A stretch of 64,000 bases of DNA from Chloroflexota bacterium (GTDB lineage Bacteria; Chloroflexota; Dehalococcoidia; JACVQG01; JAHKAY01). Numbering within the stretch: the stretch's first letter is position 1; the number at the start of each line of letters is the position of its first letter. The notes beneath the pieces were generated by a model that saw only the letters and a program-made list of their open reading frames with translations, searched no databases and was not told where the DNA came from. Location: assembly GCA_018825785.1 (NCBI GenBank), contig JAHKAY010000007.1, positions 35,033 to 99,032 of the forward strand. The letters are read 5' to 3'. Shown here one piece after another: positions 1 through 64,000 of the stretch. The position numbers were made by a program, and so were the translations under genes.

Positions 1-30
1 GGTCCATGCCGCTAGACCATCCCCAAAAGC

Positions 31-1170
31 CTAGATGAAAAACACCGAGTAGTTCGTCAAACTCACGGATTCCCCATCCTTCTGAGCCCAAAAATAGACT
101 GTATAGACACCTTTCCCGCTCTTTGCCAGGATAGGACTCATGTCCACCTCAATGGAAAACGAACTTCCTGACGCATCCCAACGCTTCGCCTCTACCCACT
201 GCACCGTCCAGAATCTGGCTACGGTTGGGTATTCTGGCTCAGTCTCCAAGAGGGCAGGCGTGGGCGGCGGAGTGTCCGGGGGAACGTCGTATGGGTCTGC
301 GCCCTGGGTCTCCCAGGTATATGTTTCAGCGGAGGGAGGATAGTAGTTACCCGGCGGGGGTGGTGGCCTGACGAATGCCACAGGTTCTCCCAGGTCATAA
401 GTATCTGTTTTCCCTAGCTGTCCCAGGGTCAAGGGGTGAGGGGAAGGGTCATGCCATATTTGAAGGGCATTTCGTCCTATCGCAAAGCCCTGTAGCGTCT
501 CGCCCGACATTGACAGCACACCGCCTTCCAGTGTGGGGAGTTGGGTGAACCTTATGTAATCCCCTTCAAACTGCTGGACCAATGCCAGGGTATACTCGTT
601 ATACGCTATCCCCAGATTAACTTTCTTGTGCCACTTGTCCAGGATATTCGCCCTGTGGCCCGGACTCTCCATCAAACCAGTCTCCGCTTCGTCCAGCAAT
701 TCCCTCGGGCTGCTGGCCGCGTAGTTCACCCCTGTCACCAGTATGGCCGGCCCCGAGAGGTTTTCAGCTTCGTAGTTGAATCCACCCGCCAGGGTGTATC
801 TCATGTATGGCTTCATGCCGTCCATACCCCAGTGAGAAATGTAGCCCTTCGCCATCTCCTCTTCGGCATGGCTCTGAGCGGCAGGATTGCTCCCCAAAGT
901 CACAGGAGCCAGTCCGGCTTCCTGTCTATCTCTATTTATCAATCCAAATGCATACTGGTAAAGCTCCTGGAGAGTAGCAGTTAGAGCGGGTGTCGGGGTA
1001 AGAGCAGGAGTAAGGGTAGCTGTTGGGATAGGGGTAAGAGCAGGAGGGGGAGCAGGCGTTGGGGCAGACGCCGGAGCGGGCCTGCAGGCCGCCGCCAGAA
1101 GTGCGCCGGCGGTTGCCAGGATGAGCACCCAGCGCCGCAACCCTGACACCGCCTTGATAACCCTCATCAC
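31..1170 (-). CDS. Secreted CAP (SCP/PR-1-like) domain lipoprotein with Pro/Thr-rich linker
   Basis: N-terminal signal peptide with lipobox-like LAAAC, Pro/Thr/Ala-rich low-complexity linker, C-terminal region with CAP-family-like motifs (GYISHWGMDG...; ...GHRANIL). 379 aa ORF. Confidence 0.6.
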   Translation of the reverse strand: MMRVIKAVSGLRRWVLILATAGALLAAACRPAPASAPTPAPPPALTPIPTATLTPALTPTPALTATLQELYQYAFGLINRDRQEAGLAPVTLGSNPAAQSHAEEEMAKGYISHWGMDGMKPYMRYTLAGGFNYEAENLSGPAILVTGVNYAASSPRELLDEAETGLMESPGHRANILDKWHKKVNLGIAYNEYTLALVQQFEGDYIRFTQLPTLEGGVLSMSGETLQGFAIGRNALQIWHDPSPHPLTLGQLGKTDTYDLGEPVAFVRPPPPPGNYYPPSAETYTWETQGADPYDVPPDTPPPTPALLETEPEYPTVARFWTVQWVEAKRWDASGSSFSIEVDMSPILAKSGKGVYTVYFWAQKDGESVSLTNYSVFFI

Positions 1171-1177
1171 GGGTGGT

Positions 1178-1747
1178 TCAGGGCTGCTGGCCGAGGAAGT
1201 TCTTGAGCAGGTCGTGGCCCAGGGAGGTGAGGATGGACTCGGGATGGAACTGGACCCCCTCTACCGGGTATTCCCGGTGCCTCACCCCCATTATCTCCCC
1301 GCTATCGGTGCGGGCCGTGACCTCCAGGACCGGGGGCACGCTCTCCGGCTCAATGACCAGGGAATGGTAGCGGCCGGCCTCAAAGGGGTCGGGCAGGCCC
1401 CGGTAGATGGTCCTGCCGTCATGGTGGATGAGGGAGGTCTTGCCGTGCATGGGCTTCTTCGCCCGGACAATCCTCCCCCCGAAGACATGGCCAATGCTCT
1501 GGTGGCCGAGGCACACCCCCAGGATGGGTATCGTGCTGGCAAAATGGCCGATGATGTCATTGGACAGCCCGGCCTCCAGGGGGGTGCAGGGGCCGGGGGA
1601 GACGACGATATGGCTTGGGGAGAGGGCCTCTATCTCCTCCAGGCTGGTCTTATCGTTACGGCGGACCAGGGGCTCCCAGCCCAGCTCCCCCAGGTACTGC
1701 ACCAGGTTGTAGGTGAAGGAATCGTAGTTGTCTATGACCAGGACCAT
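1178..1747 (-). CDS. trpG: Anthranilate synthase component II / glutamine amidotransferase (TrpG/PabA)
   Basis: [23 protein letters not shown]... class-I GATase signature. The track ORF starts at an upstream TTG (1765); the ATG at 1747 matches the canonical PabA/TrpG N-terminus. Confidence 0.9.
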
Positions 1748-1791
1748 GTCGGGATTATAGCACAACTCTAGCTGAAGATAAGAACACTCCT
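1748..1791 (-). promoter_or_regulatory. Extended -10 (TGcTATAAT) promoter 6 nt upstream of trpG ATG (near-leaderless)
   Basis: Reverse complement of 1748-1765 reads gtTGcTATAATcccgacATG. The extended -10 sits directly upstream of the start codon. The herA stop is at 1792. Confidence 0.5.
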
Positions 1792-3363
1792 CTATTCCTC
1801 CCAGAGGTCTTTCCTGTCCTGCTCCACACCCTTGAGCTCCGGGGGCCTCTTATAGATAGAGGTGTAGTCCCGGACCCGGACCACGACAGGGACAGGCAGG
1901 GCATCTCCGAAGACGAGGGCCTGCTGGCGGGACTCCAGACGGGAGAGGACTTTCCTGAGCTCTGTTCTTTCCGAGACCCCCGCCAGGACGCTGTCAACGT
2001 CTTTCTCGTTGTCCAGGAGGCAGGTTATCTTGCTCCCCACCTGGCTCATCACCTCCTCGTCAATGCCGGAGGGGCGCTGGTCAATGACCAGGAGGGTGAC
2101 ATATGACTTGCGCCCCTCCCGGGCGATGGTGCCGAAGATGGTCTGGCGCGAGAGCTCAGGGCTGAGGAACCGATGGGCCTCCTCTATAGTGATGACCAGG
2201 GGACGGGGATGGGGGGCCCTCTCCCCCCGGGCCCTCTCTGCCCTCTGGACATACTGGTCATGGATGCGGCGGCTGAGGAGGTTGGCCACCAGCATATAAG
2301 GGACGATGTCCCAGTAGCGGCCGAACTCCAGCACCACCGTGAGCCCCTTCTCCAGGTAGCCCAGGATACGCTCCACGGCGCTCTCCGGGGAATGGGGCAG
2401 CAGAAAGGGCAGACGCTTTAGCTGTTCCAGGCGTCGGTGGAGGTGAAGAAGGGTAGCCTCGTGCTCCTTAAGGCTTTCTGCCAGGTCCTTCACCTGAGCG
2501 GGCGAGTAGCTGAGGAAGGACTCCAGCCAGCCTTTTCCCAGGTGGCGGGCCAGGCCATAGGGGGCCTGGGCGGCCAGGTCGGTGAGGTTCAGGGTCTCCC
2601 GGAGGAGGGCGATGTCCCCGGGCTCAATCTCATCGTAGCCGATAAGGACGTTGAAGTCGGTCTTCACCCCCCTCCTCCGCGCGCTTTCCTCGTCCAGGGT
2701 GAAGACTGCCACCCGCGAGGGGAAGAGCTGTTTGAGGCCCTTGACCACCCCCCCCTCCTCCCTCTCACCCTCCCACCCGTATTCGCTGTGCATATCAAAG
2801 ACCAGGCTGGAGGCCTGGCCCCGCTGGAGGATGCCCGCCAGGAGGAGCCGGGTGAGCATGGTCTTGCCGGTGCCGGTCTTGCCGAAGATGCCCCCCGAAC
2901 GCTGGACGAACCTGTCTAGGTCCAGGCAGACCTTCACCTCCAGGTCCAGGGGGCTCCCGATATAGAAGTGCCTGTCGTCCTCAGACCCGAAGACCAGCGC
3001 TATATCCTGCTCCGACGCCTCCCGCACCAGGGAGAAGGGGGCGGGGATAGTACGGGCAGGCGGGGGGGCCTCCAGCCCCACCACCCCCAAGGCGAGCTGG
3101 GGCAGGACCTTGATGGTGCCGAAGACCCCAGTGCCGGATAGGACCCGGGCAATATAGGGGTCCGAGACATCCAGCTCCAGGCCCCTTTCCAGTGCCCCCA
3201 GTTCCACATCGGTGATGAGGCCGAAGAAGCGGCTTTTCTCCCCCTCAATGGTCACATACCTTCCGACCCCCACCGCCTCCACCGATACCCCCTCCTCCAG
3301 GCGGACCCTCAGCCCCTGGACGAGACTGCCTCCCACCACCCTCCCCAGCACTTTCCCGCTCAA
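1792..3363 (-). CDS. herA: HerA-like (DUF87/FtsK-HerA superfamily) ATPase
   Basis: Walker [10 protein letters not shown], Walker B-like [12 protein letters not shown]-terminal HAS-barrel-like region ([16 protein letters not shown]...), 523 aa as typical for HerA. Start overlaps the upstream gene stop (3360-3363), suggesting translational coupling. Confidence 0.75.
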
Positions 3364-3944
3364 GACAGCCTCCGCAGCAATGACTGAAGCCGGGGCGCAT
3401 CCCCCCGGAGGAGGAGGGTAAGCTCCTTCCCCGCCCGGAGCAGGAACTCCTCCCGGTCCTCCCGGGACCCGGCCAGATGGAGGAGAAAGGCAGGGATGAG
3501 CTCCTCGCGGGAAGGGAGGGGTGCCGTTGCCAGGGGCCCCAGAAAGTGAAGGGAAGACCCGAACTCGCCTATCTCGTCAGTCTTTGCCAGGTAGACAAAG
3601 CTGTGGAGCTTAGGGGGGCGGGGGGAAAGGGCCTGGACCAGCTTGCCCTCCACCCGGTGGCCCACTATCCAGGCCCTGAACTCCGTCCTTAGAAGGCGGG
3701 AAAGCTGGGGGTGGGAGCGATAGACCCCCTCCTCTTCCGTCTCCTCCCGGCCCCGGGCCACGGGACGCCTCCCTGGCTCCAGGGGGCCGGTCTCGGCGTG
3801 ATAGACCACGGCGAAGATATCCGTCTCCCCCTCCCTGGTCCTCACCAGGGAAGCGAAGGGAGGGGGCTGATGGAGCTCATAGCACTGGGCCGCGAACTCC
3901 TGCGTGGAGACCTGGACCACCTCGCCGATTCTGGTCGCTTGCAT
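3360..3944 (-). CDS. Hypothetical protein (194 aa), translationally coupled to herA; possible HAS-barrel-like N-terminus
   Basis: ORF MQATRIGEVVQVSTQEF... tightly packed between the dsrE-like gene (stop 3946) and herA (4-nt overlap). I recognise no family. Confidence 0.5.
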   Translation of the reverse strand: MQATRIGEVVQVSTQEFAAQCYELHQPPPFASLVRTREGETDIFAVVYHAETGPLEPGRRPVARGREETEEEGVYRSHPQLSRLLRTEFRAWIVGHRVEGKLVQALSPRPPKLHSFVYLAKTDEIGEFGSSLHFLGPLATAPLPSREELIPAFLLHLAGSREDREEFLLRAGKELTLLLRGDAPRLQSLLRRLS

Positions 3945-3945
3945 T

Positions 3946-4422
3946 CTAGATGAAAAGGGTCACCTGGGCTTTGGAGGCATATTCCAGAAAAGCGGCGGCC
4001 CCGGCACACTCCGTCCCCTCCACCAAGTCCTCGTCTTTAATGCTCATCATCCCCATGGTGGTGGAGCAGGCGAAGAGCCGGACCCCCCACTTGCGGCAGA
4101 GGTCCAGCAGCTCGGGGACGGTGGGCATGTTCTGTTTCTTCATCATCCGCCTCATCATCCAGGTAGCCACGGCCGTCATCCCGGGGATGACCCCCAGGAT
4201 GTTGGGCACGGGCAGCGGGGCGGCGGGATTGGCAAGGGAGGCTACCTTCAGCCGGTGCACCTTCCTCTTGTTCACGATGTCAAAACCATAGAAGGTAAAG
4301 AAGATGCCCACCTCCCAGCCCATGGACGCAGCGGTGCTGGCTATGATGAGCAGGGCATAAGCCATGTCCAGGGTCCCCTTGGAGGCGACAAGGGCCACCC
4401 GCTTGCGCTCTTTCTCCGCCAT
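3946..4422 (-). CDS. DsrE/DsrF-like family sulfur-relay protein
   Basis: 158 aa. RVALVASKGTLDMAYALLIIAS...GVIPGMTAVATWMM...LFACSTTMGMM resembles DsrE/DsrF-like (YchN-fold) proteins that pair with TusA. It directly abuts the tusA-like gene. Confidence 0.65.
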   Translation of the reverse strand: MAEKERKRVALVASKGTLDMAYALLIIASTAASMGWEVGIFFTFYGFDIVNKRKVHRLKVASLANPAAPLPVPNILGVIPGMTAVATWMMRRMMKKQNMPTVPELLDLCRKWGVRLFACSTTMGMMSIKDEDLVEGTECAGAAAFLEYASKAQVTLFI

Positions 4423-4680
4423 CTAGACCTCCCGGGCTTTCTGAATAAAAAAGGTGTAGAGGCCCTTCCCTTCTTCCTCGGCCCGGAGGAGCTTGTTCCC
4501 TGTCTCATTGCACCAGGCCGGGAAGTCCATCCTGGAGCCGGGGTCCGTGGCCAGGACTTTAGCCACCTGGCCAGGTTTCATCTCTTCAAGGGCCAGCTTG
4601 GCCTTGACCACCGGCATAGGGCAGAGAAGGCCCCTGGTATCGACTACTCTATCGGCCTTTATGGTCTCCATCATTTTCAC
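4423..4680 (-). CDS. tusA: TusA-like sulfurtransferase (SirA/YedF/YeeD family)
   Basis: 85 aa. DTRGLLCPMPVVKAKLALEEM is the canonical CPxP TusA motif. Confidence 0.8.
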   Translation of the reverse strand: MKMMETIKADRVVDTRGLLCPMPVVKAKLALEEMKPGQVAKVLATDPGSRMDFPAWCNETGNKLLRAEEEGKGLYTFFIQKAREV

Positions 4681-4686
4681 CTCTTC

Positions 4687-5880
4687 CTACACCCACCGGG
4701 TGCGTTTGCTCTGGTTTTTCTGGGAGGCGGCGGAGGGGAGGTAGCCCACCACCTCTCCCACCAGGGACCAGAAGGCCTCCCGGTCCTGGGCGCTGACCAC
4801 CGCCTGCTCATGGGCCTCGACCAGGGCCACCGGGTAGCCCCCTCCCCTTCTCACCTGGTCAAAGACCAAGGCATGGGCCAGGTCCACCAGCTCTTTCCTC
4901 TGGACCACCCAGGAGGGGACCTCCACCCTGGCCATCTCCTCCTCCCCCTTCAGATAGAAGAAGAAGACCTGGTGGCGGCCGTAGTGCTCCTCCACGACGG
5001 AGGAGCGGGTGAGGAAGAGGGGGGAGCGCTCACCCGCTTTCAGGAGGGGGGCAAAGAGGGCCCTGTCCTCCACCCCGGCTACCCCATTACACTCCCTGTC
5101 CTTCTTTCCCCGGCAGTGGCGGTCGCAGTCGGGGGGCTCATAGGGGCAGAGGGCCACCCTAAGGGCATTCACCACATCGGTGGAGCGGGGGAGGCTGATG
5201 TAGCTGGCCAGGGCCAGGGGGCCTTTCCGGGCCATGGCCTCCATCCCGTCCAGAATTGGGACCAGGCCCCTCTCCAGGAAGGCCTGGCGGACAAACTCGG
5301 GGCAGGCCTGCCCCGCCAGGCCCCACAGCACCAGGGAGCCGTCCAGGAGGGCCAGGACGGGAAAAGGCCCCTCCTCATTCAGGGCCTCCGCCAGGAAGGC
5401 CACCTCCTCCAGCCACCTCCTGGCCGCCAGGAGGGCCCCTTCCACAGGCTCGGCCCTCAGGCCCGAGGGGTCGGGCATAACCAGGTCCTCCTCCCGGGAG
5501 AAAAGCCTGGCCCTCCGGACAAGCCCGGCGGAGGGTTCCCGGCCGTAGTGCAGGCGGGCCAAGCCCCCGTTGATGAGGTAGCAGCGCACCGGCATATGCC
5601 GGTCAAGGGCAATTTGGGAGCCGTCCACCCCCAGGACGCTGAACTGGGAAGGAAGGGGCGGGAGGGGGTGGGACTCCCCCAGCCCCTCCACCAGCCCGGC
5701 CACCAGCCAGGTGGTCCGGGCGGACTGGCATTTCTCCCCCAGCCCCTGCCAGGCCCCCTGGTGGTGCTGGAGGGTCTCCAGGGCCAGAGCCAGACGGACT
5801 TCGGCCTCCTTCCAGCCATCCTTGAGCCGGGAGGCCATTTCCTCTATTTGGGGAACCACCTGGCCCAGGTCCAGGCCCAT
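4687..5880 (-). CDS. nurA: NurA-like 5'-3' nuclease domain protein
   Basis: 397 aa. VLGVDGSQIALDRHMPVRCYLINGG matches the conserved NurA DGS start motif. Same operon as the HerA-like ATPase. Start ATG at 5880. Confidence 0.65.
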   Translation of the reverse strand: MGLDLGQVVPQIEEMASRLKDGWKEAEVRLALALETLQHHQGAWQGLGEKCQSARTTWLVAGLVEGLGESHPLPPLPSQFSVLGVDGSQIALDRHMPVRCYLINGGLARLHYGREPSAGLVRRARLFSREEDLVMPDPSGLRAEPVEGALLAARRWLEEVAFLAEALNEEGPFPVLALLDGSLVLWGLAGQACPEFVRQAFLERGLVPILDGMEAMARKGPLALASYISLPRSTDVVNALRVALCPYEPPDCDRHCRGKKDRECNGVAGVEDRALFAPLLKAGERSPLFLTRSSVVEEHYGRHQVFFFYLKGEEEMARVEVPSWVVQRKELVDLAHALVFDQVRRGGGYPVALVEAHEQAVVSAQDREAFWSLVGEVVGYLPSAASQKNQSKRTRWV

Positions 5881-5919
5881 GTTCAGATTATATCATGGCC
5901 CCTTCCGCAGGGGCAGAGT
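5881..5919 (-). promoter_or_regulatory. Extended -10 promoter (TGaTATAAT) directly upstream of nurA ATG plus small GC hairpin after trpB2 stop
   Basis: Reverse complement reads ...gccccugcggaaggggccaTGaTATAATctgaacATG. The hairpin follows the trpB2 stop and the extended -10 ends 6 nt before the nurA ATG, consistent with a leaderless or near-leaderless transcript. Confidence 0.5.
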
Positions 5920-7275
5920 TCATCCAGGCACCTGCGGCAGGTGGGCCAGGGCCTCTTCCACCTTCTCCTTGGGATAGGCAAAGTCTGCGAGCTTCCCGGT
6001 GAGGTATTCGTCGTAGGCCTGGAGGTCAAAGTGGCCGTGGCCTGAGTGGGCCAGGAGGATGACCTTCTTCTCCCCCGTCTGCTTGCACTTCAGGGCCTCA
6101 TCTATGACCACCCGGATGGCGTGGGCAGGCTCCGGTCCGGAGAGGATGCCCTCGGTCCGGGCGAAGGTCACCGCGGCCTCAAACACCGGGTTCTGGTGCA
6201 CCGCCACGGCCTCCACCAGTTTCCGGTCGTAGAGGTAGCATATGATGGGGGCCATGCCGTGATACCTCAGGCCTCCCGCGTGGATGCGGGGCGGCATGAA
6301 GGTATGGCCCAGGGTGTACATCTTCACTATGGGGGCCAGGCCAGCAGTATCACCGTAGTCAAAGCGGTAAAGTCCGCGGGTGAGGCTGGGGCAGGCCTCA
6401 GGCTCCGCGCAGATTATCCGCGGGTTCCGCTTCCCCTGGAGCTTTTCCCTGACAAAGGGCAGGAACATCCCGGCGAAGTTACTCCCCCCGCCCACGCAGC
6501 CCACAATGATGTCGGGATACTCCCCCGCCTTCTCCATCTGGAGCATGGCCTCCTGCCCGATGATGGTCTGGTGGAGGAGGACATGGTTCACCACTGAGCC
6601 AATTGAGTACTTGGTGTCGTCGTGGGTGGCGGCGTCCTCTACCGCCTCGCTGATGGCGATACCCAGGCTCCCCGGGTTGTCCGGTTCCTGGGCCAGGATA
6701 GACCTTCCGGTGTTGGTATCCTGGCTGGGGCTGGGGACCACCTGGGCACCCCATGTCTCCATCAGGATGCGGCGGTAGGGTTTCTGGTGATAGCTCACCC
6801 TGACCATATAGACCTTGAGCTTCAGGCCCATAAACTGGCAGCCCATGGCCAGGGCACTGCCCCACTGTCCCGCTCCTGTCTCGGTGGCCAGGCGCTTAAC
6901 GCCTTCAACCTTGTTGTAGTAGGCCTGGGCCACGGCGGTATTGAGCTTGTGGCTCCCCGCCGGGCTCACCCCCTCATACTTGTAGTAGATGTGGGCCGGG
7001 GTGCCCAGGGCCTTCTCCAGCCTGCGGGCCCGGATGAGGGGGGTGGGCCGCCATAGCTTGTAGACCCCCAGGACCTCATCGGGGATCTCAATGAGGCGCT
7101 CCTTGCTGAACTCCTGCTCGTCACAGGCTGCAGCAAAGAGGGGCGGGGGAAGCCTGGTGGGCTCCTTGGTCCCGGGGTGGAGCATGGGTGGCATGGGGGT
7201 GGGCAGGTCGGGGAGAACATTGTACCAGTGGCTGGGCATCTCCTTCTCAGTGAGGATAATCTTGGTTGCCTCCAT
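5920..7275 (-). CDS. trpB2: Tryptophan synthase beta chain, TrpB2-type (long form)
   Basis: 451 aa with the characteristic TrpB2 N-terminus (…[13 protein letters not shown]…) and the PLP lysine region ([11 protein letters not shown]). Confidence 0.85.
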
Positions 7276-7293
7276 GTTACCTCCTTTTCTTAC

Positions 7294-8070
7294 CTATATT
7301 GCTGAGTCCAGTGCCTCTCTCAGGCCCCGGACGAATTCCCCCAGCTTTCCCAGGCCCGGGTCATCTTTGATAAGCTGGACTATCCGGCTGCCAACGATGA
7401 CCCCGTCGGCCACACGGGCCACTCTCTTTGCCTGCTCCGGGCCGGCGATGCCGAATCCAACGGCCAGGGGGAGCGAGGTTTCCCTTCTCACCCGTTTCAC
7501 AAAGGCTTCCAGCCCTTTGGGCAGGGCCTCCCGGGGGCCGGTGACCCCAGTGAGGGAGACCAGATAGATGAAGCCCCGGGACCTCCCCGCAACCAGCTTT
7601 ATCCGGCTTTCCCCCGAGTTGGGGGCCAGGAGATAGACCAGGTCCAGGCCGTTTTTCTCACAGGCCCTCCCCAGGTCCACTCCCTCCTCGGGGGGGAGGT
7701 CGGGGACAATCAACCCATCCACTCCACTTTCGGCACAGGCCCGGCAGAAAGCAGAGAGGCCGAAGTGAAAGACGGGATTGTAGTAGGTCATGAAGACAAG
7801 GGGCAGGGCTACTTTCCTACTGAGCCGTGAAGCTATCTCCAGGGCCAGCCTCGGGTTCATCCCCCGGGAGAGGGCCTGAAGGCTCGCCTCCTGGATGGTA
7901 ACGCCATCGGCAAGGGGGTCGGAGAAAGGGATGCCCAGCTCCACCATGTCCGCCCCCCACTCCTCCAGACGCGGTACCACCTCCAGCGCTGTCTCCGGGG
8001 AGGGATAGCCCAGGGTGATGTAGGGGATGAGGGCCTTGCGGGAGGCAAAGGCCCTTTCAATACGGCTCAT
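7294..8070 (-). CDS. trpA: Tryptophan synthase alpha chain
   Basis: 258 aa. ALIPYITLGYPS...GADMVELGIPFSDPLADG is typical of TrpA. Confidence 0.9.
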   Translation of the reverse strand: MSRIERAFASRKALIPYITLGYPSPETALEVVPRLEEWGADMVELGIPFSDPLADGVTIQEASLQALSRGMNPRLALEIASRLSRKVALPLVFMTYYNPVFHFGLSAFCRACAESGVDGLIVPDLPPEEGVDLGRACEKNGLDLVYLLAPNSGESRIKLVAGRSRGFIYLVSLTGVTGPREALPKGLEAFVKRVRRETSLPLAVGFGIAGPEQAKRVARVADGVIVGSRIVQLIKDDPGLGKLGEFVRGLREALDSAI

Positions 8071-8120
8071 GGTGTCCTGCCGTCGGATACCTCACCCCCT
8101 GGCCCCCTCTCCACAGCCTG

Positions 8121-9323
8121 CTACTCTTGCCCCGACGGCATGCCGCCCAGGGCCTCGGCCACGATGTGGATGTCCTTGTCCCCCCGGCCCGAGAGGCAGA
8201 CAAGGATGAGCCTGTCCGGGGAGAGCCTTTTGGCTATCCGGCAGGCATGGAAGAGGGCGTGGGCGGGCTCCAGGGCGGGGAGGATGCCCTCGGTCCGGCA
8301 GAGGAGCTGGAAGGCATCCAGCGCCTGGGCATCGCCCACGGCCACATACTTCACCCTGCCAGTGTCCTTGAGATAGCTGTGCTCAGGCCCCACCCCCGGG
8401 TAGTCCAGGCCAGGGGCGATGGAATGGGTGGATGAGACCTGGCCGTATTCATCCTGGAGTAGATAGGAGCGCGCTCCGTGGAGGGTCCCCACCTCCCCCT
8501 TGACCAGGGAGGCGGCGTGCCCCCCGCTCCTCAGGCCCTTCCCCGCCGCCTCCACCCCGATGAGGTTCACATCGTTGTCCTCAAGAAAGGGATAGAAGAT
8601 GCCGATGGAGTTGGAGCCACCCCCCACACAGGCCACGATGTAGTCCGGCAGGCGGCCGTATTCTTTCTGCACCTGCTCGCGGCTCTCGCGGCCGATGACG
8701 CTCTGGAAGTCCCGGACCATCGTGGGGTAGGGGTGGGGCCCCACCACCGAGCCCAGGAGATAGTAGGCCTCCTGGACATGGGTCACCCAGTAGCGGATGG
8801 CCTCGTTGATGGCATCCTTGAGGGTCTTTGTGCCCGAGGCCACAGGTCGCACCTCCGCCCCAAGGAGCCTCATTCGGAAGACGTTGGCCGACTGGCGTTC
8901 TATGTCGTCCTCGCCCATGAAGACGAGGCACTTCAGGCCCATCTGGGCGCAGACGGCGGCGGTGGCCACCCCGTGCTGGCCGGCCCCTGTCTCGGCCACC
9001 ACCAGTCTCTTGCCCAGCCGCCGGGCCAGGAGCGCCTGGCCCAGGGCGTTGTTTATCTTATGGGCGCCGGTATGGCAGAGGTCCTCCCGCTTGAGGAGGA
9101 TTCTGCCCCCTCCCAGCCTTTCGGTGAGGGAGCGGGCAAAATAGAGGGGCGTGGGCCGGCCTGCATAGTCCCGGAGCAGGCCCTCCAGCTCCTGCCAGAA
9201 GGCGGGTTCCCTACGGGCCCGCGAGTACTCCCGCTCCAGCTCCTGGAGTGCGGGGATAAGCGTTTCGGGGACATAGCGGCCCCCATAGGGGCCAAAATAG
9301 CCCCTCCGGTCAGGTAAGGACAC
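8121..9323 (-). CDS. trpB: Tryptophan synthase beta chain (TrpB1)
   Basis: 400 aa. [12 protein letters not shown]...[29 protein letters not shown]...[11 protein letters not shown]. Confidence 0.95.
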
Positions 9324-9933
9324 CCTCAGCCTCCATTACTGCCTTGAAGAAGGCTTTGAGCTTCTCCGGGTCCTTCTTCCCGGGCCGGGCCTCCACCCCG
9401 CTGGAGACATCCACCCCGTAGGGCCTGACCAGCTCTATGGCCCGGCGTACATTCTCAGGGTTGAGGCCCCCGGACAGGATGATAGGCCCGTACTTCCTGG
9501 CCTGGAGGGCTATTTCCCAGTCAAAAGTCCGGCCCGAGCCCCCCGCCACACCCGGGACATAGCTGTCCAGCAGGTAGGCCGCCAGCTGGTAGCGGGGGAG
9601 CTGAGAAAGGACCCCGTCATCCCGCACCCGGAAGGCCTTGACGACACGCGGAGAAAGCTCCTGACAGTATTCCGGGCTTTCCTCGCCGTGGAGCTGGGCC
9701 AGGTCCAGGTGACACCCTGCCATCACCTCTCTTACCCGGGCCAGGGGGGCATCCACAAAGACCCCCACCTTGGTCACCAGGGGGGGAAGGCGGGAGATGA
9801 TGCGGGATGCCGTTTCCGGGTCTATCTGCCGGGGGCTGGAGGCGAAGACAAAGCCCAGGGCATACGCCCCGGCCTCCAGGGCCACAAGGGCGTCCTCCAG
9901 GCTGGTGATGCCGCAGATCTTAACCCTGACCAC
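9310..9933 (-). CDS. trpF: Phosphoribosylanthranilate isomerase
   Basis: 207 aa. [30 protein letters not shown] is the TrpF N-terminus. Confidence 0.9.
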
Positions 9934-10696
9934 AAAGCTCCCTGAGCTTTTTTTCAGGGTCGGGGGCCAGGACCAGGGCCTCCCCCACCAGGAAGGCCCT
10001 CACCCCCGATTTCTTCAGGACTTCAATGTCCTTTTGACTCTTGATCCCGCTCTCGCTCACCACCAGGACCCCCTTCGGTATAAGGGGCAGGAGCCTGAGG
10101 GTCGTATTTATGTCAACCAAGAAGGTGTCCAGGTCCCGGTTGTTTATCCCTATAAGCCGGGCCCCCGCATTGAGGGCTGTCCTTACCTCCTCCCTCCGGT
10201 GCATCTCCACCAGGGAGGCCATTCCCAGGTTGTGGGCAAGGGCCATCAGCTCCGCGAGTAATCTTTCCCCCAGGGCTCCCGCGATGAAAAGGACAGCATC
10301 CGCCCCGCTGCCCCTGGCCTGGTAGAGCTGGTAGGGGTCCAAAAAGAAGCCCTTGGCCAGCACCGGGAGGGGGGTGGCCTCCCGGGCCCTGGCCAGGTCC
10401 TCAAAGCTACCCTTAAAGAACTCCGGCTCGGTGATGACGGAGAGGGCGACCGCCCCCGCCTGCCAGTAGGACCGGGCCAGGAGTGCGGGGTCCAGATGAG
10501 AACACAGGTCCCCCCGGGAAGGTGAAGCCCTCTTGATTTCAGCGATGATGGCTGTGCCTCCCCCCTTCAAAGCGGCGGCAAAGTCGCGGGGCGGCGAGGC
10601 CTTGAGAGCCAGGGCCTCCAGTTCCTTCTGGGGAAGATGGCTCTTTGCCTCCGCCAGCCTCCGCCGGGTGGAGCGGAGGATATCCTCCAGAATCAT
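9920..10696 (-). CDS. trpC: Indole-3-glycerol phosphate synthase
   Basis: 258 aa. IIAEIKRASPSRG...SVITEPEFFKGS...LIGINNRDL are TrpC motifs. Confidence 0.9.
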   Translation of the reverse strand: MILEDILRSTRRRLAEAKSHLPQKELEALALKASPPRDFAAALKGGGTAIIAEIKRASPSRGDLCSHLDPALLARSYWQAGAVALSVITEPEFFKGSFEDLARAREATPLPVLAKGFFLDPYQLYQARGSGADAVLFIAGALGERLLAELMALAHNLGMASLVEMHRREEVRTALNAGARLIGINNRDLDTFLVDINTTLRLLPLIPKGVLVVSESGIKSQKDIEVLKKSGVRAFLVGEALVLAPDPEKKLRELCGQG

Positions 10697-11712
10697 TTCC
10701 CCAGCCCCTTGGTAAAAGCCACCAGCTCCTCCAGCTTCTTCCTGGCAGCCCCGCTGTCTACGGCCCAGGCTGCCAGGCCCAGGCTATGTCTGAGGTCGGG
10801 CGCCTTCCCCGCCGCGTATAGCACCGCCCCCGCGTTGAGCAGGACCACATCCCTTCTCGGCCCCTTTTCCCCCCCCAGCACCGCCAGGGTAATGCGGCAG
10901 TTCTCCTCCACACCCCCCCCAACTAAATCCTGAATGCGGGCCCGCGGCAGGCCCAGTTCCTGCGGGTCCTGGGTATAGGTCCTCACCCTGCCCCCCTCCA
11001 GCTCGCTAATCTGGTTCGGGCCGGTGGTGGAGAGCTCATCCAGGCCATCTCCGCTATTGACCACCAGGGCCCTGCGGGTGCCCAGTTGAGAGAGCACCTG
11101 GGCCAGGGGGGCAGTGAGCTCCGCGCTGAAGACCCCCAGGAGCTGAACGGAAGGGGAAGCAGGATTTACCAGAGGCCCCAGGATGTTGAAGATGGTGCGC
11201 ACCCCAAGTTCCTTTCTCACCGGGGCAGCATATCTCATGGCGGGGTGGAAGTGAGGGGCAAAGAGGAAGCCTATCCCCACCTCCTCTATACAGCGGGCCA
11301 CCTGCTGGGGGCCCAGGTCTATCTTCACCCCCAGTGCCTCCATGAGGTCCGCCGAGCCGCAGCGGGAGGACGCGGAGCGGTTGCCGTGCTTGGCCACCGG
11401 AAGGCCCGCCCCGGCCACTACCAGGGCGGCGGCGGTGGAGATGTTGAAGGTGTGGGCCCCGTCCCCGCCTGTCCCACAGGTATCCACAAGGCCCTCACGC
11501 CCCACCTCCACCCTGACGGCATGGGCCTTCATAGCCCGGGCGGAGCCGGCAATCTCCTCTACCGTCTCCCCCTTCATCCTGAGGGCGGTGAGGTAGCCCG
11601 CTATCTGCGCAGGGGTGGCCTCCCCGTGCATAATCTCCCCCATCACCCCCTCCGCCTCCTCCGCGCTGAGGGACTGCCTTTCTACCAGGCGGGCAATGGC
11701 GTCCTTTATCAT
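10693..11712 (-). CDS. trpD: Anthranilate phosphoribosyltransferase
   Basis: 339 aa. VDTCGTGGDGAHTFNISTAAALVVAGAG...AKHGNRSASS. Confidence 0.9.
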   Translation of the reverse strand: MIKDAIARLVERQSLSAEEAEGVMGEIMHGEATPAQIAGYLTALRMKGETVEEIAGSARAMKAHAVRVEVGREGLVDTCGTGGDGAHTFNISTAAALVVAGAGLPVAKHGNRSASSRCGSADLMEALGVKIDLGPQQVARCIEEVGIGFLFAPHFHPAMRYAAPVRKELGVRTIFNILGPLVNPASPSVQLLGVFSAELTAPLAQVLSQLGTRRALVVNSGDGLDELSTTGPNQISELEGGRVRTYTQDPQELGLPRARIQDLVGGGVEENCRITLAVLGGEKGPRRDVVLLNAGAVLYAAGKAPDLRHSLGLAAWAVDSGAARKKLEELVAFTKGLGK

Positions 11713-13163
11713 ATGCCGGCCTCCGCCATCTCCACCGCTCTGGCCAGGGCCTCCATCTTCTTCATGCTCTCGTCATACTCCCCTTCAGGGCGGGAGTCGG
11801 CCACAATGCCTGCCCCTCCCTGGAGGTAGACCGTATCGCCCTTTTTCACGATGGTGCGGATGGTGATACAGGTATCCATACTGCCGTCAAAGCCGAAATA
11901 GCCCACCGCCCCGCCGTAGGGGCCCCGGCGGGTCCCTTCCATCTCGGTGATTATCTCCATGGCCCTTATTTTGGGGGCCCCGGTAAGGGTCCCGGCGGGG
12001 AAGCAGGAGCGGAGTAGGCTGAAGGCATCCTCCCCCTCCCTCAGCTCCCCCTGGACCGAGGAGACTATGTGGATAACATGGGAATACTTCTCCAGGCCCA
12101 TATAGAGGGGCACCCCCACCGTGCCGAAGCGGCAGACCCGCCCCAGGTCATTGCGTCCCAGGTCCACCAGCATCACATGCTCCGCCCTCTCCTTGTGGTC
12201 GGCGAGGAGCTCCCGTCCCGTGGCCTCGTCCTCCTCGAGGGTCCTGCCCCTGGGCCGGGTGCCGGCGATGGGACGGGTCTCCGCCTGTACGCCCTCCAGC
12301 CTTGCCAGCATCTCCGGAGAAGAGCCGATGAGCTGAAAGGGGCCGAAGTCCATGTAGAACATGTAAGGGGAGGGGTTGAGCCTTCTCAAGGCCCGGTAGA
12401 TGGCGAAGGGATGGGCCTGTGTCTGACGCCTCAGCCTGTGGGAGAGGACCACCTGGAAAACGTCCCCGGCGAGGATATACTCCTTGGCCCTCCTCACCCT
12501 CTCCATGTACTCCTGAGGGGTAACATCGGATTTCAGGCCACCCCCTTTCCCCAAGGAGGGGAGCCCTTCCGGGAGCAGTGGTGAGGCCAGGGCCTCCATC
12601 ACCTCCTCTATCTTCTCCACCCCCTCCTGGTGGGAGTGACAGCAGGAGAGGACCTTCATCTGCTGCTTCACATGGTCAAAGATGACCAGGGTATCCACGA
12701 ACATGAAGACGGCATCGGGGAGGCCCAGCTCGTCCCGGGGGCAGGGAGGGAGGTCCTCAAAATAGCGGACCGTGTCATACCCCAGGTAGCCCACCGCCCC
12801 GCCCATGAACCGGGGCATCCCCGCTACCCTCACTACCTGGTGGCCCTGGAGAAGGTCCCTGAGGAGGTGGAGGGGGTCAAAGCTCGCGGAAAGGGACACC
12901 TTCTCCACCTGCGCCCCCCTGCGGACCACCGCCTCCTCCCCCCTCACCTCCAGGACCAGAGATGGGGCATTTCCGATAAAGGAGTAGCGGCCCACCTGCT
13001 CCCCCTTTTCCACACTCTCCAGGAGGAAGGAGGGGGCCTGGCGGCAGAGCTTGAGGAAAACGGAGACGGGCGTCTCCAGGTCTGCCCGCAGCTCCCGGAA
13101 AACCGGGAAGAGGCGGCCATCATAGGCCTTCTGAAAAGTGGCCAGGTCCGGTATGTACATCAA
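11709..13163 (-). CDS. trpE: Anthranilate synthase component I
   Basis: 484 aa; chorismate-binding family C-terminus (...GTLTGAPKIRAMEII...). The track start is TTG at 13163. An ATG one codon downstream (13160) follows a GAGGGG RBS. Confidence 0.9.
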   Translation of the reverse strand: MMYIPDLATFQKAYDGRLFPVFRELRADLETPVSVFLKLCRQAPSFLLESVEKGEQVGRYSFIGNAPSLVLEVRGEEAVVRRGAQVEKVSLSASFDPLHLLRDLLQGHQVVRVAGMPRFMGGAVGYLGYDTVRYFEDLPPCPRDELGLPDAVFMFVDTLVIFDHVKQQMKVLSCCHSHQEGVEKIEEVMEALASPLLPEGLPSLGKGGGLKSDVTPQEYMERVRRAKEYILAGDVFQVVLSHRLRRQTQAHPFAIYRALRRLNPSPYMFYMDFGPFQLIGSSPEMLARLEGVQAETRPIAGTRPRGRTLEEDEATGRELLADHKERAEHVMLVDLGRNDLGRVCRFGTVGVPLYMGLEKYSHVIHIVSSVQGELREGEDAFSLLRSCFPAGTLTGAPKIRAMEIITEMEGTRRGPYGGAVGYFGFDGSMDTCITIRTIVKKGDTVYLQGGAGIVADSRPEGEYDESMKKMEALARAVEMAEAGI

Positions 13164-13430
13164 GACCCCTCAAAAACTAAAGCCCCACGCCCGAAGGGGC
13201 GAGGGGCTCTCGCGGTGCCACCCTTCATTCTACTCTTCTCGGGTACCTCAGGATACCCTGGGCCTTTAACGGTGCCCCTCCGGCAAGGCCTACTCAGTCT
13301 CCCTTTCGGTTTGCGGCTCCCCGGTCCATTCAGCCCCCGCCCTGGCGCCGGCTCACACCTTCCCCGGCTCTCTGGGCCAGGGCCCCTGGGGCCTACTAGT
13401 CCGGTTCCCAGCCTTTACGATATTGACTTG
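13164..13430 (-). promoter_or_regulatory. T-box riboswitch leader (Trp specifier UGG) controlling the trp operon
   Basis: On the minus strand, the T-box sequence AAUGAAGGGUGGCACCGCGAG is the reverse complement of 13210-13232. The specifier loop GCUGAAUGGACC has a UGG codon (rc of 13326-13328) followed by a purine. An intrinsic terminator sits immediately upstream of the trpE RBS. A candidate promoter TTGACA(rc 13459-13464)-N17-TAAGAT is present. Confidence 0.75.
13171..13210 (-). terminator. T-box terminator hairpin plus U-run just upstream of trpE
   Basis: Minus-strand RNA GAGCCCCUCGCCCCUUCGGGCGUGGGGCUUUAGUUUUUG: GC stem, then a U-tract. The 5' arm overlaps the T-box antiterminator sequence. 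Confidence 0.7.
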
Positions 13431-13547
13431 TCCGCATCTTAAAGCCTGGCCTCCCCTTTGTCAAGTTTCTCCCTAGGACAGGCTGACACGGTTGGGGTAT
13501 AATATGGCCTCAAGAGACACCAGAAGATAGCTCATTAGGAGGCCGAC

Positions 13548-14006
13548 GTGCTAGATGACCTGGCTTTGGAAGCTGCCAACCTGAAGCAACATCTGGAGCG
13601 GATGAAGGCTGAAATTCAGGAAGAGACGCTTGACCGCTTCAAGGTTGGTGGTATCTTGTCGGACATTTTTCTTTCGTATGAAAAGATGAAGGTTTCCTTG
13701 GTCCTGGCGTGGGACTCTTATATCCGAAGCCTCCCAAGCCAGGACTTACTGGCTGTGTTCGTAGGCATCTTGGGCAACGCCCTGGGCCGCGACCCCCTGG
13801 ACGCTGACCTCACCGCCAGGCTCCACAAGATTACTGATGCCCGCTACTACATTGCTAAGCCAGAGCATTACAACGACCGAGCAATGAAGAGAGTTCTGCG
13901 CGACCTGATAGATGCCACCGATAGATGGCTGGTGGTCCTGGACAAGGCGATTCCTCGGCCCCGGTCCGAGCCCCCGGCTCAGGAGCAGGCCCCCGGACCC
14001 GGATAA
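13548..14006 (+). CDS. Hypothetical protein (152 aa), divergent from trp operon
   Basis: GTG start preceded by AGGAGG at 13539-13544. Upstream TGgTATAAT at 13496-13503. Confidence 0.5.
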   Translation: MLDDLALEAANLKQHLERMKAEIQEETLDRFKVGGILSDIFLSYEKMKVSLVLAWDSYIRSLPSQDLLAVFVGILGNALGRDPLDADLTARLHKITDARYYIAKPEHYNDRAMKRVLRDLIDATDRWLVVLDKAIPRPRSEPPAQEQAPGPG

Positions 14007-14036
14007 AGCTGGCCTGTAGCCAGGGGGCATATAGCC

Positions 14037-16562
14037 CTAGCGCAGGCGGATGAGGGTGGTATCCCGGCCGAAGATGAGGGCCAGGAGCCAGTCCAGCAGG
14101 ACTCGGGTGCGCACATAAACGCTGGGGACCAGCAACAGGTAGCTCACCAGCCACAGAAAGCGGGCGGGCAGGCCAAAGAGGCGAAGGCCCAGGAGTTCCA
14201 TCCCCGCCCCCCGACTGCCCAGGGAGACCGTCTCTGCCATCCAGGGGACAGGGCAGGGGCGCTTCCTGCCCCCGAAGAGGTCGGCCAGGATATTACGCGC
14301 CACAACCCGGGGCTGGCGGACGGCGATGTGGGCCCGGGTGGGGAGGGGAGAACCTGTGGCCGGGTTAATAAAAGAGGCATTATCCCCCAGGGCATAGACA
14401 CCGGGGAAACCCGGCACCTCCAGGTAGCGGTTGACCTTCACCCGCCCCAGAGAGTCTTTCTCCACAGGCAGGGCCTCCACCACCGGGCTGGCCCGGACCC
14501 CCGCCGTCCACACCAGGGTGCGGGTGGATATTATCTCCTCGCCATTTATCTCCACAGCCCCAGGCAGGACCCGGGTGACCTTTGAGCCCAGCCAGACTTC
14601 AATCCCCTTCTTCCTCAGCACCTGGAGGGCGTAGGCAGCCAGGCTGGGATGCATGTCCTCCAGAAGGCGGTCCTGGTTCTGGACAAGAAGGAGACGGACC
14701 TTCTTCGGGTCCACCCTGGGGTAATTTTTCAGGAGAAAACGGAAGATGAAGTCCCTCATCTCGGCGATGAACTGGACCCCGGTGGCCCCACCCCCGGCCA
14801 CGGCAAAGGTCAAGAGTCCCCCCCCTCCCGGATTAGCATCCGCCTCCTCAAAAAGGGAGATGAGATGGTTCCTGATGACCATGCCGTCGTTGAGAGTCTT
14901 GAGGGTGAAGACATGGGGGGCGGTGGCGGGGAGCTGGCGGGTATCGGTAACGCTCCCCAGGGCCAGAACCAGGTAGTCATATGGCAAAAGCCCCCGGTCG
15001 GTGCGGACCATCTTCTTCTCCAGGTCCACGGCCTCCACCTCCGCCCGGATGAAGGAGAAACGTCTCTTGCCCCGCAGGCTGCGGATGGGGTAGGCGATGT
15101 GACGGGTCTCAATGCCCCCCGTAGCTACCTCATGGAGAAGTGGGGTGAAGAGGAAAAAGTTCTCCCGGCTCACCAGAGTAATGTCCACGGGCTGTTTTCC
15201 CAAGGCCCCTTCCAGGTGGAGGGCAGTATATACCCCACCGAAGCCTCCCCCCAGGATGAGGACCCGGCAAGGGCCCAGCCTTCTCCCCCGGAGCTTCTCC
15301 CTCAAGGCCTGAAGGCTGAGACGGGGGATAAAGGAGGGCCTCAAGGTGGTCCCCAGGATTTCCCTGTAGCTATAGCTCCCGGTGAACATCCCCCACATCA
15401 CCCGGTGGTAGGGCCTGGGACCGGGGCGGGGGCTCCCCTCCCCCACCAGCCGGGCGTGGGCCATGAAAAAGCTACGGGAGTCCTTGAGCCGGGAGTGGAG
15501 GGAGAAAAGGAGACGGCCATAGCTATTGTCCCGCTGGATGGCCTGGATGAAAGGCAGGTAGTGCCGGGCAAAGGCCCAGGCCGTGGTGCCATAGTGGACG
15601 GCAGTATGGGCCGCCTGGCGAGCGGTGAGGAGGGCAGAGCCGATACCGTCTTTGTAGAGCCGGGTGGCGGCGGCATCCCCTACCGCCACAAAGCCTTCCC
15701 CCACCGGGTTACGGGCCAGGCCCACCGAGATAAGGGGGCGGCAACCGCAGGCCTGCTCATAGGGGAAGGGCAGGGCCTCCTTCACCAGAGGGTGCGAGAG
15801 GAACTCCTTCACCGAGGGGGGGCCCTTCCTGCCCAGGAGGGAGACATTGATGAAGGGGCCCTTGGGGACGAGGGTGCCGAAGACCAGGTCGGAGTGGGGG
15901 AAGAGAAAGACCCTCACCCTGCCCTCAAAGGCTTCCTGGACATCCTCCTTTCGGGCCCGCAGCTCATCCTGGGCCATGCGATGGGTTCGGGGGGGCTGGT
16001 AGGCCAGTCCTTCCCCGGAGAGGGGCAAAGAGTTAACCCCGGTGGCCAGGACCACCAGGTCATATTCTACCCACTCCCCTAACACCTCCGCTGCCGGGCG
16101 GGGATGAAGGCGCAGGGCCCCAACCCGATAGGGCAACACCCAGGCACCCCAGCTTTTCGCCACCCCCAGGAGATAGCTATCAAAGCTGACACTGGGATGG
16201 AGGGGAAAGCGCAGGGGCCCCGAACCCCGATAGACACTGTATATCTCCCCCCCCGGAGAAGGGGTTTGAATCTCCATGTAATCATAGGGGCTTTGAAGGG
16301 CATAGGTAGAAATGCGGGCCTGGATAACCTCCGGGGGGACCTCCAGGCCCAGTTCCCCAATATTCCGCAGGAGGGAGAGGGAGAGGATGCCGGCACAGCG
16401 GTTGCACCCCCTGGGCCCGGCCAGGCCGAAGTCCCGGGGCTCATAAATATGGACCTCCGGGGTCAGGCCCCGCTCCCGGGCAAAGTGGATGAGGTAGAGG
16501 GCGAAGAAGCTCCCCGCCGGCCCCCCACCGATAACCGCCACCCGAGAAAGCTGACCGGCCAT
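14037..16562 (-). CDS. Fusion protein: N-terminal FAD-dependent oxidoreductase (geranylgeranyl-reductase/FixC-like) + C-terminal type-II NADH:quinone oxidoreductase (NDH-2) with hydrophobic tail
   Basis: N-terminus VAVIGGGPAGSFFALYL (FAD dinucleotide fold) and ...GFVAVGDAAATRLYKDGIG. Residues ~430-841: VLILGGGFGGVYTALHL...FLFTPLLHEVATG...YALGDNASF are hallmark NDH-2 motifs. The C-terminus has hydrophobic helices. Single 841-aa ORF. Confidence 0.7.
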   Translation of the reverse strand: MAGQLSRVAVIGGGPAGSFFALYLIHFARERGLTPEVHIYEPRDFGLAGPRGCNRCAGILSLSLLRNIGELGLEVPPEVIQARISTYALQSPYDYMEIQTPSPGGEIYSVYRGSGPLRFPLHPSVSFDSYLLGVAKSWGAWVLPYRVGALRLHPRPAAEVLGEWVEYDLVVLATGVNSLPLSGEGLAYQPPRTHRMAQDELRARKEDVQEAFEGRVRVFLFPHSDLVFGTLVPKGPFINVSLLGRKGPPSVKEFLSHPLVKEALPFPYEQACGCRPLISVGLARNPVGEGFVAVGDAAATRLYKDGIGSALLTARQAAHTAVHYGTTAWAFARHYLPFIQAIQRDNSYGRLLFSLHSRLKDSRSFFMAHARLVGEGSPRPGPRPYHRVMWGMFTGSYSYREILGTTLRPSFIPRLSLQALREKLRGRRLGPCRVLILGGGFGGVYTALHLEGALGKQPVDITLVSRENFFLFTPLLHEVATGGIETRHIAYPIRSLRGKRRFSFIRAEVEAVDLEKKMVRTDRGLLPYDYLVLALGSVTDTRQLPATAPHVFTLKTLNDGMVIRNHLISLFEEADANPGGGGLLTFAVAGGGATGVQFIAEMRDFIFRFLLKNYPRVDPKKVRLLLVQNQDRLLEDMHPSLAAYALQVLRKKGIEVWLGSKVTRVLPGAVEINGEEIISTRTLVWTAGVRASPVVEALPVEKDSLGRVKVNRYLEVPGFPGVYALGDNASFINPATGSPLPTRAHIAVRQPRVVARNILADLFGGRKRPCPVPWMAETVSLGSRGAGMELLGLRLFGLPARFLWLVSYLLLVPSVYVRTRVLLDWLLALIFGRDTTLIRLR

Positions 16563-16608
16563 GCGAACAATTCAAGTTTAGGGCTTCCCAGGCCTCGCCA
16601 CAAGTCGC

Positions 16609-17703
16609 CTAGAGGCGCTGGACAGTGCCGGCCTTTATCTGGTAGATGATGGCACGGGAGAGAAGGTCCGGGGGCAGGCGGTCAAGGTCGGTGGTGGTGA
16701 TGAAGACCTGCTGGTAGGAGACCAGGGCCTGGAGGAGCCGCCCCCGGCGGGGGGCATCCAGCTCCGAGAAGACATCATCCAGGAGGAGGACCGGGCTCTC
16801 CCCCCGCTTCTGCCACAGAAGGCCCCCCTCCCCCAGCCTCAGGGAAAGGGCAATGGTGCGCTGCTGGCCCCGGGAGGCGAAGGCCCCCGCCTCCACCCCA
16901 CCCACCTCCAGGAGGATGTCGTCCCGGTGGGGTCCCACCAGGGTCATCCCCGCCCCTATCTCCCTCCCCCGGCCCTCCTCCAGGGCCCGGGCAAAGGCGC
17001 CCTCGTCCACAAAAGGCTGGTATCTGATGCTCAGGTCTTCCTCGGCAAGGGCGCGGTGGGCCTCCTGGGCACGGGGCGAGAGGGCGTCCACCAGCCGGCG
17101 GCGGGCCTGGATGATGAAACTCCCCGAGGCCACCAACTCCCTGTCCCAGAAGACAAGTTCACCCTCCCCCGCCTTCCCTTCTCCCGTAAGGCGTAGGAGG
17201 TGGTTGCGCTGGGCCAGCACCTTCTGGTAGCGCCGGAGGGAAACGAGATAGCGGCCCTCCATCTGAGAGCCCAGGATGTCCAGGAAGCGCCGTCGGAGGG
17301 CCGGAGCCCCCCCCACAAGGTCGATGTCCTCCGGAGAGAAGAGGGCCTGGGCCAGAAGTCCCACCGAGGCACTGGCCGACCGGGGCACCCCGTTCACCCG
17401 AAGGCGCTTCTTCACTCCAGAGGGGGAGGTCTCCTGGATGACCATCTCCAGGAGAAGGCGTCCCTGGGAGGTTCGCGCCTCGGCCGTGAGCCTGGCCCAG
17501 TGCTCCTGGGCCCCCAGGGAGATGAGCTCCCGTTCGTTTTCCGCCCGGTGGCTGCGGATGGTGGCCAGGAGATAAGGGGCCTCCAGGAGATTGGTCTTCC
17601 CCTGGGCATTGTCCCCCTGAAATACCAGGACCCCCTGGGGCAGGTCCAGCTCCAGGGCCCGGTAGTTGCGGAACTGGCTCAGGCTAAGATGGGTGATGAC
17701 CAA
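16609..17703 (-). CDS. recF: DNA replication and repair protein RecF
   Basis: VITHLSLSQFRNYRALELDLPQGVLVFQGDNAQGKTNLLEA. Likely TTG start at 17703 with a GGAGAAG RBS. The track ORF extends 24 codons further upstream. Confidence 0.9.
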   Translation of the reverse strand: MVITHLSLSQFRNYRALELDLPQGVLVFQGDNAQGKTNLLEAPYLLATIRSHRAENERELISLGAQEHWARLTAEARTSQGRLLLEMVIQETSPSGVKKRLRVNGVPRSASASVGLLAQALFSPEDIDLVGGAPALRRRFLDILGSQMEGRYLVSLRRYQKVLAQRNHLLRLTGEGKAGEGELVFWDRELVASGSFIIQARRRLVDALSPRAQEAHRALAEEDLSIRYQPFVDEGAFARALEEGRGREIGAGMTLVGPHRDDILLEVGGVEAGAFASRGQQRTIALSLRLGEGGLLWQKRGESPVLLLDDVFSELDAPRRGRLLQALVSYQQVFITTTDLDRLPPDLLSRAIIYQIKAGTVQRL

Positions 17704-18676
17704 TCTTCTCCAAGGATAGCAGGTATAAAGGATATGTTCCAGAGGCCAGGTACTCCTCGGCTCTTGCCTCGGCAAGTTTGTACAGCCAGCGGCTACCCCA
17801 TAAGCTCTTGTCCTTTGACCCTGGCTCCCCGTTCGCCCTGGTTAAGAAGACCAGCGCCCGCGTCTACCTCGATGTGACGCACCTGTCCTGTGAAGACCTC
17901 CACCGCGTCTATAAGGCTGTTACAGCATGCAGGGAAGCTCTCGGGATTTCTCGGGGCAAGGGCAGGCCTAAGAGCAAGGATCTCACAAAGGCCATGCGGG
18001 CTGCCTTTATGGTGGATGAGATGGGGATGAGCCACGTCCAAGTAGGGGAAAAACCGGGATTCCCCGTGTACCGCGACGCGATAAGGTCGGCTTCGCCCCT
18101 GGTCAAAGGTGGAGGGTGTGGACTTCGTCCGGGGCACCGTCGCCATAACGCACCTGAAGGCCCGGATGAGGCTCCACCGCCTGAAATGCGGTGCCGGGCT
18201 GGGCAGGTGTGAGCTCAACAGAGTCGAGTTCGCCTACATCAAGTCCCAGCTTCAGCAGTCCCCTTCACTCAGGCGCAGATTGGATTTCCGCCCTTCGGCG
18301 AGAAGGCTGTCCCAGGACCACATCCGGGCCGTGGCGACGCACGGTCTCTCAGGCGCTGGGAGGGGGGTTTCAGCTTCGGCTGCGAGAGACAAGCGGTGTG
18401 GCTTGATGAAAGACACCAGGGCGGGCTGAGGCCTGGGCCATCAGGTGGGAAATCGCCGCATCGAGGCGACGGATGGCAATAAAGCCCGGGACGTGGGACC
18501 AGGGGTTCCTCCTGTGGCATAGGGCACAGGCATGGCTAGGAGCCGGGCTCAAACAGCGGGTCAGGATCGATTCGCAGGCAACGCTTCTTGTTTCAAGATG
18601 ATGCTTGACACCACACAGTCTTGGCTCTTGGCTGAAGTGGACAGAATGGTTTGCTGTTCTGGAGAAGCCTAGTTGT

Positions 18677-19087
18677 TCATTTCTCTGCGTTTACTGCTGC
18701 GCCTCCGAGCTGCTCTTCCTGTCGGCGATATTGACAACTGGCGCACAGGTCTTCGTTAGAAGATACCAGGCAGCATGTCCCCTCCTCTTTCCAGCAGAGT
18801 CTTGAACAGCCAGCATATTTAGAGCGGTGCATGCAAACTGGACAATCGTCTATGTGCCAACAGGGATAAAGCTGAAGAAAGTGGGAGATGGCTGGTAACT
18901 TCAGCCCTTTCTTCTGCAACCTCTGAATGAACTGCAATCGCTTCAGGTCGTTATCAGAATAGAACCGTTTGCCCTTTCTCCTCTGTGGCCGAATTATCCC
19001 GTGCCTTTCCCATACGCGGAGGGTCTCCCGATGCGCGTTCAGCAACTCTGAAACTATACCTATCGGATAAACCGGCCGATTCTGCAT
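18677..19087 (-). CDS. MerR-family transcriptional regulator with Cys-rich C-terminal extension
   Basis: N-terminal HTH YPIGIVSELLNAHRETLRVWERHGII...YSDNDLKRLQFIQRL is typical MerR. The C-terminal 50 aa has 9 Cys (CPVC...C..C..CC...C..C). Lies in a lower-GC region. Confidence 0.65.
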   Translation of the reverse strand: MQNRPVYPIGIVSELLNAHRETLRVWERHGIIRPQRRKGKRFYSDNDLKRLQFIQRLQKKGLKLPAISHFLQLYPCWHIDDCPVCMHRSKYAGCSRLCWKEEGTCCLVSSNEDLCASCQYRRQEEQLGGAAVNAEK

Positions 19088-19273
19088 GACCTCAAACTCT
19101 TCTCAATTATTGTAAAGAGACAATCTCAATTTGTCAATTGAAGTATCCGCGAGGCTCGAACAGGCCGTGCGGGGTACGAAGTCAGCCCCTGAGCGGCAAC
19201 TGGCTAGGAGAGGGGGTAGGAGTGGACCTCGCAGTATCGTCTCCCTCCTCTGCGGGAATTCCATATTCAAGCA

Positions 19274-19798
19274 TCAGTACATTTGCCAGCCTGCCAAAAG
19301 CCTCGCTGGGATGGGGGGCGGAGGCGGCTTGTCCGGCCCAAAGTGCTCAATGAGATACTCCCATAGGAGGTCCTGTTCCGCCCGCCTGCTGCCTACCCAC
19401 GGGGTCGTCGCCCATCCCACGAAGCCCGTGTCGTGGCGGGCGCGGGCACTCTCCCAGCTACTCCGGTCCTTCGCCGGCCCCGTCAGGATAAATAGCTGTA
19501 CGCCGTGACAGGAGGTGCATATCAAGAACAGGTCATCCCGCCCGGGGCCCGGCGGAAAGACCTGGGCGATATAAGCCTTCGCCTCTTCCTCAGGGCTTTG
19601 GGCCGGAGCCGGGGTAAGAGTTGAAACAGGGGTAGGAGTCGGCGTCCGGGTAGGTGTAGCTGTTGGGATAGGCGTGGGGGTTGGACTGGCAGTAGGTGCT
19701 GGCCTTGGGGTTGGGGTTGGGGTTTTGGCCCCCTTGCCACAGGCAGCCAGCAGCATCCCGCTGGTAAGCACCGCAACTAGAAACCACCGCCAATTCAC
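19274..19798 (-). CDS. Mono-heme c-type cytochrome lipoprotein with Pro/Thr-rich linker
   Basis: Signal peptide with lipobox LLAAC, (PTPT)n linker, a single CXXCH motif (CTSCH), and a poly-Pro PPPPP stretch near the C-terminus. Confidence 0.7.
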   Translation of the reverse strand: MNWRWFLVAVLTSGMLLAACGKGAKTPTPTPRPAPTASPTPTPIPTATPTRTPTPTPVSTLTPAPAQSPEEEAKAYIAQVFPPGPGRDDLFLICTSCHGVQLFILTGPAKDRSSWESARARHDTGFVGWATTPWVGSRRAEQDLLWEYLIEHFGPDKPPPPPIPARLLAGWQMY

Positions 19799-19820
19799 TC
19801 TTAGACCTCCGTGTCAAGCA

Positions 19821-20330
19821 TCAAATGTAACTTTGCCAACCTGCCAAAAGCCTCTGTGGCGGGGGCGGGGGAGGCGGCTTGTCGGGCCCAAAGTGCTGGA
19901 TGAGATACTCCCATATGGGGTCATATTCCGCCTGCCTGCCAAGCGACTGGGCCCCCTGCAGGCCGCCCGTGTCGTGGCGGTAACGGGTCATCTCCCACGC
20001 ACTCCGGTCCTTCAGCGGTCCCGCCAGGATAATTACCTGTATCCCGTGACAGACGGTGCACTTCAGGAACGCATCATCCCGCCCGGGGCCAGGCGGAAAG
20101 ACCCCGGCAAGATAGTCACGAACCTCCTGGTCAGAGCCTTGGGTAGGAGCAGTGGTAGGCGAAGCTGTCCCAGCGGGGGAAGGGGAAGGCTCCGCCACGG
20201 GCGAGGGACTAGGAGAAGGCCTCACGACGGGGGCTGGGCTGGCAGTTGGGGCCTTCACGCCTTTCGGACTGCATGCCCCCACCAGGACCCCGCTGGCGAG
20301 CCCTGCAGCCAGAAACCATCTCCACCACAC
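19821..20330 (-). CDS. Paralogous mono-heme c-type cytochrome lipoprotein
   Basis: CTVCH heme motif. The C-terminal ~100 aa are nearly colinear with the 19274-19798 product. GTG start at 20330 preceded by a GGGGGGAG RBS. Signal peptide VWWRWFLAAGLASGVLVGAC. The track ORF extends to 20465. Confidence 0.65.
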   Translation of the reverse strand: MWWRWFLAAGLASGVLVGACSPKGVKAPTASPAPVVRPSPSPSPVAEPSPSPAGTASPTTAPTQGSDQEVRDYLAGVFPPGPGRDDAFLKCTVCHGIQVIILAGPLKDRSAWEMTRYRHDTGGLQGAQSLGRQAEYDPIWEYLIQHFGPDKPPPPPPPQRLLAGWQSYI

Positions 20331-20494
20331 TCCACTCCCCCCTTTAGCCCAATACTCTTCTTCTGGTTCTTCCTGCTCCGGCACCCCTGGAGCTGGCTCA
20401 GGTATCCGCCCTTCCATCGAGCAAACGGGGACCCCCATCACCCTCTTCGGCTTCACCGACTCCACGTCCTCCCGTATCCCCTTTGATGCGTTTC

Positions 20495-20570
20495 ACTACC
20501 ATCATAGCTTGGTATCGCCCGCATGTCAATATCCCGTGTTAGGTCAGCTAAAAGGTATTATTCAGCCATC
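20495..20570 (-). promoter_or_regulatory. Promoter element copy A (TTGACA-N17-TATGAT with conserved upstream box) driving the cytochrome c gene pair
   Basis: Reverse complement of 20501-20529 is TTGACAtgcgggcgataccaagcTATGAT. About 65 bp are ~80% identical to 22015-22085. Confidence 0.6.
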
Positions 20571-20936
20571 CCTTCAAGCCTTCTCTTTTACCGGTGTAGA
20601 CCGTCAGCGGGGAGTGTTGCCGAACTCGACCTAGGGTGTGATAGGTGATATGACTAAGCGGTGGCTACCGCCGGGGCCAAGGCGAATGATCACCTTCTAG
20701 GCGAGATGCTCCGGCACCATAGTAGGCTCAGTGGACTACTGGTGAGAGAAGTAGGGCTGATGCCAAGTATGGCACCATAGCCAATTATGTGTTTCTTCAC
20801 CATGCTGGCATGGCAGCCTTTATTCCACTATTGTCATAGGGCTTGTTTCCTGTGAGCTTTCTGGAGCTGTCTTGGAGATTGCAGGAGAAGCGGAGGCTAT
20901 GTCTGGTCCCGGGCGATGGGGGAAGCAGGCTAGTTT

Positions 20937-21920
20937 CTATTCAAAACCTTCCAGGAATGCTTTTACATTCTTGCCCAGGACCTGCTGGTTGTAGCCCCCT
21001 TCCAGGACGGCAAACCTCTTGCCCCCCGAGTTTCTCTCGGCAGCCTCTTTAAGCAGCCTGCCAATTGTTGTGAAATCTTCAGTTTCCAATACTCCTGCTC
21101 CGCCCTCTTCCTTTGCCCCATCAAAGCCGGCCGATACGGCCAAGATATCGTAATCAGTTTTCCCTTTGAGAAAGTCTTCCAGGCTTTCCAGTTGTTGAGT
21201 TCTATCCTCTAACTCACTTGGCAAATCATAGAAGGTAACCCTTCCATCATCGCGAAATATGGCTTCTGTCCCATCTCCAGGATGCACATCAAAGTCCACA
21301 ATCAAGGCCCTCTCTATTTTCTTCTCATCAAGCAGTTTCGCGACCGCAATGGCGATATTATTGAGGTAGCAATGGCCATAAGAGGAATCAGCACTGGCAT
21401 GACTGCCTGGTGGCCTGATCAGAGCAAAAGTGACCTGTCCCTGCACCGCTAGCTCGGCAGCCAAGATTGCTCCCCCGGCTGCCAGGGGAGCAATCCTATA
21501 AAGCTCGCCCGTAAAGGGAGAAGCACCTCCAGCCGCACCGTGTGCGAGAACCTCGCCAGGGTCCAGAAAAGTGCGACCAATAAGCGACTGTGTATGAACT
21601 GCTCTAATATCTTCTTCTTTGGCTGGTTCGGGTTTAACGAATTCATAGAAGCCTTGAAGTTCCTGCAAGATGGCTTGAATTCGCCCTGCCTCGGCAGCCG
21701 GGTCGAAAGAATAGACCAGCAGATAATCTGGGTGAAAAATTACCTTGATTCCGGTTGCTGAAGGTGTCAAACCACCGGAGGCCCCGGCCTTTGGTGTCGG
21801 GGCAGGGGCTGCCTTTGCACTACAGGCGGCGGGCAAACTCAGGGCCAGCATCAAGGCCATTGCCCACAATAATCTATTCATAACTATACTTCGTTGATAA
21901 GCCAGCGGATGTTGTCCCAT
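20937..21920 (-). CDS. Secreted histone-deacetylase-like (arginase/deacetylase superfamily) protein with divergent active-site motifs
   Basis: Signal peptide, then IRPPGSHA (canonical RPPGHHA), GHCYLNNIAIA (canonical GFCYVNDI), DFDVHPGDGT (canonical DxDxHHGDG), and LEGGYN (GGY Tyr retained). Confidence 0.65.
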   Translation of the reverse strand: MGQHPLAYQRSIVMNRLLWAMALMLALSLPAACSAKAAPAPTPKAGASGGLTPSATGIKVIFHPDYLLVYSFDPAAEAGRIQAILQELQGFYEFVKPEPAKEEDIRAVHTQSLIGRTFLDPGEVLAHGAAGGASPFTGELYRIAPLAAGGAILAAELAVQGQVTFALIRPPGSHASADSSYGHCYLNNIAIAVAKLLDEKKIERALIVDFDVHPGDGTEAIFRDDGRVTFYDLPSELEDRTQQLESLEDFLKGKTDYDILAVSAGFDGAKEEGGAGVLETEDFTTIGRLLKEAAERNSGGKRFAVLEGGYNQQVLGKNVKAFLEGFE

Positions 21921-22014
21921 CCTCCTCCAGGAGGTGGGTGGTATCCGTGTAGATGACGGTGATATCCCCCCCTTTGTCGCCCATGAACACCCTTACCTCC
22001 CTCTGGTGGCCCCC

Positions 22015-22090
22015 AGCAGCATCATAGCTCAGTATCGCCCGTGTGTCAATACCTTGTGCCAGGTTAGTTAAAAAGTATTCTTGAGCACAC
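22015..22090 (-). promoter_or_regulatory. Promoter element copy B (TTGACA-N17-TATGAT with conserved upstream box) driving the HDAC-like gene
   Basis: Reverse complement of 22021-22049 is TTGACAcacgggcgatactgagcTATGAT. Paralogous to 20495-20570, including the upstream gtg..aggt.ag.taaaa.gtatt box. Confidence 0.6.
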
Positions 22091-22189
22091 CCCTTGCTTT
22101 CGTTGTCACGGAGAGATATAATGTAATCGGTGGACAAAGATGGTGGCGTCTATCATCGGGCGGGAACGCCTTGGCCCAGGAGGCCGCAC

Positions 22190-23968
22190 ATGAAGAGTCT
22201 AGCGAAGTGGGCAGGTTTCACCTCTATTGGCCTGCTCTTTCTGCTCCTGATTTACTCAGTTGTTCACACGGGTGCTCCAACGAGCCCTTCGAGCCCTCCC
22301 GGGCTTGCCGAAGCCGAAGTGCCCGCGCCGGTTCCAGGAGACGAAGCGCCTACGCCGGTTATATCTGACGTTTCTGAACGGCGCTCCTTTATGTATCCAG
22401 AGGGCGTAACTACATCGGCTGGTGGCGCAATTTGGATTACCGCTACCAATAATGAAGTTGTCAGGTTGCGCTCAGATAACCCTGACGTAGAGCTAAGGTT
22501 CGGCTCTCAGGGCTCGGGTGATGGCCAGTTCAACAGCCCGTTTGGCATTGTCGTTGATTCTTCGGGCGATGTCTACGTTGCAGACACTTCCAATCATCGC
22601 ATCCAGAAGTTCACCAGTTCAGGGGGGTTCATCACCAAGTGGGGCTCTCCAGGTTCCGGTGACGGTGAGGGCCAGCCCGCCTACCCGTGGAGCATCGCGG
22701 TTGACCCATCGGGCAATGTCTATGTTGCCGACGTTTTCAGTCATCAAATTCAGAAGTTGACCAGTTCGATGGAGCCCATCACCAAGTGGGGCTCTTTGGG
22801 TTCTGGTGACGGCGAGCTCAACGATCCGCGTGCCGTCGCGGTTGATTCTTCGGGCAACGTCTACATCGCGGATAGTTCCAATAATCGCATCCAGAAGTTC
22901 ACCAGTTCAGGGGAGTTCATCACCAAATGGGGCTCCGCGGGTTCCGGTAGTGGCCAGTTCAACCTTCCAGCGGGTTTGGCGGTTGATTCTTCGGGCAATG
23001 TGTATGTTGCCGATACTTTCAACAATCGCATCCAGAAGTTCACCAGTTCAGGGGAGTTCATCACCAAGTGGGGTTCTAGGGGTTCTGGTGACGGCGAGCT
23101 CAACGGTCCGCGTGGCATGGCGGTTGATTCTTCGGGCAATATCTACGCTACGGATACTTCCAATAATCGCATACAGAAGTTCACCAGTTCAGGGGAGTTC
23201 ATCACCAAGTGGGGCTCTACGGGTTCTGGTGACGGCCAGTTCATAGGCCCGTTCGGCGTTGCAGTTGATTCCTCCGACAATATCTATGTTGCCGAGGTGA
23301 GCAATAATCGCATTCAGAAGTTCACCAGTTCAGGGGGGTTCATCACCAAGTGGGGCTCTCCGGGTTCCAGTGACGGCCAGTTCAGGGGCGCAACGGGCGT
23401 GGCGGTTGATGCCTCCGGCAATGTCTATGTTGCCGACTATTTGAATAATCGCATCCAGAAGTTCACCAGTTCAGGGGGGTTCATCACCAAGCGGGGTTCT
23501 TATGGCAGCAGGGAGGGCGAGCTCAACCACCCAATGGGCTTGGCGGTTGATGCCTCAGGCAATGTCTATGTTGCCGATAGGGAGAATCATCGCATACAGA
23601 AGTTCACCAGTTCAGGGGAGTTCATCGCCAAGTGGGGTTCTATGGGTGAGGGTGACGGCGAGTTCAACCATCCAATGGGCGTTGCGGTTGATGCCTCCGG
23701 CAATGTCTATGTTGCCGATAGCTGCAATAATCGCATCCAGAAGTTCACCAGTTCAGGGGGGTTCATCGCCATCTGGGGCTCCACGGGTTTTGATTACGCC
23801 CAGTTCCTGAATCCACGGGGCGTGGCGATTGATGCCTCCGGCAATGTCTATGTTGCCGATTGGGAAAATAGGCGCGTCCAGGAGTTCACCAGTTCAGGGG
23901 TGTTCATCACCCAGTGGGGCACCCCGTTCACTATTAGCGAACTCTATAGCCTAGGTCTAATCCAGTAA
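22190..23968 (+). CDS. Secreted NHL-repeat beta-propeller protein (~11 repeats)
   Basis: ATG at 22190 after AGGAGG; signal/TM segment; repeated unit NNRIQKFTSSGEFITKWGS.GSGDGQF..P.GVAVDSSGNVYVAD is a typical NHL repeat. Confidence 0.8.
   Translation: MKSLAKWAGFTSIGLLFLLLIYSVVHTGAPTSPSSPPGLAEAEVPAPVPGDEAPTPVISDVSERRSFMYPEGVTTSAGGAIWITATNNEVVRLRSDNPDVELRFGSQGSGDGQFNSPFGIVVDSSGDVYVADTSNHRIQKFTSSGGFITKWGSPGSGDGEGQPAYPWSIAVDPSGNVYVADVFSHQIQKLTSSMEPITKWGSLGSGDGELNDPRAVAVDSSGNVYIADSSNNRIQKFTSSGEFITKWGSAGSGSGQFNLPAGLAVDSSGNVYVADTFNNRIQKFTSSGEFITKWGSRGSGDGELNGPRGMAVDSSGNIYATDTSNNRIQKFTSSGEFITKWGSTGSGDGQFIGPFGVAVDSSDNIYVAEVSNNRIQKFTSSGGFITKWGSPGSSDGQFRGATGVAVDASGNVYVADYLNNRIQKFTSSGGFITKRGSYGSREGELNHPMGLAVDASGNVYVADRENHRIQKFTSSGEFIAKWGSMGEGDGEFNHPMGVAVDASGNVYVADSCNNRIQKFTSSGGFIAIWGSTGFDYAQFLNPRGVAIDASGNVYVADWENRRVQEFTSSGVFITQWGTPFTISELYSLGLIQ
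22560..23900 (+). repeat. Approximately 126-bp in-frame tandem repeats (NHL repeat units) with high DNA-level identity
   Basis: Recurrent strings such as aatcgcatccagaagttcaccagttcagggg(a/g)gttcatcaccaagtggggctct at roughly 126-bp spacing. Confidence 0.8.
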
Positions 23969-24011
23969 CATGAGCTCGGCGGGCGTCGCACGGGCGAAAA
24001 AGGAGAGTGAA

Positions 24012-25550
24012 ATGCGCCGGACACTATTGCGAACTGCGTTTACATTGGCCTTGTTCCTCTCGATGGTGACGTGTGGAGCACCCCAAGCTACCCCAACCCC
24101 TGCTGTGTCACCTGCGCCAACCCCCACTTCTGCACCCGGACCAATCACAGTTCCTAAAGCTGTCGCAATCCCCGTAAGCGTCGTCTGGGCCCGCCAGTTC
24201 GGCACACCGGATGAAGACCGCGCCCAGGGCGTGGCGCTGGACAGCGCACGGAACATCTACATCGCGGGCGATACCCTTGGTAGCCTGCCAGGCCAGACCT
24301 CAGCGGGGAGCTGGGATACCTTCGTGCGCAAGTATGACCCCAATGGCAAGGAGATATGGACCCGCCAGTTCGGCACACCGGATGAAGACCGCGCCCAGGG
24401 CGTGGCGCTGGACAGCGCAGGGAACTTCTACATTGTGGGCGAGACAGGTGGGAGCCTGCCGGGGCAGGCATCGGCAGGCAAGTCGGACGCCTTTGTGCGC
24501 AAGTATGACCCCAATGGCAAGGAGATATGGACCCGCCAGTTCGGCACATCCGATGTAGACACGGCCGCGGGTGTGGCGGTGGACAGCGCAGGGAACATCT
24601 ACATCGTGGGCGAGACAGGTGGGAGCCTGCCGGGGCAGGCATCGGCAGGCAAGTCGGACGCCTTCGTGCGCAAGTATGACCCCAATGGCAAGGAGATATG
24701 GACCCGCCAGTTCGGCACATCCGATGTGGACACGGCCGCGGGTGTGGCGGTGGACAGCACAGGGAACTTCTACATTGTGGGCGATACCCTTGGTAGCCTG
24801 CCAGGCCAGACCTCAGCGGGCAGCTACGACGCCTTCGTGCGCAAGTATGACCCCAATGGCAAGGAGATATGGACCCGCCAGTTCGGCACACCGCTCCCCG
24901 ATGTAGACACGGCCACGGGTGTAGCGGTGGACAGCACAGGGAACGTCTACATCGCGGGCACTGTGTATGGGAGCCTGCCCCGGCAGGCCGCGTTGGGCAT
25001 GTGGGATGCCTTTGTGCGCAAGTATGACCCTGATGGCAAGGAGATATGGACCCGCCAGTTCGGCAGCTCGGTCACGGATAATGCCCGGGGCGTGGCGCTG
25101 GACAGCGCAGGGAACATCTACATCGCGGGCGATACAAATGGGACCCTGCGGGGGCAGGCCTCGGCGGGGAAAACGGACGCTATTCTGCTTCTGGCAGGAA
25201 CGAGTCCTGCTCCGAGTGTGCCTCTGGATCCTTCGGACACAACAGCGCCTGTGGTTACCTGGGTCGGGTATTTCGGACGCGAATGGGAAACTGCAAGCAT
25301 TGCTTGGAAGACCAACGAGCCAACTATCGGCCGAGTAGAATATTGCATATGGAATGGCCCGACCCCCGAATATGAGATGATTACTGATTGGACTGAGGAG
25401 CCAGATACCACCGGCGCTGTTACCCTGACAGAGCTTGAATGGTGGGTCACGTATCAGTACAGAGTGAGGGTGAAAGACGCTGGAGGAAACGAAGCAGTAT
25501 CCGAAAATAAGAGTTTCTACACTTACATCCACGGATTCGTGAACCCCTAG
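24012..25550 (+). CDS. Secreted lipoprotein with ~7 SBBP-type beta-propeller repeats and a C-terminal FN3/PAP-N-like domain
   Basis: ATG 24012 after AAAGGAGAG; lipobox LSMVTCG; repeated ~60-aa unit WTRQFGT.D.D.A.GVA.DS.GN.YI.G.T.GSLPGQ.SAG..DAFVRKYDPNGKEI; C-terminal WNGPTPEYEM...YQYRVRVKDAGGNE. Confidence 0.75.
   Translation: MRRTLLRTAFTLALFLSMVTCGAPQATPTPAVSPAPTPTSAPGPITVPKAVAIPVSVVWARQFGTPDEDRAQGVALDSARNIYIAGDTLGSLPGQTSAGSWDTFVRKYDPNGKEIWTRQFGTPDEDRAQGVALDSAGNFYIVGETGGSLPGQASAGKSDAFVRKYDPNGKEIWTRQFGTSDVDTAAGVAVDSAGNIYIVGETGGSLPGQASAGKSDAFVRKYDPNGKEIWTRQFGTSDVDTAAGVAVDSTGNFYIVGDTLGSLPGQTSAGSYDAFVRKYDPNGKEIWTRQFGTPLPDVDTATGVAVDSTGNVYIAGTVYGSLPRQAALGMWDAFVRKYDPDGKEIWTRQFGSSVTDNARGVALDSAGNIYIAGDTNGTLRGQASAGKTDAILLLAGTSPAPSVPLDPSDTTAPVVTWVGYFGREWETASIAWKTNEPTIGRVEYCIWNGPTPEYEMITDWTEEPDTTGAVTLTELEWWVTYQYRVRVKDAGGNEAVSENKSFYTYIHGFVNP
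24170..25150 (+). repeat. Approximately 180-bp in-frame tandem repeats (SBBP units), several copies near-identical at DNA level
   Basis: For example gtgcgcaagtatgaccccaatggcaaggagatatggacccgccagttcggcaca recurs 6 times. Confidence 0.8.
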
Positions 25551-25737
25551 CAGGGTGTTGAAAAAGTCCGACTTCTGTTCGCTCCAGCTTTGGCCGACTG
25601 AGGAGCGCTGAATTTGGCTGCTGAGAGGGGCTCCCAACCCCAGCAGTGGGTTGGGAGCCCCTTGCTGTTGGGGGTCGGGGGCCCCCTTTTTGAGCCTCTA
25701 GGATTCGCCCTTGATGTTGACGTAGGTAGCTGGCTTG

Positions 25738-26094
25738 TCAGCGAAGCCGCAGGAGCGCGTAGAGCAGCAGGGTCAGGGATACCCCTGCCACACCGGCCAT
25801 CAGGTCATTGAAAGACGAGGACCGATAGGGGAGGAGCTTCTGGGCAGCCTCTGAGGACACTGCCAGGAAAAGCCCGAATATCAGCCCGAACAGGATTCGC
25901 ATTCTCATGGGTTTAAGGAAGTCGGCGCTATAGGCTGCCACGAGGCCGGTAATCCCAAAAAGACCAAAATGGGCAACCTTATCCCAGTGGCTGAAGGCTC
26001 CAGCGGTGGGCAAGCCAACATCTCCGACAGGGCCAAGGAGCAGCCCGAGAAGGAAGAGAGTCCACAGGCCAAGGAGGACCATCTTTCGTTTCAT
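25738..26094 (-). CDS. VanZ-like family membrane protein
   Basis: MKRKMVLLGLWTLFLLGLLLGP...WDKVAHFGLFGITGLV...; ATG at 26094 overlaps the metF stop (ATGA). The track ORF has a spurious 71-codon 5' extension. Confidence 0.65.
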   Translation of the reverse strand: MKRKMVLLGLWTLFLLGLLLGPVGDVGLPTAGAFSHWDKVAHFGLFGITGLVAAYSADFLKPMRMRILFGLIFGLFLAVSSEAAQKLLPYRSSSFNDLMAGVAGVSLTLLLYALLRLR

Positions 26095-27020
26095 GAGGGC
26101 CTGACTTCTGGCCGGGGGTAGAGGCCGGACTTTTCCACCAGAGTGGGGACTGCTTCCTCCTCCCAGCCCACCGCCATGATGTGGATTCCGTGGACGCCGG
26201 GGACCTGCCTTAGCTGCTCTATGTCCTCCAGGGCAATCTCTATCCCCTCCTCCTTGGCGACCTTGGCCCCCTTCATCCGCTCCACAACCTGGTCGGGCAC
26301 AAAGCACCCAGGGACGGAGCTCTGCATATATCGGGCCATACCTGCCGAACGGAGGGGGATGATGCCCGCCAGGATATGGACCTGTTTGTCCAGGCCCCTC
26401 TCCCGGACCATCTCCATAAACCGGGCGAACTTGGGTATATTGTAGACCGCCTGGGTCTGGATGAACTGGGCCCCCGCCTTCACCTTTTTGGCCAGGCGGA
26501 CCGCCCTGAACTCAAAGGGGTCGGCGAAGGGGTTCTCCGCCGCCCCGATGAATATGGGCACCTCCCCCGAGATGTCATCGCCGCAGAGGAACTTTTTCTC
26601 GTCCCGCATCTTCTTGAGGGCAGCGATGAGCTGGATGGAGTCCAGGTCAAAGACATTCTTGGCCGTGGGGTGGTTGCCGAACATCTGGTGGTCCCCGCTA
26701 AGGCAGAGGAAGTTGCGGATGCCCAGGGCTATGGCCCCCAGGACATCGCTCTGGATGGCGATGCGGTTCCTGTCCCGGCAGACAATCTGCATAACCGTCT
26801 CCACTCCCACCTGGCGGAGGAGGGCACACCCCGCCAGGCTGGAGAGGCGGACGATGGCGGTCTGGTTATCGGTGACATTCAGGGCATCGCAGTAGTCCTT
26901 TAGGCGGGTGCCCTTCCTGGTGACCAGGACGGGGTCGGTCCCCTTGGGCGGGCCCACCTCAGAGGTGACGGCGAATTGCCCCGCCTCCAGCACCCGTTGG
27001 AGCCTGCTTACAGGTTCCAT
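26091..27020 (-). CDS. metF: Methylenetetrahydrofolate reductase (MetF; MTHFR catalytic subunit)
   Basis: 309 aa matching the MTHFR fold. Followed by a metV-like gene, as in MetFV-type MTHFRs. Confidence 0.8.
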   Translation of the reverse strand: MEPVSRLQRVLEAGQFAVTSEVGPPKGTDPVLVTRKGTRLKDYCDALNVTDNQTAIVRLSSLAGCALLRQVGVETVMQIVCRDRNRIAIQSDVLGAIALGIRNFLCLSGDHQMFGNHPTAKNVFDLDSIQLIAALKKMRDEKKFLCGDDISGEVPIFIGAAENPFADPFEFRAVRLAKKVKAGAQFIQTQAVYNIPKFARFMEMVRERGLDKQVHILAGIIPLRSAGMARYMQSSVPGCFVPDQVVERMKGAKVAKEEGIEIALEDIEQLRQVPGVHGIHIMAVGWEEEAVPTLVEKSGLYPRPEVRPS

Positions 27021-27021
27021 C

Positions 27022-27699
27022 CTATTTCTCCTTCAGTTGCAGGTCCTGCCGGACGAAGCTCCGGGGGCCCAGGGCTTCGTTGGACTTCCAGTCCCGGACA
27101 GGTATCAGCTCCTCCAGGCTGGCCAGCTGGCCCAAGCGGGCCAGCCTATCGTATATCATCTGCCAGATGCAGGGGATGTCGGGGGAAATTTCACAGTGGC
27201 CCTCGCAGGAGCCGCCGCAGGGGCCATTGAAGAGGTGCTTGGCACAGCGGGCGATGGGGCAGAGACCGCCGGTGAGGTGGATGATGCAGTCCCCGCAGGC
27301 CACGCACCTTTCAGCGAAGACCCCCAGCTCCCGGGGGAGGCCCAGGAACATGGTATCATTGCCGGGGAGAACCGGCTTCTCGGGGAACATCTCGGCCACA
27401 AAATTCATCCCCACGCCGCAGGCCAGAGAGAGGACCGCGTCATGGCCCTGGATTAGCTCCCGGGCCTCCTCCACAAATTCCCTCTCGCACTGCCGCTTCA
27501 CCACAAATTCCCCGAGCTCTTTTTGCTGACCGTTGAGCCGGCTTTGCAGGCGGAGGGTGGAGGCCAGGGTGGCCACCTCCTTTTCTCCCCCAGCCAGGCA
27601 GATTGCAGAGCAAGTATTGCAGCCCAGTACCAGGACCCGGGAGAAGGGGGCAACCATCGGGGCGATATCCTTCATGGGCTTCTGACGGGCCTTTATCAT
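27022..27699 (-). CDS. metV: MTHFR C-terminal-domain protein MetV (Cys-rich Fe-S/zinc subunit)
   Basis: 225 aa, Cys-rich (CNTCSAICLAGG..., CVACGDCIIHLTGGLCPIARC..., CGGSCEGHC). 1-nt gap to metF. Confidence 0.75.
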   Translation of the reverse strand: MIKARQKPMKDIAPMVAPFSRVLVLGCNTCSAICLAGGEKEVATLASTLRLQSRLNGQQKELGEFVVKRQCEREFVEEARELIQGHDAVLSLACGVGMNFVAEMFPEKPVLPGNDTMFLGLPRELGVFAERCVACGDCIIHLTGGLCPIARCAKHLFNGPCGGSCEGHCEISPDIPCIWQMIYDRLARLGQLASLEELIPVRDWKSNEALGPRSFVRQDLQLKEK

Positions 27700-29678
27700 G
27701 CGGCCTCCTTGGCAGATGGTGCCAGGAACTCCGACAGGTGGGCAAACTCTTGCGGAGCAAGCTGCAGGAGCCTCACGACCCCCTCACCCAGCCCCGCCCC
27801 CTGGAGGAGCCTGTTGGCAGTCTCTACCCGGCACTGGGCCCAGCGGAGGGTCCGCTGGTAGGGGCAGTCGGCATCAGCACAGCCAATCAGCGTTATCCGT
27901 TCCGCCCCCAACTCTGCCGCCTGAAGGAGGTGCCTAACATCAATCTTTCCCAGGCAGGGCACAGGTACCATGCCGGAGGTATCAGCGCCCTGGAGGAAGA
28001 CGGTGTCATAGCTGCAAAAGAAGACCGTTTCTTTTCTTCCCCCCTTCATGGCTGCCCGGACCCTCCGGGGGATGTCCTCCACCCCTGGCATGCGGAAGGC
28101 GATGGCCCCGGCAGGGCACTCACTGACACAGATACCGCAGGCCTGGCACTGGTCCACCCGTATATCCACCTTGCCTGCTGCCCGGACCACGGGGACCCCG
28201 TAGGGGCAGACCCGCACGCAGGTGAGGCAGGCGACGCACTTCTCCTCCCGGAGCTCGGCACCATTGCCGCAGTTCAAACAGCGGCGGCCCTCCCGGGCCC
28301 CAACCTGAGGGCTATAGCCCAGGTCCACCAGCTCAAAGGAGGTTATCCTCCGCCCCCCTTCTGAGAGGGGCAAGGGGTGTCTTTCTACCCTCTCTATGTC
28401 TTCCACCACCTCCGGGGCCAGAGCGCCCAGGGCTGAAGGCTCCTGGAAGGTGAATTTATCCCCGCGGAGGTAGGCATCCACGGCCAGGGCAGCCCGGCGG
28501 CCGTGGGCCATGGCCCGCACAGCCGAGCCGGGCCCCAGCACGGTCTCGCCGCAGGCAAAGACACCCTCCCTGCCGGTGGCCATGGTCTGGGGGTCAAAGA
28601 CGAGCTGCCCTCTATCGTTCAGAGGGATGCCCAGCTTGGGCAGCATACCGATATCTGGGGCCTGGCCGATGGCCAGGATGATGATGTCCCCCTCCATCAG
28701 GGTGCAGCGGTCTTCGTAGAAGGAAGGGTTGAACCTCCCATGCTCATCAAAGACCGCCTTCACGGCCATGCAGTTTATCACTGCCACCTTGCCGTTGCGG
28801 CGGATAATCTCCTTGGGACCCCAAGAGCAATTGATTTCGATGCCCTCCTCCTGGGCCTCGGCTATCTCCCAGGGAGAGGCGGGCATCTCATGCGCAGCTT
28901 CCAGGCAGACCATGATGACGGTCTTGGCCCCTGCCCGCAGGGCGCTGCGGGCGGCATCCACGGCCACATTCCCCCCCCCGATGACAATGACCTTTTTCCC
29001 GGGGGGCAGGCGGTGGCCCTCAAGGTTTACGGCTCTGAGGAAGGGCAGAGCCAAGAGCACCCCTTCCCCCTCCTCCCCCGGGATGCGCAGCTTGCGGCTC
29101 AGGGGAAGGCCCAGGCTGAGGACGACGGCCCGGAAGCCCTGGTGCTTCAACTGCTCCAGTGTAATATCCCGGCCCAGGGCCTTGTCGGTCTGGATATCCA
29201 CCCCCAGGGCCCGGATGGCCTCTATATCTCTCTTCACCAGCTCCCGTGGCAGGCGGTAGAGTGGGACGAAGTAGGCCATCGCTCCCCCTGGCATGGCCTC
29301 CCGCTCAAAGATGGTGACGGGGTAGCCCATGCGGGCCAGGTCATGGCCGGCAGTGAGGCCCGCCGGGCCCGCGCCAATGACCGCGACCTTCTCCGGGTGA
29401 GAGGGGGTGGGGGCGGGGACTGCCCCCGGCCTGCCCTGCTCCATAGCCACCCTCTTGAGGGCCCGGATAGACAGGGGCTGGTCCGCCTGCCCCCGGCGGC
29501 ACTTCTCCTCGCAGGGGTGGGCGCAGATGGTAGCGCAGACAAAGGGCAGGGGATTGGTCTCCAGGACTATCTCCGCCGCCCGGTCGAAGTCCCCGGTGGC
29601 AACAGCTGCCAGGTAACCTCGAGCGTCCTGGTGGACGGGACAGGCATTCTGGCAGGGGGGCTGGACCATCGGCCTCAT
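27696..29678 (-). CDS. Multidomain oxidoreductase: GltD/NfnB-like NAD(P)H-binding FAD protein + 2x[4Fe-4S] ferredoxin + MvhD-like C-terminal domain
   Basis: ATG at 29678 overlaps the MBL gene stop (ATGA). N-terminal CQNACPVHQDARGYL...CATICAHPCEEKC (GltD N-terminal Fe-S), VAVIGAGPAGLTAGHDLARMG and VIVIGGGNVAVDAARSA (two Rossmann folds), then CVACLTCVRVCPYG and CQACGICVSECP, and a C-terminal FFCSYDT...ITLIGCADADCPYQ MvhD-like domain. The track ORF has a spurious 107-codon 5' extension. Confidence 0.7.
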   Translation of the reverse strand: MRPMVQPPCQNACPVHQDARGYLAAVATGDFDRAAEIVLETNPLPFVCATICAHPCEEKCRRGQADQPLSIRALKRVAMEQGRPGAVPAPTPSHPEKVAVIGAGPAGLTAGHDLARMGYPVTIFEREAMPGGAMAYFVPLYRLPRELVKRDIEAIRALGVDIQTDKALGRDITLEQLKHQGFRAVVLSLGLPLSRKLRIPGEEGEGVLLALPFLRAVNLEGHRLPPGKKVIVIGGGNVAVDAARSALRAGAKTVIMVCLEAAHEMPASPWEIAEAQEEGIEINCSWGPKEIIRRNGKVAVINCMAVKAVFDEHGRFNPSFYEDRCTLMEGDIIILAIGQAPDIGMLPKLGIPLNDRGQLVFDPQTMATGREGVFACGETVLGPGSAVRAMAHGRRAALAVDAYLRGDKFTFQEPSALGALAPEVVEDIERVERHPLPLSEGGRRITSFELVDLGYSPQVGAREGRRCLNCGNGAELREEKCVACLTCVRVCPYGVPVVRAAGKVDIRVDQCQACGICVSECPAGAIAFRMPGVEDIPRRVRAAMKGGRKETVFFCSYDTVFLQGADTSGMVPVPCLGKIDVRHLLQAAELGAERITLIGCADADCPYQRTLRWAQCRVETANRLLQGAGLGEGVVRLLQLAPQEFAHLSEFLAPSAKEAA

Positions 29679-30322
29679 CAGAGGGCCGGCTCCAGGACAA
29701 CAATCTCCTGGGCCGGGGGGAGCTGGTCTGCCTTGAGCTCTACCTCGCTCCCATTCACCTGCCGCACCCGAGGCTTGCCCTGAAGGAAAGGCTCTACCCC
29801 GGCAATGGACCAGCCGAGCCTGGGCGTCTTGTAGTGCATGGGGATGACCACCCCTGGGCCTAGCTGGTCCACCACCCCGCTGGCCCCTTTGGCATCCATG
29901 GTATAGAAACCCCCCACCGGGATAAAGAGGACGTCCACTTTTCCTATCTGTTTGGCCTCGGCATCGGTGAGGGGGCGGCCCAGGTCCCCCAGGTGGCACA
30001 CCCGCAACTCGTCCAGGGTGAAGCAGAAGACGGTATTTTCCCCCCGCTCCCGCCCCCCTTTCTCGTCGTGGTGGGTGGGGAGGCCCATGAACTCAATGCC
30101 TTTGGCCTCTTTCGTGCCCGGCCCCTTCACTGCCTCCGCCCCGGCCACTGCTTTGGCGTTGTTGTGGTCAAGGTGGTCGTGGGTAATGATGACCACATCG
30201 GCCGATTCCTTTATTGGGCCGTAGAAGAGTCCCCCCATAGCGCCATAGGGGTCGGTGATGACCCTGGGGCCCTTCTCCGAGGTAATAAGAAAGCAGGCAT
30301 GTCCCAGCCACTTGACCTTCAA
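29678..30322 (-). CDS. MBL-fold metallo-hydrolase
   Basis: MKVKWLGHACFLI...VIITHDHLDHNNA (HxHxDH). Confidence 0.75.
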   Translation of the reverse strand: MKVKWLGHACFLITSEKGPRVITDPYGAMGGLFYGPIKESADVVIITHDHLDHNNAKAVAGAEAVKGPGTKEAKGIEFMGLPTHHDEKGGRERGENTVFCFTLDELRVCHLGDLGRPLTDAEAKQIGKVDVLFIPVGGFYTMDAKGASGVVDQLGPGVVIPMHYKTPRLGWSIAGVEPFLQGKPRVRQVNGSEVELKADQLPPAQEIVVLEPAL

Positions 30323-30396
30323 ACCTTTTCTCCTTTCTTTTCCAGCTACGGGGCCATGGCGTTCAACCTGGGGGCATCCACCTCAGGCCCTGGGGC

Positions 30397-30639
30397 TCAT
30401 GGGTAGACCTGGTGGCCCCGGTCGTCCAGGAGGATGATAGCATTCTGGGTACAGCCCTTGGCGGCCCGCAGCAGGGTGTGGTCATCGGCGTTGAGGGGGT
30501 CCATCACCACGGCCCTGCCCTCCTTATCCAGTTCAAAGACCTCGGGGACCACCCCGATGCAGTTGGCGAGCCCGGTACACCGCTCCCGCAGGACGATAAT
30601 CTTCATTCTGCTATTGTATTCCCGGCTCCCGGCCCACAC
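30397..30639 (-). CDS. Small single-cluster ferredoxin
   Basis: 80 aa. MKIIVLRERCTGLANCIGVVPEVFELDKEGRAVV...GCTQNAI is the ferredoxin (Fer4_13/15-type) pattern. Confidence 0.6.
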   Translation of the reverse strand: MWAGSREYNSRMKIIVLRERCTGLANCIGVVPEVFELDKEGRAVVMDPLNADDHTLLRAAKGCTQNAIILLDDRGHQVYP

Positions 30640-30785
30640 AATTCCCCCTGGTGGAGAATATCATCTGGCTCCTTATGCGGCGTCCTGGATACCACAAAGT
30701 CAAGGGTTAGCTGCTTTCATGTCTTTGCGCTCTCCCTGGGCAGGGCGGTGATGGCACCGCCCGGCGGCCCCCGCCTTGAGAAGCC

Positions 30786-31175
30786 CTATCGCTTCGTGAG
30801 GGGGCGACCTTTTGCGTCTTTCAAGCTATTGGTGGCAATCAGAATAAGGTCAATCAACCACCAGACCCAGCCGGCAATACCGAGGGTTACCACAGCGATG
30901 AAAAGCTTCAGAATGCCAAGCCCCACATAGCCCAGATAGAATCGGTCAACAGCGATGTACCCCAAGAAGATGGAAAGCAGCAGGGCCGTTAGCCAGTCCT
31001 TCTCTCCAGCTGCCGGCCCAAGGCGCGTGCCACACTTAACGCAGACTTCGGCCTTCAGGTCGGTTTCGGCCCCGCAGTTCTGGCAGAATCTGTCTCCCCT
31101 TGGGGGCCTGACACCGCAGGCAACACAGAGTTCCGCCTGTACGGGTATCTCTTTTCCGCAGTTTCGACAGTACAT
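30786..31175 (-). CDS. Zinc-ribbon + TM2-domain membrane protein
   Basis: MYCRNCGKEIP...CVACG...CQNCGA...CVKCG (two zinc ribbons), then the TM2 motif GYIAVDRFYLGYVGLGILKL. Confidence 0.7.
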   Translation of the reverse strand: MYCRNCGKEIPVQAELCVACGVRPPRGDRFCQNCGAETDLKAEVCVKCGTRLGPAAGEKDWLTALLLSIFLGYIAVDRFYLGYVGLGILKLFIAVVTLGIAGWVWWLIDLILIATNSLKDAKGRPLTKR

Positions 31176-31184
31176 ATCTCCTCC

Positions 31185-32693
31185 TTAGCCTGCTTGCCCT
31201 CCGCTGATGCCCAGGGCCAAGTTTACCACGGTGCGTACACCCACACCAGTGCCCCCCTTTACCTGGTAGCCCCGGTCCCTCTCCGCCCTTGAGGGGCCAG
31301 CGATGTCCAGGTGGACCCAGGGGGTCTCCCCGGCGAACTCCTGGAGGAAGAGGGCGGCGGTGATGGCCCCACCCCAGCGGCCCCCGGTGTTCTTGATATC
31401 GGCCACGTCGCTCTTGTTCTGCTCTTTGTATTCCTCATCGATGGGCATGGGCCAGTGGCGTTCCCCCGCCTCCTTCCCAGCCTTGACTACCTTGTCCAGC
31501 AGCTCCTGGTTGTTGGAGAAGGCCCCGGAATAGAAGTCCCCCAGGGCCACATGGCAGGAGCCGGTGAGGGTGGCCAGGTCCACCAGCGGCTTCAGGCCCA
31601 GCTTATTGGCATAGGCCAGGGCGTCGGCCAGGATGAGCCGGCCCTCGGCGTCGGTGGAGATGACCTCAACGGTCTTCTGGCCAAAGATGCGGATGATGTC
31701 CCCCGGCTTCATGGCGGAACCGCTGGGGAGGTTTTCGGTGGCGGGGATGAGGGCGGTGACATTGATGGGGGGCTTGAGCTGGGCGATAGCCCCCATGGCG
31801 GCGATGACCGCCGCCCCCCCGGCCATGTCGCCCTTCATCTCCGCCATCCCCTCCGAGGGCTTGATGGAGATGCCCCCGGAGTCAAAGGTAATCGCCTTAC
31901 CCACCAGGCCCAGGGCTGGTTCTGACGGGGGACCCCCTTTGTATTCCAGGATGATGAGCTTGGGGGGCTGGCTGGACCCCTGGGCCACCCCCAGGATGCC
32001 CCCCATGCCCAGGGCCTCCATCTCTGCCCTCTCCAGCACCCGGAAGCCGAGGCCCCGGGCCTCGGCCACCTTCCTGGCGGCCTCGGCCATGGCGGAGGGG
32101 GTGAGGAAATTGGCGGGCTGATTGACCATGTCCCGGGCCTGATTGGTGGCCTCGGCCAGAATCCGCCCAGTCCGCACCCCTTCTTCCAGTTGGGGGAGCC
32201 TCTTTTCATCCCTCTCCACCAGGAGGAGCTCCTTCATCTCCCTGCCCTCAGGCTTTGTCTGGTGCTGGGTGAAGGTGTAAAGGCCCAAGATGGCCCCTTC
32301 GGCCACAGCCTGGGCGGCCTGGCGGGGCTCCATGCCTCCTATTCCAGCCCCAAAGGTGATGGTGGCCGCCCTCGCCACCCCGGTCCTTCTCAATGCCCGG
32401 AGGCCCTCGGCCACGCAGCCCCTGGCCCGGTCCAGGTTGAAAGCCTCTTTCTTGCCCAACCCCACCACCGCTACCCTTTTGGGGGGGATTTTGCCCAGGG
32501 TATGGATGAGGGTTACCTCGCCCAGCTTGCCCTTGACCTCCCCTTCCTGGATGAGCTGGGTGATGGCACCGCCCAGGGCTTGGTCCACCGACCCTGTGGC
32601 CCCGGAGGGCTTATCCACCCCCTCAAACAGGTTCACCAGGACGGCGTCCACAGCCACCTGGGTGATATCGCCGGAGACCACCTTGATTTCCAT
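31185..32693 (-). CDS. pepA: Leucyl aminopeptidase (M17 family)
   Basis: NTDAEGRL signature (STDAEGRLILADALAYA); GKAITFDSGGISIKP. Confidence 0.9.
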   Translation of the reverse strand: MEIKVVSGDITQVAVDAVLVNLFEGVDKPSGATGSVDQALGGAITQLIQEGEVKGKLGEVTLIHTLGKIPPKRVAVVGLGKKEAFNLDRARGCVAEGLRALRRTGVARAATITFGAGIGGMEPRQAAQAVAEGAILGLYTFTQHQTKPEGREMKELLLVERDEKRLPQLEEGVRTGRILAEATNQARDMVNQPANFLTPSAMAEAARKVAEARGLGFRVLERAEMEALGMGGILGVAQGSSQPPKLIILEYKGGPPSEPALGLVGKAITFDSGGISIKPSEGMAEMKGDMAGGAAVIAAMGAIAQLKPPINVTALIPATENLPSGSAMKPGDIIRIFGQKTVEVISTDAEGRLILADALAYANKLGLKPLVDLATLTGSCHVALGDFYSGAFSNNQELLDKVVKAGKEAGERHWPMPIDEEYKEQNKSDVADIKNTGGRWGGAITAALFLQEFAGETPWVHLDIAGPSRAERDRGYQVKGGTGVGVRTVVNLALGISGGQAG

Positions 32694-32696
32694 GTT

Positions 32697-34580
32697 TCAC
32701 TTCCCTTCCATCAGGGGGACTACCCAGTCAACCCCCAGTTCTTCCAGCTTGGCCCGAGAGGGGCGACCTTCCGGCCAGCCCATCATCCGGTAGTAGGTCT
32801 CTTTGGCCTCTGAAAAGGCCTTTCCCTCTATGCCCATCCCCTTGAGGGGGCCGGAGGGGTGGGGGGTGAGAAAGCGACGGGGCAGGACATCATCGGCCGG
32901 GGAGAAGCCCTCCCGCCGGTTGAAGGCCTGGGCCATGTTCAGGGCCCTCTCCCCCACCTTCATCAGTTCCCACACCGAGGTGTTCCAGCCGGTAACGGCC
33001 CGGACCAGCTCGGCCACTCTCTCAAGCCCCACAAGGCCGTAGACGATGACAAAATAGCAGGTGACGGCGCAGTTCAGAAAATGCACCCAGAAAGTGTAGT
33101 AGATAAGGAGGCGGACCTTGGCCGGGGAGAGGTCGGTGAGGGGGAGGGGCTCCAGGATGCCCAGGGCCTTCATGTCCTCAAGGTAAGGGCTCTTGCCCGT
33201 GAAGTTGGAGTCGTGCATGTTGTGGCAGTGGTCCGCCCCGGTGGGCGACATTATGTAGCCCAGGCCCATCCCCTGCTTGTAGCGGGGCTCATGCATGGGG
33301 ACCTCCTGCCCCTTGATGTGGAGGGCCAGCTCCTGGGCGGGGGGGGCGAGCTTCTTGGCGGCCCGGGCTACCCCTTCGGCCAGGATATCCCCCAGGCCCT
33401 GACGGAGGGCAATCCTCTCCACCATCTCCAGCATGGCCCGGCTGTTGCCGAAGCGGAGCTCCAGGCCCCCGGTGTCACGGGAAGTGAGCAGGCCCCGCTC
33501 AAAGCACTCCATGGCAAAGGCGATGGTGGCGCCAGTGGAGATGCTGTCCAGTCCATAGCCGTTGGCCAGCTCACCCCCCTTGGCGATGGCCTTCAGGTCA
33601 TCAACCCCGCAGTTGGAGCCCAGGGCGGCGATGGTCTCGTATTCCGGCCCACCATAGCGGGGGTCAACCTGATAGGGCTCCTCCACCTTGACCTCCCGCT
33701 TGCACTGGACGGGGCAGGCATAGCAGCTCCTCCTGTTCCCTGTCTGGATGGTGTCCCTCATGGCCTCCCCGCTAATCCTCCCCGCCCCCTCAAAAGAGCC
33801 GGCCTGGAAGTTGCGGGTGGGCAGGCCCCCCCGGCGGCTGAGGCCCCTCACGGAAGAGGCCGTGCCCAGGTCCCTTATGTCCTGGTTGTTCACCGGGGCG
33901 TTGTCCCTCACCCAGCGGGCGATGCCGGCCACCCCCTGGGGGTCGGCCAGGGCCAGCTTCTGGTGCCCCCGGACGGCAATGGCCTTGAGGTTCTTGGAGC
34001 CCATCACCGCCCCCATCCCGGTCCGCCCCGCTGCGGCATCCAGGTCGTTGATGATACAGGCAAAGCGCACGAGGTTCTCACCGGCGGGTCCTATCTGGAC
34101 TACCTTAACACCCCCATCCCCCAGCTCCCCACGGATGGCCTCCTGGCATTCCAGGGTCTTCAGCCCCCAGAGGTGACGGGCGTCCTTTATCTGGGCCTGG
34201 CCCTCCTGGACAAGGATATAAACGGGCTTCTCTGCCCTCCCCTCCACGATGATGGCGTCAAAGCCGGCGAACTTCAGCTCTGCCCCCCAGTAGCCCCCCG
34301 CCTCAGCCTCCCCGAAGGCCCCGGTGAGGGGTGACTTACCCCCCACGCTGTGGCGGCCGGAGCCCCCCACGGGCGCGCCCGTCAGGGGCCCGGCGGCGAA
34401 GATGAGCCTGTTCCGGGGGCCCAAGGCGTCCACCCGGGGGGGCAGGTCCCTGAGGAGATAGTAGCCAACAAAGCCTTCCCCGCCGAAATACTGGCGGTAG
34501 AAGTTGTCGGAAGGCTCCTCGATGGCTATCCTTCCCGAGGAGAGGTCAACCCGCAGGACTCTGCCGATATATCCTGGCAC
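32697..34580 (-). CDS. aor: Aldehyde:ferredoxin oxidoreductase (tungsten-containing AOR family)
   Basis: 627 aa. MPGYIGRVLRVDLSSGRIAIEEP...YFGGEGFVGYYL is the AOR N-terminal domain. Full-length colinearity with AOR family proteins. Confidence 0.85.
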   Translation of the reverse strand: MPGYIGRVLRVDLSSGRIAIEEPSDNFYRQYFGGEGFVGYYLLRDLPPRVDALGPRNRLIFAAGPLTGAPVGGSGRHSVGGKSPLTGAFGEAEAGGYWGAELKFAGFDAIIVEGRAEKPVYILVQEGQAQIKDARHLWGLKTLECQEAIRGELGDGGVKVVQIGPAGENLVRFACIINDLDAAAGRTGMGAVMGSKNLKAIAVRGHQKLALADPQGVAGIARWVRDNAPVNNQDIRDLGTASSVRGLSRRGGLPTRNFQAGSFEGAGRISGEAMRDTIQTGNRRSCYACPVQCKREVKVEEPYQVDPRYGGPEYETIAALGSNCGVDDLKAIAKGGELANGYGLDSISTGATIAFAMECFERGLLTSRDTGGLELRFGNSRAMLEMVERIALRQGLGDILAEGVARAAKKLAPPAQELALHIKGQEVPMHEPRYKQGMGLGYIMSPTGADHCHNMHDSNFTGKSPYLEDMKALGILEPLPLTDLSPAKVRLLIYYTFWVHFLNCAVTCYFVIVYGLVGLERVAELVRAVTGWNTSVWELMKVGERALNMAQAFNRREGFSPADDVLPRRFLTPHPSGPLKGMGIEGKAFSEAKETYYRMMGWPEGRPSRAKLEELGVDWVVPLMEGK

Positions 34581-34584
34581 GGTA

Positions 34585-35160
34585 CTAACGGGTGGCCTCT
34601 CGGACTATCTTCTCCAGCACCGGGGAGACATCCCGGGAGGTGTCCACGACAAAATGGCGGCGGGCTATCTTTTCCCTCGTTTCCTTCATCCTCTGATAGA
34701 CCTGCCAGTCGGCATCGGAGGGGGTCTGGTCAGCGGCCTTTCGGGCTTCCAGGCGGGCCTGGACCAGGGTGGGTGGGGCCTCCACCCAGACCAGGATGAG
34801 CCGGGCCCCCCGCCTCTCCGCAATATGGTAGAGGTATTCCCTGTTCCTCTCGGAAGTATTGGTGGCATCCAGGATAACCGGGATGTTCTTGCCCAGGAGC
34901 TCATCTATCAGGCGGTGGATGAGGCTGAAGAGATAAGAGCTCTCCTCGGCCGAGTAGGTAGGCCGGGGCAAGAGCGTTTTCCTCAGGGCATCGCTCTCCA
35001 CCACCACGGCGGGGAGACGCCGATATAGCTGGTGACAGAGATGGCTCTTACCGGTGCCGGGCAGGCCGGAGAGGACGATGAAGGGCGGTTCCACCACAGG
35101 CTCAGGGAGGGGTCCCAGGCTTGCCCGGAGCCGCCCCAGGTCCTGGGCGAGGTTGTCCAT
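34585..35160 (-). CDS. P-loop kinase / AAA_33-family ATPase
   Basis: IVLSGLPGTGKSHLCHQLYRRL Walker A; 191 aa. Confidence 0.55.
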   Translation of the reverse strand: MDNLAQDLGRLRASLGPLPEPVVEPPFIVLSGLPGTGKSHLCHQLYRRLPAVVVESDALRKTLLPRPTYSAEESSYLFSLIHRLIDELLGKNIPVILDATNTSERNREYLYHIAERRGARLILVWVEAPPTLVQARLEARKAADQTPSDADWQVYQRMKETREKIARRHFVVDTSRDVSPVLEKIVREATR

Positions 35161-35209
35161 CGTTGAATATTCTAGAGGGGGGAGAGGGTTTTATCAAGCC
35201 AGCCCGCCT

Positions 35210-35839
35210 TCAGGAGCTTCGGTCAAAGAGAAGGCGGTTGAGAAAGAGGGACTTCCGGGAGGAGGCCACCTTGAGGTCAGCCCTCAGCCCGGCGGTGAGG
35301 CGGCGGAGGATGATGGCCAGGAATACCCCCAGAAGGGCCAGGGTTATGCTCAGGGGCTGGCGGGAAATATAGCTGGCCAGGGGGAGGGTGGCGAAGGCAA
35401 CCGCCATGCCCAGGGGCAGGCTCCGGCTGTTGGAGCCCTCCCAGAGGCGGACCAGGAGCGCCAGGCCCAGGGGTATCAGGGCGAAACGGAAGGCCGATGG
35501 GGCCAGGGTGAGGGCCATGGTGATGCCGGTGCTGTTGCCCCTGCCCCCGGTGCTGAGGAAGGGGAGAGGCCACATCTGGCCCAGGACCACCATCAGCCCC
35601 GCCAGCGCTACCCCCCCAGGCCCCAGGCCCAGGGCCCTCCCCACCAGCACGGGAATGGCCCCCTTGGCCAGGTCGCCCAAAACAGCCAGCAAGGCGGTCC
35701 ATCTCGCCCTCCCCCAGAGGGCAATATGCAGGTCGGGCTCCTGCCTCAGGTCCACTCCCCTAAGCCTCCCCAGCAAATAGACCTGGGGCAGGGAGCCCAG
35801 CAGGTAGGAGCATACGGCCAGGAGGATGACGGAGAGCAC
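35210..35839 (-). CDS. plsY: Glycerol-3-phosphate acyltransferase PlsY
   Basis: MLSVILLAVCSYLLGSLPQVYLLGRL...; 209-aa polytopic membrane protein. Confidence 0.8.
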   Translation of the reverse strand: MLSVILLAVCSYLLGSLPQVYLLGRLRGVDLRQEPDLHIALWGRARWTALLAVLGDLAKGAIPVLVGRALGLGPGGVALAGLMVVLGQMWPLPFLSTGGRGNSTGITMALTLAPSAFRFALIPLGLALLVRLWEGSNSRSLPLGMAVAFATLPLASYISRQPLSITLALLGVFLAIILRRLTAGLRADLKVASSRKSLFLNRLLFDRSS

Positions 35840-36700
35840 CTAGTCTTCTGCGTAGTAGGCCAGGCCCACCACGCCCGGCCCGGTGTGGACACCCATCACC
35901 GAGGTGAACTGGGTAAGATACAGCTCCTGGGGCTGGAACTCCCGGATGATTTCTTCCCGCAGGGCGAGGGCCTCCCCCAGGGCGTTGGCGTGGAAGACGG
36001 ACGCATGTAGCGGCCTCTTTCCCCCTGCCCTCTTCCGCATAATCTGCACGAGGCGGGAAAGGGCCTTCTTTCTGGTGTGGACCCTCTCCAGAAGCCCCAC
36101 CTCCCCTGCGGAGAGGGTGAGGATGGGCTTTATCTGGAGGAGGGAGGTGACCCAGGCGGCCGCTTTGGGCACCCTCCCCCCCCTGGCCAGGTAGTGGAGG
36201 GTATCCAGCACCGCCACCAGCTCCACCCGGGGCATAATCCGTGTGGCCGTGTCCATCACCTCCTGAAGTTCCTTCCCTGCCCTGGCCGCCCGGGCCGCCG
36301 CCAGGACCACAAAGCCCTGGGCCATGGCCGCCGTGCCCGAGTCCAGGACCCGGATGGCAGTGCGGGGGAGCACCTCCCTGGCCAGCTCCGCCGCCGCACG
36401 GGCTGAGTCAAACATCCCGGACAATCTGGCCGAGACACTTATGCATAGGATGCTCCGGGTCTTCTCCCCCACCCTGCGGAAGACCTCCAGGTAGTCCCCC
36501 GGGGAGGCTGGGGAGGTGGTGGGCAACTTCTTGGCCTCCTTCAGCAGACGGTAGAACTCCTCAGGGGTCAGGTCCAGTCCGTCCCTGTAGACCCTGCCCT
36601 CGTAGACCAGGTTTACCGGCACCACTTCAATGCCATACCTTCCCACCTCCTCCTGGGGAAGGCAAGAGGTGCTGTCAGTGACTATGGCTACTGATGGCAT
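35840..36700 (-). CDS. DegV-family fatty-acid-binding protein
   Basis: VAIVTDSTSCLPQEEVGRYGIEVVPVNLVYEG matches the DegV N-terminus. Confidence 0.85.
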   Translation of the reverse strand: MPSVAIVTDSTSCLPQEEVGRYGIEVVPVNLVYEGRVYRDGLDLTPEEFYRLLKEAKKLPTTSPASPGDYLEVFRRVGEKTRSILCISVSARLSGMFDSARAAAELAREVLPRTAIRVLDSGTAAMAQGFVVLAAARAARAGKELQEVMDTATRIMPRVELVAVLDTLHYLARGGRVPKAAAWVTSLLQIKPILTLSAGEVGLLERVHTRKKALSRLVQIMRKRAGGKRPLHASVFHANALGEALALREEIIREFQPQELYLTQFTSVMGVHTGPGVVGLAYYAED

Positions 36701-37613
36701 TCGCCTGCTCAGGGGCTTTACCTTCGCCGTGGCCTATACTGCGTTCCAGGAGGGCCGGGCTCAGCAGCAGGCCCAGGGCCAGAAGGGCAAGGAGGATGAA
36801 GCCGATATAGCCCACCAGCCCCTGGACGCTCAGGGCCACCAGGATAAGGATGAGGAGCTCGGGGGTGAGGAGGGCTCCCGTCTTGAAGAGCCTCTGGCGG
36901 AGGCGGATGAAGGTGGCTGCCGCTACCGCCAGGGTGAGGAAGCTGAGGGCAATCCAGGCGTCGGCGTCATGGCCCTGGCGCACAAACTCCGCCCACCTGC
37001 CCTGAAACCGAAGGGCCAGGACCCAGCCCAGGATAACGGGGAAGGGCAAAAGCACCATGGAGCCGTAGAGCCAGTCCCGCTTCACCGCCTGGACCGCAAC
37101 GGTGGAGAGGAGCCACCAGGCCAGGGGGATATAGGCCAGGATTACCACCTGGGCCCAGAGGGGCAGGGAGAGGAGAAACAGTCCCACCCCCAGGACCAGC
37201 AGGAGAAGATATCCCAGCCAGGGGAAGAGCCATGCCGGTTTGCCATGTCTCCACCCGTAGAAGGCCATGCCCAGGATGGCAACAAAGAAGAGCATCAGCC
37301 AGCCCAGATTCCGCCACAGGTGCAGGGCAAAGAAGAGGGCAAAGACACTGTGAGGCAGGGCGGCCAGGAAGGCCCAGCGCCAGCTCCCCTGGCTGTAGGC
37401 CTCGTAGAACTGCTTCGCCAGGAGCTGGGGAGGCCCCATGGCGGAGAAGGCTAGCCTTGCCGCCTCTTCGGGCGTCGCCCCTTCCTGACATAGCTCCTGG
37501 GCCCTGTCCTCCAGGTGGGTGGTAAGTTCCCTGACTATCTCCCTTTCGCTGGAGGGTTCCACGCGGAGCCTGGCGGCCAGGTTTCTCAGATAGAGCTTGA
37601 GCTCTGCCGACAT
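36675..37613 (-). CDS. HAAS-domain (DUF1700-like) membrane protein partnered with PadR regulator
   Basis: N-terminal LKLYLRNLAARLRV...REIVRELTTHLED then multiple TM helices. Directly downstream of the PadR gene. Confidence 0.6.
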   Translation of the reverse strand: MSAELKLYLRNLAARLRVEPSSEREIVRELTTHLEDRAQELCQEGATPEEAARLAFSAMGPPQLLAKQFYEAYSQGSWRWAFLAALPHSVFALFFALHLWRNLGWLMLFFVAILGMAFYGWRHGKPAWLFPWLGYLLLLVLGVGLFLLSLPLWAQVVILAYIPLAWWLLSTVAVQAVKRDWLYGSMVLLPFPVILGWVLALRFQGRWAEFVRQGHDADAWIALSFLTLAVAAATFIRLRQRLFKTGALLTPELLILILVALSVQGLVGYIGFILLALLALGLLLSPALLERSIGHGEGKAPEQANAISSHSH

Positions 37614-37620
37614 CTCTTGT

Positions 37621-38022
37621 CTACGAGGCTGGGGCAGGCCTCAGGACCAGGTTCACGGCGGTGGCAAAGCCCTGCCATTCCTGGGTCATCCTGGCCAGGT
37701 TCCGGCTCCCCTTCTCCGTGAGCTGGTAGTATCTCCTCTCCTGGCCGCCGGGGAGACGCTCCCAGCGGGAAGAGAGATAGCCCTGCCTCTCCAGACGGTG
37801 GAGGGCCGGATAGAGGGTCCCCTCCCGAAGCTGGAAATAGCCCTGACTCCTCTTCTCCAGCTCCTTGATAATCTGATAGCCATACATGGGCTTCTCACTG
37901 ATGAGGGTGAGGAGCAGGGAATCGGTATTGCCCTTTAGTAGCTCTCTGACATACTTCACGGGATACCTCGCAATGCTATGTGCGGGCATCATAGCACCGG
38001 CCCCTGGCCCTGTCAACGCCAT
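37621..38022 (-). CDS. PadR-family transcriptional regulator
   Basis: LLLTLISEKPMYGYQIIKELEKRSQGYFQLREGTLYPALHRLERQGYL is the PadR winged helix. The true start may be the internal MMPAHS. Confidence 0.85.
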   Translation of the reverse strand: MALTGPGAGAMMPAHSIARYPVKYVRELLKGNTDSLLLTLISEKPMYGYQIIKELEKRSQGYFQLREGTLYPALHRLERQGYLSSRWERLPGGQERRYYQLTEKGSRNLARMTQEWQGFATAVNLVLRPAPAS

Positions 38023-38064
38023 TCGGCTTGACGGGGGATAGGAGAATAATTAGCATAAGAGAAG

Positions 38065-38727
38065 ATGGCCGCCAGACCTTCTCTCATTGCCATAGATGGG
38101 CCAGTGGCTGTGGGCAAGACCAGCCTGGGCAAGCTCCTGGCCCGCTGGCTGGGCTATACGTTCGTGGACACCGGGAACATGTACCGGGCCCTCACCTGGA
38201 AGGCTTTGAAGCTGGGCCTGGACCTGGACCAGGAAGAAAACCTGGGGGAGCTGGCCGAAAGGACCCGGATGGAGCCCTGGGGAGTTGACGGCTTTCTGGT
38301 AGATGGGGAGGGGGTGGGTAAAGAGCTCCGCAGCCAGGAGGTGGAGAAGGGGGTCTCTCTGGTGGCCCGTCACCCCCGGGTGCGCCTGGCCATGGTGGCC
38401 CTCCAGCAGCGTCTGGCCCAGGAGGGAAGGGTGGTGATGGTGGGAAGAGACATCGGCACGGTGGTCCTGCCCCAGGCCCAGGCCAAGTTCTTCCTCACCG
38501 CCACCCCCGGGGAGAGGGCCCGCCGACGCTTCCGGGAGCTAGAGGAACAGGGGGGAAACCCGGTATATGACGCCGTTCTCAAAGACCTGGAGAGGAGAGA
38601 TGGCATAGATAGCAGCCGGGCAAACTCTCCCCTCCGTCCCGCCCTCGATGCCCGCCTCATTGATACCGACGGGCTGACCCTGGAGGAGGCGGCCCAGAAG
38701 GTGCTCTCTCTGCTGGAGGGAAGATAA
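38065..38727 (+). CDS. cmk: Cytidylate kinase
   Basis: IAIDGPVAVGKTSLGKLLARWLGYTFVDTGNMYRALTW. Confidence 0.9.
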   Translation: MAARPSLIAIDGPVAVGKTSLGKLLARWLGYTFVDTGNMYRALTWKALKLGLDLDQEENLGELAERTRMEPWGVDGFLVDGEGVGKELRSQEVEKGVSLVARHPRVRLAMVALQQRLAQEGRVVMVGRDIGTVVLPQAQAKFFLTATPGERARRRFRELEEQGGNPVYDAVLKDLERRDGIDSSRANSPLRPALDARLIDTDGLTLEEAAQKVLSLLEGR

Positions 38728-39374
38728 TGGCCAAGACCTACTACCCCAGTGTTTGGTTTGTGAAGTCCCTCCTTCTCACCCTGACCCGCTTCCAGGTGGT
38801 GGGGGGGGGAAATGTGCCAAAGACGGGCCCCCTTATTGTGGTCTCCAATCACCTGAGCCAGGCCGACCCGCCCATCATCGGCGCTGGCATCCCCCGCCGG
38901 ATAGTCTTTATGGCCAAGGAGGAGCTCTTCCGTTCCCCCCTCATGGCCCTCATAGTGAAAGGCTTTGGTGCCTTCCCTGTAAGGAAGCAGGGAGCCGACC
39001 GGGATGCCCTGCGGCAGGCCCAGGAGGTCCTGGAGAAGGGCCTGGCCCTGGGGGTCTTCCCCGAAGGGACGCGGAGCAAGACCGCGGTCCTCCAGCCGGG
39101 AATGCTGGGGGCAGCCTTCATCGCCCTGAGGACCGGGGCCCCTGTCCTGCCCGTGGGCATCTGCGGCACGGAGGAACTCAGGGGTGCCGGGTTCCTGCGG
39201 CATCCTGCCATCACCATCAATATCGGGGAGCCCTTCACCGTGGCCCCCGCCCAGGGCCGCGTCACCAGGCAGGCACTCCAGGACCTCACTGCCTATATCA
39301 TGGAGAGGATAGCCCAGCTCCTCCCTCCCTCTTACCAGGGGGTCCATGACAAGGGGGTTGTTGTTGGCCGTTGA
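38727..39374 (+). CDS. plsC: 1-acyl-sn-glycerol-3-phosphate acyltransferase
   Basis: VVSNHLSQADPPII (HX4D motif), FPEGTRS. Confidence 0.85.
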   Translation: MAKTYYPSVWFVKSLLLTLTRFQVVGGGNVPKTGPLIVVSNHLSQADPPIIGAGIPRRIVFMAKEELFRSPLMALIVKGFGAFPVRKQGADRDALRQAQEVLEKGLALGVFPEGTRSKTAVLQPGMLGAAFIALRTGAPVLPVGICGTEELRGAGFLRHPAITINIGEPFTVAPAQGRVTRQALQDLTAYIMERIAQLLPPSYQGVHDKGVVVGR

Positions 39375-40203
39375 GCGGGCCCGGGAGATGGGCCTCTGCT
39401 TTGGTGTGCGCCGGGCCATCCGCCTGCTGGAGGAGGCCGCCAGAGAATTTGGGTCCCTGGACAGCCTGGGCCCTGTGGTCCATAACCGCCAAGTGGTGGA
39501 AAGGCTGGAGGGGATGGGGGTCAGGGTGGCCAGGGGCCCGGAGGACCTGGTGAACCGGGTAGTGGCCATCGCCTCCCACGGCCTTGGCCCCCAGGATATG
39601 AAGGCCCTGGAGGGGAGAGAGGTGATAGATGCCACCTGCCCTATCGTGGCCAGGGCCCAGCGGGCCGCCCGGGACCTGGCCCGGGCAGGTTTCCAGGTGA
39701 TTGTCTTCGGCGACAGCCTTCACCCCGAGGTGAGGGGCCTCCTGGGGTGGGCGGGGGACGGTGCCCTCGCCACCGAGGCCCCCCTCCGCTTCCAACCCTG
39801 GCCCAAGAGGCTGGGCCTCCTCTCTCAGACCACCCAGAGCCCGGACGCCTTTGCCACCTTCATCGCTTCCGCCCTTCCCCCTGCCCTGGGCCGGGGGGCG
39901 GAGCTTCGCATTGTCAATACTATCTGCCAGCCCACCCGCAGGCGTCAGGCGTCTGCCCTGGAACTGGCCCGGCGGATGGAGGTGATGCTGGTGGTGGGAG
40001 GAAAGACCTCGGCCAACACCCGCCGCCTGGCCGAGCTTTGCTCCCCCCTGGTGGAGGTCCACCTGGTGGAAAAGACCGATGACATAGACCCCGCCTGGCT
40101 AACGGGGAGAAGAAGCATCGGCCTCACCGCCGGGGCCTCCACCCCCGATGAGGTCATTATGGAGGTGGAGGCCAGGCTCCGGGCCCTGGCGGGCCGGGGA
40201 TAG
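39346..40203 (+). CDS. ispH: 4-hydroxy-3-methylbut-2-enyl diphosphate reductase (IspH/LytB)
   Basis: GLCFGVRRAI...GPVVHN...IDATCP...NTICQPT are IspH Cys-containing motifs. The start is uncertain because the track start overlaps plsC by 29 nt. Confidence 0.85.
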   Translation: MTRGLLLAVERAREMGLCFGVRRAIRLLEEAAREFGSLDSLGPVVHNRQVVERLEGMGVRVARGPEDLVNRVVAIASHGLGPQDMKALEGREVIDATCPIVARAQRAARDLARAGFQVIVFGDSLHPEVRGLLGWAGDGALATEAPLRFQPWPKRLGLLSQTTQSPDAFATFIASALPPALGRGAELRIVNTICQPTRRRQASALELARRMEVMLVVGGKTSANTRRLAELCSPLVEVHLVEKTDDIDPAWLTGRRSIGLTAGASTPDEVIMEVEARLRALAGRG

Positions 40204-40205
40204 AC

Positions 40206-40574
40206 TTGAGAACAAGCCATCTCCGGACGGCAACCCTTGTCCTCCTCCTGCTGGCCCTGGTTACCGGGAGCGTCATGCTCTACTGGCGCTATCCCCGGAC
40301 GCCCTCCCTGGAGATAGTCCTCCCTTCTCCCACCCCCCTGCCGTCACCGACCTTAGAGGGGCCTTCCCCCACCCCCCAGAGGGTGGACATCAACCGGGCG
40401 GAGCCCTGGCTTCTGGAGGCCCTTCCGGGCATCGGCCCCCGCCTGGCCGAGGCCATCGTCAGCTACCGGCAGGAGAATGGCCCCTTCCGCACCCCCCAGG
40501 AAATCCAGCGGGTGCCCGGGATAGGGGTGGAACTCTACGAGAGGCTAAAAGACATCATCACGGCAGGGGAGTAG
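40206..40574 (+). CDS. comEA: ComEA-like helix-hairpin-helix DNA-binding competence protein
   Basis: N-terminal TM segment, VDINRAEPWLLEALPGIGPRLAEAIVSYRQENGPFRTPQEIQRVPGIGVELYERL. Confidence 0.85.
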   Translation: MRTSHLRTATLVLLLLALVTGSVMLYWRYPRTPSLEIVLPSPTPLPSPTLEGPSPTPQRVDINRAEPWLLEALPGIGPRLAEAIVSYRQENGPFRTPQEIQRVPGIGVELYERLKDIITAGE

Positions 40575-40575
40575 C

Positions 40576-42825
40576 TTGGCCCTGTTCTCCATGAGCCTGG
40601 GCGGGGTGGTGGGGCTGGTTGCCAGCGCGGCCCTCCCCTGGCTCCTCTTCCTGGTCCTTTCTGTCCTCGGCCCGGCTCTGGCCTTTTTCCTTCGCCGCCG
40701 GCGTGGCCTTTTCCTCGCCGCCCTGGCCCTGATGGCCCTGGGCGTGGGGGGCCTGCGGGTGAAGGCCCTTCCACCACCCGGGGAGGGCCTGGTCCCCTTC
40801 CTGGGCCGGGAGGTAGACCTGGAGGGGGCGGTGGTTGATGGCCCCCAGCCCGCCGACGGCCTCCAGATGGTCCGCCTCAGCGTGGAAAGGGTAAATGGGG
40901 AGGAGGCCCGGGGGGAGGTGGGGGCCCTTCTCCCACCCCCCCTGGAGCTGGGTTACGGGGACCGGCTCCGTTTGAGAGGAAGGCTGGAGGAGAAATCTCC
41001 GCTTATCTTCCGGCCCCAGGTGGAGCTTCTGGAAAGGGGAAAGGGCTTTCTGCCCTGGCTCCACCACCTGCGTCTCGGACTGTCTGGAGCCCTGGCCCGC
41101 GCCCTGCCTGAGCCCCAGGCCTCCCTTTCCCAGGGCATCCTCCTGGGACTGCGCGGGAGCATCCCCCAGGACCTGAGGGACGCCTTTTCCCGGACCGGGA
41201 CGGCCCACATCCTGGCCATCTCCGGCCTCAATGTGGGGATACTGGCAGGTATCCTCCTCAGCTTCTTTGCCTGGGCATTGGGGCGGGAGAGGCCCACCTA
41301 TCTGGTCCTGGCCTTTCTGGGGATATGGCTCTATATCTTCCTCAGCGGCCTCATGCCCTCGGCGGTGAGGGCGGGGGTGATGGCCTCCATTTTTCTGATG
41401 GCTGAGGGCCTGGGCAGACAGCGCTCGGGCCTGGTGGCCCTGGCCTTTGCCGCCGCTCTTATGGCGGGGCTGAGGCCCTCCCTGCTGGGGGAGGTCTCCT
41501 TCCAGCTCAGCTTTCTGGCCATGGCCGGCCTGGTGGTCCTGGCCCCTCCCTTCCAGGCCCTGGGGAGGCGGACAGCCCTGCCCGGGTCCATGGTGGACGG
41601 CGTGGCCTACAGCCTGGGGGCCATCCTGGCCACCTGGCCCCTCATCGCCTACTACTTCGGCATCGTATCCCTGGTGGGCCTTCCCGCGACCCTTCTCGCC
41701 CTGCCCTCCCTGGCTGGGATCATTGTCTCCTCCGCCCTGGTGGCCGGTCTTGGCCTCATATTTTCTCCCCTGGGCTATGCCCTGGGCTGGGCCGCCTGGC
41801 TCTTCACCAGCTACCTCCTGGTGGTGGTGGAGCTCTTTTATCGCCTCCCCCTGGCCTTCTTCCGGGTGGAGTTCACCCCAGCCCTGGTCTGGGCCTACTA
41901 CCTGGGCCTGGGCCTCCTCATCTCCGGAGTCGCGATGGGTAGGAGGTCCCTGGCCCTCCTGAGGGAAAGACTCCCTCCCTTCTGGGAGCGCCTGCCCCGG
42001 AGGGGACTTCTCCTCGGCCTCTTTTTCCTTTCGGCTCTGGTCTGGTCGGCGGTCCTGTCTTTGCCCGACCAGAAGCTCAGGGTGAGCTTTCTTGATGTCG
42101 GGCAGGGCAGTGCTGTCCTCATCCAGAAGGGCACCGTTCAGGTCCTGGTGGACGGGGGGCCCAGCCCCGGGAAGCTCAACCAGGCCCTGGGCCAGGCCCT
42201 CCCCTTCTGGGACAGAAAGATAGAGGCGGTCGTCCTCACCCACCCCCACTCCGACCACCTCACCGGCCTCCTGGAGGTGCTCAAGAGGTATGAAGTGGAC
42301 ACGGTCCTTGACCCGGAGCTGGAGACGGCCTCTGCCCTCTACGAAGAATGGCGCCGGCTCCTTGAGGAGAAAGGTGTCCCCCTGCTCCGGGCCCGAGCCG
42401 GGCAGGAGCTCAGGCTGGGGGAGGTGACGGTGAAGGTGCTGAATCCCCAGGTGGAGTACCTCCAGGACCTGGACAACAGCAGTGTGGTCCTGCGCCTGGA
42501 GGCGGGGAGGGCCAGCTTCCTCCTGACCGGGGATATCTATCGGGCGGGGGAACTGGAGCTCCTGGCCCGGGGTGCCCTTTTGGAAAGCTCCGTCCTCCAG
42601 GTGGCCCATCACGGCAGCGGGGACTCCACCTCTGCCTCTTTCCTGGCGGCCGTCCAGCCTTTGGTAGCGGTAATCTCGCGGGAAGAGAAGGAGGACCACG
42701 CTGACCCTGAGGTGGTGGCCAGGCTGGAGGCCTTGGTGGGGGAGAGGCTCTACTTCACCTCCCGCCAGGGGACCATAGTCTTCACCACCGACGGCCAGAG
42801 GCTCTGGGTGAGGACATCAGGATGA
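40576..42825 (+). CDS. comEC: ComEC/Rec2 DNA internalization protein with C-terminal MBL domain
   Basis: 749-aa polytopic membrane protein, LAISGLNVGIL, C-terminal LTHPHSDHLTGLL...VAHHGS. Confidence 0.9.
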   Translation: MALFSMSLGGVVGLVASAALPWLLFLVLSVLGPALAFFLRRRRGLFLAALALMALGVGGLRVKALPPPGEGLVPFLGREVDLEGAVVDGPQPADGLQMVRLSVERVNGEEARGEVGALLPPPLELGYGDRLRLRGRLEEKSPLIFRPQVELLERGKGFLPWLHHLRLGLSGALARALPEPQASLSQGILLGLRGSIPQDLRDAFSRTGTAHILAISGLNVGILAGILLSFFAWALGRERPTYLVLAFLGIWLYIFLSGLMPSAVRAGVMASIFLMAEGLGRQRSGLVALAFAAALMAGLRPSLLGEVSFQLSFLAMAGLVVLAPPFQALGRRTALPGSMVDGVAYSLGAILATWPLIAYYFGIVSLVGLPATLLALPSLAGIIVSSALVAGLGLIFSPLGYALGWAAWLFTSYLLVVVELFYRLPLAFFRVEFTPALVWAYYLGLGLLISGVAMGRRSLALLRERLPPFWERLPRRGLLLGLFFLSALVWSAVLSLPDQKLRVSFLDVGQGSAVLIQKGTVQVLVDGGPSPGKLNQALGQALPFWDRKIEAVVLTHPHSDHLTGLLEVLKRYEVDTVLDPELETASALYEEWRRLLEEKGVPLLRARAGQELRLGEVTVKVLNPQVEYLQDLDNSSVVLRLEAGRASFLLTGDIYRAGELELLARGALLESSVLQVAHHGSGDSTSASFLAAVQPLVAVISREEKEDHADPEVVARLEALVGERLYFTSRQGTIVFTTDGQRLWVRTSG

Positions 42826-42890
42826 GTTTGCCCGCTCGCTTTCGTCACACTGAAGCCGTTGGCGGTGGGGTACGTCCCAGAATCAGAAGT

Positions 42891-43187
42891 TTGACACGCT
42901 GGCGGGATTATGATAGTATAATACATAGGACCTGAGAGTCCACCAAATCGATGAGAGGAGGTGTATTGTGAGGGTTCAGGCGATGCTAGGAGTTTGGCAG
43001 GTTGATAAGTGAGGCCCTGCTGTCTGGCAGGGCAGGCAAAGCTTAGACCGGGCTCGAGATAGGGAAGCGGAGCCAGTCTGAGGCACAGAGGCTCAATGCG
43101 GTGGTAACACCGAGAGTGAGTCGGGTCTAAGGAGAAGCGAATAACAGAAGGAGGGCGTCTGCAGAGGCGCGCTCCTTCATTTTTGTC
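42891..43187 (+). ncRNA. Candidate orphan transcription unit (sRNA or micro-ORF leader): promoter, ~260-nt lower-GC transcript, intrinsic terminator
   Basis: TTGACA 42891-42896, N17, TAGTAT 42914-42919 (TATAAT 42917-42922). No ORF of 60 aa or longer. Strong RBS GAGAGGAGG, then GTG at 42968 encoding a 14-aa peptide VRVQAMLGVWQVDK. Hairpin gccctgctgtctggcagggc. Terminator aaGGAGGGCGtctgcagaGGCGCGCTCCttcatttttgt at ~43149-43187. Confidence 0.35.
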
Positions 43188-43314
43188 TGCTTGATGTTGT
43201 GGGTGGGACAATGTTCCCGCGAATGTCGATTGAACTTGCCTCCCTGGGACGGTTATAGACAATCTCCAAAGATAGAACTTTACCCCAAAGGGGGCCTCGG
43301 TTATACTTGAAGAC

Positions 43315-43476
43315 ATGCTGGGGCGGAGGGATTTTCTCAAGGGCCTGGCCCTGGGGGGAGGGGCGGTGCTCCTGGGGGCCTGCGCCCCTGACTCCTCTCC
43401 TGCCCTGACTCCTCCCCTGCCCCTGTCCCCTCTCCGGTCCCTTTGGCAGTCCCACACAAGGAGGAAGAGGCCATGA
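43315..43476 (+). other. 53-codon ORF encoding a perfect Tat signal peptide + lipobox, out of frame with downstream DUF362 gene (probable frameshift or fused-gene remnant)
   Basis: ATG 43315: MLGRRDFLKGLALGGGAVLLGACAPDSSPALTPPLPLSPLRS... (RRDFLK twin-arginine, LLGAC lipobox) ends TGA 43474. The DUF362 frame is open from 43392 and overlaps. Confidence 0.4.
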
Positions 43477-44375
43477 CCAGAGTGGTGCTGGCGAAGACAA
43501 AGGAGAGGGCGGCGGGGGTGAGGCGGGCCCTGGAGCTTCTGAAGCCCCCTTCCCCTTCGGGCCAGGATGTCCTCCTCAAGCCCAATTTCAACTCTGCCCA
43601 CCCCACCCCAGGCTCCACCCACGGCGATGTCCTGCGGACCCTGGTAGCTTGGCTCAAGGAAACGGGAGCCAGGACCATCACCGTGGCCGACAGGAGCGGC
43701 ATAGGGAATACCAGGAGGGTCATGGAGGAGAAGGGAGTCTTTGACCTGGGGCGGGAGCTGGGCTTCCAGGTGCTGGTCCTGAACGAGATGGAAAAGGGGG
43801 ACTGGGAGCCTATACAGGTGCCCGGCGGGCACTGGAGGGATGGCTTCTACTTTGCCCGCATCGCCCGGCAGGCCCCTTACATCGTGCAGACCTGCAATCT
43901 CAAGACCCACCGCTTTGGAGGGCATTTCACCCTCTCCCTCAAAAACACTGTGGGCCTGGTGGCCAGGACCCTCCCCGGCCAGACGCGGAACTATATGTTT
44001 GAGCTCCACTCCTCCCCGAACCAGCGGCTCATGATTGCCGAGACAAACACCGCCTATACCCCGACCCTTATCCTCCTAGACGGGTTGGAGGCCTTTGTGG
44101 AGGGGGGACCCGAAGCGGGCAAGAGCGTGGAGCCGGGGGTCATCATGGCAGGAACGGACCGGGTGGCCATAGACGCCGTGGGGGTTGCCATCCTGAGGCA
44201 CCTCGGCACCACCCGGGAGGTGAGCCGGGGTCGCATTTTCCAGCAGGAACAGATAGCCCGGGCGGTGGAGTTGGGGCTGGGGGTGGACAGTCCCCAGAAG
44301 ATAGACCTGGCCACCCCCGATAACGAAAGCGCGGACTTCGCCGAGACCATCGGGAAAGTCCTGGTTGGAGGATAG
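43473..44375 (+). CDS. DUF362-domain protein
   Basis: ATG 43473 preceded by AAGGAGGAAGAGG. ...[44 protein letters not shown] fits DUF362. The track ORF begins at TTG 43443. Confidence 0.65.
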
Positions 44376-44382
44376 AGAAGTC

Positions 44383-45096
44383 ATGTCTCGTATTGACGGC
44401 CGCAACAACAACCAGCTCCGCCCCACCACCATAACCCCTGGCTATTCCGCCTTTGCCGAGGGCTCGGCCCTGGTAGAGGTGGGCCTCACCCGGGTGGTGT
44501 GCACCGCCACCCTGGAGGACAGGGTGCCCTTCTTCCTCAAAGGCAGCGGCCGGGGGTGGATAACGGCGGAATACGGCATGCTCCCCCGCTCCACCCTCAC
44601 CCGCAGCCCCCGGGAGAGGAACGGCCGGACCCACGAAATCCAGCGCCTCATCGGCCGCAGCCTCCGGGCCGTGGCCGATATGTCCACTTTCGCGGAGAGG
44701 ACCTTCACCGTGGACTGCGATGTCCTCCAGGCCGATGGGGGGACCCGGGTGGCGGCCATCACCGGCGCCTATGTGGCCCTCTACCAGGCCATGCTCGGCC
44801 AGGTGAGGGCAGGCCTCCTTGCCTCCGTTCCCTTGCGGAGCCAGGTAGCGGGGGTGAGCGTGGGGGTGGTGGGCGGGGAGGAGATGCTGGACCTGTGCTA
44901 CGACGAGGACTCCCAGGCCGGGGTGGACTTCAATGTGGTGATGACGGCCCAGGGGCATTTCGTAGAGGTCCAGGGCACCGCCGAGGCCCACCCCTTCCCC
45001 CGCCCCACCCTGGACTCCCTCATCAACCTGGCCGAAAAGGGCATAAAAGAGCTCTTCATCATCCAGAAACAGGCCCTCAAAACCCTCCATGCCTGA
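44383..45096 (+). CDS. rph: Ribonuclease PH
   Basis: [43 protein letters not shown]... Confidence 0.9.
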
Positions 45097-45850
45097 AGAC
45101 CTGCTGCTTGTTGACACCCACGCCCACCTGGAGGAGATCCCGGACCTGGACTCTGCCCTGGCCCGGGCCCGGGGGGCAGGGGTGAAGGCCATCATCGCCG
45201 TCGGCTCTGACCTGGCCTCCTCCCATCGGGCGCTGGAGATTTCCCGGGACCACCCCGGCTTTGTCTTCCCCGCCCTGGGCGTCCACCCCACCAGCCTTGG
45301 AGGGGAAGAGGCGGTCTTCCATTTTATGGAGGAGAACCTTGACAAAGCGGTGGCGATAGGGGAGGTGGGGCTGGACTACAAGGTGGCGGGGCCGGGGGAC
45401 CTCAGGGAGGCCCAGAAGAGGGCCTTTGCCCGGTGTCTGGAGATGGCCCGCGCCCGGCGGAAGCCCGTGCTGGTCCACGCCCGCGGGGCCTGGGCCGATG
45501 CCTTTGACCTGGTCAAGAGGTCAGGGGTTGAGAAGGCGGTATTCCACTGGTTCAGCGGCCCGCCGAAGGTACTGGAAGAGATCCTGGCCTCGGGCTACTT
45601 TGTCTCGGCCACCCCGGCGGTGGAATACAGCCCCGGGCACCGGTCGGCTGTCCAGCATGCCCCCCTGTCCCAGTTGCTATTGGAGACGGACTCCCCGGTC
45701 CGGTACCGGGGGAGGGACTCGGAGCCGGCCGATGTGATGCGGGTGCTGGGGGAAGTTGCCCGGCTCAAAGGGATAGAGGAAGCGGAGCTTGCCCGTATAA
45801 CTACCGCCAACGCCCTCGCCCTTTTCGGGATAAGAACTGCCGGCATTTGA
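45089..45850 (+). CDS. tatD: TatD-family metal-dependent hydrolase
   Basis: [12 protein letters not shown]...ALGVHP...HWFSG...LLETDSP. Confidence 0.85.
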
Positions 45851-45858
45851 GCCCCCAC

Positions 45859-46101
45859 CTATCTGAGTTTCCCTATCAGTTCCTCTCTTGAAGTGTTGTT
45901 CCAGAGACCTACTCTAGTGAGGATGTCGGACAGAGTGCCTTTGGCCAGAATGCGGTGAGCCGGGACGGTGATGTTGTGCACGCCAAGAGGCGTAGACTTT
46001 CGCAGCCTTATGTGACTGCCCCGCTGTCTGACGATTGCATAGCCCAGGGATTGGAGCAATCTGAGGACGTCGTCCCCGCTAGCCTGAGGCAGCTTTGGCA
46101 T
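45859..46101 (-). CDS. hicA: HicA-family mRNA interferase toxin
   Basis: 80 aa. LRLLQSLGYAIVRQRGSHIRLRK....HNITVPAHRILAKGTLSDILTRVGL is the HicA pattern. Confidence 0.75.
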   Translation of the reverse strand: MPKLPQASGDDVLRLLQSLGYAIVRQRGSHIRLRKSTPLGVHNITVPAHRILAKGTLSDILTRVGLWNNTSREELIGKLR

Positions 46102-46291
46102 TGGCTAGCTTTACCTCGGATAGGGTGAGAATGGTGATGGGCTCGTTCGTGTCGCCCAAGTGGGTAGCTACAGCCTCCTTGATGTTCTCAAACAGCTCGT
46201 CCAGGGTTTTCCCCTGAGTGAATATATCCTCCCCTATCCCCCGGGCGCACCAGAATTCGCCGTCAAAATAGGTCTCAATCTTTACCAGCAT
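46079..46291 (-). CDS. hicB: HicB-family antitoxin (UPF0150-like)
   Basis: ATG at 46291: MLVKIETYFDGEFWCARGIGEDIFTQGKTLDELFENIKEAVATHL. Overlaps the hicA start. The track ORF has a spurious 5' extension. Confidence 0.65.
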   Translation of the reverse strand: MLVKIETYFDGEFWCARGIGEDIFTQGKTLDELFENIKEAVATHLGDTNEPITILTLSEVKLANAKAASG

Positions 46292-46477
46292 TCTCCGCCT
46301 CCAAGCGTGATTATACCAAAAAGGCGGCGGCCTTCTAGCCCTGTGCCAATATTGATGAAGGGCAGCCGGGCAAAGATAACCCCTATGTAGGTTATCGCCA
46401 GGACAACGGCACCTTTCAGCATATAAACCGGCGACCATTATACCTGACCCTGGCAAGCCCCTTGAGTTCTTGTCCTG

Positions 46478-47239
46478 TCAGATGTATTCCAGCTGTCTAA
46501 GGACTAGAAAACTGGCATTCATGCATGATAGAGCGTCAAATCTTTCGATGCCATACGATTTGGTGAACGGTTCTCTGGGAACACCGAGTCCATCTAACAT
46601 ATCTTTGGTAAGACCGAGCCCGAACCGGATGTAGTCATTTAGGCGAATCCTGATGAAGTCTTTGGCGTCCTTGTCCACCATTTGGTCAATGATTGGGTAT
46701 TTCTGAACCTTGGCGTCTCGGATATATTCCACAACTTCTGTTGCCCCTGCGTCTAGGAGTTCTTGTATGAAAGCTTGTTCAGAAATTCCATGCTTCTGGT
46801 CAATTTGCTCGAGACCTTGCGAGACACGTTGTTTTGCCGCTTCCGCCTCGTATAGGATGTTATAGTAGTGGATGTAGATATTCCTCAACTTCCGAACAAG
46901 GTGTGCTTCTTGCTTCATTCTGGCGTCCAACAAGGCGCTGGGCACCTTGTTTATCAAGTCCTTGAAGCTGGGGCGCTTTCCCCTAAAGCTCATGCTGCTG
47001 ATGTTATCACCCAGCTTCAAGATGAGCGCCAACTCAACGGCAAGAGAGCTATACCAGATAGAAGCATTGTCGAACGCCTCTATGTACGCGTAGACTCCGT
47101 CAGCAAAGAATCTTGTTGGAGGCTCAAGTCTCTTATTGCGTCCAAGCAAGCTGTGCACTAGTTGCCTGACGGTTTCGACCTCTCTTGCCCGACCCTGTCT
47201 GTATTCGGCGGGGAACTGCCCTTCAATGGCAGGAGACAT
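46478..47239 (-). CDS. Hypothetical protein (253 aa) in a markedly AT-richer segment; unknown family
   Basis: Long clean ORF. Local GC is well below the genome background. No motif I recognise. Confidence 0.55.
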   Translation of the reverse strand: MSPAIEGQFPAEYRQGRAREVETVRQLVHSLLGRNKRLEPPTRFFADGVYAYIEAFDNASIWYSSLAVELALILKLGDNISSMSFRGKRPSFKDLINKVPSALLDARMKQEAHLVRKLRNIYIHYYNILYEAEAAKQRVSQGLEQIDQKHGISEQAFIQELLDAGATEVVEYIRDAKVQKYPIIDQMVDKDAKDFIRIRLNDYIRFGLGLTKDMLDGLGVPREPFTKSYGIERFDALSCMNASFLVLRQLEYI

Positions 47240-47252
47240 AGGCGCAAAGCTC

Positions 47253-48554
47253 CTAGCCCGGCCTTACCTGACCCTGGCCGAATACTATCCACTTGTAGGT
47301 GGTGAGTTCTTTGAGGCCCATGGGGCCGCGGGCGTGGAGCTTCTGGGTGGAGATGCCCACCTCCGCCCCCAGGCCGAACTGCCCCCCGTCGGTGAACCGG
47401 GTGGAGGCGTTGACATAGACGCAGGCAGCATCTACCTCGTTAAGGAAGCGCTGGGCCGAGGTGTAGTCCTCGGTGATGATGGCCTCGGAGTGGCCGGAGC
47501 CGTATTTCTCTATGTGGGCCAGGGCCTCGTCCAGGCTTTCCACCACCTTCACCGCAGCGATTAGCGCCAGGAACTCCTTCCCCCAGTCCGACTCCTGGGC
47601 GGGGACCAGCTTCAGGCCGGGGACTGCCTCCAGGACGGCGAAGGCTGCGGGGTCGGCCCTTAGCTCCACGCCGGCTTTCCCCAGCTCTCTGGCCATGTGT
47701 GGGAGGAAGCTGGGAGCGATATCTTTGTGCACCAGCACGCAGTCCAGGGCGTTGCACACCGTGGGCCTCTGGACCTTGGCGTTATAGACGATGCTTGTCG
47801 CCATCTCCACACTGGCCGAGCCGTCCACATAGGTATGGCAGACGCCGATGCCACCGGCTACCACCGGCATGGCGGCGTTCTCCACCACATAGCGGATAAG
47901 GCCCTCCCCGCCGCGGGGAATCATCAGGTCAATATGCTCCCTCATCTTCAGCATATAGCCCACCAGGGCCCTGTCGGTGTTCTCAACGAACTGGACGGCC
48001 CCCGCGGGCACCCCCCCCGCCTCCGCCTCCTCCCTCACCAGCCGGGCCAGGGCGGAGCTGGAGCGCACCGCTTCCTTACCCCCCCTCAGGATGACGGCAT
48101 TGCCCGACTTGAGGCAGAGGACGGAGATGTCCACAGTGACATTGGGGCGGCTCTCGTAGATGGCCCCGATGACCCCCAGGGAGACCCTCTTCTTGCCCAC
48201 GATGAGGCCGTTGGGCAGGGTGCGCATATCAAAGACCTCGCCCACAGGGTCGGGGAGGGCTGCCACCGCCCGCACGTCCGAGGCCATGCCGGAGAGGCGC
48301 TGGGGGTTGAGGAGAAGCCGGTCCAGCATGGCCGGGGCCATCCCCGAGGCCCGTCCCTCCTCATAGTCCTGCTGGTTGGCCTTCAGCACCTCTTTCTGCC
48401 TTTTCTCCAGGGCCAAGGCGATATTGTTGAGGGCCCGGTTCTTTATCTCCGTGGAGAGCAGGGCCATCTTTTTTGAGGCGGCCCTGGCGGCCCTGGCCTT
48501 GGCCTCCAGCTCGGCTATGCCTGCGGTTGTCATCGTCCACCCCCTACTAAACAC
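47253..48554 (-). CDS. proA: Gamma-glutamyl phosphate reductase
   Basis: 433 aa aldehyde-dehydrogenase fold; ...ALNNIALALEKRQKEVLKANQQD... is the ProA N-terminus. Confidence 0.85.
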   Translation of the reverse strand: MFSRGWTMTTAGIAELEAKARAARAASKKMALLSTEIKNRALNNIALALEKRQKEVLKANQQDYEEGRASGMAPAMLDRLLLNPQRLSGMASDVRAVAALPDPVGEVFDMRTLPNGLIVGKKRVSLGVIGAIYESRPNVTVDISVLCLKSGNAVILRGGKEAVRSSSALARLVREEAEAGGVPAGAVQFVENTDRALVGYMLKMREHIDLMIPRGGEGLIRYVVENAAMPVVAGGIGVCHTYVDGSASVEMATSIVYNAKVQRPTVCNALDCVLVHKDIAPSFLPHMARELGKAGVELRADPAAFAVLEAVPGLKLVPAQESDWGKEFLALIAAVKVVESLDEALAHIEKYGSGHSEAIITEDYTSAQRFLNEVDAACVYVNASTRFTDGGQFGLGAEVGISTQKLHARGPMGLKELTTYKWIVFGQGQVRPG

Positions 48555-48604
48555 CTATTCTAGTTTCCCCACCCCTGCCAGTAAAGCCCTGTTATAATGG
48601 CGGC

Positions 48605-51322
48605 ATGAAAGGGCGGCTCCTCCTCTTTGACGGCCATGCCATCGCCCACCGGGCCTACCACGCCTTTGAGCGCAGCCCCGAGCGCCTGAGCACCAAGAAG
48701 GGCGAGGTGGTGAGCGCCGTCTATGGCTTCGCCCAGATGCTCCTCAAGGCCCTCAACGATTATAAACCTACCCACTATGCCATCGCCTTTGACCTCCCCA
48801 CCCCCACCTTCCGCCACCTGGCCTATGAGAAGTACAAGGCCCAGCGTCCCCCCGCGCCCGACGAGCTAAGACAGCAGTTTGTCCGCGTGAGACAGCTGGT
48901 GGACGCCTTCCGCATCCCCGTCTTTGAGGTGGCGGGCTATGAGGCCGACGATGTCATCGGCACCCTAACCCGCCAGGCAGGGGAAAAGGGCCTGGAAACC
49001 ATCATCGTCACCGGCGATGCCGACGCCATGCAGCTGGTATCCCCCACCGCGAAGGTCCTCTACCCCCGGCCCAGGGGCAGCTTCGGCGACGCGGTCCTCT
49101 TTGACGAGGCGGGGGTGGAGGCGAAATACCAGTTGGCCCCCTCCCATCTGGTTGACCTCAAGGCCCTGGCCGGGGATGTCTCCGACAACATCCCGGGGGT
49201 GCTTGGGGTGGGGGAAAAGACCGCCCTCAGGCTCATCCAGCAGTTCGGCAGCCTGGAGGGGGTCTATCAGCACCTGGACGAGGTGGCCCCCCCGAAGCTC
49301 CAGGAGACCCTCCGGCAGGGCCGGGAATTGGCCTTCAAGAGCCAGGAGCTGGCCACCATAGTCAGGGATTTGCCTATAGAGCTGGACCTCGAGGCCTGCT
49401 CGGTCAGGGCCTATGACCGGGCCCGGGTGGCGGAACTGTTCCGGGAGCTGGAATTCGTCAGGCTTCTTTCCATGCTGCCCCAGATAGTGGGGCCGGAGGC
49501 CATGCCCGCCGAGGTGAAGAAGCCCCAGGGCGAATACAGGGTGATAAACACTCTCCCCGCCCTGGAGGAACTGGCAGCCCGGCTGGAGGGGACCGAAACG
49601 CTGGCGGTGGACATAGAGGCAACCGGCAAAGAGGAGAGGGCGGCGGAGCTGGTGGGGATATCCCTGTCCTGGCGGCCGGGGGGGGCCTGCTACATCCCCC
49701 TGGGCCACCGCCTTCTGGGCCAGCCGGAACAGCTCCCCCTCCCCCTGGTGGCGGGAAAACTCCGCCCTGCCCTGGAGGCCCCGGGCCTGCCCAAGGTGGC
49801 CCACAACGGCAAATACGACATGACGGTCCTGGGCAAATACCAGGTGAGGGTGAAGCCCCTGGCCTTTGACACCATGGTGGCCGCCTGGCTCCTGGGGGAA
49901 AGGGCCGTTAATCTCAAGGCCCTGGCCTTCTCCCGCCTGGGGGTGGAGATGACACCCATCTCCGCCCTCATAGGCAGCGGGGCCAAGCAGATTTCCATGG
50001 CCCAGGTCCCCATGGAGCAGGTGGCCCCCTACGCCTGCGCCGACGCCGACTTCACCCTCCAGCTCAAGGCCGTCCTGGAAGAGCAACTGAAAAAGGAAGG
50101 GCTGGAAAAGCTCTTCTATGAGGTGGAGATGCCCCTGGTGCCCCTCCTTCTCAGGATGGAGCAGGCGGGGGTGGCCCTGGACCTCAATCTGATGAGGGAA
50201 ATCAAGCAGGCCATGGACCAGGAGGTCTTGCGCCTGGAGAAGGAGATATACCGGGTGGTGGGCCACACCTTCAACATCAACTCCACCCAGCAGCTGGGGC
50301 AGGTCCTCTTTGAGGAGCTGAAGCTCCCCCACTCCCGCCGGACCAAGACGGGCTATTCCACCGAGGCGGCGGTGTTGGAGGAGCTAAGGGATGTCCATCC
50401 CCTTGTCCCCCTTCTCCTGGACTACCGCCAGCTTATCAAGCTCAAGAACACCTACGTGGATGCCCTCCCCGCCCTGGTGAGCCCGGAGACGGGCCGCCTC
50501 CACACCAGCTACAACCAGACAGGTACCGTCACCGGACGCCTCTCATCAAGCGAGCCCAACTTGCAGAACATCCCGGTGCGGGGGGAGTGGGGGAGAAAAA
50601 TCCGCCAGGCCATCATCGCCGGGGACGGCCGTCTCCTCCTGTCAGCGGACTATTCCCAGATAGACCTGAGGGTGCTGGCGCATCTTTCCCAGGACCCCAG
50701 CCTGGTGGAGGCCTTCTTGAGGGACGAGGACATCCATACCGCCACCGCCGCCCAGGTCTTCGGCGTGGGGCTAAACGAGGTGACCCCCGATATGCGGCGG
50801 GTGGCCAAGACGGTGAACTTCGGGGTCATCTACGGCATGAGCGAGTATGGCCTGGAGCAGGCTACCGAGCTCTCCCGGGAGGAGGCAGCCAAATTCATCG
50901 CCGCCTACTTTGAGAAGTATCCCGGGGTCAACGCCTACCTGGAGGAGACAAAGGAGAAGGCCCGCAACCAGGGCTATGTGGAGACCGCCCTGGGACGCAG
51001 GCGCTATATCCCGGAGATTAACTCCCCCAACCGCCAGTTGAGGGAGTCGGCGGAGAGGATGGCCATCAACATGCCCGTCCAGGGCACCTCCGCCGACATC
51101 ATAAAGCTGGCCATGCTCTCCATCCAGAGGGAGATGGACCGCCGGGGCCTCAGGAGCTTCATGACCCTCCAGGTTCACGACGAGCTGGTCTTTGAGGTCT
51201 ACCCGGAGGAGCTGGAGGAACTCAAGGGCATCGTCAGGGAAATCATGCCCCGGTCCCTGGACCTGCGGGTCCCCCTCAAAGTGGACCTCAAGGTCGGCAA
51301 AAACTGGGGGGAGATGGAATGA
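48605..51322 (+). CDS. polA: DNA polymerase I
   Basis: 905 aa. N-terminal 5'-3' exonuclease LLLFDGHAIAHRAYHAF, C-terminal polymerase motifs DYSQIDLRVLAHLS and QVHDELVFE. TATAAT at 48588-48593 lies 11 nt before the ATG. Confidence 0.95.
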   Translation: MKGRLLLFDGHAIAHRAYHAFERSPERLSTKKGEVVSAVYGFAQMLLKALNDYKPTHYAIAFDLPTPTFRHLAYEKYKAQRPPAPDELRQQFVRVRQLVDAFRIPVFEVAGYEADDVIGTLTRQAGEKGLETIIVTGDADAMQLVSPTAKVLYPRPRGSFGDAVLFDEAGVEAKYQLAPSHLVDLKALAGDVSDNIPGVLGVGEKTALRLIQQFGSLEGVYQHLDEVAPPKLQETLRQGRELAFKSQELATIVRDLPIELDLEACSVRAYDRARVAELFRELEFVRLLSMLPQIVGPEAMPAEVKKPQGEYRVINTLPALEELAARLEGTETLAVDIEATGKEERAAELVGISLSWRPGGACYIPLGHRLLGQPEQLPLPLVAGKLRPALEAPGLPKVAHNGKYDMTVLGKYQVRVKPLAFDTMVAAWLLGERAVNLKALAFSRLGVEMTPISALIGSGAKQISMAQVPMEQVAPYACADADFTLQLKAVLEEQLKKEGLEKLFYEVEMPLVPLLLRMEQAGVALDLNLMREIKQAMDQEVLRLEKEIYRVVGHTFNINSTQQLGQVLFEELKLPHSRRTKTGYSTEAAVLEELRDVHPLVPLLLDYRQLIKLKNTYVDALPALVSPETGRLHTSYNQTGTVTGRLSSSEPNLQNIPVRGEWGRKIRQAIIAGDGRLLLSADYSQIDLRVLAHLSQDPSLVEAFLRDEDIHTATAAQVFGVGLNEVTPDMRRVAKTVNFGVIYGMSEYGLEQATELSREEAAKFIAAYFEKYPGVNAYLEETKEKARNQGYVETALGRRRYIPEINSPNRQLRESAERMAINMPVQGTSADIIKLAMLSIQREMDRRGLRSFMTLQVHDELVFEVYPEELEELKGIVREIMPRSLDLRVPLKVDLKVGKNWGEME

Positions 51323-51382
51323 AAAGGGAGGGGGTAACCGCGGAAGGCTCTGGCCGTTATAGGAGGGTGAAAGGAGTATAGT

Positions 51383-52336
51383 ATGTCCAGGAGACTAATG
51401 AGGGCACTGCTCGGATTTCTCTTGGTCTTGCCCCTGGTGGCGGCGATTGGGTGCGCTACTCCCCCGTCGCAACGGGCCCCTCTTCTCCCCCAGGGCTTTG
51501 ATGTCGCCCTCCTGCCCAATGTGGACATCCAGGGCTACATCTATGTGAACCAGCAAGCCCAGCTTTCTATCTCCGCCACCCTCTCGCCCGGGTTTCCTGC
51601 TGGCGTTGGTGTGAACTCGGCCAGTGGGTGGTTCGGGCCGAGTGTAGAAGCCTTCGGGGCTGCTCTTGACATGCGGAGGGAGACCGAGGCGCAGCTTCTG
51701 TCCGGGCTGCGGACCCTGGGGGCCTTGCCTTTATGGGCCCTGGCCTCAGGGCGCCGGGTGTTCCTGGCGGCGGGCTCGGGGGTGTGGACGGAGAATCTGA
51801 AGGCTGCCCTCTTTACCCAGAGGATGAGCCCCCTGGCCACCAAATATCCTGCCATCTGGGGGGATTTTGCCTACTTTCCCGGCAGTCCCCCGGCCAGACC
51901 GGTTGGGGGAGGCTTTTTGAGAATCGACGGCGAACTGGTAGGGTCCCTGGGTCCGGCGCTGGGCTTCCCTGTTGCCACCCTTACCCAGCCCCTCCTGGCC
52001 GCAGGTATCAGCTATGCCCCCTTCCTTCTCTACGCCGACGGGCCCATTGAGCTCCCTGAAAGGATTGACGGCGACCTATTCAAGAGGGTGGGCCTGCGGG
52101 CCCTGGTGGTCGGTCACTCCGGCTATCCCCCCCTCCTGTTTACCCTGGGGTTCAATTCATTCGTCCAGCAGGCAGGCCTGAGCAGGACCACGGTGAGAGG
52201 CATGGACATCTATACCTATCCAGCTCCGGCCCCCGGCATTGAGATGCTCCTGGGGCGTAAGGAGAACCTGCTCTACATCTCCATTGCCCCCACCAGAGAG
52301 ATGGCGGAGGGGCTCCTTTTGAGCGCCCTGGAGTGA
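51383..52336 (+). CDS. Hypothetical lipoprotein (317 aa)
   Basis: Signal peptide with lipobox AAIGC. Confidence 0.5.
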   Translation: MSRRLMRALLGFLLVLPLVAAIGCATPPSQRAPLLPQGFDVALLPNVDIQGYIYVNQQAQLSISATLSPGFPAGVGVNSASGWFGPSVEAFGAALDMRRETEAQLLSGLRTLGALPLWALASGRRVFLAAGSGVWTENLKAALFTQRMSPLATKYPAIWGDFAYFPGSPPARPVGGGFLRIDGELVGSLGPALGFPVATLTQPLLAAGISYAPFLLYADGPIELPERIDGDLFKRVGLRALVVGHSGYPPLLFTLGFNSFVQQAGLSRTTVRGMDIYTYPAPAPGIEMLLGRKENLLYISIAPTREMAEGLLLSALE

Positions 52337-52352
52337 GGCCTGAAGGACCGGG

Positions 52353-53162
52353 TTGCCCGAACTCCCTGAGGTAGAGACCATCAAGGAGGGCCTGCGCCCT
52401 AGGCTGGCAGGCCAGAGAATCACCGCGGTGGAAGTGTTGCGGGCGGGGGCAGTGAAGGCCCCCCATGCCGAGGACTTCTGCCGGGGCCTGGCGGGGAACC
52501 GTATTCTGCGGGTGGAGAGGAGGGGCAAATACCTTCTTTTCCCCCTGGAGGATGGCAGGTATCTTATTGTCCACCTCAGAATGACCGGTGTCCTCATCTG
52601 GGACGGGGGGGACGTTCCCTATGTCTCAGTCCGGTTCTATCTGGAGGGAGGCCACCGTCTGGTCTTCCAGGACCGCCGCCGGCTGGGGGCCCTCTGGCTG
52701 GTGGCAGACACAAACACAGTAGTCGGGGGCCTGGGCCCCGAGCCCCTGGGGCCGGAGTTCACCCTGGAGGCTTTCAGGGAGAGGCTAAGAAAGCGCTCGG
52801 CCCCCGTCAAGGCCCTCCTCCTGGACCAGCACTTTCTGGCGGGCCTGGGGAATATGTATGCCGATGAGGCCCTCTTCCAGGCCAGGGTCCACCCCTTGAA
52901 AAAGGCCCAAGCTCTCTCCCAGGCCGGGACCGCCGGGCTTCACCGGGCCATAAAAGAAGTCCTCAGCAGAGGCATTGCTTTGAAGGGGGCCAGCGTGGAC
53001 ACCTATCGCCTGCCCGACGGGGGCAAAGGGGGTGCCCATCTAGTCTTCCAGGTGGCCCACCGGCGGGGCCTCCCCTGCCCCGTCTGCTCCACCCTCATCC
53101 AGAGAATCTCGCTGAGGGGGCGGGGGGCCTACTTCTGCCCTAGCTGCCAGGGCCTTCCTTAA
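52353..53162 (+). CDS. mutM: Formamidopyrimidine-DNA glycosylase
   Basis: PELPEVETIKEGL (N-terminal catalytic Pro2), C-terminal zinc finger CPVCSTLIQRISLRGRGAYFCPSCQ. TTG start. Confidence 0.9.
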   Translation: MPELPEVETIKEGLRPRLAGQRITAVEVLRAGAVKAPHAEDFCRGLAGNRILRVERRGKYLLFPLEDGRYLIVHLRMTGVLIWDGGDVPYVSVRFYLEGGHRLVFQDRRRLGALWLVADTNTVVGGLGPEPLGPEFTLEAFRERLRKRSAPVKALLLDQHFLAGLGNMYADEALFQARVHPLKKAQALSQAGTAGLHRAIKEVLSRGIALKGASVDTYRLPDGGKGGAHLVFQVAHRRGLPCPVCSTLIQRISLRGRGAYFCPSCQGLP

Positions 53163-53757
53163 GCCTTAGCAAGGTCCGGCGGGCCAGCTCCCAGGAGAAG
53201 CCCCGCCTCAGGAGATAGGACAGCATCCTCTTCGTGAAGGTCTCCTCGTCCAGGCCCTTGAGGCTCTTGGCCTTTTTTCTGGCGGCGCGGAGAGCTGATT
53301 CATCCTCGTCCAGGCCCTGGACAGTCTCCCGGGCCAGCTCCGGGTCTATCCCCTTCCGCAGTAGCTCCTGCTGAATGAGCCTTTTGCTCCTGGGGGAGGC
53401 TGTTTCCCGCCCCTCCTTCCAGAAGCGGGCGAAGGCCCCCTCGTCCAGGAGGCCCTTGCCCTTGAGGCGGGCTATGGTCTCCTCCACGGTGTCGGGGGGG
53501 AACCCGTGGCGGCCCAGCCTTTCCCGCACCTCCTTCTCGCTGCGGGGACGGTAGGAGAGAAGGCGCAGGGAGAAGTCCCGGGCCTGCTCCACGGTATCCT
53601 TCCTGGTGAGGGCCTCGACCTGTTCCGGCGAGAGCTCCTTTCCTACCTCCAGGCCCTGGGCTGCCTCTTTTGCCAGGGCGAAGGCGAAACGGCCGTCAAG
53701 GAAAAGGTTAACCCTCTTGCCCCTCTTCTGGGGCCGGATGGCGGTGATGGTGGGCAT
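53140..53757 (-). CDS. recX: RecA regulator RecX
   Basis: 205 aa with a three-fold helical repeat. Immediately downstream of recA. Confidence 0.8.
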   Translation of the reverse strand: MPTITAIRPQKRGKRVNLFLDGRFAFALAKEAAQGLEVGKELSPEQVEALTRKDTVEQARDFSLRLLSYRPRSEKEVRERLGRHGFPPDTVEETIARLKGKGLLDEGAFARFWKEGRETASPRSKRLIQQELLRKGIDPELARETVQGLDEDESALRAARKKAKSLKGLDEETFTKRMLSYLLRRGFSWELARRTLLRLKEGPGS

Positions 53758-53762
53758 GGGAC

Positions 53763-54809
53763 CTACTGGTCTGTCTGGGACTCTTCTTTGAGGAGGCTCT
53801 GGGGGGTTGAGGAGGTGCGGAGCTTCTTTTCCAGCTCCTGGGCCAGGGGGGGGTGCTCGCGGACGAAATCCTTGGCGTTCTCCCGCCCCTGCCCCAGGCG
53901 GATATCGCCGTAGGAGTAGAAGGCCCCCTGCTTTTTGATGAGGCCCACCTCCACCCCCAGGTCCAGGATGTCCCCCTCCTTGCTGATGCCCCGGTCAAAC
54001 ATTATGTCAAACTCGGCGGTGCGGAAGGGCGGGGCCACCTTGTTCTTCACCACCTTGGCCCGGACGCGGTTCCCCACCACCTCAGTCCCCACCTTGATGG
54101 CCTCCAGCCGCCTCAGGTCAATGCGGACAGAGGCGTAGAACTTCAGAGCCCTCCCCCCGGGGGTTACCTCGGGGTTGCCGAAGAAGACCCCCACCTTTTC
54201 CCGGAGTTGGTTGATGAAGATGACTGAGGTGTGGGACCGGGCGATGGCGGCGGAGAGCTTCCTCAAGGCCTGGGACATGAGGCGGGCCTGGAGGCCCACA
54301 TAGGCGTCGCCCATGTCTCCCTCCAGCTCCACCCGGGGGACCAGGGCGGCCACGCTGTCAATAACGACGACATCCACCGCCCCGCTTCTCACCAGGGCCT
54401 CGCATATCTCCAGGGCCTCCTCCCCGGTATCGGGCTGGGAGATGAGGAGCTCATCCACGTTGACCCCGCAGTGGGCGGCATAGGTGGGGTCCAGGGCGTG
54501 CTCGGCGTCAATGTAGGCGGCCGTGCCCCCCGCTTTCTGGGCCTCGGCGATGATGTGCTGGGCCAGGGTGGACTTGCCCGAGGCCTCGGGGCCGAAGATT
54601 TCGGTGACCCTGCCCCTGGGGATTCCTCTCACGCCCAGGGCCAGGTCCAGGGCCGGGGAGCCGGTGGGGATGACCTCCACGGCCATACTGGCCTGGGCCT
54701 CCCCCAGGCGCATGATGGCCCCCCGCCCGAACTGCTTCTCAATCTGGGCCAGGGCCAACTCCAGTGCCTTTTCCTTCTCGTCCTTCTCGGGCTTCACTTT
54801 ATGTATCAT
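53763..54809 (-). CDS. recA: Recombinase RecA
   Basis: ATG at 54809: [37 protein letters not shown]...[16 protein letters not shown]. The track ORF has a spurious 67-codon 5' extension. Confidence 0.95.
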
Positions 54810-54850
54810 ATCACTGACCGGTACCCAATGAAAGGGGCAAATGGCACACT

Positions 54851-55657
54851 TCAGGCCACGATATCCCGCCTCCGGAAGACGGACAGGGAGAGGGCGAGGC
54901 AGATTAGGGCCAGGCCCCAGAATATCCCCAGGCCCCACCAGTCCGGCTGGCCAGTGCGCATGATGGGCTCCGGCGAAAAGTAGTGGAACAGGGAAAACCG
55001 GCCCGCCCAAGTGTAGCCCTTCAGGGCAGGGGCGACGAAATTGAGGATGTAGAAGGCCGCAGTGATGGTCCCCGAAAGAAGCAGGGTCCTCCTCGGGTCC
55101 AGGGTGAGGCAGGAGAGGAGAAGAGAGTAGCTCCCCACCGCCAGGACGAGGGAAACCCCCTGGAACAGGGCCAGCGCGGTGTTCCCCAGGCTCATCGTTT
55201 CATCAAATACGGCCATTCCAGCCAGAAAGCCCAGGAAACTGCCCATGGCGATAATCCCCACCCCCGCCAGGAAGACGGCGAACTTGCTCAGCACCAGGCG
55301 GGTGCGGGAGAGGGGCTGGGCCAGGATGAGGTCCATGGTCCCCCGCTCCACCTCCCGGGCTACAATCCCCCCGGCAGCGAAGATGGCGTAGATGACCACG
55401 ACAGCCGCCCAGCTACTCAGGAACTCCGCCGCCACAAAGGCCTCCAGGGAAAGGCCTATGCCCGAGGGCAGGTCCTGGAGCCCCGCCATGGCCTTAATGC
55501 TCTCGGGCATCTTCTCAAACATCTGCTCGTATCCCGCTTCCTTCATGACGGGGTACAGGTAGAAAACAAGCAGGGCATAGAGGCCCATGAGGCCGGACCA
55601 GGCCACCAGGCCCCACCGGGCCGCCCTGAGGTGGCTGAGGAAGAGGTGCGGGCTCAT
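54851..55657 (-). CDS. ABC-2 family transporter permease
   Basis: 268 aa, 6 predicted TM helices. 4-nt overlap with the upstream ATPase gene. Confidence 0.7.
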
Positions 55658-56535
55658 CCCGTCTCCTTCTTGTAGAACTTCATGAAGGTGTCCTCCAGGG
55701 AGGCCTCCGCGAAGACCATCTCCTCCACCGGCAGGCGGGAAAGCCAGGGCAGGAGCCTGTCTATATGGCCGTGGACCGCCAGCTCCAGGTGTTTCCCCTG
55801 GCGGGAGAGGACCTCTACCCCCTCCGTCTCCAGGGCCTGGGCCGGGACCTCCTCCCTGAGCCAGAGCTGGAGCCGGCGGACCTTCTTCAGCTTCAATGCC
55901 CCCACTTCCTCCACCGCCGCCAGGTGCCCCTCCCGGACTATGCCCACACGGTCGGCCACCCTTTCCACCTCGGGGAGGATGTGGGAGGAGAGGAAGACGG
56001 TCTTACCCCGGCCCTTCTCCTCCATGAGCAGGGTGTAGAACTCCCTCTGCACCAGGGGGTCCAGGCCCAGGGTAGGCTCATCCAGGATGAGGAGGTCCGG
56101 GTCATGCCTCAGCGCCTGGATGACCGCCAGCTTCTGCTTCATCCCTCGGGAGTAGCCCCTGATGGGCCGCTTAAGGTCCAGGTCCAGGCACCGGGCCAGG
56201 TAATCCTGCCTTTCCCGGAAGTCGCCCCGGTGGAAACGGCCCAGGAGGCCCAGGAGCTCCCCCCCTGTCATCCCCTCGTAGAAGGCCACCTCCCCGGGCA
56301 CATAGCCGATGCGCTGGCGCGCCTCTATGGAACCGGCCTCCTGGCCCAGGACTTCGGCCCGGCCCCGGGTGGGGTGGAGGAGCCCCAGGAGGAGGCGGAT
56401 GGCAGTGGTCTTCCCCGCCCCATTGGGCCCCAGGAAGCCGAAGATTTCACCTTTTCGGACCTCCAGGTCCAGATTCTCAATGCCTCTCACCCGGCCGTAG
56501 AACTTGGTCAGGCCGGAAGTCATGATAACGGCCAT
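55654..56535 (-). CDS. ABC transporter ATP-binding protein
   Basis: GFLGPNGAGKTT Walker A, LSGGMKQKL-like signature (YSRGMKQKLAV), LILDEPT Walker B. Confidence 0.9.
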   Translation of the reverse strand: MAVIMTSGLTKFYGRVRGIENLDLEVRKGEIFGFLGPNGAGKTTAIRLLLGLLHPTRGRAEVLGQEAGSIEARQRIGYVPGEVAFYEGMTGGELLGLLGRFHRGDFRERQDYLARCLDLDLKRPIRGYSRGMKQKLAVIQALRHDPDLLILDEPTLGLDPLVQREFYTLLMEEKGRGKTVFLSSHILPEVERVADRVGIVREGHLAAVEEVGALKLKKVRRLQLWLREEVPAQALETEGVEVLSRQGKHLELAVHGHIDRLLPWLSRLPVEEMVFAEASLEDTFMKFYKKETG

Positions 56536-56599
56536 ATTTCGTCATACTATACCACATTTTCAGCCTCAGCTTGACCTATCCCAGCCGCCCGGTTTCATA

Positions 56600-56720
56600 A
56601 TGGGAGCGGCCAGGGAGAGCCTTGCCCTCCCTGGCGGGGGTTTCAGGGGGCGCCCCCCCTGAAACTCAAATACCCCCCCTCTCCCGGGGGGGGGAGGGGG
56701 CCGGGGGGGGAGGGCCTCTT
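56600..56720. promoter_or_regulatory. Divergent intergenic region with a 9-bp-arm hairpin, a 12-bp-arm perfect palindrome, and G9/G5/G8 and C7/C7 homopolymer tracts
   Basis: Hairpin gccagggag..ctccctggc at 56610-56636. Palindrome gtttcagggggCGccccccctgaaac at 56640-56665. C7 at 56653-56659 and 56674-56680, G9 at 56686-56694, G5 at 56696-56700, G8 at 56703-56710. Downstream, TTGACA (56738-56743)-N17-TAGACT is a candidate cobO promoter. Confidence 0.5.
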
Positions 56721-56802
56721 ACCCAGATTGGCCTGCCTTGACACTGAAGTCCCTACCCTATAGACTGGGGAACCGCCAGGCAGTTTTTCCCCGGGAGGTG
56801 GG

Positions 56803-57333
56803 TTGAACGACGAGTCGCGGGGGCTGGTGACGGTCTTCACCGGAAACGGGAAAGGCAAGACCTCGGCAGCCCTGGGCATCGCCCTGAGGGCCCTGGGACA
56901 CGGGCTGAAGGTCCGCATTATCGCCTTTATGAAGGGGGACTTCTCTTACGGGGAAGACAGGGCCCTGGAGAAACTGCCCAACATCAGCCTGGAGCGCTTT
57001 GGCCCCCCTCGTTTCTGTGACCCAGAAAATATCAGCGAGGAGGATAGGGCCGAGGCCCAACGGGCCCTCCAGGCCGCCCGGGAGGCCCTCAGCCGGAGGG
57101 AGTATGATGTGGTGGTGTTGGACGAGGTGAATGTGGCCACCGCCTGGGGCCTTATCCCTGTAGAGGAGGTGCTGGAGCTGGTGAAGAAAAAGCCCCCCCA
57201 GGTGGACCTGGTCCTCACCGGCCGCTATGCCGATGCCCGGCTTATTGACCTGGCCGACATAGTAACCGAGATGGTAGAGGTAAAGCACCCCTTCCGCCAG
57301 GGCACAAAAGCCCGGCGGGGGGTTGATTACTAG
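56803..57333 (+). CDS. cobO: Cob(I)yrinic acid a,c-diamide / cob(I)alamin adenosyltransferase (CobO/BtuR family)
   Basis: VFTGNGKGKTSAALGIALRALGHG P-loop; VVVLDEVNVA...LVLTGR. Confidence 0.8.
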   Translation: MNDESRGLVTVFTGNGKGKTSAALGIALRALGHGLKVRIIAFMKGDFSYGEDRALEKLPNISLERFGPPRFCDPENISEEDRAEAQRALQAAREALSRREYDVVVLDEVNVATAWGLIPVEEVLELVKKKPPQVDLVLTGRYADARLIDLADIVTEMVEVKHPFRQGTKARRGVDY

Positions 57334-57814
57334 GCGCATGGGGCTGGAGGAACACCTGGGGGCGGGGGAAACGGTCCTGGGCCGGGCAGGGTGCTTTCAT
57401 GCCACGGAGAAACGGCTCATCCGCTATGATAAGTGGTTGTTCTATGAGGAGATGCAAGACTTGGTATACGCCCATCTAGCCTCCCTGTCCCTGGTGAAAC
57501 ATCCCAGGGCCATTATCGGCTATGCGGGTGGTGCCCTCCATGGCCTGGGGGTGGCTGGCCTTCTGGCCAGGCTCTTTTTAGAGCTGGTATATCCTCGGGT
57601 GGCCCTCCCCTCAGCCCCTTTTATCATAGTCTTACTCCTGGGGGCAGCCCTGTTGGCACTGTGGCTGCTCCTACCCCGCAGGTACTACCAGGTGAGGGCA
57701 GTGTGGTTCAGGGAAAAGGATGACTCCCGGTGGCAGATTGGGCGGGTGAAGTCGGCCGATACCCGCCGCCTGGTAGCCCAGGTGCGGGAGCTGTGGCTCA
57801 AGGGGAAAGGATAA
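57323..57814 (+). CDS. Hypothetical membrane protein (163 aa)
   Basis: Two hydrophobic helices. Overlaps the cobO end. Confidence 0.45.
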   Translation: MITRRMGLEEHLGAGETVLGRAGCFHATEKRLIRYDKWLFYEEMQDLVYAHLASLSLVKHPRAIIGYAGGALHGLGVAGLLARLFLELVYPRVALPSAPFIIVLLLGAALLALWLLLPRRYYQVRAVWFREKDDSRWQIGRVKSADTRRLVAQVRELWLKGKG

Positions 57815-57877
57815 CGGGAAGAGCGGGGAAAAGGCATCCATGGTTTTTGCCATACTAGTTTAGAAAGGAGGCGGGAA

Positions 57878-58972
57878 TTGCAGATTACCCTTAGCGTCAT
57901 CAAGGCCGATATAGGGGGCTACGTGGGGCATTCCAGCTCCCACCCCGACTGCCTGGCGAGAGCCGGGGAGCTCCTGGAGAAGGCCAAAAAGGCGGGGCTC
58001 CTGATAGACTTCCATGTCACCAACTGCGGGGATGACCTGGAGCTCATCATGACCCACCAGCAGGGGGAGACCAGCGAGCGGGTCCACCGGCTTGCCTGGG
58101 ATGTCTTCATAGAGGCCACCAAGATAGCCCGGCAGCTCAAGCTCCACGGGGCGGGCCAGGACCTCCTCTCCGACGCCTTCTCCGGCAATATCCGGGGTAT
58201 GGGCCCCGGGGTGGCAGAGATGGCCTTCCAGGAGCGGGAGGCGGAGACCATTATCATCCTTATGGCCGATAAGACCTCCTCCGGTGCCTGGAACCTCCCC
58301 CTCTACAAGATGTTCGCCGACCCCTTCAACACCATAGGCCTGGTCATCGCCCCCAATATGCACTCGGGCTTTTCCTTTGAGGTGCTGGACATCAAGGAGC
58401 ACCAGAAAATCCTCTTCAACGCGCCGGAAGATATCTATGACATGCTGGTGTTCATGGGGGCCCCATCCCGCTTTTGTGTCAAGGCGGTCTACCACCGGGA
58501 GACCAAGGAGATTGCGGCCGTCTCCTCCACCGAGAGGCTGGCCCTGATTGCAGGAAGATATGTGGGGAAGGACGACCCGGTGTGCGTGGTGCGCTCCCAG
58601 GGCCAGTTCCCCGCCGTGGGGGAGGTGCTGGAGCCTTTTGCTTATCCCTTCTTTGTGGAGGGGTGGATGCGGGGCTCCCACCACGGCCCCTTGATGCCCG
58701 TGGCTGTGAGGGAGGCCAACCCCTCCCGTTTTGACGGTCCGCCCAGGGTCACTTCTCTGGGATTCCAGCTGTCCTCGGGCCGGCTGGTGGGCCCCCGGGA
58801 CATGTTTGATGACCCTGCCTTTGACCAGGCCCGAAAGATGGCCAACGATATGGCCTACCACATGCGCCGACATGGCCCCTTTGAGCCCCACCGCCTACCC
58901 CTGGAGGAGATGGAATACACCACCATGCCCCAGGTGATGAAGAAGGTAACCGGGAGGTTCGTCAAGGTCTGA
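57878..58972 (+). CDS. fbp: Bifunctional fructose-1,6-bisphosphate aldolase/phosphatase (class V FBPase)
   Basis: MQITLSVIKADIGGYVGHSSSHPD...IDFHVTNCGDDLELIMTH... is the hallmark FBPA/P N-terminus. TTG start after AAAGGAGG. Confidence 0.9.
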   Translation: MQITLSVIKADIGGYVGHSSSHPDCLARAGELLEKAKKAGLLIDFHVTNCGDDLELIMTHQQGETSERVHRLAWDVFIEATKIARQLKLHGAGQDLLSDAFSGNIRGMGPGVAEMAFQEREAETIIILMADKTSSGAWNLPLYKMFADPFNTIGLVIAPNMHSGFSFEVLDIKEHQKILFNAPEDIYDMLVFMGAPSRFCVKAVYHRETKEIAAVSSTERLALIAGRYVGKDDPVCVVRSQGQFPAVGEVLEPFAYPFFVEGWMRGSHHGPLMPVAVREANPSRFDGPPRVTSLGFQLSSGRLVGPRDMFDDPAFDQARKMANDMAYHMRRHGPFEPHRLPLEEMEYTTMPQVMKKVTGRFVKV

Positions 58973-59562
58973 AGCGGCTTCTCATTGGCACCCGCAACCC
59001 GGGCAAGCTGGGGGAATACCGCCTCCTCCTGGCCAGTTCTGGCTTTGAGCTCGCCACCCCCCAGGAGCTGGGCCTGGAAGCGGACGAGGCCGAGGGGACC
59101 ACCAGCCTGGAGGAGAACGCCGTTGCCAAAGCAAAGCTCTATGCCCGGAAGGGCGGCCTCCTCACCCTGGCCGAGGATTCGGGCCTTTTCGTGGATGCCC
59201 TGGGCGGGGCGCCGGGGGTGCTTTCGGCCCGCTTCGGGGCCTCGGACCGGGAAAGGATAGACCGGCTGCTGGGGGACCTGAAGGGTATACCCCGGGAGGA
59301 AAGGGGTGCCCGTTTTGTCTGCGTCATCGCCCTGGCCGAGCCGGGCAAGCCGTTGGGGGTCTTCCGAGGGGAGGTGGCGGGGGAGATAGCCGGCGGGCCC
59401 ACGGGTTCCTCCGGTTTTGGCTATGACCCCGTCTTCTTTCTGCGCGGCCTGGGCAAAACCATGGCTGAGCTTTCCCCGGAGGAGAAGAACCGGATAAGCC
59501 ACCGGGGCCAGGCCGCCCGTAAGGCCCTCATGGTTCTGCGCGGCCTGTTGACAGGGGCCTAG
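58969..59562 (+). CDS. rdgB: Non-canonical purine NTP pyrophosphatase (RdgB/HAM1 family)
   Basis: ...LLIGTRNPGKLGEYRLLL...EENAVAKA...EDSGLFVDALGGAPGVLSARF...FGYDPVF. There is no in-frame ATG/GTG/TTG before the conserved N-terminus. A CTG at 58969 overlaps the fbp stop (cTGA). The track shows only the 3' 123 codons. Confidence 0.75.
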   Translation: MKRLLIGTRNPGKLGEYRLLLASSGFELATPQELGLEADEAEGTTSLEENAVAKAKLYARKGGLLTLAEDSGLFVDALGGAPGVLSARFGASDRERIDRLLGDLKGIPREERGARFVCVIALAEPGKPLGVFRGEVAGEIAGGPTGSSGFGYDPVFFLRGLGKTMAELSPEEKNRISHRGQAARKALMVLRGLLTGA

Positions 59563-59607
59563 GCCACTTCTAATATTGGCTCATCTCGCTGGGGTAAGGA
59601 GGGGAAC

Positions 59608-60018
59608 ATGCAGGTTTCAGCGGGCAGGCTTACAGGGATAAAGGTGGTCCTCTGGGTGGGGATGGTCCTGGCGGCGTTCTGGGCTATAGGCAATCTGGTC
59701 TTCCCCGAGGCCGTGCACGAGGCCACCGCCCCGGCCGGGGAGCCCTTCACCAGCTCCCTCAATACCGCGAGCCTGGAAATAGGGGCCCTTGCCCTCGCCT
59801 GGGCGTTCGCCTTGGCGATGGCCATACGGAGGCCCCTGGAAAACCCGGGGCTCCTCTTGGCCATTATTGCTGCCATGCTCATCATCGGGCTCGTAGGAGT
59901 CTACATTGAGGCGTTCGTCTCCGAGCGGCCTACCGCCATTATGTGGGGCACCGACATCGTGTTGCTGGCCCTGGGGGTGGCCCTGCTGTTGCTCCTTCCC
60001 CGCGCCAGGAAGGCTTAG
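59608..60018 (+). CDS. Hypothetical membrane protein (136 aa)
   Basis: Four hydrophobic helices. Confidence 0.45.
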   Translation: MQVSAGRLTGIKVVLWVGMVLAAFWAIGNLVFPEAVHEATAPAGEPFTSSLNTASLEIGALALAWAFALAMAIRRPLENPGLLLAIIAAMLIIGLVGVYIEAFVSERPTAIMWGTDIVLLALGVALLLLLPRARKA

Positions 60019-60063
60019 CTTCTCCAGGCAAGCCCTGCCGATTTTTGTTAAGATAATAGCAAT

Positions 60064-61038
60064 ATGACTGGCCTCTCCGACTCCTTCCAGCGGCCCATTA
60101 ACTATCTGCGCATCTCCATCACCGACCGCTGTAATCTCAGGTGTTTCTATTGCATGCCCGAGAAGGGCGTGCCCCTCCTCCCCCGGGAACACCTCCTCAC
60201 CTACGAGGAGATAGCCCGGGTGGTGGGGGCGGCAGTGGGGCTGGGCATCACCAAAGTCCGGCTCACTGGGGGGGAGCCCCTGGCCAGGGCCGGACTGGTG
60301 GACATGGTCTCCATGCTCTCCAGGATTGAAGGCCTGGACGACCTCTCCCTCACCACCAACGGACTCCTGCTGGCAGACTTCGCCGCAGCCTTGAAGAGGG
60401 CCGGGCTCAAAAGGGTAAATGTCAGCCTGGATACTTTCAACCCCCAGCGCTTCCGCCGCATCACCGGCGGGGAGGGGCTGGAAGCGGTCCTCCAGGGGAT
60501 TGAGGCGGCAAAAGAGGCGGGGCTGAATCCGGTAAAGGTCAACACTGTGGTCATACCGGGGGTGAACGACGATGAGCTCCTGGCCTTCGGCCAGAGGAGC
60601 CTGGAAGGCTGGCATGTCCGCTTTATCGAGCTTATGCCCTTCGGCCAGGCCGGGGGCCTTCCCACCCTTTACGTTTCCCAGATGGTGGCAAGGCTTGAAG
60701 AGGCTTTTGGCCCCCTCACCCTCGCCATCAACAGGGGTGGCGGGCCTGCCCGTTATTTCCGCCTCCCCGGGGCCAAAGGCACCATCGGCTTCATCTCCCC
60801 CATAAGCCAGCACTTCTGCTTTGCCTGCAACCGCCTCCGCCTCACCGCCGAGGGAAAACTGCGCCCCTGCCTCCTGCAGGAAACCGAGGTGGACCTCAGG
60901 GCCCCACTCCGCAACGGGGCCTCCGCGGGGGAACTGGAGGGCATCATCCGGAAGGCGGTGGCCCAGAAGCCTCTCAGACACTGCCTTGAAGAAAAGAAGC
61001 CCCAGGACGCCAAGTGCATGGCCCGGCTGGGGGGCTAG
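60064..61038 (+). CDS. moaA: GTP 3',8-cyclase (molybdenum cofactor biosynthesis protein A)
   Basis: INYLRISITDRCNLRCFYCMPE (radical-SAM CX3CX2C), C-terminal CFACNRLRLTAEGKLRPC. Confidence 0.9.
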   Translation: MTGLSDSFQRPINYLRISITDRCNLRCFYCMPEKGVPLLPREHLLTYEEIARVVGAAVGLGITKVRLTGGEPLARAGLVDMVSMLSRIEGLDDLSLTTNGLLLADFAAALKRAGLKRVNVSLDTFNPQRFRRITGGEGLEAVLQGIEAAKEAGLNPVKVNTVVIPGVNDDELLAFGQRSLEGWHVRFIELMPFGQAGGLPTLYVSQMVARLEEAFGPLTLAINRGGGPARYFRLPGAKGTIGFISPISQHFCFACNRLRLTAEGKLRPCLLQETEVDLRAPLRNGASAGELEGIIRKAVAQKPLRHCLEEKKPQDAKCMARLGG

Positions 61039-61040
61039 GC

Positions 61041-61892
61041 ATGATAGAGGTCTATACCGATGGGGCCTGCCTGGGAAACCCCGGTCCCGGCGGCTGGGCC
61101 GCCCTGGTGGTGGACGCAGGCAAGAGGCTTGTCTTTGAGGGCCGGGAAGAGAAGACCACCAACAACCGCATGGAGCTGAGGGCCGCCATCGAGGGCCTGG
61201 CCCGCACCGCTCCCGGTTCCCAGGTCGTCCTCTACAGCGATAGCCAGTACCTGGTCTACACCATGACCCGCAACTGGAAGCGCAAAGCCAACCTGGACCT
61301 GTGGCAGAGGCTGGACGCCCTGTCCCGGGAGCGCCATGTGAAGTGGGAGTGGCGGCCCGGGGAGGAAGGCCCTGACTTGGCGGAGGCCCACCGCAGGGCC
61401 GATGGGATGGCCGGCATTAAAGCTGACCAGCCTGTCCGCATGGTGGATGTAGGGGGCAAGCCGGTAACCCGACGGGAGGCGGTGGCGAAGGCCCTGGTAA
61501 AGCTAAGCCCTCAGACCCTGGCCCTCCTCCAGAAGGGCGGACTGCCCAAAGGGGACCCCCTGGCTGCCGCTCAGGTAGCGGGAACCCTTGCCGCCAAGGA
61601 TGTCCCCCACCTCATCCCCCTCTGCCACCCCCTGCCCATAGATGAGGTAAAAATAGACCTCCGCCTGGACAGCAGTAGCGGGACAGTGGAGATAACGGCC
61701 TCGGTGCTGGGGGAGGCCAGGACTGGCTACGAGATGGAGGCCCTGACCGCAGCGGCGCTGGCCGCCCTAACTATCTACGATATGGTCAAGGCCCAGGACC
61801 CGGGCCCGACAATAGAGATAAGGCTCGTCAGCAAGAGCGGCGGAAAGAGCGGGACGGTAGTCCTGCCCCAGGAGTTCAGGCCACTTTCTTGA
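61041..61892 (+). CDS. Fusion ORF: RNase HI domain + cyclic pyranopterin monophosphate synthase MoaC domain
   Basis: N-terminus MIEVYTDGACLGNPGPGGWAAL...TTNNRMELRAAIEGL...LYSDSQYLV...WKRKANLDLWQRLDA...KWEWRPGEEGPDLAEA (RNase HI with D/E/D/D positions retained). C-terminus MVDVGGKPVTRREAVA...IPLCHPLPIDEVKIDL...GYEMEALTAAALAALTIYDMVKA (MoaC). Single uninterrupted frame. Confidence 0.7.
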   Translation: MIEVYTDGACLGNPGPGGWAALVVDAGKRLVFEGREEKTTNNRMELRAAIEGLARTAPGSQVVLYSDSQYLVYTMTRNWKRKANLDLWQRLDALSRERHVKWEWRPGEEGPDLAEAHRRADGMAGIKADQPVRMVDVGGKPVTRREAVAKALVKLSPQTLALLQKGGLPKGDPLAAAQVAGTLAAKDVPHLIPLCHPLPIDEVKIDLRLDSSSGTVEITASVLGEARTGYEMEALTAAALAALTIYDMVKAQDPGPTIEIRLVSKSGGKSGTVVLPQEFRPLS

Positions 61893-62136
61893 TGATGGCC
61901 TCCCAGTGCTGGGGCCCTTTCTCCTGGGAGTTCCACTGAAACCGGCCGCTGTGCTCCATCATTAACTGGTAACTCAGGGGACGGGGGTCGTGGTCATTGA
62001 CCAACAGCAGGCTGTCCCCCGGAGCCAGGCTTTCAAAGATTTCAAGTATCTTGGGACGGCGCTCCCAGGGAGGCATGGACCGCACATCCAGGGTCAGCGT
62101 CTTGGTCTTCGCCATAGGAACCTCCTCTGTTGCCAA
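61876..62136 (-). CDS. DUF2249-domain protein
   Basis: 86 aa. TLDVRSMPPWERRPKILEIFESLAPGDSLLLVNDHDPRPLSYQL matches the DUF2249 pattern. Confidence 0.65.
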   Translation of the reverse strand: MATEEVPMAKTKTLTLDVRSMPPWERRPKILEIFESLAPGDSLLLVNDHDPRPLSYQLMMEHSGRFQWNSQEKGPQHWEAIIKKVA

Positions 62137-62270
62137 CTATAGCGGGCCCCTCACCAGGCTGATATGACCAAAGTCACAACTCAGCAGGGGCAAGCCCTTG
62201 CCCGGTGGGGTGGGGTGGGATATACTGACGAACACGGAATAGGCAAAGAGCTTTATTGGGAGGGCGTGAG

Positions 62271-63398
62271 ATGAGGATTTCCTGTCTTCAGGAGAATCTA
62301 AGCCGGGGGCTGGGAGTGGTGGGGAGGGCGGTGCCCACCCGCGCTACCCTGCCCATCACCAGCAATGTCCTCCTGGCCACCGACCAGGGGAGACTCAAGC
62401 TAGTGTCCACCAACCTGGAGATTGCCCTCACCTGCTGGATAGGGGCCAAGGTAGAGGAAGAAGGGGCCATCACTATCCCCGCCCGTCTCCTGGAGGCTTT
62501 CGTCAACTCCCTCCCTGCGGACAAGGTGGACCTCACTCTCTCCGGCCGCAGCCTCCAGGTGAAATGCGCCCGCTTTGAGGCCCGCATCTCCGGCCTGGAC
62601 GCCGACGATTTTCCCCCTATCCCCAGGGTCAGCGAGGGGGTGTCCACCAGGGTTGAGGCCCCCGCCCTGCGCCGGGCCATCGCCCAGGTGGTCTTCGCTG
62701 CCGCCACCGAGGATACCCGCCCGGTGCTTACGGGGGTGAACGGGGAACTGGAGGGCCAGACCCTGACCCTGGCCGCCGCCGACGGTTTCCGCCTGGCGGT
62801 CCACGGGCTGGCACTCCCCTCCCCCGTCCCCGGCCGCACCGTGGCCATCATCCCCTCCCGGGCCCTCGGCGAGCTCTCCCGCCTCCTCTCCGACCAGGAG
62901 GAACCGGTGGAGATGGTCCTCAGCCCTCAGAAGGGCCAGGTGCGCTTCACCCTCAAGAACACCGAGATGGTCTCCCAGCTCATCCAGGGGACCTTCCCCA
63001 ACTACCAGCAGCTCATCCCCCAGAGCTATACCACACGGGCCGTGGTGAACACCGCCGAATTCCTCCGGGCCACCAGGACCGCCTCCATCTTCGCCCGGGA
63101 CGGGAGCGGCATTGTGCGGGTGGTCGTCACCCCCGGCGGGGAGCTGGGGGTGGGCAAGCTCACCATCTCGGCCCGGGCCGAGGAGATAGGGGAGAATGTG
63201 GGGGAGATAGATGCCCAGGTGAGCGGGGAGGGGGGGAAGATAGCCTTCAACAGCAAGTACCTGGGGGACGTCCTGGGCGTGATAGAGACAGAGAAAGTGT
63301 CCCTGGACACCACCAGCCCCTCCAGCCCCGGCGTCCTCAAGCCCGTCGGCGCCGAAAACTACATCCACGTCGTCATGCCGATGTTTGTCCAGTGGTGA
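62271..63398 (+). CDS. dnaN: DNA polymerase III beta sliding clamp
   Basis: MRISCLQENLSRGLGVVGRAVPTRATLPITSNVLLATDQGRLKLVSTNLEIAL, three-domain length. Confidence 0.9.
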   Translation: MRISCLQENLSRGLGVVGRAVPTRATLPITSNVLLATDQGRLKLVSTNLEIALTCWIGAKVEEEGAITIPARLLEAFVNSLPADKVDLTLSGRSLQVKCARFEARISGLDADDFPPIPRVSEGVSTRVEAPALRRAIAQVVFAAATEDTRPVLTGVNGELEGQTLTLAAADGFRLAVHGLALPSPVPGRTVAIIPSRALGELSRLLSDQEEPVEMVLSPQKGQVRFTLKNTEMVSQLIQGTFPNYQQLIPQSYTTRAVVNTAEFLRATRTASIFARDGSGIVRVVVTPGGELGVGKLTISARAEEIGENVGEIDAQVSGEGGKIAFNSKYLGDVLGVIETEKVSLDTTSPSSPGVLKPVGAENYIHVVMPMFVQW

Positions 63399-64000
63399 GT
63401 ACGTTCGGCTGAAGGTAACCTCTGATATCTACACCTTCCGCACTAGCGGTGACCTTTAGGTCCAGGTAGGTGTAGGCATCTTTCTTGTCCTCATTTGTGC
63501 AGTTGTCCAGGTCAGGCGCTATTCTAGCGCATAGCTCTGTTAGCTTGGCTTCGTAGTCGCCCATCTTGGCAATATTCTCTTTGGTCTGAATCAAGGCGGC
63601 AAGCCGCGTCTGGTCAGCTTCCTTTTCCTTCTTGGTCTGGTTCATTTCGTCCAGTACTACGTCAGGCGTAAACCCCAGCTTGAATGCCTGCATTAGACGC
63701 CGTTCTTGACCGGCATACTGCTTTAGCTTTCTATTGAGACCCTTGATTTCCTGGTCAATCGTGCCACTTGATACCTGGCTCTGTTCCGCTTCGGTATGCT
63801 TCCGTATTTCAGCCAGGAGAGTTCCAGGGTGACGCAGGACGCTTTTCACCTTTTCCCATACCGCTCCTTCAAGCCATTCAGCCTGAATATACCGGGCATC
63901 GCAAATCTTCTTCCGTGAAGCAGTCGGGTATGTACCGCGACAGTGATAGTAACGGTAGTTGCCCCTGAGACAGCTTCCAACGAGCGGACTACCGCAGTAC
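63373..64000 (-). CDS. Large serine recombinase (C-terminal portion; 5' end beyond window)
   Basis: The minus-strand frame is open to the window edge. YCGSPLVGSCLRGNYRYYHCRG.....CDARY is the recombinase zinc-beta-ribbon, followed by a coiled-coil region typical of phiC31/TnpX-type large serine recombinases. Locally lower GC. The stop overlaps the dnaN 3' end by 26 nt. Confidence 0.7.
   Translation of the reverse strand, partial: YCGSPLVGSCLRGNYRYYHCRGTYPTASRKKICDARYIQAEWLEGAVWEKVKSVLRHPGTLLAEIRKHTEAEQSQVSSGTIDQEIKGLNRKLKQYAGQERRLMQAFKLGFTPDVVLDEMNQTKKEKEADQTRLAALIQTKENIAKMGDYEAKLTELCARIAPDLDNCTNEDKKDAYTYLDLKVTASAEGVDIRGYLQPNVLTTGQTSA

Follow-up and report, generated by a model that had tools for sequence, protein, structure and literature searches.

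A NurA-HerA operon of Dehalococcoidia with a HAS-barrel gene directly before herA and a tusA-dsrE2 pair in a variable slot

Gene content of the locus

The window, that is the whole 64,000-nt stretch of DNA analysed here, carries five co-directional genes on the minus strand between trpB2 and a trpG/pabA-type gene, in the order given by an earlier sequence-only reading. The features of the locus are as follows.

13192-13418, minus strand: T-box leader, specifier UGG (Trp), upstream of trpE (Rfam RF00230)
11709-13163, minus strand: trpE
10693-11712, minus strand: trpD
9920-10696, minus strand: trpC
9310-9933, minus strand: trpF
8121-9323, minus strand: trpB
7294-8070, minus strand: trpA
5920-7275, minus strand: trpB2 (NCBIfam TrpB-like model, 716 bits)
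5878-5895, minus strand: extended -10 TGATATAAT, then 6 nt, then the nurA ATG
4687-5880, minus strand: nurA, NurA-family nuclease gene, 397 aa (Pfam NurA, 1.1e-26)
4423-4680, minus strand: tusA, 85 aa from a GTG or 83 aa from an ATG at 4674 (Pfam TusA, 4.4e-26)
3946-4422, minus strand: dsrE2-like gene, 158 aa (Pfam DrsE_2, 3.2e-44)
3360-3944, minus strand: X, 194 aa (no Pfam match)
1792-3363, minus strand: herA, 523 aa, TTG start (Pfam DUF87, 2.1e-27; HAS-barrel, 5.1e-08)
1745-1762, minus strand: second extended -10 TGCTATAAT, then 6 nt, then the amidotransferase ATG
1178-1747, minus strand: trpG/pabA-type glutamine amidotransferase (Pfam GATase, 7.7e-58)
48590-48607: extended -10 of equal geometry, before polA

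The trpE-D-C-F-B-A-B2 operon (5920-13163, minus strand) lies upstream of nurA, with 39 nt between trpB2 and nurA. Within the module the genes are tightly packed, with gaps of 6 nt (nurA to tusA), 0 nt (tusA to dsrE2) and 1 nt (dsrE2 to X), while the TTG start of herA and the stop codon of X share 4 nt (a gap of -4); 44 nt separate herA from the amidotransferase gene. Two 4-nt overlaps had been read in the module, and only that of X/herA is there, the others being trpE/trpD and trpD/trpC. On the plus strand, an ORF of 713 aa (3904-6045) runs antisense to the end of trpB2 and to nurA, tusA, dsrE2 and X. It is dismissed as an artefact of high GC content, since each of the five genes on the sense strand is backed by a family match or by homologues.

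Promoters and neighbouring operons

The arrangement of an extended -10, 6 nt and an ATG occurs three times in the window, where chance alone would give 0.16. The elements before nurA and before the amidotransferase gene are both kept in related loci L005 and L092 despite differing flanks, and that of the amidotransferase gene is kept in L092/L093 too, although a gdh gene is inserted upstream. The spacing of the nurA promoter is the geometry predicted for a leaderless mRNA, and tusA-dsrE2 are predicted to be co-transcribed from it. The proposed independent transcription of the five genes as one unit behind an extended -10 thus gains support from both the promoter match and its conservation.

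The T-box leader matches RF00230 over the full model length with 79.4 bits (E 1.1e-17), a score obtained in an E-value search and below the gathering score of 93; at the gathering threshold, Rfam gives no match in the whole window. A tRNA search of the whole window found none. A promoter-like TTGACA-17-TAAGAT is located at 13464..13436, ahead of the leader. At the other end, the amidotransferase matches the NCBIfam aminodeoxychorismate/anthranilate synthase component II. Its gene is found repeatedly downstream of herA, and many distant relatives show nurA...X-herA followed by the amidotransferase with no trp operon at the site. The adjacency of trp and nurA is confined to the window's sub-clade. 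The module had been taken for a cassette inserted into the trp operon. This is probably not so, because the linkage of herA to the amidotransferase is broader than that of trp to nurA, and because trp has its T-box leader and trpG its own promoter. The T-box-controlled trp operon and the own-promoter amidotransferase are probably neighbours, and not one split operon.

NurA, HerA and the stand-alone HAS-barrel protein X

Searches with Pfam and NCBIfam profiles uphold the family calls for NurA, TusA, DsrE, HerA and the trp genes. NurA matches PF09376 with 94.3 bits (cut-off 21) over positions 2-254 of the 254 of the model, and has no match among the sequences of solved structures (PDB). HerA scores above the cut-off of PF01935 (DUF87) and carries a Walker A motif (GKTGTGKT, residue 161) and a Walker B motif (VITIEE, residue 390). 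Its N-terminal HAS-barrel (PF09378, residues 7-59) reaches 33.3 bits against a cut-off of 25.2. The best NCBIfam match (NF040937) has 97 bits, below the cut-offs of 800-970 bits of the equivalogs for DSB-repair HerA and anti-phage HerA, and HerA is classified by these profiles as a distant HerA/FtsK-type hexameric ATPase, outside every curated NCBIfam equivalog. By sequence, its closest solved relative is the DSB-repair HerA of Sulfolobus (4d2i, 7.6e-21). In the window, nurA and herA belong to one operon, being co-directional, with gaps of at most 6 nt, one promoter, and three genes between them.

The third of these intervening genes encodes X, a 194-aa protein composed of a HAS-barrel and a helical bundle, without an ATPase domain. 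A conserved Arg-rich loop, PGRRPxARG, occupies residues 57-65. X belongs to no Pfam family and a sequence-profile search against the PDB returned nothing useful. Its top structural matches, however, are all HerA, namely the N-terminal parts of HerA chains, in support of the earlier description of the 194-aa protein as HAS-barrel-like. A recent duplication of the N-terminus of its own HerA was also considered as the origin of X and rejected, the BLASTP match being not significant (E 0.49) and the likeness structural only.

X shows the traits that mark its family: a length of ~190-220 aa, a HAS-barrel with a helical bundle, the PGRRPxARG loop, and a position directly upstream of herA. The last holds in every related locus with room for X, and the 4-nt stop/start overlap of X and herA is possible in 74/88 loci. 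X is found in several phyla, and the adjacency of X and herA also occurs in one distant 4.9-Mb genome; among the relatives of a distant member of the X family, source names include Gemmatimonadetes, Latescibacteria, and Entotheonellaceae. Titles and abstracts of the HerA/NurA papers listed by a literature search mention no stand-alone HAS-barrel partner, and a literature search on HerA in Dehalococcoidia yielded only irrelevant papers. As read from these genomes, the constant and previously undescribed trait of the operon is that X is encoded just before HerA.

Related loci and the interval between nurA and X

The comparison set comprises about 90 related loci, mostly from Dehalococcoidia/Chloroflexota MAGs (80 species-level loci). 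Orthologues of nurA lie upstream of X-herA in 53 of them, at a distance from X of 20-7706 nt with a median of ~1 kb. The expectation that HerA-NurA pairs are normally adjacent fails in this clade. The gap is filled with diverse cargo, as its 71 ORFs hold 68 Pfam families, none found in more than 4. Examples include glutaminyl cyclase, LOG, GNAT, SMR, and flavodoxin, as well as IS200 and DDE transposases and HicA. In L003, a rhodanese, another sulfurtransferase, is located directly upstream of X. The interval is best read as an insertion-tolerant slot for functionally unrelated genes in different species. Around it, many species share conserved flanks, with a histone-deacetylase-like gene upstream and the amidotransferase and ftsY downstream. 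These flanks, at a fixed chromosomal position, suggest that the nurA...X-herA module is inherited vertically as part of the core genome.

NurA-X-HerA might serve anti-phage defence and not repair, with the nurA|X slot as a hot spot resembling a defence island. Many PADLOC HerA models match HerA (best 1e-33, generic only), the slot cargo includes the transposases and the HicA toxin, and a MmeI-type restriction-modification methyltransferase directly follows herA in L001/L010. Furthermore, in structural comparison X is as close to the HerA of Sir2-HerA and DUF4297-HerA systems as to repair HerA. However, the chromosomal position is fixed, with flanks conserved across many species, the cargo is mostly metabolic, no Sir2, DUF4297 or other known effector is present, and PADLOC gives no match to NurA, X, TusA or DsrE2. 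A defence role is considered unlikely.

The tusA-dsrE2 pair

TusA matches PF01206 with 91 bits and has the CPxP active-site motif as CPMP at Cys20; with the NCBIfam TusA equivalog it reaches 51.7 bits, under the cut-off of 78. DsrE2 matches PF13686 (DsrE/DsrF/DsrH-like fold) with 151 bits against a cut-off of 25, and NF047629 of NCBIfam with 155.2 bits, under the cut-off of 210. By these scores it is placed as a DsrE2-like relative, not as the curated equivalog.

Comparison of the trpB2-trpG junction among relatives, proposed by the sequence-only reading, finds the pair in the slot only in the window's sub-clade, of genus level (L007, L092, L093, and L094), where three of four lineages keep it tightly packed. 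The fourth, L005, reads trpEDCFBA-B2-nurA-X-herA-GATase, with a 78-nt spacer between nurA and X. This spacer joins the tusA ribosome-binding site and 4 codons in frame to the ~17 final codons of dsrE2, and thus represents the 21-codon remnant of an in-frame tusA-dsrE2 deletion. A recent insertion of the pair in the window lineage was rejected on this ground, L092-L094 carrying the pair as well. Every gene has a dN/dS of 0.09-0.23, and so do nurA, X, and herA of the pair-less lineage, which indicates that purifying selection on these three persists after the deletion.

In the wider neighbourhood search, the recurrence of TusA/DsrE beside HerA/NurA is borne out within the sub-clade, and not beyond it: the pair is absent from the slot in all 80 species-level related loci and in more distant ones. 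Elsewhere in Chloroflexota, tusA-dsrE2 sits in sulfur-assimilation neighbourhoods, with DsrE2 65-77% identical. It is found beside ThiF/ThiS/sulfite reductase/PAPS reductase/ATP sulfurylase in L097, beside Rrf2/ThiF/PALP/rhodanese in L098, and, in L096, ~15 kb from X-herA on the contig carrying L003. TusA/DsrE had been put forward as belonging to the machinery of a variant HerA-NurA module. Four observations speak against it, namely the absence from the 80 loci, the unrelated cargo, of no common theme, filling the slot elsewhere, the in-frame loss in L005, where nurA, X, and herA stayed intact and constrained by purifying selection, and the portability of the pair, with its sulfur-assimilation contexts. 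Most likely, tusA-dsrE2 ride in a variable slot as passengers and persist as a working pair of genes. Their retention in three lineages fits hitch-hiking, and it fits a lineage-specific functional link too.

Such a link could take the form of a sulfur-coupled defence or repair module of the sub-clade, in which TusA-DsrE2 persulfide would feed a nucleic-acid modification (phosphorothioation, base thiolation) that NurA-X-HerA writes, reads or spares. The single promoter and the 0-6 nt gaps of the five-gene operon, the purifying selection on tusA-dsrE2 in three lineages, and the rhodanese adjoining X in L003 are in line with this view. So is the precedent of TdpABC, a HerA-like ATPase/nuclease pair working with DNA phosphorothioation, TdpA (PDB 8wet) being among the structural and sequence matches. 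Besides the four observations above, two more count against it. No DndC/SspD/TdpC/PAPS-reductase-type enzyme or cysteine desulfurase was found by Pfam among the scanned ORFs of the window, several of which have no match. Moreover, HerA is far closer to Sulfolobus HerA than to TdpA (2.6e-09). This module is judged very improbable.

The two genes may also be linked to the others by co-regulation only, as sulfur carriers for the rebuilding of Fe-S or thio-cofactors expressed with DNA-repair genes under stress. The shared leaderless promoter, the lack of an internal terminator, and the retention in three lineages would fit, whereas the L005 deletion and the absence elsewhere show no general need; predicted from sequence alone, co-regulation looks identical to neutral hitch-hiking. 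We regard it as quite improbable. A further reading is that TusA/DsrE2 were recruited as working parts of NurA-X-HerA in the sub-clade, supplying sulfur for nucleic-acid modification or for a sulfur-dependent switch read by the nuclease or translocase. On this view, L005 would have lost the function secondarily, and X would be an obligate third subunit, defining a new class of HerA systems in bacteria with three components; this is very improbable.

Proposed organisation of the NurA-X-HerA operon

The preferred reading, with a probability of about 0.7, is that of a chromosomal, vertically inherited NurA-HerA nucleic-acid-processing operon with an X-herA core, in which tusA-dsrE2 is a passenger and not a subunit. 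The translationally coupled X and HerA hexameric ATPase would form the constant core, with NurA encoded upstream. X may assemble at the HAS-barrel side of the HerA ring, to which NurA docks in solved complexes, either on it or together with it, and could thereby adapt or gate the docking of NurA or the entry of DNA. HerA would then feed translocated DNA to the NurA nuclease, and the ends would be resected.

To our knowledge, nearly all that is known of bacterial NurA-HerA biology comes from Deinococcus and Thermus. In hundreds of bacterial species, mainly Dehalococcoidia, herA appears translationally coupled to an unannotated gene for a stand-alone HAS-barrel protein, and this protein could alter the docking of NurA on HerA in them. 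We found no description of an accessory protein like X, either for NurA-HerA or among anti-phage HerA systems. The link between sulfur relay and HerA is most likely a passenger insertion, and so, unless more evidence emerges, not a lead towards a new sulfur-dependent DNA system.

Comparison with known systems

A NurA-HerA end-resection system is marked by a 2:6 NurA:HerA complex whose nuclease activity on DNA ends is driven by ATP. Archaeal herA and nurA genes are linked to mre11-rad50. This linkage was not found here, neither among the Pfam matches listed for the related loci nor among the window genes scanned. We know of no stand-alone HAS-barrel partner described for the archaeal HerA-NurA systems. 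These include the closest solved HerA by sequence, that of Sulfolobus (4d2i), and the N-terminal parts of archaeal HerA (Sulfolobus 4d2i; Thermococcus kodakarensis 9x1l/9x1m) are the best structural matches of X.

The D. radiodurans NurA-HerA end-resection complex (PDB 7f6d, 7wrw; PMC9960219) shares with the present operon a NurA-family nuclease, a HerA with HAS-barrel and Walker A/B motifs, and a co-directional gene arrangement within one operon. There, the NurA dimer docks on the HAS-barrel side of HerA (PMC9960219). In contrast to D. radiodurans, X always precedes herA here, and nurA is usually parted from herA by X and variable cargo. At E<=1e-3, D. radiodurans HerA gives no sequence match to this HerA.

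As far as we know, TdpABC is the only precedent for the idea of a sulfur modification coupled to HerA, and TusA/DsrE proteins are not part of Tdp. The likeness lies in the HerA-like hexameric ATPase TdpA, the nuclease partner, and the sulfur-based DNA modification. The TdpABC of thermophiles (PDB 8wet/8wfd), as cited in PMC12914056, is phosphorothioation-based. In contrast to the present operon, Tdp needs the phosphorothioate synthase TdpC, none being seen in the module or among the scanned window genes, and the sequence likeness between HerA and TdpA is weak.

The rhd-tusA-dsrE2 and dsrE3A-dsrE2B-tusA sulfur-relay sets (PMC4175335, PMC11094781, PMC3397948) have in common with the pair a TusA, with its CPxP cysteine, adjoining a DsrE2-family protein, a two-gene unit that recurs across Chloroflexota. 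Known tusA-dsrE2 sets accompany Dsr or sHdr sulfur-oxidation genes, whereas those of the Chloroflexota relatives go with assimilatory sulfate reduction and ThiF/ThiS genes, and the present pair is enclosed by a nurA-herA operon and adjoins no gene for a sulfur enzyme.

Finally, the anti-phage Sir2-HerA/Nezha and DUF4297-HerA systems have a HerA-family ATPase as well, and PADLOC HerA models match the present HerA. In contrast to these systems, no effector lies next to herA here, and the partner of HerA is NurA together with X, at a conserved core-genome position.

Gene Order and Families

The module is composed of five genes, nurA, tusA, dsrE2, X, and herA, located between trpB2 and the gene of a trpG/pabA-type glutamine amidotransferase, as the sequence-only reading had described. 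The whole order trpE, trpD, trpC, trpF, trpB, trpA, trpB2, nurA, tusA, dsrE2, X, herA, amidotransferase is on the (-) strand, and the assignments of NurA, TusA, DsrE, and HerA to their families are supported by Pfam:

5920-7275 (-) trpB2, NCBIfam TrpB-like PLP enzyme, 716 bits
4687-5880 (-) nurA, 397 aa, Pfam NurA 1.1e-26 with the whole model covered
4423-4680 (-) tusA, Pfam TusA 4.4e-26, CPMP cysteine motif
3946-4422 (-) dsrE2, Pfam DrsE_2 3.2e-44
3360-3944 (-) X, 194 aa, no Pfam match
1792-3363 (-) herA, 523 aa, Pfam DUF87 2.1e-27 and HAS-barrel 5.1e-08
1178-1747 (-) glutamine amidotransferase, Pfam GATase 7.7e-58

Both Walker motifs are present in HerA (A, GKTGTGKT; B, VITIEE). HerA, TusA, and DsrE2 score under all NCBIfam equivalog cut-offs and are thus distant members of their families. 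The successive junctions from nurA to herA have spacings of 6, 0, 1, and -4 nt, and the module therefore contains a single 4-nt overlap (X/herA), not the two read initially. The G+C content of the tusA-dsrE2 pair (57% and 61%) is somewhat lower than that of nurA, X, and herA (64-68%). A 713-aa open frame at 3904-6045 (+) runs antisense across the region from X through dsrE2, tusA, and nurA into the end of trpB2. As each of the five sense genes is backed by a family or by homologues, this frame is most likely an artefact of high GC.

Elsewhere in the window, an RNase H domain and MoaC are fused in one 292-aa protein (61014-61892, +), a fusion also found in another Chloroflexota genome (L098 10461-11489). 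At 26091-29999 (-), consecutive genes encode MetF (methylene-THF reductase), a MetV-like partner, and a 767-aa HdrA/MvhD-like flavoprotein with Fe-S domains, a row that recalls electron-bifurcating MTHFR complexes.

X and Its Pairing with HerA

The X of the window is identical to a protein of the Chloroflexota MAG GCA_043814405.1 (locus L007). A word-indexed search returned 562 homologues, and searching one genome from each species placed X in 327 of them; the 80 loci with the highest scores, nearly all from Dehalococcoidia/Chloroflexota MAGs, were fetched. When 1.84 billion representative proteins were searched with a profile, 1009 clusters came up, almost all 190-220 aa long, and no X-ATPase fusion occurs among the 150 clusters listed. 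Querying with a distant member, the X of the genome that holds L099, reached proteins source-labelled Gemmatimonadetes, Latescibacteria, and Entotheonellaceae (including P0448, P0458, P0508, and P0523), many of which carry a precomputed HAS-barrel match.

All fetched loci were searched using the window proteins. Wherever the locus has room, herA lies immediately downstream of X, and in 74 of 88 loci the two could share a 4-nt stop/start overlap. The same pair with its 4-nt overlap is found in a distant 4.9-Mb genome (L099 10001-12216), where no nurA was found within 10 kb upstream. This strict adjacency, together with the start/stop overlap, supports a putative stoichiometric partnership of X and HerA.

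The AlphaFold2 model of X, based on 22 aligned sequences, is confident (pLDDT 84, pTM 0.80) and displays an N-terminal beta-barrel (residues 5-119) followed by a C-terminal helical bundle (122-193). A loop, PGRRPxARGxEE (residues 57-68), has low model confidence, yet is almost invariant. The best structural matches align over 113-138 residues. The top 50 Foldseek matches are all HerA (50/50). At sequence level, X and the HerA encoded next to it show no significant similarity. From its fold and these matches, X is predicted to be a stand-alone counterpart of the N-terminal part of HerA, with the ATPase missing. In solved complexes, the NurA dimer docks onto the HAS-barrel face of the HerA hexamer (PMC9960219). 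From this, we infer that X would assemble on the same face, where it may adapt or gate NurA docking or DNA passage.

A Variable Cargo Slot between nurA and X

Upstream of X, nurA was located in 53 non-redundant loci, at a distance of 20-7706 nt (median ~1 kb), with only 8 gaps shorter than 250 nt. In the loci L012-L091, the cargo of this interval is diverse: 71 ORFs of at least 100 aa match 68 Pfam families, none of which occurs in more than 4 ORFs. Examples include glutaminyl cyclase, LOG/lysine-decarboxylase-like, GNAT, SMR, flavodoxin, IS200 and DDE transposases, HicA, SDR, and HAD. At E<=1e-3, none of the 80 species-level loci gave a match to TusA or DsrE2. A rhodanese (sulfurtransferase) gene is located directly upstream of X in L003 (2814-3245), and a tusA-dsrE2 pair on the same contig (L096) lies ~15 kb from the L003 X-herA pair; this could be chance, or hint weakly at a link to sulfur.

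History of the tusA-dsrE2 Pair

The order nurA-tusA-dsrE2-X-herA occurs in three lineages of the window sub-clade (X at least 85% identical): the window and L007, L092/L093, and L094. A fourth lineage, L005, has the order trpEDCFBA-B2-nurA-X-herA-GATase-ftsY, with only 78 nt from nurA to X. This spacer keeps the ribosome-binding site of tusA with its four initial codons (GGAGGTGAGAATGATGGAAACC), which run in frame into the ~17 final codons of dsrE2 (GGCGCCGCCTTTCTGGAATATGCCTCCGAGGCTCAAGTCACCCTTTTTATTTAG), forming a 21-codon fusion remnant (MMETGAAFLEYASEAQVTLFI, L005 9926-9999). The event in L005 thus reads as a loss, not a gain: the remnant places the pair in the common ancestor of the sub-clade, with a later deletion in L005. 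Purifying selection acts on every gene (dN/dS 0.09-0.23), including the retained pair (tusA 0.18-0.22, dsrE2 0.12-0.15) and, after loss of the pair, nurA, X, and herA of L005 (0.15-0.23).

DsrE2 has 2944 homologues (word-indexed search), those at 65-77% identity belonging to Dehalococcoidia and other Chloroflexota. In the three other contexts read, tusA is each time immediately before dsrE2:

L096: radical-SAM gene and TRAP transporter adjoining tusA-dsrE2
L097: ThiF, ThiS, sulfite reductase, TusA, TusA, DsrE2, PAPS reductase, ATP sulfurylase, APS kinase
L098: Rrf2, ThiF, PALP enzyme, TusA, DsrE2, rhodanese

Taken with the literature on TusA/DsrE sulfur relays (PMC4175335, PMC11094781, PMC3397948), these contexts point to tusA-dsrE2 as a portable unit, usually found amid sulfur assimilation and thiocarboxylate chemistry.

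The pair had been proposed, as a speculative idea, to be integrated in the HerA-NurA machine. Functional coupling of TusA-DsrE2 to NurA-X-HerA via sulfur would fit its retention in three lineages and the rhodanese adjoining X in L003, and has a precedent in TdpABC (cited in PMC12914056), where a HerA-like ATPase/nuclease pair can work with DNA phosphorothioation. We consider it very improbable, however, given the natural deletion of the pair in L005, its absence from 80/80 species-level loci, and the miscellaneous cargo that fills the same slot in other species; furthermore, no DndC/TdpC-type enzyme or cysteine desulfurase was found among the window genes scanned.

The trp Operon and Flanking Genes

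More distant relatives have a histone-deacetylase-like gene, nurA, cargo, X, herA, (pabB), amidotransferase, (pabC), and ftsY in this order, without a trp operon near nurA...X-herA. The herA-amidotransferase linkage is present in roughly a third of the loci with enough downstream sequence, while the trp-nurA linkage is found only in the window sub-clade (L005, L007, L092). The features upstream of nurA in the window are:

20937-21920 (-) histone-deacetylase-family gene, ~15 kb upstream of nurA
13464..13436 (-) promoter-like site TTGACA-17-TAAGAT, upstream of the trp genes
13192-13418 (-) T-box leader before trpE, with UGG (Trp) specifier and terminator hairpin, full-length RF00230

The T-box leader scores 79.4 bits (E 1.1e-17), under the Rfam gathering score of 93, and is therefore missed by a default Rfam search. 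The histone-deacetylase-like homologue is immediately upstream of nurA in the distant relatives, whereas in the window the trp operon, an 841-aa flavoprotein, and recF lie in between. This ~15-kb separation points to a rearrangement by which the trp block became a neighbour of nurA. By synteny, a cassette splitting the trp operon, as first proposed, is the less likely history; the likelier one has the trp block arriving upstream of a nurA...X-herA-amidotransferase block that is older.

A glutamate dehydrogenase (gdh) gene is observed between herA and the amidotransferase gene in two lineages (L092 5836-6900; L003 5533-6576), making this junction variable too; in L001/L010, the genes found there are an MmeI-type methyltransferase gene and one of 274 aa.

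Extended -10 elements are found ahead of three start codons of the window:

5878-5895 (-) TGATATAAT, 6 nt, ATG of nurA
1745-1762 (-) TGnTATAAT exactly 6 nt before the ATG of the trpG/pabA amidotransferase
48590-48607 (+) TGnTATAAT exactly 6 nt before the ATG of polA

An extended -10 placed 6 nt ahead of the ATG is the geometry of leaderless mRNAs. Its 3 matches in the window, against 0.16 expected by chance, suggest that this organism may use such mRNAs. The elements of nurA and the amidotransferase gene are kept in L005 and L092/L093, even where gdh has altered the sequence upstream. From this geometry and conservation, the five genes appear to form one transcription unit, in keeping with the autonomous unit proposed from the element before nurA, and the amidotransferase gene appears to belong to a separate one.

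Comparison with Known NurA-HerA Systems

For NurA-X-HerA, repair-type DNA processing is the more probable role, ahead of defence. Its fixed position and conserved flanks across many species favor a housekeeping role, as do the core-chromosome surroundings (recF, comEC, polA, fpg, recX, recA, dnaN in the window), and the HerA sequence is closest to the Sulfolobus repair HerA (7.6e-21, vs 2.6e-09 for TdpA); NurA and X, moreover, have no PADLOC match. Defence is favored by generic PADLOC matches of HerA, by mobile and toxin genes within the slot cargo, and by the restriction-modification methyltransferase that immediately follows herA in one lineage (L001/L010).

The region is a variant of known NurA-HerA systems. 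In the literature searched, no description was found of an invariant X-HerA pairing or of a cargo slot between nurA and X; these two are the new elements of the region, and deserve follow-up.

Follow-up and report, generated by a model that had tools for sequence, protein, structure and literature searches.

Two copies of a predicted sigma-70-type promoter region flank an HDAC-like lipoprotein gene in an uncultured Chloroflexota bacterium

An HDAC-like gene in a 64-kb stretch of Chloroflexota DNA (the whole stretch analysed, here called the window) is flanked by direct repeats that are paralogous copies of one promoter region, and the general idea of a duplicated promoter, put forward in an earlier sequence-only reading of the same DNA, was therefore right. 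Both copies are near-consensus predicted promoters of the sigma-70 type, with putative activity and start sites; copy A is aimed at a pair of cytochrome c-like genes and copy B at the HDAC-like gene (Table 1). We consider it probable that a sigma-70-type promoter was duplicated, that copy A was captured for cytochrome genes that had been severed from their upstream gene, and that a module shared by the two copies acts as a cis-element; the repeat, its promoter features and their orientation, the indel pattern, the gene relic and the recurrence of the module in relatives are observed, whereas promoter activity, the direction in which evolution ran and any co-regulation of the genes are what we infer. 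The arrangement is an ordinary promoter duplication plus a lineage-specific upstream motif, and reveals no novel category of element or of mechanism.

Table 1. Features of the locus, in window coordinates (related loci are given by their L numbers)
Feature	Position	Strand	Remarks
Promoter copy B	22015..22098	-	Whole repeated segment, about -85 to +7/+25; faces the HDAC-like gene
Copy B, predicted hexamers	-35 TTGACA 22049-22044; -10 TATGAT 22026-22021	-	
Upstream module of B	22050..22084	-	TCAAGAATACTTTTTAACTAACCTGGCACAAGGTA; 66% A+T
Promoter copy A	20497..20574	-	Faces the cytochrome c-like genes
Copy A, predicted hexamers	-35 TTGACA 20529-20524; -10 TATGAT 20506-20501	-	
Upstream module of A	20530..20564	-	TGAATAATACCTTTTAGCTGACCTAACACGGGATA
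Candidate divergent promoter	22094..22122	+	TTGCTT-N17-TATAAT, for an NHL-repeat gene (likely start ATG 22190); found by eye, below threshold in the promoter scan
HDAC-like (PF00850) exported or lipoprotein gene	20937..21881	-	51% GC; alternative start ATG 21920; flanked by A and B
Unstable intergenic spacer	20473..20920	-	Between HDAC stop and relic; carries copy A; absent in L003
MqsA/YgiT-like zinc-ribbon gene, 3' relic	20349..20472	-	Last ~38 codons
Cytochrome c-like lipoprotein gene 2	19821..20330	-	Likely start GTG 20330, GGGGGAG before it; CTVCHG motif
Cytochrome c-like lipoprotein gene 1	19274..19798	-	Tandem paralogue, 76-84% nucleotide identity to gene 2
MerR-family gene	18677..19087	-	N-terminal domain HspR-like; C-terminal half Cys-rich (nine cysteines)

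Two copies of a predicted promoter region

A repeat search of the window returned 20479-20566 and 21999-22086 as a direct repeat, and a blastn comparison of the intergenic spacer with the window gave 78.9% identity over 76 nt (E = 4e-12). Aligned without gaps, the copies agree at 57/75 positions and at 39/50 (78%) in the best 50-nt stretch, and the similarity fades about 25 nt past the -10 hexamer. The repeat is real and the segment limits first proposed for it were correct within a few bases, but the original figure of about 80% identity was slightly generous (76-79% as measured). A profile HMM matched copy B at 22098-22015 (E = 2e-25) and copy A at 20574-20497 (E = 2e-23). Patterns for the core promoter and for the upstream box, both made from bases common to A and B, each had two matches in the window, where shuffled sequence would be expected to yield 0.00 and 0.02, respectively. 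The independent assemblies L006 and L041 each hold both copies, which are therefore not an assembly artefact.

A promoter scan bore out the textbook TTGACA-N17-TATGAT arrangement claimed for the minus strand of each copy (22049-22021 in B, 20529-20501 in A; 11/12 matches to consensus in each). There are four such near-consensus sites in the 64-kb window, compared with 0.04 in shuffles, and three of the four fall in one 3-kb cluster. The hexamers of A and B are of the sigma-70 (SigA) type with a spacing within 16-18 nt, and the orientation of the copies and their distance to the downstream gene also fit such a promoter: the -10 of B ends at 22021, with the HDAC start at 21920 or 21881, and the -10 of A ends at 20501, leaving a leader of ~165 nt before the cytochrome start at GTG 20330. 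The similarity is not confined to the hexamers. Between A and B, 13 of the 17 promoter-spacer bases and 25 of the 35 bases 5' of the -35 agree, compared with 2-5/17 and 5-11/35 for unrelated consensus promoters used as controls, and the conserved upstream box of the sequence-only reading is thus genuine.

Two other interpretations of copy B, judged by eye, were rejected: an upstream ORF in its leader, the frame of which is not kept in L002/L003 (one G fewer), and a sigma-54 promoter at TGGCAC, a motif that copy A does not have and for which the -12 element is wrong. Rfam gave no match at gathering score in the window; in 18500-22300, with matches taken up to E = 5, the sole match was a spurious snoRNA. 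The intergenic stretches that hold the copies had been described as lower in GC than their surroundings. This is only partly right: at 52% GC both lie below the window as a whole (63%) and the cytochrome gene (64%), yet the intervening HDAC-like gene is just as low (51%).

No third copy was found in the 64-kb window by profile-HMM and PWM scans, and the same two methods found none elsewhere in ~325 kb fetched from relatives and from pattern-scan matches. The promoter of the MerR-family gene (TTGACA-N17-TACAAT, 19137-19109, minus strand) was rejected as a third copy; it has the hexamers alone in common with A and B. A pattern scan with ARCTRACCTNNNACNNNNNTATTGACA gave 11 genome-contig and 14 metagenome-contig matches, none with a -10 at the right spacing; no match was named as Chloroflexota, the metagenome contigs being unlabelled. 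As these scans also missed the window genome and L003, they had no positive control and are uninformative on this lineage. Two patterns gave 0 matches in viral contigs, and there was no match in plasmid and phage collections.

History of the intergenic spacer and its flanking genes

In L042 and L038, an intact MqsA/YgiT-like gene lies directly 5' of the cytochrome gene, and neither the HDAC gene nor a promoter copy is present. In the window, L041 and L036, just the last ~38 codons of the MqsA/YgiT-like gene are left, and copy A ends ~25 nt before this relic. The relic in the window has lost its own stop codon and reads in frame into the cytochrome ORF, so the real start of the cytochrome gene is placed ~135 nt downstream of the 20465 used in the sequence-only reading, i.e., likely at GTG 20330. 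The promoter still faces the gene, as that reading held, and the local annotation is corrected by moving the start off the relic. The product, a CxxCH lipoprotein (cytochrome c-like), has no Pfam match. L036 has just one cytochrome gene, the orthologue of gene 2, and no counterpart of gene 1.

The spacer that carries copy A varies from ~33 nt in L003 through ~196 nt in L036/L037 and ~470 nt in the window to ~770 nt in L002/L041. The sub-block 20623-20908 is missing in L036/L037, and an extra ~300 bp is inserted at 20657/20658 in L002/L041. The indel junctions have 3-10 nt imperfect direct repeats only. A search of 20440-20960 and of the L002 spacer gave no inverted repeats, and inspection of the L003/window junction by eye showed no target-site duplication. 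Predicted RNA structure in the spacer is marginal (z = -1.95 for the minus and +0.24 for the plus strand).

Since the spacer around copy A is prone to indels and the copy adjoins the relic of a gene that is intact in relatives, it was likely captured or duplicated and is not the ancestral cytochrome promoter. A and B diverge by 21-24%, compared with 8-9% in orthologous DNA of relatives; A therefore cannot have been copied recently from the resident B. Judged from these sequences, either the duplication would be old, with A lost in L003, or the donor of A would have been a copy that had already diverged. Integration of the Campbell type, by way of a cytochrome promoter resident at the site, was rejected, as L042 and L038 have the intact gene at that position and no module-bearing promoter. 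The HDAC genes of L004 and L005 are 99.7% identical and their upstream DNA is unrelated starting 15 nt before the ATG; with the GC difference (51% vs 63%), this gives the HDAC gene the look of a cassette.

The explanation that we prefer is that A and B are paralogues that go back to a single sigma-70/SigA-type promoter region spanning about -85 to +25, and that B would serve the HDAC-like lipoprotein gene. HDAC-bearing DNA would have inserted into the MqsA/YgiT-like gene and so cut the cytochrome gene(s) from the ancestral upstream gene, and copy A, duplicated or captured, would now supply transcription of the cytochrome c-like lipoprotein gene(s), with a transcript that crosses the leader, including the relic, before reaching the GTG. 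The module would most likely raise or coordinate promoter activity, either by contact with the RNA polymerase alpha-CTD or through an activator, and the flanked genes, all for exported lipoproteins, would be expressed alike through it. The locus would then be a natural case of promoter reuse, in which the copy of a neighbouring promoter stands at an insertion junction, and its intermediate and alternative states survive in environmental relatives.

The upstream module and alternative explanations

The module pattern is T.AA.A..A...TT.A..T.ACCT...A.....T., 35 nt long and directly 5' of TTGACA, with ACCT 12-15 nt 5' of that hexamer. The 35 nt 5' of the -35 are 63-66% A+T in A and B, whereas the window's other two consensus promoters have 37-49% there. 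In L005, the order is MerR gene, module, TTGACA-N17-TATAAT and HDAC gene (76% amino acid identity); the module agrees with that of copy B at 26/35 positions and the promoter spacer has diverged. In L039, the module (17-22/35, in register) stands before an unrelated 214-aa lipoprotein gene, and the promoter spacer is unrelated. This recurrence before an HDAC gene and before an unrelated lipoprotein gene makes a shared cis-element plausible. Among close orthologues, 5/140 module positions are substituted compared with 51/861 in flanking non-coding DNA, a difference that is not significant; L036 has a change within the ACCT box, and the -35 of copy A in L041 is TTGACG. The evidence for constraint is therefore that of L005 and L039. 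These comparisons make it plausible that the module is a lineage-specific cis-element shared by both copies and, as a relative keeps it at a third promoter that is unrelated, that one factor co-regulates the genes. The motif is a testable cis-regulatory candidate.

It is unlikely that the similarity is a neutral leftover of segmental rearrangement, with B alone working, A decaying and the cytochrome genes expressed by read-through from B. In the window, L006 and L036/L037, copy A has retained a perfect TTGACA together with the 17-nt spacer and TATGAT in spite of the A-B divergence of 21-24%, which would be unlikely for DNA that is drifting. Decay of A would nevertheless fit the mutated -35 in L041 and the lack of significant excess conservation of the module among close orthologues, and read-through would fit the failure to detect an intrinsic terminator between the HDAC gene and copy A. 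L003 has the HDAC gene, then the relic, then the cytochrome gene, with copy A absent, which suggests that a close relative can manage with operon-style expression from B. It is very unlikely, in our view, that the repeat belongs to a dispersed promoter-carrying mobile element (MITE, Correia-like or IS-derived) inserted 5' of several genes. The 64-kb window contains just two copies and the ~325 kb searched no more, the spacer lacks terminal inverted repeats, no target-site duplication is visible at the L003/window junction, and plasmid, phage and viral collections gave no match. The ‘mobile promoter’ suggested by the sequence-only reading finds no support as a transposon or MITE in this material; the MITE hypothesis was rejected on the missing terminal inverted repeats. 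The pattern scans of genomes and metagenomes, from which this lineage is absent, gave chance matches only. The points that speak for such an element are that copy A lies within an indel missing from a 91%-identical relative, that A-B divergence in excess of orthologous divergence would fit a third donor copy elsewhere, that a similar module precedes the unrelated gene in L039, and that the region is rearrangement-prone, with integrase remnants.

The module may also be the operator of the neighbouring Cys-rich MerR/HspR-like regulator, in a small redox- or metal-responsive lipoprotein regulon (HDAC-like, cytochrome c-like and others), although this too seems improbable. A MerR-like gene lies within 3 kb in every module context with visible flanks (the window, L041, L036, L005, where it is immediately upstream, and L039, where it is divergent). 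The family is small (86 matches, mostly metagenomic) and conserved in length at 136 aa, with few named sources, including Chloroflexota and Calderihabitans. In addition, the module of B sits between the HDAC -35 and the candidate divergent NHL promoter, a typical position for a regulator site. However, the promoter spacer is 17 nt, compared with 19-20 nt for MerR-activated promoters, an inverted-repeat check found no dyad of at least 6 nt conserved across the elements, and no HAIR-like motif was found near them; comparison with MerR-type binding motifs, which had been proposed earlier, thus argues against a MerR-type operator. The sequence CTTGAGT-N7-ACTCAAG, allowing up to three mismatches, is absent from 20440-20640 and 21960-22160, and its three matches in the window equal the chance expectation. 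The regulator's own promoter, with its AATTGA(C/G)A repeats, lacks the module, as do L042/L043, where the regulator adjoins the cytochrome gene. In L041-L043 a primase gene and a degenerate integrase accompany the regulator gene, whose linkage may thus be mere shared synteny or mobility. A further variant, likewise unlikely, would make the module the binding site of a regulator not yet characterised, with the linked 136-aa HspR-like MerR protein as the candidate, acting 5' of the -35, and with a mobile lipoprotein regulon grown by promoter capture. If true, uncultured Chloroflexota would have a small, horizontally mobile regulon to which a monohaem cytochrome c-like protein and an extracytoplasmic HDAC-family deacetylase would belong, together with a protein of unknown function.

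Comparison with known promoter systems

An UP element is defined by A/T richness at about -40 to -60 and by contact of this tract with the alpha-CTD of RNA polymerase. Like promoters with such an element (rrnB P1 type), A and B combine near-consensus hexamers and a 17-nt spacer with an A/T-rich tract 5' of the -35, here in a 63% GC genome. Unlike an UP element, the tract of A and B has its centre farther from the -35, at about -68 to -50, and includes ACCT; judged by eye, the module presumably fits the E. coli UP-element consensus poorly. What recalls MerR/HspR-HAIR systems is the linkage of the promoters to a MerR-family gene whose DNA-binding domain is HspR-like. Such systems differ from A and B, in which the promoter spacer is 17 nt, neither spacer nor module has a palindrome, HAIR is absent and the conserved block lies 5' of the -35, not between the hexamers as in the MerR type.

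Putative mobile promoters were surveyed with a threshold of 80% identity over 50 nt, non-paralogous downstream coding sequences and a location at -150 to -50 from the translation start (Matus-Garcia, Nijveen & van Passel 2012; commentary PMC3575422). As in the cases of that survey, closely similar non-coding DNA, including the -35 region, precedes two non-paralogous genes (HDAC-like PF00850 and the CxxCH lipoprotein) without a recognisable IS, and is read as duplication or capture that rewires transcription. A and B fall narrowly under the identity threshold at 76-79% (39/50 = 78%), and differ from the surveyed pairs, as presented there, in being direct repeats 1.5 kb apart around one gene. 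Their location relative to the survey's range depends on the start chosen: B is at -95..-178 from ATG 21920, and A is at -32..-109 from the spurious start at 20465 or -167..-244 from GTG 20330. The comparative loci used here reveal a gene relic at the junction, a detail that the survey does not give.

The commentary cites the cit amplification of the E. coli long-term evolution experiment as promoter capture by rearrangement (PMC3575422). Compared with cit as summarised there, the event proposed here would be ancient, is reconstructed from metagenomic relatives and shows no tandem amplification of downstream gene plus promoter. Like cit, it would have put a promoter copy before genes that rearrangement had otherwise left without a transcription signal of their own.

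The repeated promoter segments and their setting

Copies A (20497-20574) and B (22015-22098), the two minus-strand promoter segments around the HDAC-like gene, form a genuine direct repeat. They were paired (20479-20566 with 21999-22086) by a repeat search of the window, within which their blastn alignment spans 76 nt with 78.9% identity (E = 4e-12); ungapped, 57 of 75 positions are identical, and 39 of 50 in the best 50-nt stretch. The promoter that a sequence-only reading had placed in each copy was confirmed, as was its view that the likeness extends beyond the -35 and -10 hexamers: 13 of the 17 bases between the hexamers and 25 of the 35 upstream of -35 are common to both, whereas unrelated consensus promoters in the same register share only 2-5 and 5-11, respectively. 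When the bases common to A and B were turned into two search patterns, each pattern matched the window exactly twice, where 0.00 and 0.02 matches were expected. The promoter of the MerR-family gene (19137-19109) has the hexamers alone in common with A and B. No third copy was found in the 64-kb window by profile HMM and PWM, and a pattern scan of genome and metagenome contigs gave chance matches only, among which neither the window genome nor the related locus L003 appeared. L006 and L041, assembled independently from the same or sister genomes, contain both copies as well, so the repeat is not an assembly artefact.

On the minus strand, copy B is followed by the HDAC-like PF00850 gene, whose product carries a signal/lipobox at its N-terminus, a spacer with copy A, a tandem pair of paralogous CxxCH lipoprotein genes, the MerR-family gene behind its own promoter, and RecF. 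The regulator has an N-terminal domain nearest HspR, below the cut-off, and a Cys-rich C-terminal half. The nearest named protein belongs to a Chloroflexota MAG, and the window is 99-100% identical to L006 (GCA_043814405.1). GC content falls to 52-60% across 18000-26000, against about 63-65% on either side, and gene orders are rearranged in relatives; these observations suggest that the DNA between RecF and VanZ/MTHFR is a mosaic island gained by horizontal transfer. The low GC reported earlier for the intergenic stretches holds relative to the window (both 52%, against 63%), but not relative to the HDAC-like gene between them, itself 51% (NHL gene, 55%). The NHL gene contains 8-10 copies of 141-nt DNA repeats; the window and L006 do not have the same number of repeats, and the alignment of L006 to the window is interrupted between window positions 23926 and 24528.

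Coordinates of features in the window and, where named, in related loci
Feature	Coordinates	Strand	Remarks
Copy A promoter	20529-20501	minus	TTGACA-N17-TATGAT
Copy B promoter	22049-22021	minus	TTGACA-N17-TATGAT
Further promoter	38016-37988	minus	TTGACA-N17-TATGAT; sole other 11/12 consensus promoter in window; without upstream module
Candidate divergent NHL promoter	22094-22122		TTGCTT-N17-TATAAT, read by eye
MerR gene promoter region	19088-19140	minus	TTGACA-N17-TACAAT; three AATTGA(C/G)A repeats and GAGA-TTG-TCTC mini-palindrome
CxxCH lipoprotein paralogues	19274-19798; 19821-20330	minus	tandem
MqsA/YgiT-like relic	20349-20472		last ~38 codons
NHL and SBBP genes	22130-25550	plus	two large beta-propeller repeat genes
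3' integrase remnant	18106-18601	plus	97% identical to 3' part of degenerate Phage_integrase ORF
Phage_integrase ORF, L041	7588-8706		degenerate
Intact MqsA/YgiT-like gene, L042	800-1132		zinc-ribbon
~300-bp spacer block	L002 1537-1835; L041 4917-5215		
HDAC genes with unrelated upstream DNA	L004 1265; L005 442		

The cytochrome c-like locus and the age of the duplication

The CxxCH proteins matched no Pfam family and belong to a very rare one (11 matches in 5.8 billion proteins), in which CxxCHG is invariant and is accompanied by a lipobox, a Thr/Pro-rich linker and, at the C-terminus, a PPPPP motif; the first three traits make the name 'cytochrome c-like' reasonable but unproven. L036 has a single such gene, against two in the window. 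Of the related loci, which were found by protein look-ups, L042 and L038 are of the ancestral type: the MqsA/YgiT-like gene is intact immediately upstream of the cytochrome gene, and neither an HDAC gene nor a promoter copy is present there. A MerR gene comes after the cytochrome gene in L042; none is shown in L038. All that is left of the MqsA/YgiT-like gene in the window, L041 and L036/L037 is the 3' relic. Its stop codon persists in L041 and is replaced by TGG in the window, so that the cytochrome ORF falsely reaches 20465; the 214-aa ORF (19821-20465, minus) is a fusion artefact whose first ~38 codons are the relic. The true start is most likely GTG 20330, to judge from an alignment of the family and from the Shine-Dalgarno sequence GGGGGAG. 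About 25 nt separate the end of copy A from the relic downstream of it, which places copy A at a rearrangement junction and excludes it as the promoter that the cytochrome gene had ancestrally.

The HDAC-cytochrome spacer is about 33 nt in L003, where copy A is absent and the relic is joined straight to the HDAC stop, and ~196 nt in L036/L037, ~470 nt in the window and ~770 nt in L002/L041, all with copy A. It gave no Rfam match and no convincing RNA structure. The additional block in L002 and L041 lies between two imperfect direct repeats of 10 nt (ACCGCCCGTA / ACAGCCCGTA) and holds a called 46-aa ORF. A and B differ by 21-24%, and orthologous DNA among relatives by only 8-9%; recent copying of the resident B therefore does not account for A. 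The duplication would predate these lineages, with loss of A in L003, or else A would derive from a diverged donor copy.

The upstream module and the origin of the shared promoters

The 35-nt A/T-rich module directly upstream of TTGACA recurs in two more diverged relatives. In L005 (HDAC 76% identical in amino acids), a MerR gene is followed by AATAATATTGTTGAACTAACCTGCAACATCGTA-TTGACA-N17-TATAAT and the HDAC gene; the module matches copy B at 26 of 35 positions, the promoter spacer having diverged (8/17). In L039 (regulator 80% identical), a TTGACA-N17-TATGAT promoter divergent from the MerR gene precedes an unrelated 214-aa lipoprotein gene, and over the 35 bases upstream of -35 this promoter agrees with A, B and L005, in register, at 17-22 positions, with an unrelated spacer; a truncated half-module adjoins a 3' HDAC fragment. 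Fifteen of 35 positions are invariant over all four; among them is ACCT, 12-15 nt ahead of TTGACA. This recurrence in diverged contexts is the best evidence that the module is probably a functional cis-element, beyond recent shared ancestry. Among close orthologues it shows no significant excess of conservation over the non-coding DNA around it (5/140 vs 51/861 substitutions), and ACAT replaces ACCT in L036, which counts against constraint. The module of copy B also has the HDAC promoter on one side and the candidate NHL promoter on the other.

The HDAC genes of L004 and L005 are 99.7% identical, with unrelated DNA from 15 nt before the ATG, which would indicate either a chimeric contig or a recent exchange of promoter or context; the gene appears to act like a cassette. 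Upstream of it are an SBBP gene in L004 and the MerR gene with the module-bearing promoter in L005.

Control of the module-bearing promoters by the MerR/HspR-type regulator would accord with the regulator gene lying within 3 kb of each module for which flanking sequence was available. However, the promoter spacer is 17 nt, the elements contain neither a conserved dyad nor HAIR (the inverted-repeat operator of HspR), the regulator's own promoter has no module, and L042 and L043 have the regulator without a module. In L041-L043 the regulator adjoins the degenerate integrase ORF, itself next to an AEP-TOTE primase gene; given these neighbours and the integrase remnant in the window, the linkage may instead reflect a decayed integrative element, which the MerR-like gene and the remnant resemble. 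The MerR-integrase block is 97% conserved, against ~92% for neighbouring DNA. The repeats and mini-palindrome before the MerR gene are conserved in L039, and that region may be an autoregulatory site.

The suggestion of a duplicated mobile promoter, in the sense of a MITE, found no support: terminal inverted repeats were absent from the spacer holding copy A, the 64-kb window has only two copies, and plasmid, phage and viral-contig collections gave no matches. Alternatively, copy A would be a decaying remnant and the cytochrome genes would be read through from B, a viable reading since L003 does without A, but one hard to reconcile with hexamers intact despite >20% divergence. In the preferred reading, A and B would share an origin and would both be active SigA-type promoters: B would drive the HDAC-like gene, A would re-promote the cytochrome gene(s) severed from their upstream gene, and the module would enhance or coordinate both through alpha-CTD contact or some activator. 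That the promoters are active, that the genes are co-expressed and which factor might act on them are all inferred.

Relation to promoter reuse

Among phenomena already described, promoter reuse, or 'putative mobile promoters', comes nearest, with a criterion of 80% identity over 50 nt (PMC3575422); the A/B pair falls narrowly under this value and otherwise largely fits. It is a further example of a type of event already known, not a new element type, and adds a tidy history drawn from comparison of relatives and an upstream motif specific to the lineage.

Follow-up and report, generated by a model that had tools for sequence, protein, structure and literature searches.

MetVF-type methylene-THF reductases do not themselves contain an NAD(P)H site, separate input subunits have been added to them in other lineages, and their electron supply is still debated (PMC8760232). 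A 64,000-nucleotide stretch of DNA from a Dehalococcoidia bacterium (Chloroflexota), here called the window, encodes such a metV-metF pair directly behind a gene for a 660-aa fusion protein with flavin, ferredoxin and MvhD-like parts. The questions raised by this locus are whether the fusion protein feeds MetVF, from which carrier, and whether it acts as an electron-bifurcating or confurcating input module, as a preliminary description had proposed.

The open reading frames for metF, metV, the 660-aa protein, an MBL-fold protein and a small ferredoxin were all confirmed on the minus strand (Table 1). Inspection of the junctions bore out that the fusion gene adjoins metV on its upstream side, with the fusion-gene stop and the metV start overlapping in ATGA; the metV stop and metF start are 1 nt apart, one base is shared by the MBL stop and the fusion-gene start (TGATG), and 74 nt lie between the ferredoxin and MBL genes. 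The MBL and ferredoxin genes had been said to follow the fusion gene; by direction of transcription both precede it. The ATG at 29678 is the sole sensible start of the fusion gene, since the longer ORF, opening with GTG, crosses the MBL gene in another frame. At the other end, the ATG of a VanZ-like gene overlaps the metF stop (ATGA), making it the last gene of the same transcription unit within the window.

Table 1 Genes at the metVF locus and features of the fusion protein (window coordinates).
Feature	Position	Strand	Description
VanZ-like membrane protein gene	25738-26094	minus	118 aa
metF	26091-27020	minus	309 aa; catalytic flavin subunit of methylene-THF reductase; PF02219, E=7e-38
metV	27022-27699	minus	225 aa; Fe-S/zinc subunit of MetVF-type reductases; PF12225/DUF5981, E=1e-35
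Fusion gene ('GFM')	27696-29678	minus	660 aa; GltD-type NAD(P)H/FAD, HdrA-type dicluster ferredoxin and MvhD parts
MvhD/FlpD domain	27699-28037	minus	residues about 548-660; four conserved Cys
Dicluster ferredoxin domain	28095-28259	minus	two CxxCxxCxxxCP motifs (C481-C491, C511-C521) for 2 x [4Fe-4S]
Circularly permuted element	28269-28388	minus	residues 431-470, ending R466-C467-x2-C470
FAD and NAD(P)H Rossmann domains	28455-29387	minus	residues 98-408; Pyr_redox_2, E=8e-30
Nucleotide-site motif V257-C-L-E260	28899-28910	minus	C-terminal end of beta-strand 2 of the NAD(P)H Rossmann fold
Cluster-binding helical domain	29433-29660	minus	residues 7-82; invariant C9, C13, C48, C52, C56, C60 and L74-K75-R76 motif
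Lys75 codon	29454-29456	minus	aligns with StnC K170; NfnB has Glu at this position (4ylf_B, 5jca_L)
MBL-fold gene	29678-30322	minus	214 aa; Lactamase_B_3, E=1e-50
Small ferredoxin gene	30397-30606	minus	Fer4_15; single cluster, three Cys

By their domains, metF and metV are predicted to encode a MetVF-type methylene-THF reductase; the earlier identification as a MetF-MetV type MTHFR is upheld by the PF02219 and PF12225 matches of the two closely spaced genes. MetF matches the MTHFR TIM-barrel domain over its full length and the solved MTHFRs only distantly. Thirteen cysteines of MetV are kept in 94-100% of 68 sequences, and no MetV from any source is found among solved structures. Four classes of these reductases have been published, namely MetF alone, MetVF, MetVF with RnfC2, and MetVF with HdrCBA and MvhD, and none of them includes a GltD/ferredoxin/MvhD fusion subunit (PMC8760232).

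Pfam annotation of the fusion protein (Fer4_20, residues 7-82; Pyr_redox_2, 98-394; Fer4 dicluster, 475-527; FlpD/MvhD, 570-653) agrees with its description as a GltD-like module joined to two ferredoxin-type clusters and an MvhD-like domain. An AlphaFold2 model was obtained with a mean pLDDT of 87 and a pTM of 0.86, and among PDB chains the top matches of both sequence and model were NfnA of NfnABC and StnC. Neither the thioredoxin-reductase-like FAD domain of HdrA, in place of which there is a GltD-type flavin module, nor NuoG/FdhF-like domains were present in the fusion protein, and the Pfam scan found no RnfC_N or Complex1_51K domain in the operon.

The ligands of the GltD module set it apart from NfnB. 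Its helical domain, which was aligned to 9bov, 8oh5, 9n5u, 4ylf and 5jca, lacks the first 'RCxxC' of the canonical GltD/NfnB motif and has only Cx3CPV at the N-terminus, the Fer4_20 match covering profile positions 29-107 only. An element that aligns to residues 7-45 of 5jca_L and 5vj7_A (E about 8e-4) instead stands behind the Rossmann domains, at residues 431-470, and residues 387-471 as a whole align to 482-567 of 9bov_A and 482-566 of 8oh5_C. R466, C467 and C470 of this element are invariant among homologues; judged from these alignments, it is a permuted homologue of the canonical NfnB/NfnL N-terminus and the predicted source of the missing CxxC ligand pair. Arg142 aligns with StnC R239 and with NfnB R187/R201. 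The StnC counterpart of Lys75, K170, is a strictly conserved ligand of the [4Fe-4S] cluster next to the FAD (PMC10482914), and the LKR motif is present in every one of 85 related loci whose homologue includes that region. Because of the permuted RCxxC element and the invariant Lys in place of the NfnB Glu, we assign the module by sequence to the StnC/NfnA (Bfu) type and not to the bifurcating NfnB type. In StnC, the FAD was found experimentally to be non-bifurcating and the cluster path is linear (PMC10482914).

The nucleotide site differs as well. In the alignments V257-C-L-E260 stands where NfnB, StnC and NfnA have 'YRR', with Leu-Glu instead of Arg-Arg, and the strand that carries it (253-258) is present in the AlphaFold2 model. 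Since the Arg-Arg pair that binds the NADPH 2'-phosphate in NfnB (PMC6405883) is replaced by Leu-Glu, this one motif, together with the general Rossmann-fold rule, suggests that the fusion protein of this organism prefers NADH. The homologue family splits at the 2'-phosphate site into an xCLE form and an LYRR form, the YRR being kept in a sister clade; both forms are linked to metVF, as expected if the site is the nucleotide entry point. Of the label 'GltD/NfnB-like', then, the GltD fold stands, while the NfnB type is contradicted by the permuted RCxxC, Lys75 for Glu and Leu-Glu for Arg-Arg.

All eight cysteines of the dicluster ferredoxin domain are invariant among homologues. Residues 474-650, spanning the ferredoxin and most of the MvhD part, resemble the C-terminus of HdrA2 (NF040770, model positions 572-759 of 777), with scores far below the family cut-offs. 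The C-terminal domain itself passed the profile check of its MvhD-like nature, matching PF02662 at E=1e-13 (51.7 bits, gathering cut-off 22.3), and the family profile A2 matched the solved MvhD 5odc_D (E=7e-28, residues 4-127 of 140) and five more solved MvhD chains (E<=1e-24). Its C555, C575, C600 and C605 are invariant in alignments A2 and A3 and occur in nearly all loci, and the domain is predicted to act as a [2Fe-2S] connector to MetV. By descent, the fusion subunit would be a StnC/NfnA-type NAD(P)H module combined with the C-terminal ferredoxin-plus-MvhD unit of HdrA2-like proteins.

The same architecture beside metFV was recovered from other genomes. In a search of sequence group B, 7,998 of the 8,000 candidates scored matched at E<=1e-50, and the best 120 were checked for the full architecture. 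Among the 85 related loci, 74 have at least 900 nt of sequence downstream, and in 68 of these (92%) metV lies directly downstream on the same strand, with a median gap of -4 nt; a metF homologue is found downstream of the fusion gene in 67 of the 85. The loci come from Dehalococcoidia, Anaerolineae, Thermoleophilia, Thermodesulfobacteriota, Syntrophorhabdaceae and Phycisphaerae; metV stays linked in different phyla and in both nucleotide-motif forms, with completely different genes further out. The three-gene arrangement is common in uncultured Chloroflexota and appears to be the prevalent one in Dehalococcoidia and other members of the phylum. Two-component regulators are the only other conserved neighbours of the module in the related loci. 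No HdrB or HdrC was found in the operon, among the Pfam-scanned genes of the window or in the related loci, where no hydrogenase, NfnA or HydBC-like genes are conserved near the fusion gene either; likewise, no NfnA-type partner ([2Fe-2S]/FAD, ferredoxin-NADP reductase-like) occurs in the operon or related loci, and no HydBC-like (StnAB/NfnBC) partner stands beside the fusion gene in the window.

The MBL and ferredoxin genes had been described as apparent members of the same operon. For the MBL gene, co-transcription is supported by the base that its stop shares with the fusion-gene start, yet the gene is outside the conserved module: only close relatives (L001, L002, L004, L081 and L084/85) have it ahead of the fusion gene, and the other loci lack it. 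Since it is kept only in this Dehalococcoidia lineage, in a syntenic block of AOR, peptidase M17, MBL, fusion gene and metVF, its link looks like ordinary lineage synteny. None of the 85 related loci has a homologue of the small ferredoxin, not even those of the 86% relative L081 and a 56% relative, and the gene is thus lineage- or strain-specific and likewise outside the module. Relatives L081 and L084 have other genes after metF than the window.

Among known systems, the closest match in probable working is the type III enzyme of Acetobacterium woodii (RnfC2-MetV-MetF), which likewise has one metVF-adjacent subunit with an NADH site and an Fe-S chain and is soluble and non-bifurcating (PMC8760232). 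RnfC2 is probably the functional counterpart of the fusion subunit, although the two are unrelated, RnfC2 being an FMN protein of the RnfC/NuoF type and the window subunit a GltD-type FAD protein with an MvhD domain. In the type IV systems of Moorella thermoacetica and Sporomusa ovata (MetFV-HdrABC-MvhD), the MvhD element likewise stands immediately before metV-metF; the Moorella order mvhD-metV-metF (PMC5736913) is that of the MvhD domain, metV and metF here. The ferredoxin-plus-MvhD half of the fusion also resembles the C-terminus of HdrA2-type HdrA-MvhD fusions, whereas the HdrA flavin domain, HdrB and HdrC of type IV have no equivalent. StnC of the Stn transhydrogenase (8oh5) and NfnA of the Bfu-type NfnABC (9bov, 9n5u) share the permuted RCxxC, the Lys and the Arg with the window protein; however, they carry N-terminal [2Fe-2S] and NuoG/FdhF-like domains, dock to a HydBC-like bifurcating module and bind NADPH via YRR, in contrast to the CLE site, MvhD C-terminal end and MetVF linkage found here. 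NfnB/NfnL, the bifurcating subunit of NfnAB, has the same GltD fold, FAD, nucleotide site and two [4Fe-4S] clusters, and is further characterized by a contiguous N-terminal RCx2Cx4Cx3CPV, a Glu ligand next to the FAD, Arg-Arg for NADPH and an NfnA partner (PMC6405883). None of these last four features is found in the window system. DsrL, a GltD/NfnB-like iron-sulfur flavoprotein that has an extra ferredoxin domain at its C-terminus, feeds a specific redox partner, DsrAB, and exists in NADH- and NADPH-preferring forms (compare PMC7596348). It is likened to the fusion protein through the shared GltD fold only. It is not known to carry an MvhD domain, and its partner is a sulfite reductase and not MetVF.

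To the observed domains, ligand motifs, structural neighbours and conserved gene linkage we add a cluster order, an NADH preference and a lack of bifurcation that we infer. With a little better than even confidence, we propose that the three genes encode a three-subunit, linear, non-bifurcating NADH:methylene-THF reductase with the fusion protein as input subunit; that the three proteins would form a complex is suggested by gene order. The GltD-type FAD of the 660-aa subunit would oxidize the pyridine nucleotide, probably NADH here, without bifurcation, and electrons would leave it one by one through the two GltD-type [4Fe-4S] clusters, the FAD-proximal one being Lys-ligated. [quoted passage not shown] The enzyme may also work in the opposite direction. 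Seven Fe-S clusters make a long chain for a simple exergonic transfer from NADH to a flavin, which weighs against a linear wire.

In the bifurcating or confurcating enzyme that the preliminary description had in mind, two NAD(P)H would reduce methylene-THF and oxidized ferredoxin together, yielding two NAD(P)+, methyl-THF and reduced ferredoxin, with one electron travelling downhill via MvhD and MetV to MetF and the other uphill via [4Fe-4S] clusters to a ferredoxin bound at the dicluster domain. The GltD fold is capable of such chemistry in NfnB (PMC6405883), the fusion protein, like NfnAB, has a [2Fe-2S] centre as well as [4Fe-4S] chains, and the conserved Arg142 corresponds to the NfnB Arg in contact with the flavin N5. 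MvhD otherwise occurs in bifurcating Hdr complexes, the Moorella MetFV-HdrABC-MvhD complex has been proposed to bifurcate (PMC5861303), and on textbook standard potentials the reaction would be roughly balanced (about -320 mV against -200 and about -450 mV). The equivalent Arg of StnC, however, lies about 6 Angstrom from N5 of an FAD that does not bifurcate (PMC10482914), and the fusion protein has Lys for Glu at the FAD-proximal cluster and the permuted StnC-type layout. The related loci show no conserved HdrBC or other second-acceptor genes around the fusion gene, and the small ferredoxin of the window is not conserved either. The ferredoxin-plus-MvhD unit moreover matches the C-terminal end of HdrA2, which we take to be the electron-input wire in the solved Mvh-Hdr complex, and not a known ferredoxin exit. 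The StnC-type features and the missing second-acceptor module thus speak against the earlier proposal, and we regard bifurcation as rather unlikely. The StnC-like features argue against bifurcation at the GltD FAD; it could take place elsewhere, for example at the MetF flavin. For the specific form of a minimal, HdrBC-independent bifurcating methylene-THF reductase, with NAD(P)H oxidation coupled to reduction of methylene-THF as well as ferredoxin, our expectation is low; if true, it would represent the long-postulated energy-saving form of methylene-THF reduction in the Wood-Ljungdahl pathway, achieved with just one input polypeptide and widespread among Chloroflexota of the subsurface.

The fusion protein could also be a general NAD(P)H:acceptor oxidoreductase, its MvhD domain a 'plug' for other or several partners and its place beside metVF a matter of co-regulation or inherited order. 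In a Bacillota clade (about 48% identical) the same protein stands alone between a PPDK gene and dnaG, with all motifs intact as also in the stand-alone homologues L009, L010 and L055, so the subunit is not tied exclusively to metVF, at least in cis. In the same genomes, GltD-type modules occur in fusions with many different partners (NuoF-GltD in L081, POR-GltD in L060, a 1501-aa fusion in L073), and the block from AOR to metVF is syntenic as a whole in this lineage. Against this, the linkage is close, with overlapping stop and start codons, and persists across phyla and both motif forms while the outer neighbours change, and MetVF requires an electron donor, having no NAD(P)H site (PMC8760232); we therefore find a general role improbable. 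Finally, the module may serve chiefly to oxidize methyl-THF to methylene-THF in an oxidizer of methyl groups or acetate, with the fusion protein as the outlet to NAD+, a reading that differs from the linear reductase in direction only. MetVF-type enzymes are bidirectional in acetogens and syntrophic acetate oxidizers (PMC6295475; PMC8760232), and the sensor kinase and response regulator genes that flank the module in many loci suggest conditional, catabolic use. Yet under standard conditions the oxidation of methyl-THF by NAD+ is endergonic (PMC6295475), the window contains no other Wood-Ljungdahl gene, and its housekeeping surroundings fit an anabolic role equally well, which makes a mainly oxidative role very unlikely in our judgement.

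In the literature covered, we found no published description of the fusion gene-metV-metF arrangement. Chloroflexota, including Dehalococcoidia, dominate many subsurface and sediment communities, and the wiring of methylene-THF reduction sets the energy balance of the Wood-Ljungdahl pathway. The four published wirings were all established in Firmicutes acetogens, and the present arrangement would be a fifth, in which a StnC-type NAD(P)H module and an MvhD connector have been reused as parts. Where the fusion protein is annotated as 'HdrA', 'formate dehydrogenase beta subunit' or 'glutamate synthase', genome-based metabolic models would give this step a wrong electron carrier. The linear reading predicts that dependence on NADH or NADPH is set by a two-residue motif and that ferredoxin is not needed.

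Six minus-strand genes lie within 25738-30639 of the window, and every domain and gene assignment made for them in the preliminary description was matched by Pfam (see table). A longer model of the gene encoding the GltD-ferredoxin-MvhD fusion protein, starting at a GTG at 29999, was rejected: its 107 added residues are of low complexity and coincide with MBL sequence read in a different frame, and homologues begin at the position of the ATG. An exact-sequence look-up of the fusion protein returned no record. Since its ATG overlaps the metF stop, the VanZ-like gene appears to be coupled translationally to the reductase operon; in two related loci, L081 (encoding an 86% identical relative) and L084, other genes occupy the position after metF.

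Genes of the reductase operon and other features of the window
Feature	Position	Strand	Remarks
Small ferredoxin	30397-30606	-	74 nt from the MBL gene; the sole gene set apart
MBL-fold protein	29678-30322	-	Stop shares one base with the fusion-gene start (TGATG)
Fusion protein	27696-29678	-	660 aa, multidomain; stop overlaps metV start as ATGA
Fusion-protein domains (Pfam)			Residues: Fer4_20 7-82; Pyr_redox_2 98-394; dicluster Fer4 475-527; FlpD/MvhD 570-653 (51.7 bits, cut-off 22.3)
metV	27022-27699	-	DUF5981, the "MTHFR C-terminal" family (Pfam, E=1e-35); 1 nt to metF
metF	26091-27020	-	MTHFR (Pfam, E=7e-38); stop overlaps VanZ start as ATGA
VanZ-like membrane protein	25738-26094	-	118 aa
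Beta-propeller protein	23970-25550	+	Highly repetitive; 6 SBBP repeats, near-identical units of ~50 residues
Beta-propeller protein	22130-23968	+	Highly repetitive; 10 NHL repeats
Flavoprotein	14037-16562	-	841 aa; N-terminal DAO-like FAD motif, C-terminal Pyr_redox_2; possibly another fused flavoprotein
HerA-like ATPase and NurA nuclease	1792-5880	-	HerA with DUF87 and HAS barrel; the two close together

Scanning one genome for each species identified 80 loci with relatives at 36-68% identity, and exact-protein look-ups contributed five more, giving 85 in total. Among the 74 loci having at least 900 nt 3' of the homologue, metV follows directly downstream on the same strand in 68, with a median gap of -4 nt between fusion gene and metV and with metF usually next. 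The arrangement picked out in the preliminary description thus recurs beside metFV in other genomes, and the linked loci span Dehalococcoidia, Anaerolineae, Thermoleophilia, Thermodesulfobacteriota, Syntrophorhabdaceae and Phycisphaerae. Outside this core the neighbours vary by clade, and the related loci show no conserved gene for HdrB, HdrC, a hydrogenase, NfnA or a HydBC-like protein near it; the conserved unit therefore comprises three genes. The MBL-fold protein and the small ferredoxin were also considered as members of the system. Co-transcription of the MBL gene holds here, but this gene adjoins the fusion gene only in the closest lineage, and none of the related loci, that of the 86% identical relative included, has a counterpart of the small ferredoxin. 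On conservation both are rejected as functional parts, and neither belongs to the conserved system. The small ferredoxin itself has only three cysteines (C-x5-C ... C), a single-cluster [3Fe-4S]-type pattern, and is a genome-specific insertion between a TM2/zinc-ribbon gene and the MBL gene.

In the window lineage, down to 56% identity, an upstream block of AAA_33 kinase, aldehyde:ferredoxin oxidoreductase (AOR), peptidase M17 and MBL genes accompanies the core. This block, with a tungsten-type AOR and (TM2/zinc-ribbon), was observed at 30786-35160 (-) of the window, at L081:4936-10004 and at L084:3199-7905. Because several of its genes overlap or nearly abut, the layout suggests a single long co-directional transcription unit. 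In a large Dehalococcoidales-type clade, the genes upstream encode a PAS-GAF histidine kinase together with a LuxR-type response regulator, and a double-receiver response regulator is encoded downstream; the regulator-flanked core belongs to the clade with the NADPH motif described below (loci L018-L079, e.g. L070:3421-5728 and 9705-10505; L027; L037; L060; L034), and in loci L008 and L005 a GAF histidine kinase gene lies between metV and metF. Kinase and response-regulator genes that flank or interrupt the core suggest dedicated signal control of the reductase module.

In a Bacillota clade (loci L082, L083, L086, L087, L088, L010), ~48% identical to the window protein, every motif of the fusion protein is intact, and the homologue is always encoded between PPDK (whether or not accompanied by a flavodoxin-like FMN reductase) and dnaG-sigA; metVF does not occur in cis. 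In three further loci metV is missing too, and the fusion protein therefore does not serve MetVF exclusively. A connection to hydrogenase via the MvhD domain was considered because metF has been reported to adjoin a [NiFe] hydrogenase in soda-lake Syntrophomonadaceae, and was rejected because the Bacillota homologues have no metVF and no hydrogenase near them.

The preliminary description had assigned an MvhD-like domain to the C-terminus, and profile searches bore this out. A profile built from twelve family members over their last 125 residues matched six solved MvhD subunits (E 7e-28 to 7.5e-25), aligning to residues 4-127 of 140 in 5odc_D. C555, C575, C600 and C605, the expected [2Fe-2S] ligands, are invariant in alignments of 12 and 40 sequences and are kept in nearly all homologues. 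With these matches and conserved cysteines, a C-terminal domain other than MvhD-like is ruled out, and by its sequence the domain is taken to be MvhD. Residues 474-650 match the C-terminal end of HdrA2 (NCBIfam), a natural HdrA-MvhD fusion whose C-terminal end they resemble.

For the GltD module, the top sequence match in the PDB was NfnA of the Bfu-type NfnABC (9bov_A, E=4e-94; 9n5u_A), followed by StnC of the Sporomusa Stn transhydrogenase (8oh5_C), by NfnB/NfnL of NfnAB, and then by GltD and dihydropyrimidine dehydrogenase. Foldseek gave the same ranking with an AlphaFold2 model built from 40 family members (mean pLDDT 87, pTM 0.86), query-normalised TM-scores being 0.65-0.68 for NfnA/StnC versus 0.54-0.57 for NfnB. 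The canonical cluster motif of NfnB reads RCx2Cx4Cx3CPV (PMC6405883), and the N-terminus of the fusion protein carries the second half only (C9-x3-C13-P-V). Residues 431-470, ending in R466-C467-x2-C470, align to the N-terminus of Pyrococcus NfnL (7-45), and residues 387-471 align to 482-567 of 9bov_A and 482-566 of StnC; the RCxxC element has therefore undergone circular permutation and now follows the FAD/NAD domains, just as it does in StnC. In the family alignments R466, C467 and C470 never vary, and C9, C13, C48, C52, C56 and C60 together with C467/C470 would provide ligands enough for two GltD-type [4Fe-4S] clusters.

Lys75, in an LKR motif, is present wherever the region exists among the 85 related loci and aligns to StnC K170, a strictly conserved ligand of the FAD-adjacent cluster that is needed for activity (PMC10482914). 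NfnB, in contrast, has a Glu at this position, and the Glu-to-Lys exchange is one of two differences to which the loss of bifurcation in StnC has been tied (PMC10482914). Arg142 aligns to StnC R239, which makes no contact to flavin N5; the FAD of StnC was shown to be non-bifurcating and to feed a linear cluster chain (PMC10482914). The type of the GltD module decides the mechanism, and these three residue-level features agree with its placement beside NfnA/StnC.

Other fusions involving GltD modules were observed near related loci. At L081:15559-21986, a cluster ~2 kb downstream of metF encodes a NuoE-like protein, a NuoF-GltD fusion of 1029 aa, a protein of the NuoG/molybdopterin type and both [NiFe] hydrogenase subunits, small and large, a second and different use of the GltD module within one genome. 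A Thermodesulfobacteriota MAG encodes a 1050-aa TPP-enzyme (POR-like)-GltD protein near its reductase locus (L060:3-3152, minus strand), and a Chloroflexia MAG a 1501-aa protein whose GltD module is joined by a second FAD domain and by a ferredoxin domain (L073:5515-10020, plus strand).

The strand after the second GxGxxA of NfnB, StnC and NfnA ends in Tyr-Arg-Arg, the two arginines binding the 2'-phosphate of NADPH (PMC6405883). The fusion protein has Val-Cys-Leu-Glu at this site (residues 257-260), and in the AlphaFold2 model the strand comprises 253-258, with Glu260 just beyond its C-terminal end. As a general rule, an acidic residue at the C-terminal strand end is the classical mark of NAD-specific Rossmann folds. 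Across the 85 loci, this xCLE form is found in the window, in relatives down to ~40% identity and in the Bacillota clade, and a form reading LYRR in most Dehalococcoidales-type loci, Thermoleophilia and Thermodesulfobacteriota; both are linked to metVF. The pattern suggests a preference for NADH in the window organism and for NADPH in the LYRR sister clade, and variation confined to the 2'-phosphate site fits a module that would serve as the nucleotide entry point.

With slightly better than even confidence, we infer a linear electron path from NADH to MetF, and with it a complex, an order of clusters, a nucleotide preference and a non-bifurcating flavin. NADH would reduce the FAD of the fusion protein, and single electrons would exit through the Lys-ligated FAD-adjacent cluster and the second GltD-type cluster, pass the HdrA-type ferredoxin domain with its two clusters and then the MvhD [2Fe-2S] center, and enter MetV, which has 13 conserved cysteines and for which the PDB holds no structure. 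From MetV they would reach the MetF flavin, the predicted site of methylene-THF reduction. An NAD(P)H site is absent from the MetVF enzymes published so far, and their partners differ by lineage: some use ferredoxin without a further subunit, and others work with RnfC2 or with HdrCBA and MvhD (PMC8760232). The fusion protein, a StnC-type nucleotide module joined to the ferredoxin-plus-MvhD unit of HdrA2-like proteins, would fill the same role as RnfC2, and the gene order MvhD, metV, metF is identical in Moorella.

The bifurcating or confurcating input favored in the preliminary description is unlikely on this evidence. The GltD fold does bifurcate in NfnB, [2Fe-2S] and [4Fe-4S] centers are both present, and the energetics would balance; however, all diagnostic features tested indicate the non-bifurcating StnC type, and a second-acceptor module is not conserved. 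Less probable still is a general NAD(P)H:acceptor oxidoreductase with a role unrelated to MetVF, to which the stand-alone Bacillota clade would point but against which stand a 92% linkage and overlapping codons across phyla. The linear path to MetF may operate in the reductive or the oxidative direction, in an anabolic or a catabolic role. A Pfam scan of the 26 larger window ORFs outside the operon revealed no further Wood-Ljungdahl genes, the scanned ORFs being housekeeping genes (trp genes, HerA/NurA, PolA, RecA, DnaN, AOR, peptidase M17) or without a Pfam match, and an anabolic supply of methyl-THF fits these surroundings as well as any other role. A SAM or THF riboswitch, which would hint at an anabolic role, had no credible Rfam match within 25500-35500.

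Elsewhere in the window, the two neighboring beta-propeller proteins are probably secreted or at the cell surface, as they carry N-terminal low-complexity linkers rich in Pro/Ser/Thr. HerA-NurA is an archaeal-type DNA end-resection pair, here inside a bacterial genome.

The fusion-protein family is very large. Among matches to the window protein the best 120 (46-93% identical), and likewise the best 120 to a LYRR representative (78-100% identical), all share one set of three Pfam signatures; every one comes from an uncultured organism, the closest relatives being MAGs of Dehalococcoidia and other Chloroflexota from groundwater and marine oxygen-minimum zones. Best matches are named "FAD-dependent oxidoreductase", "hypothetical protein", "formate dehydrogenase beta subunit", "heterodisulfide reductase subunit A" or [quoted passage not shown]. 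The open-access literature compared, which did not include PMC9430772 (Sporomusa ovata) and PMC10327494 (Dehalobacteriia), where the terms "MvhD-like domain" and/or "GltD domain" are used, contains no description of a GltD-ferredoxin-MvhD subunit beside metVF. All parts of the fusion protein are known modules, and the bifurcation reading would be more exciting but is less likely; what emerges is a MetVF-type reductase with a distinct, apparently uncharacterized input subunit rather than a new principle. It probably represents a fifth way of wiring an enzyme that has a central place in anaerobic C1 metabolism, in an arrangement that abounds in a phylum of ecological importance and whose predictions are sharp and cheaply testable.
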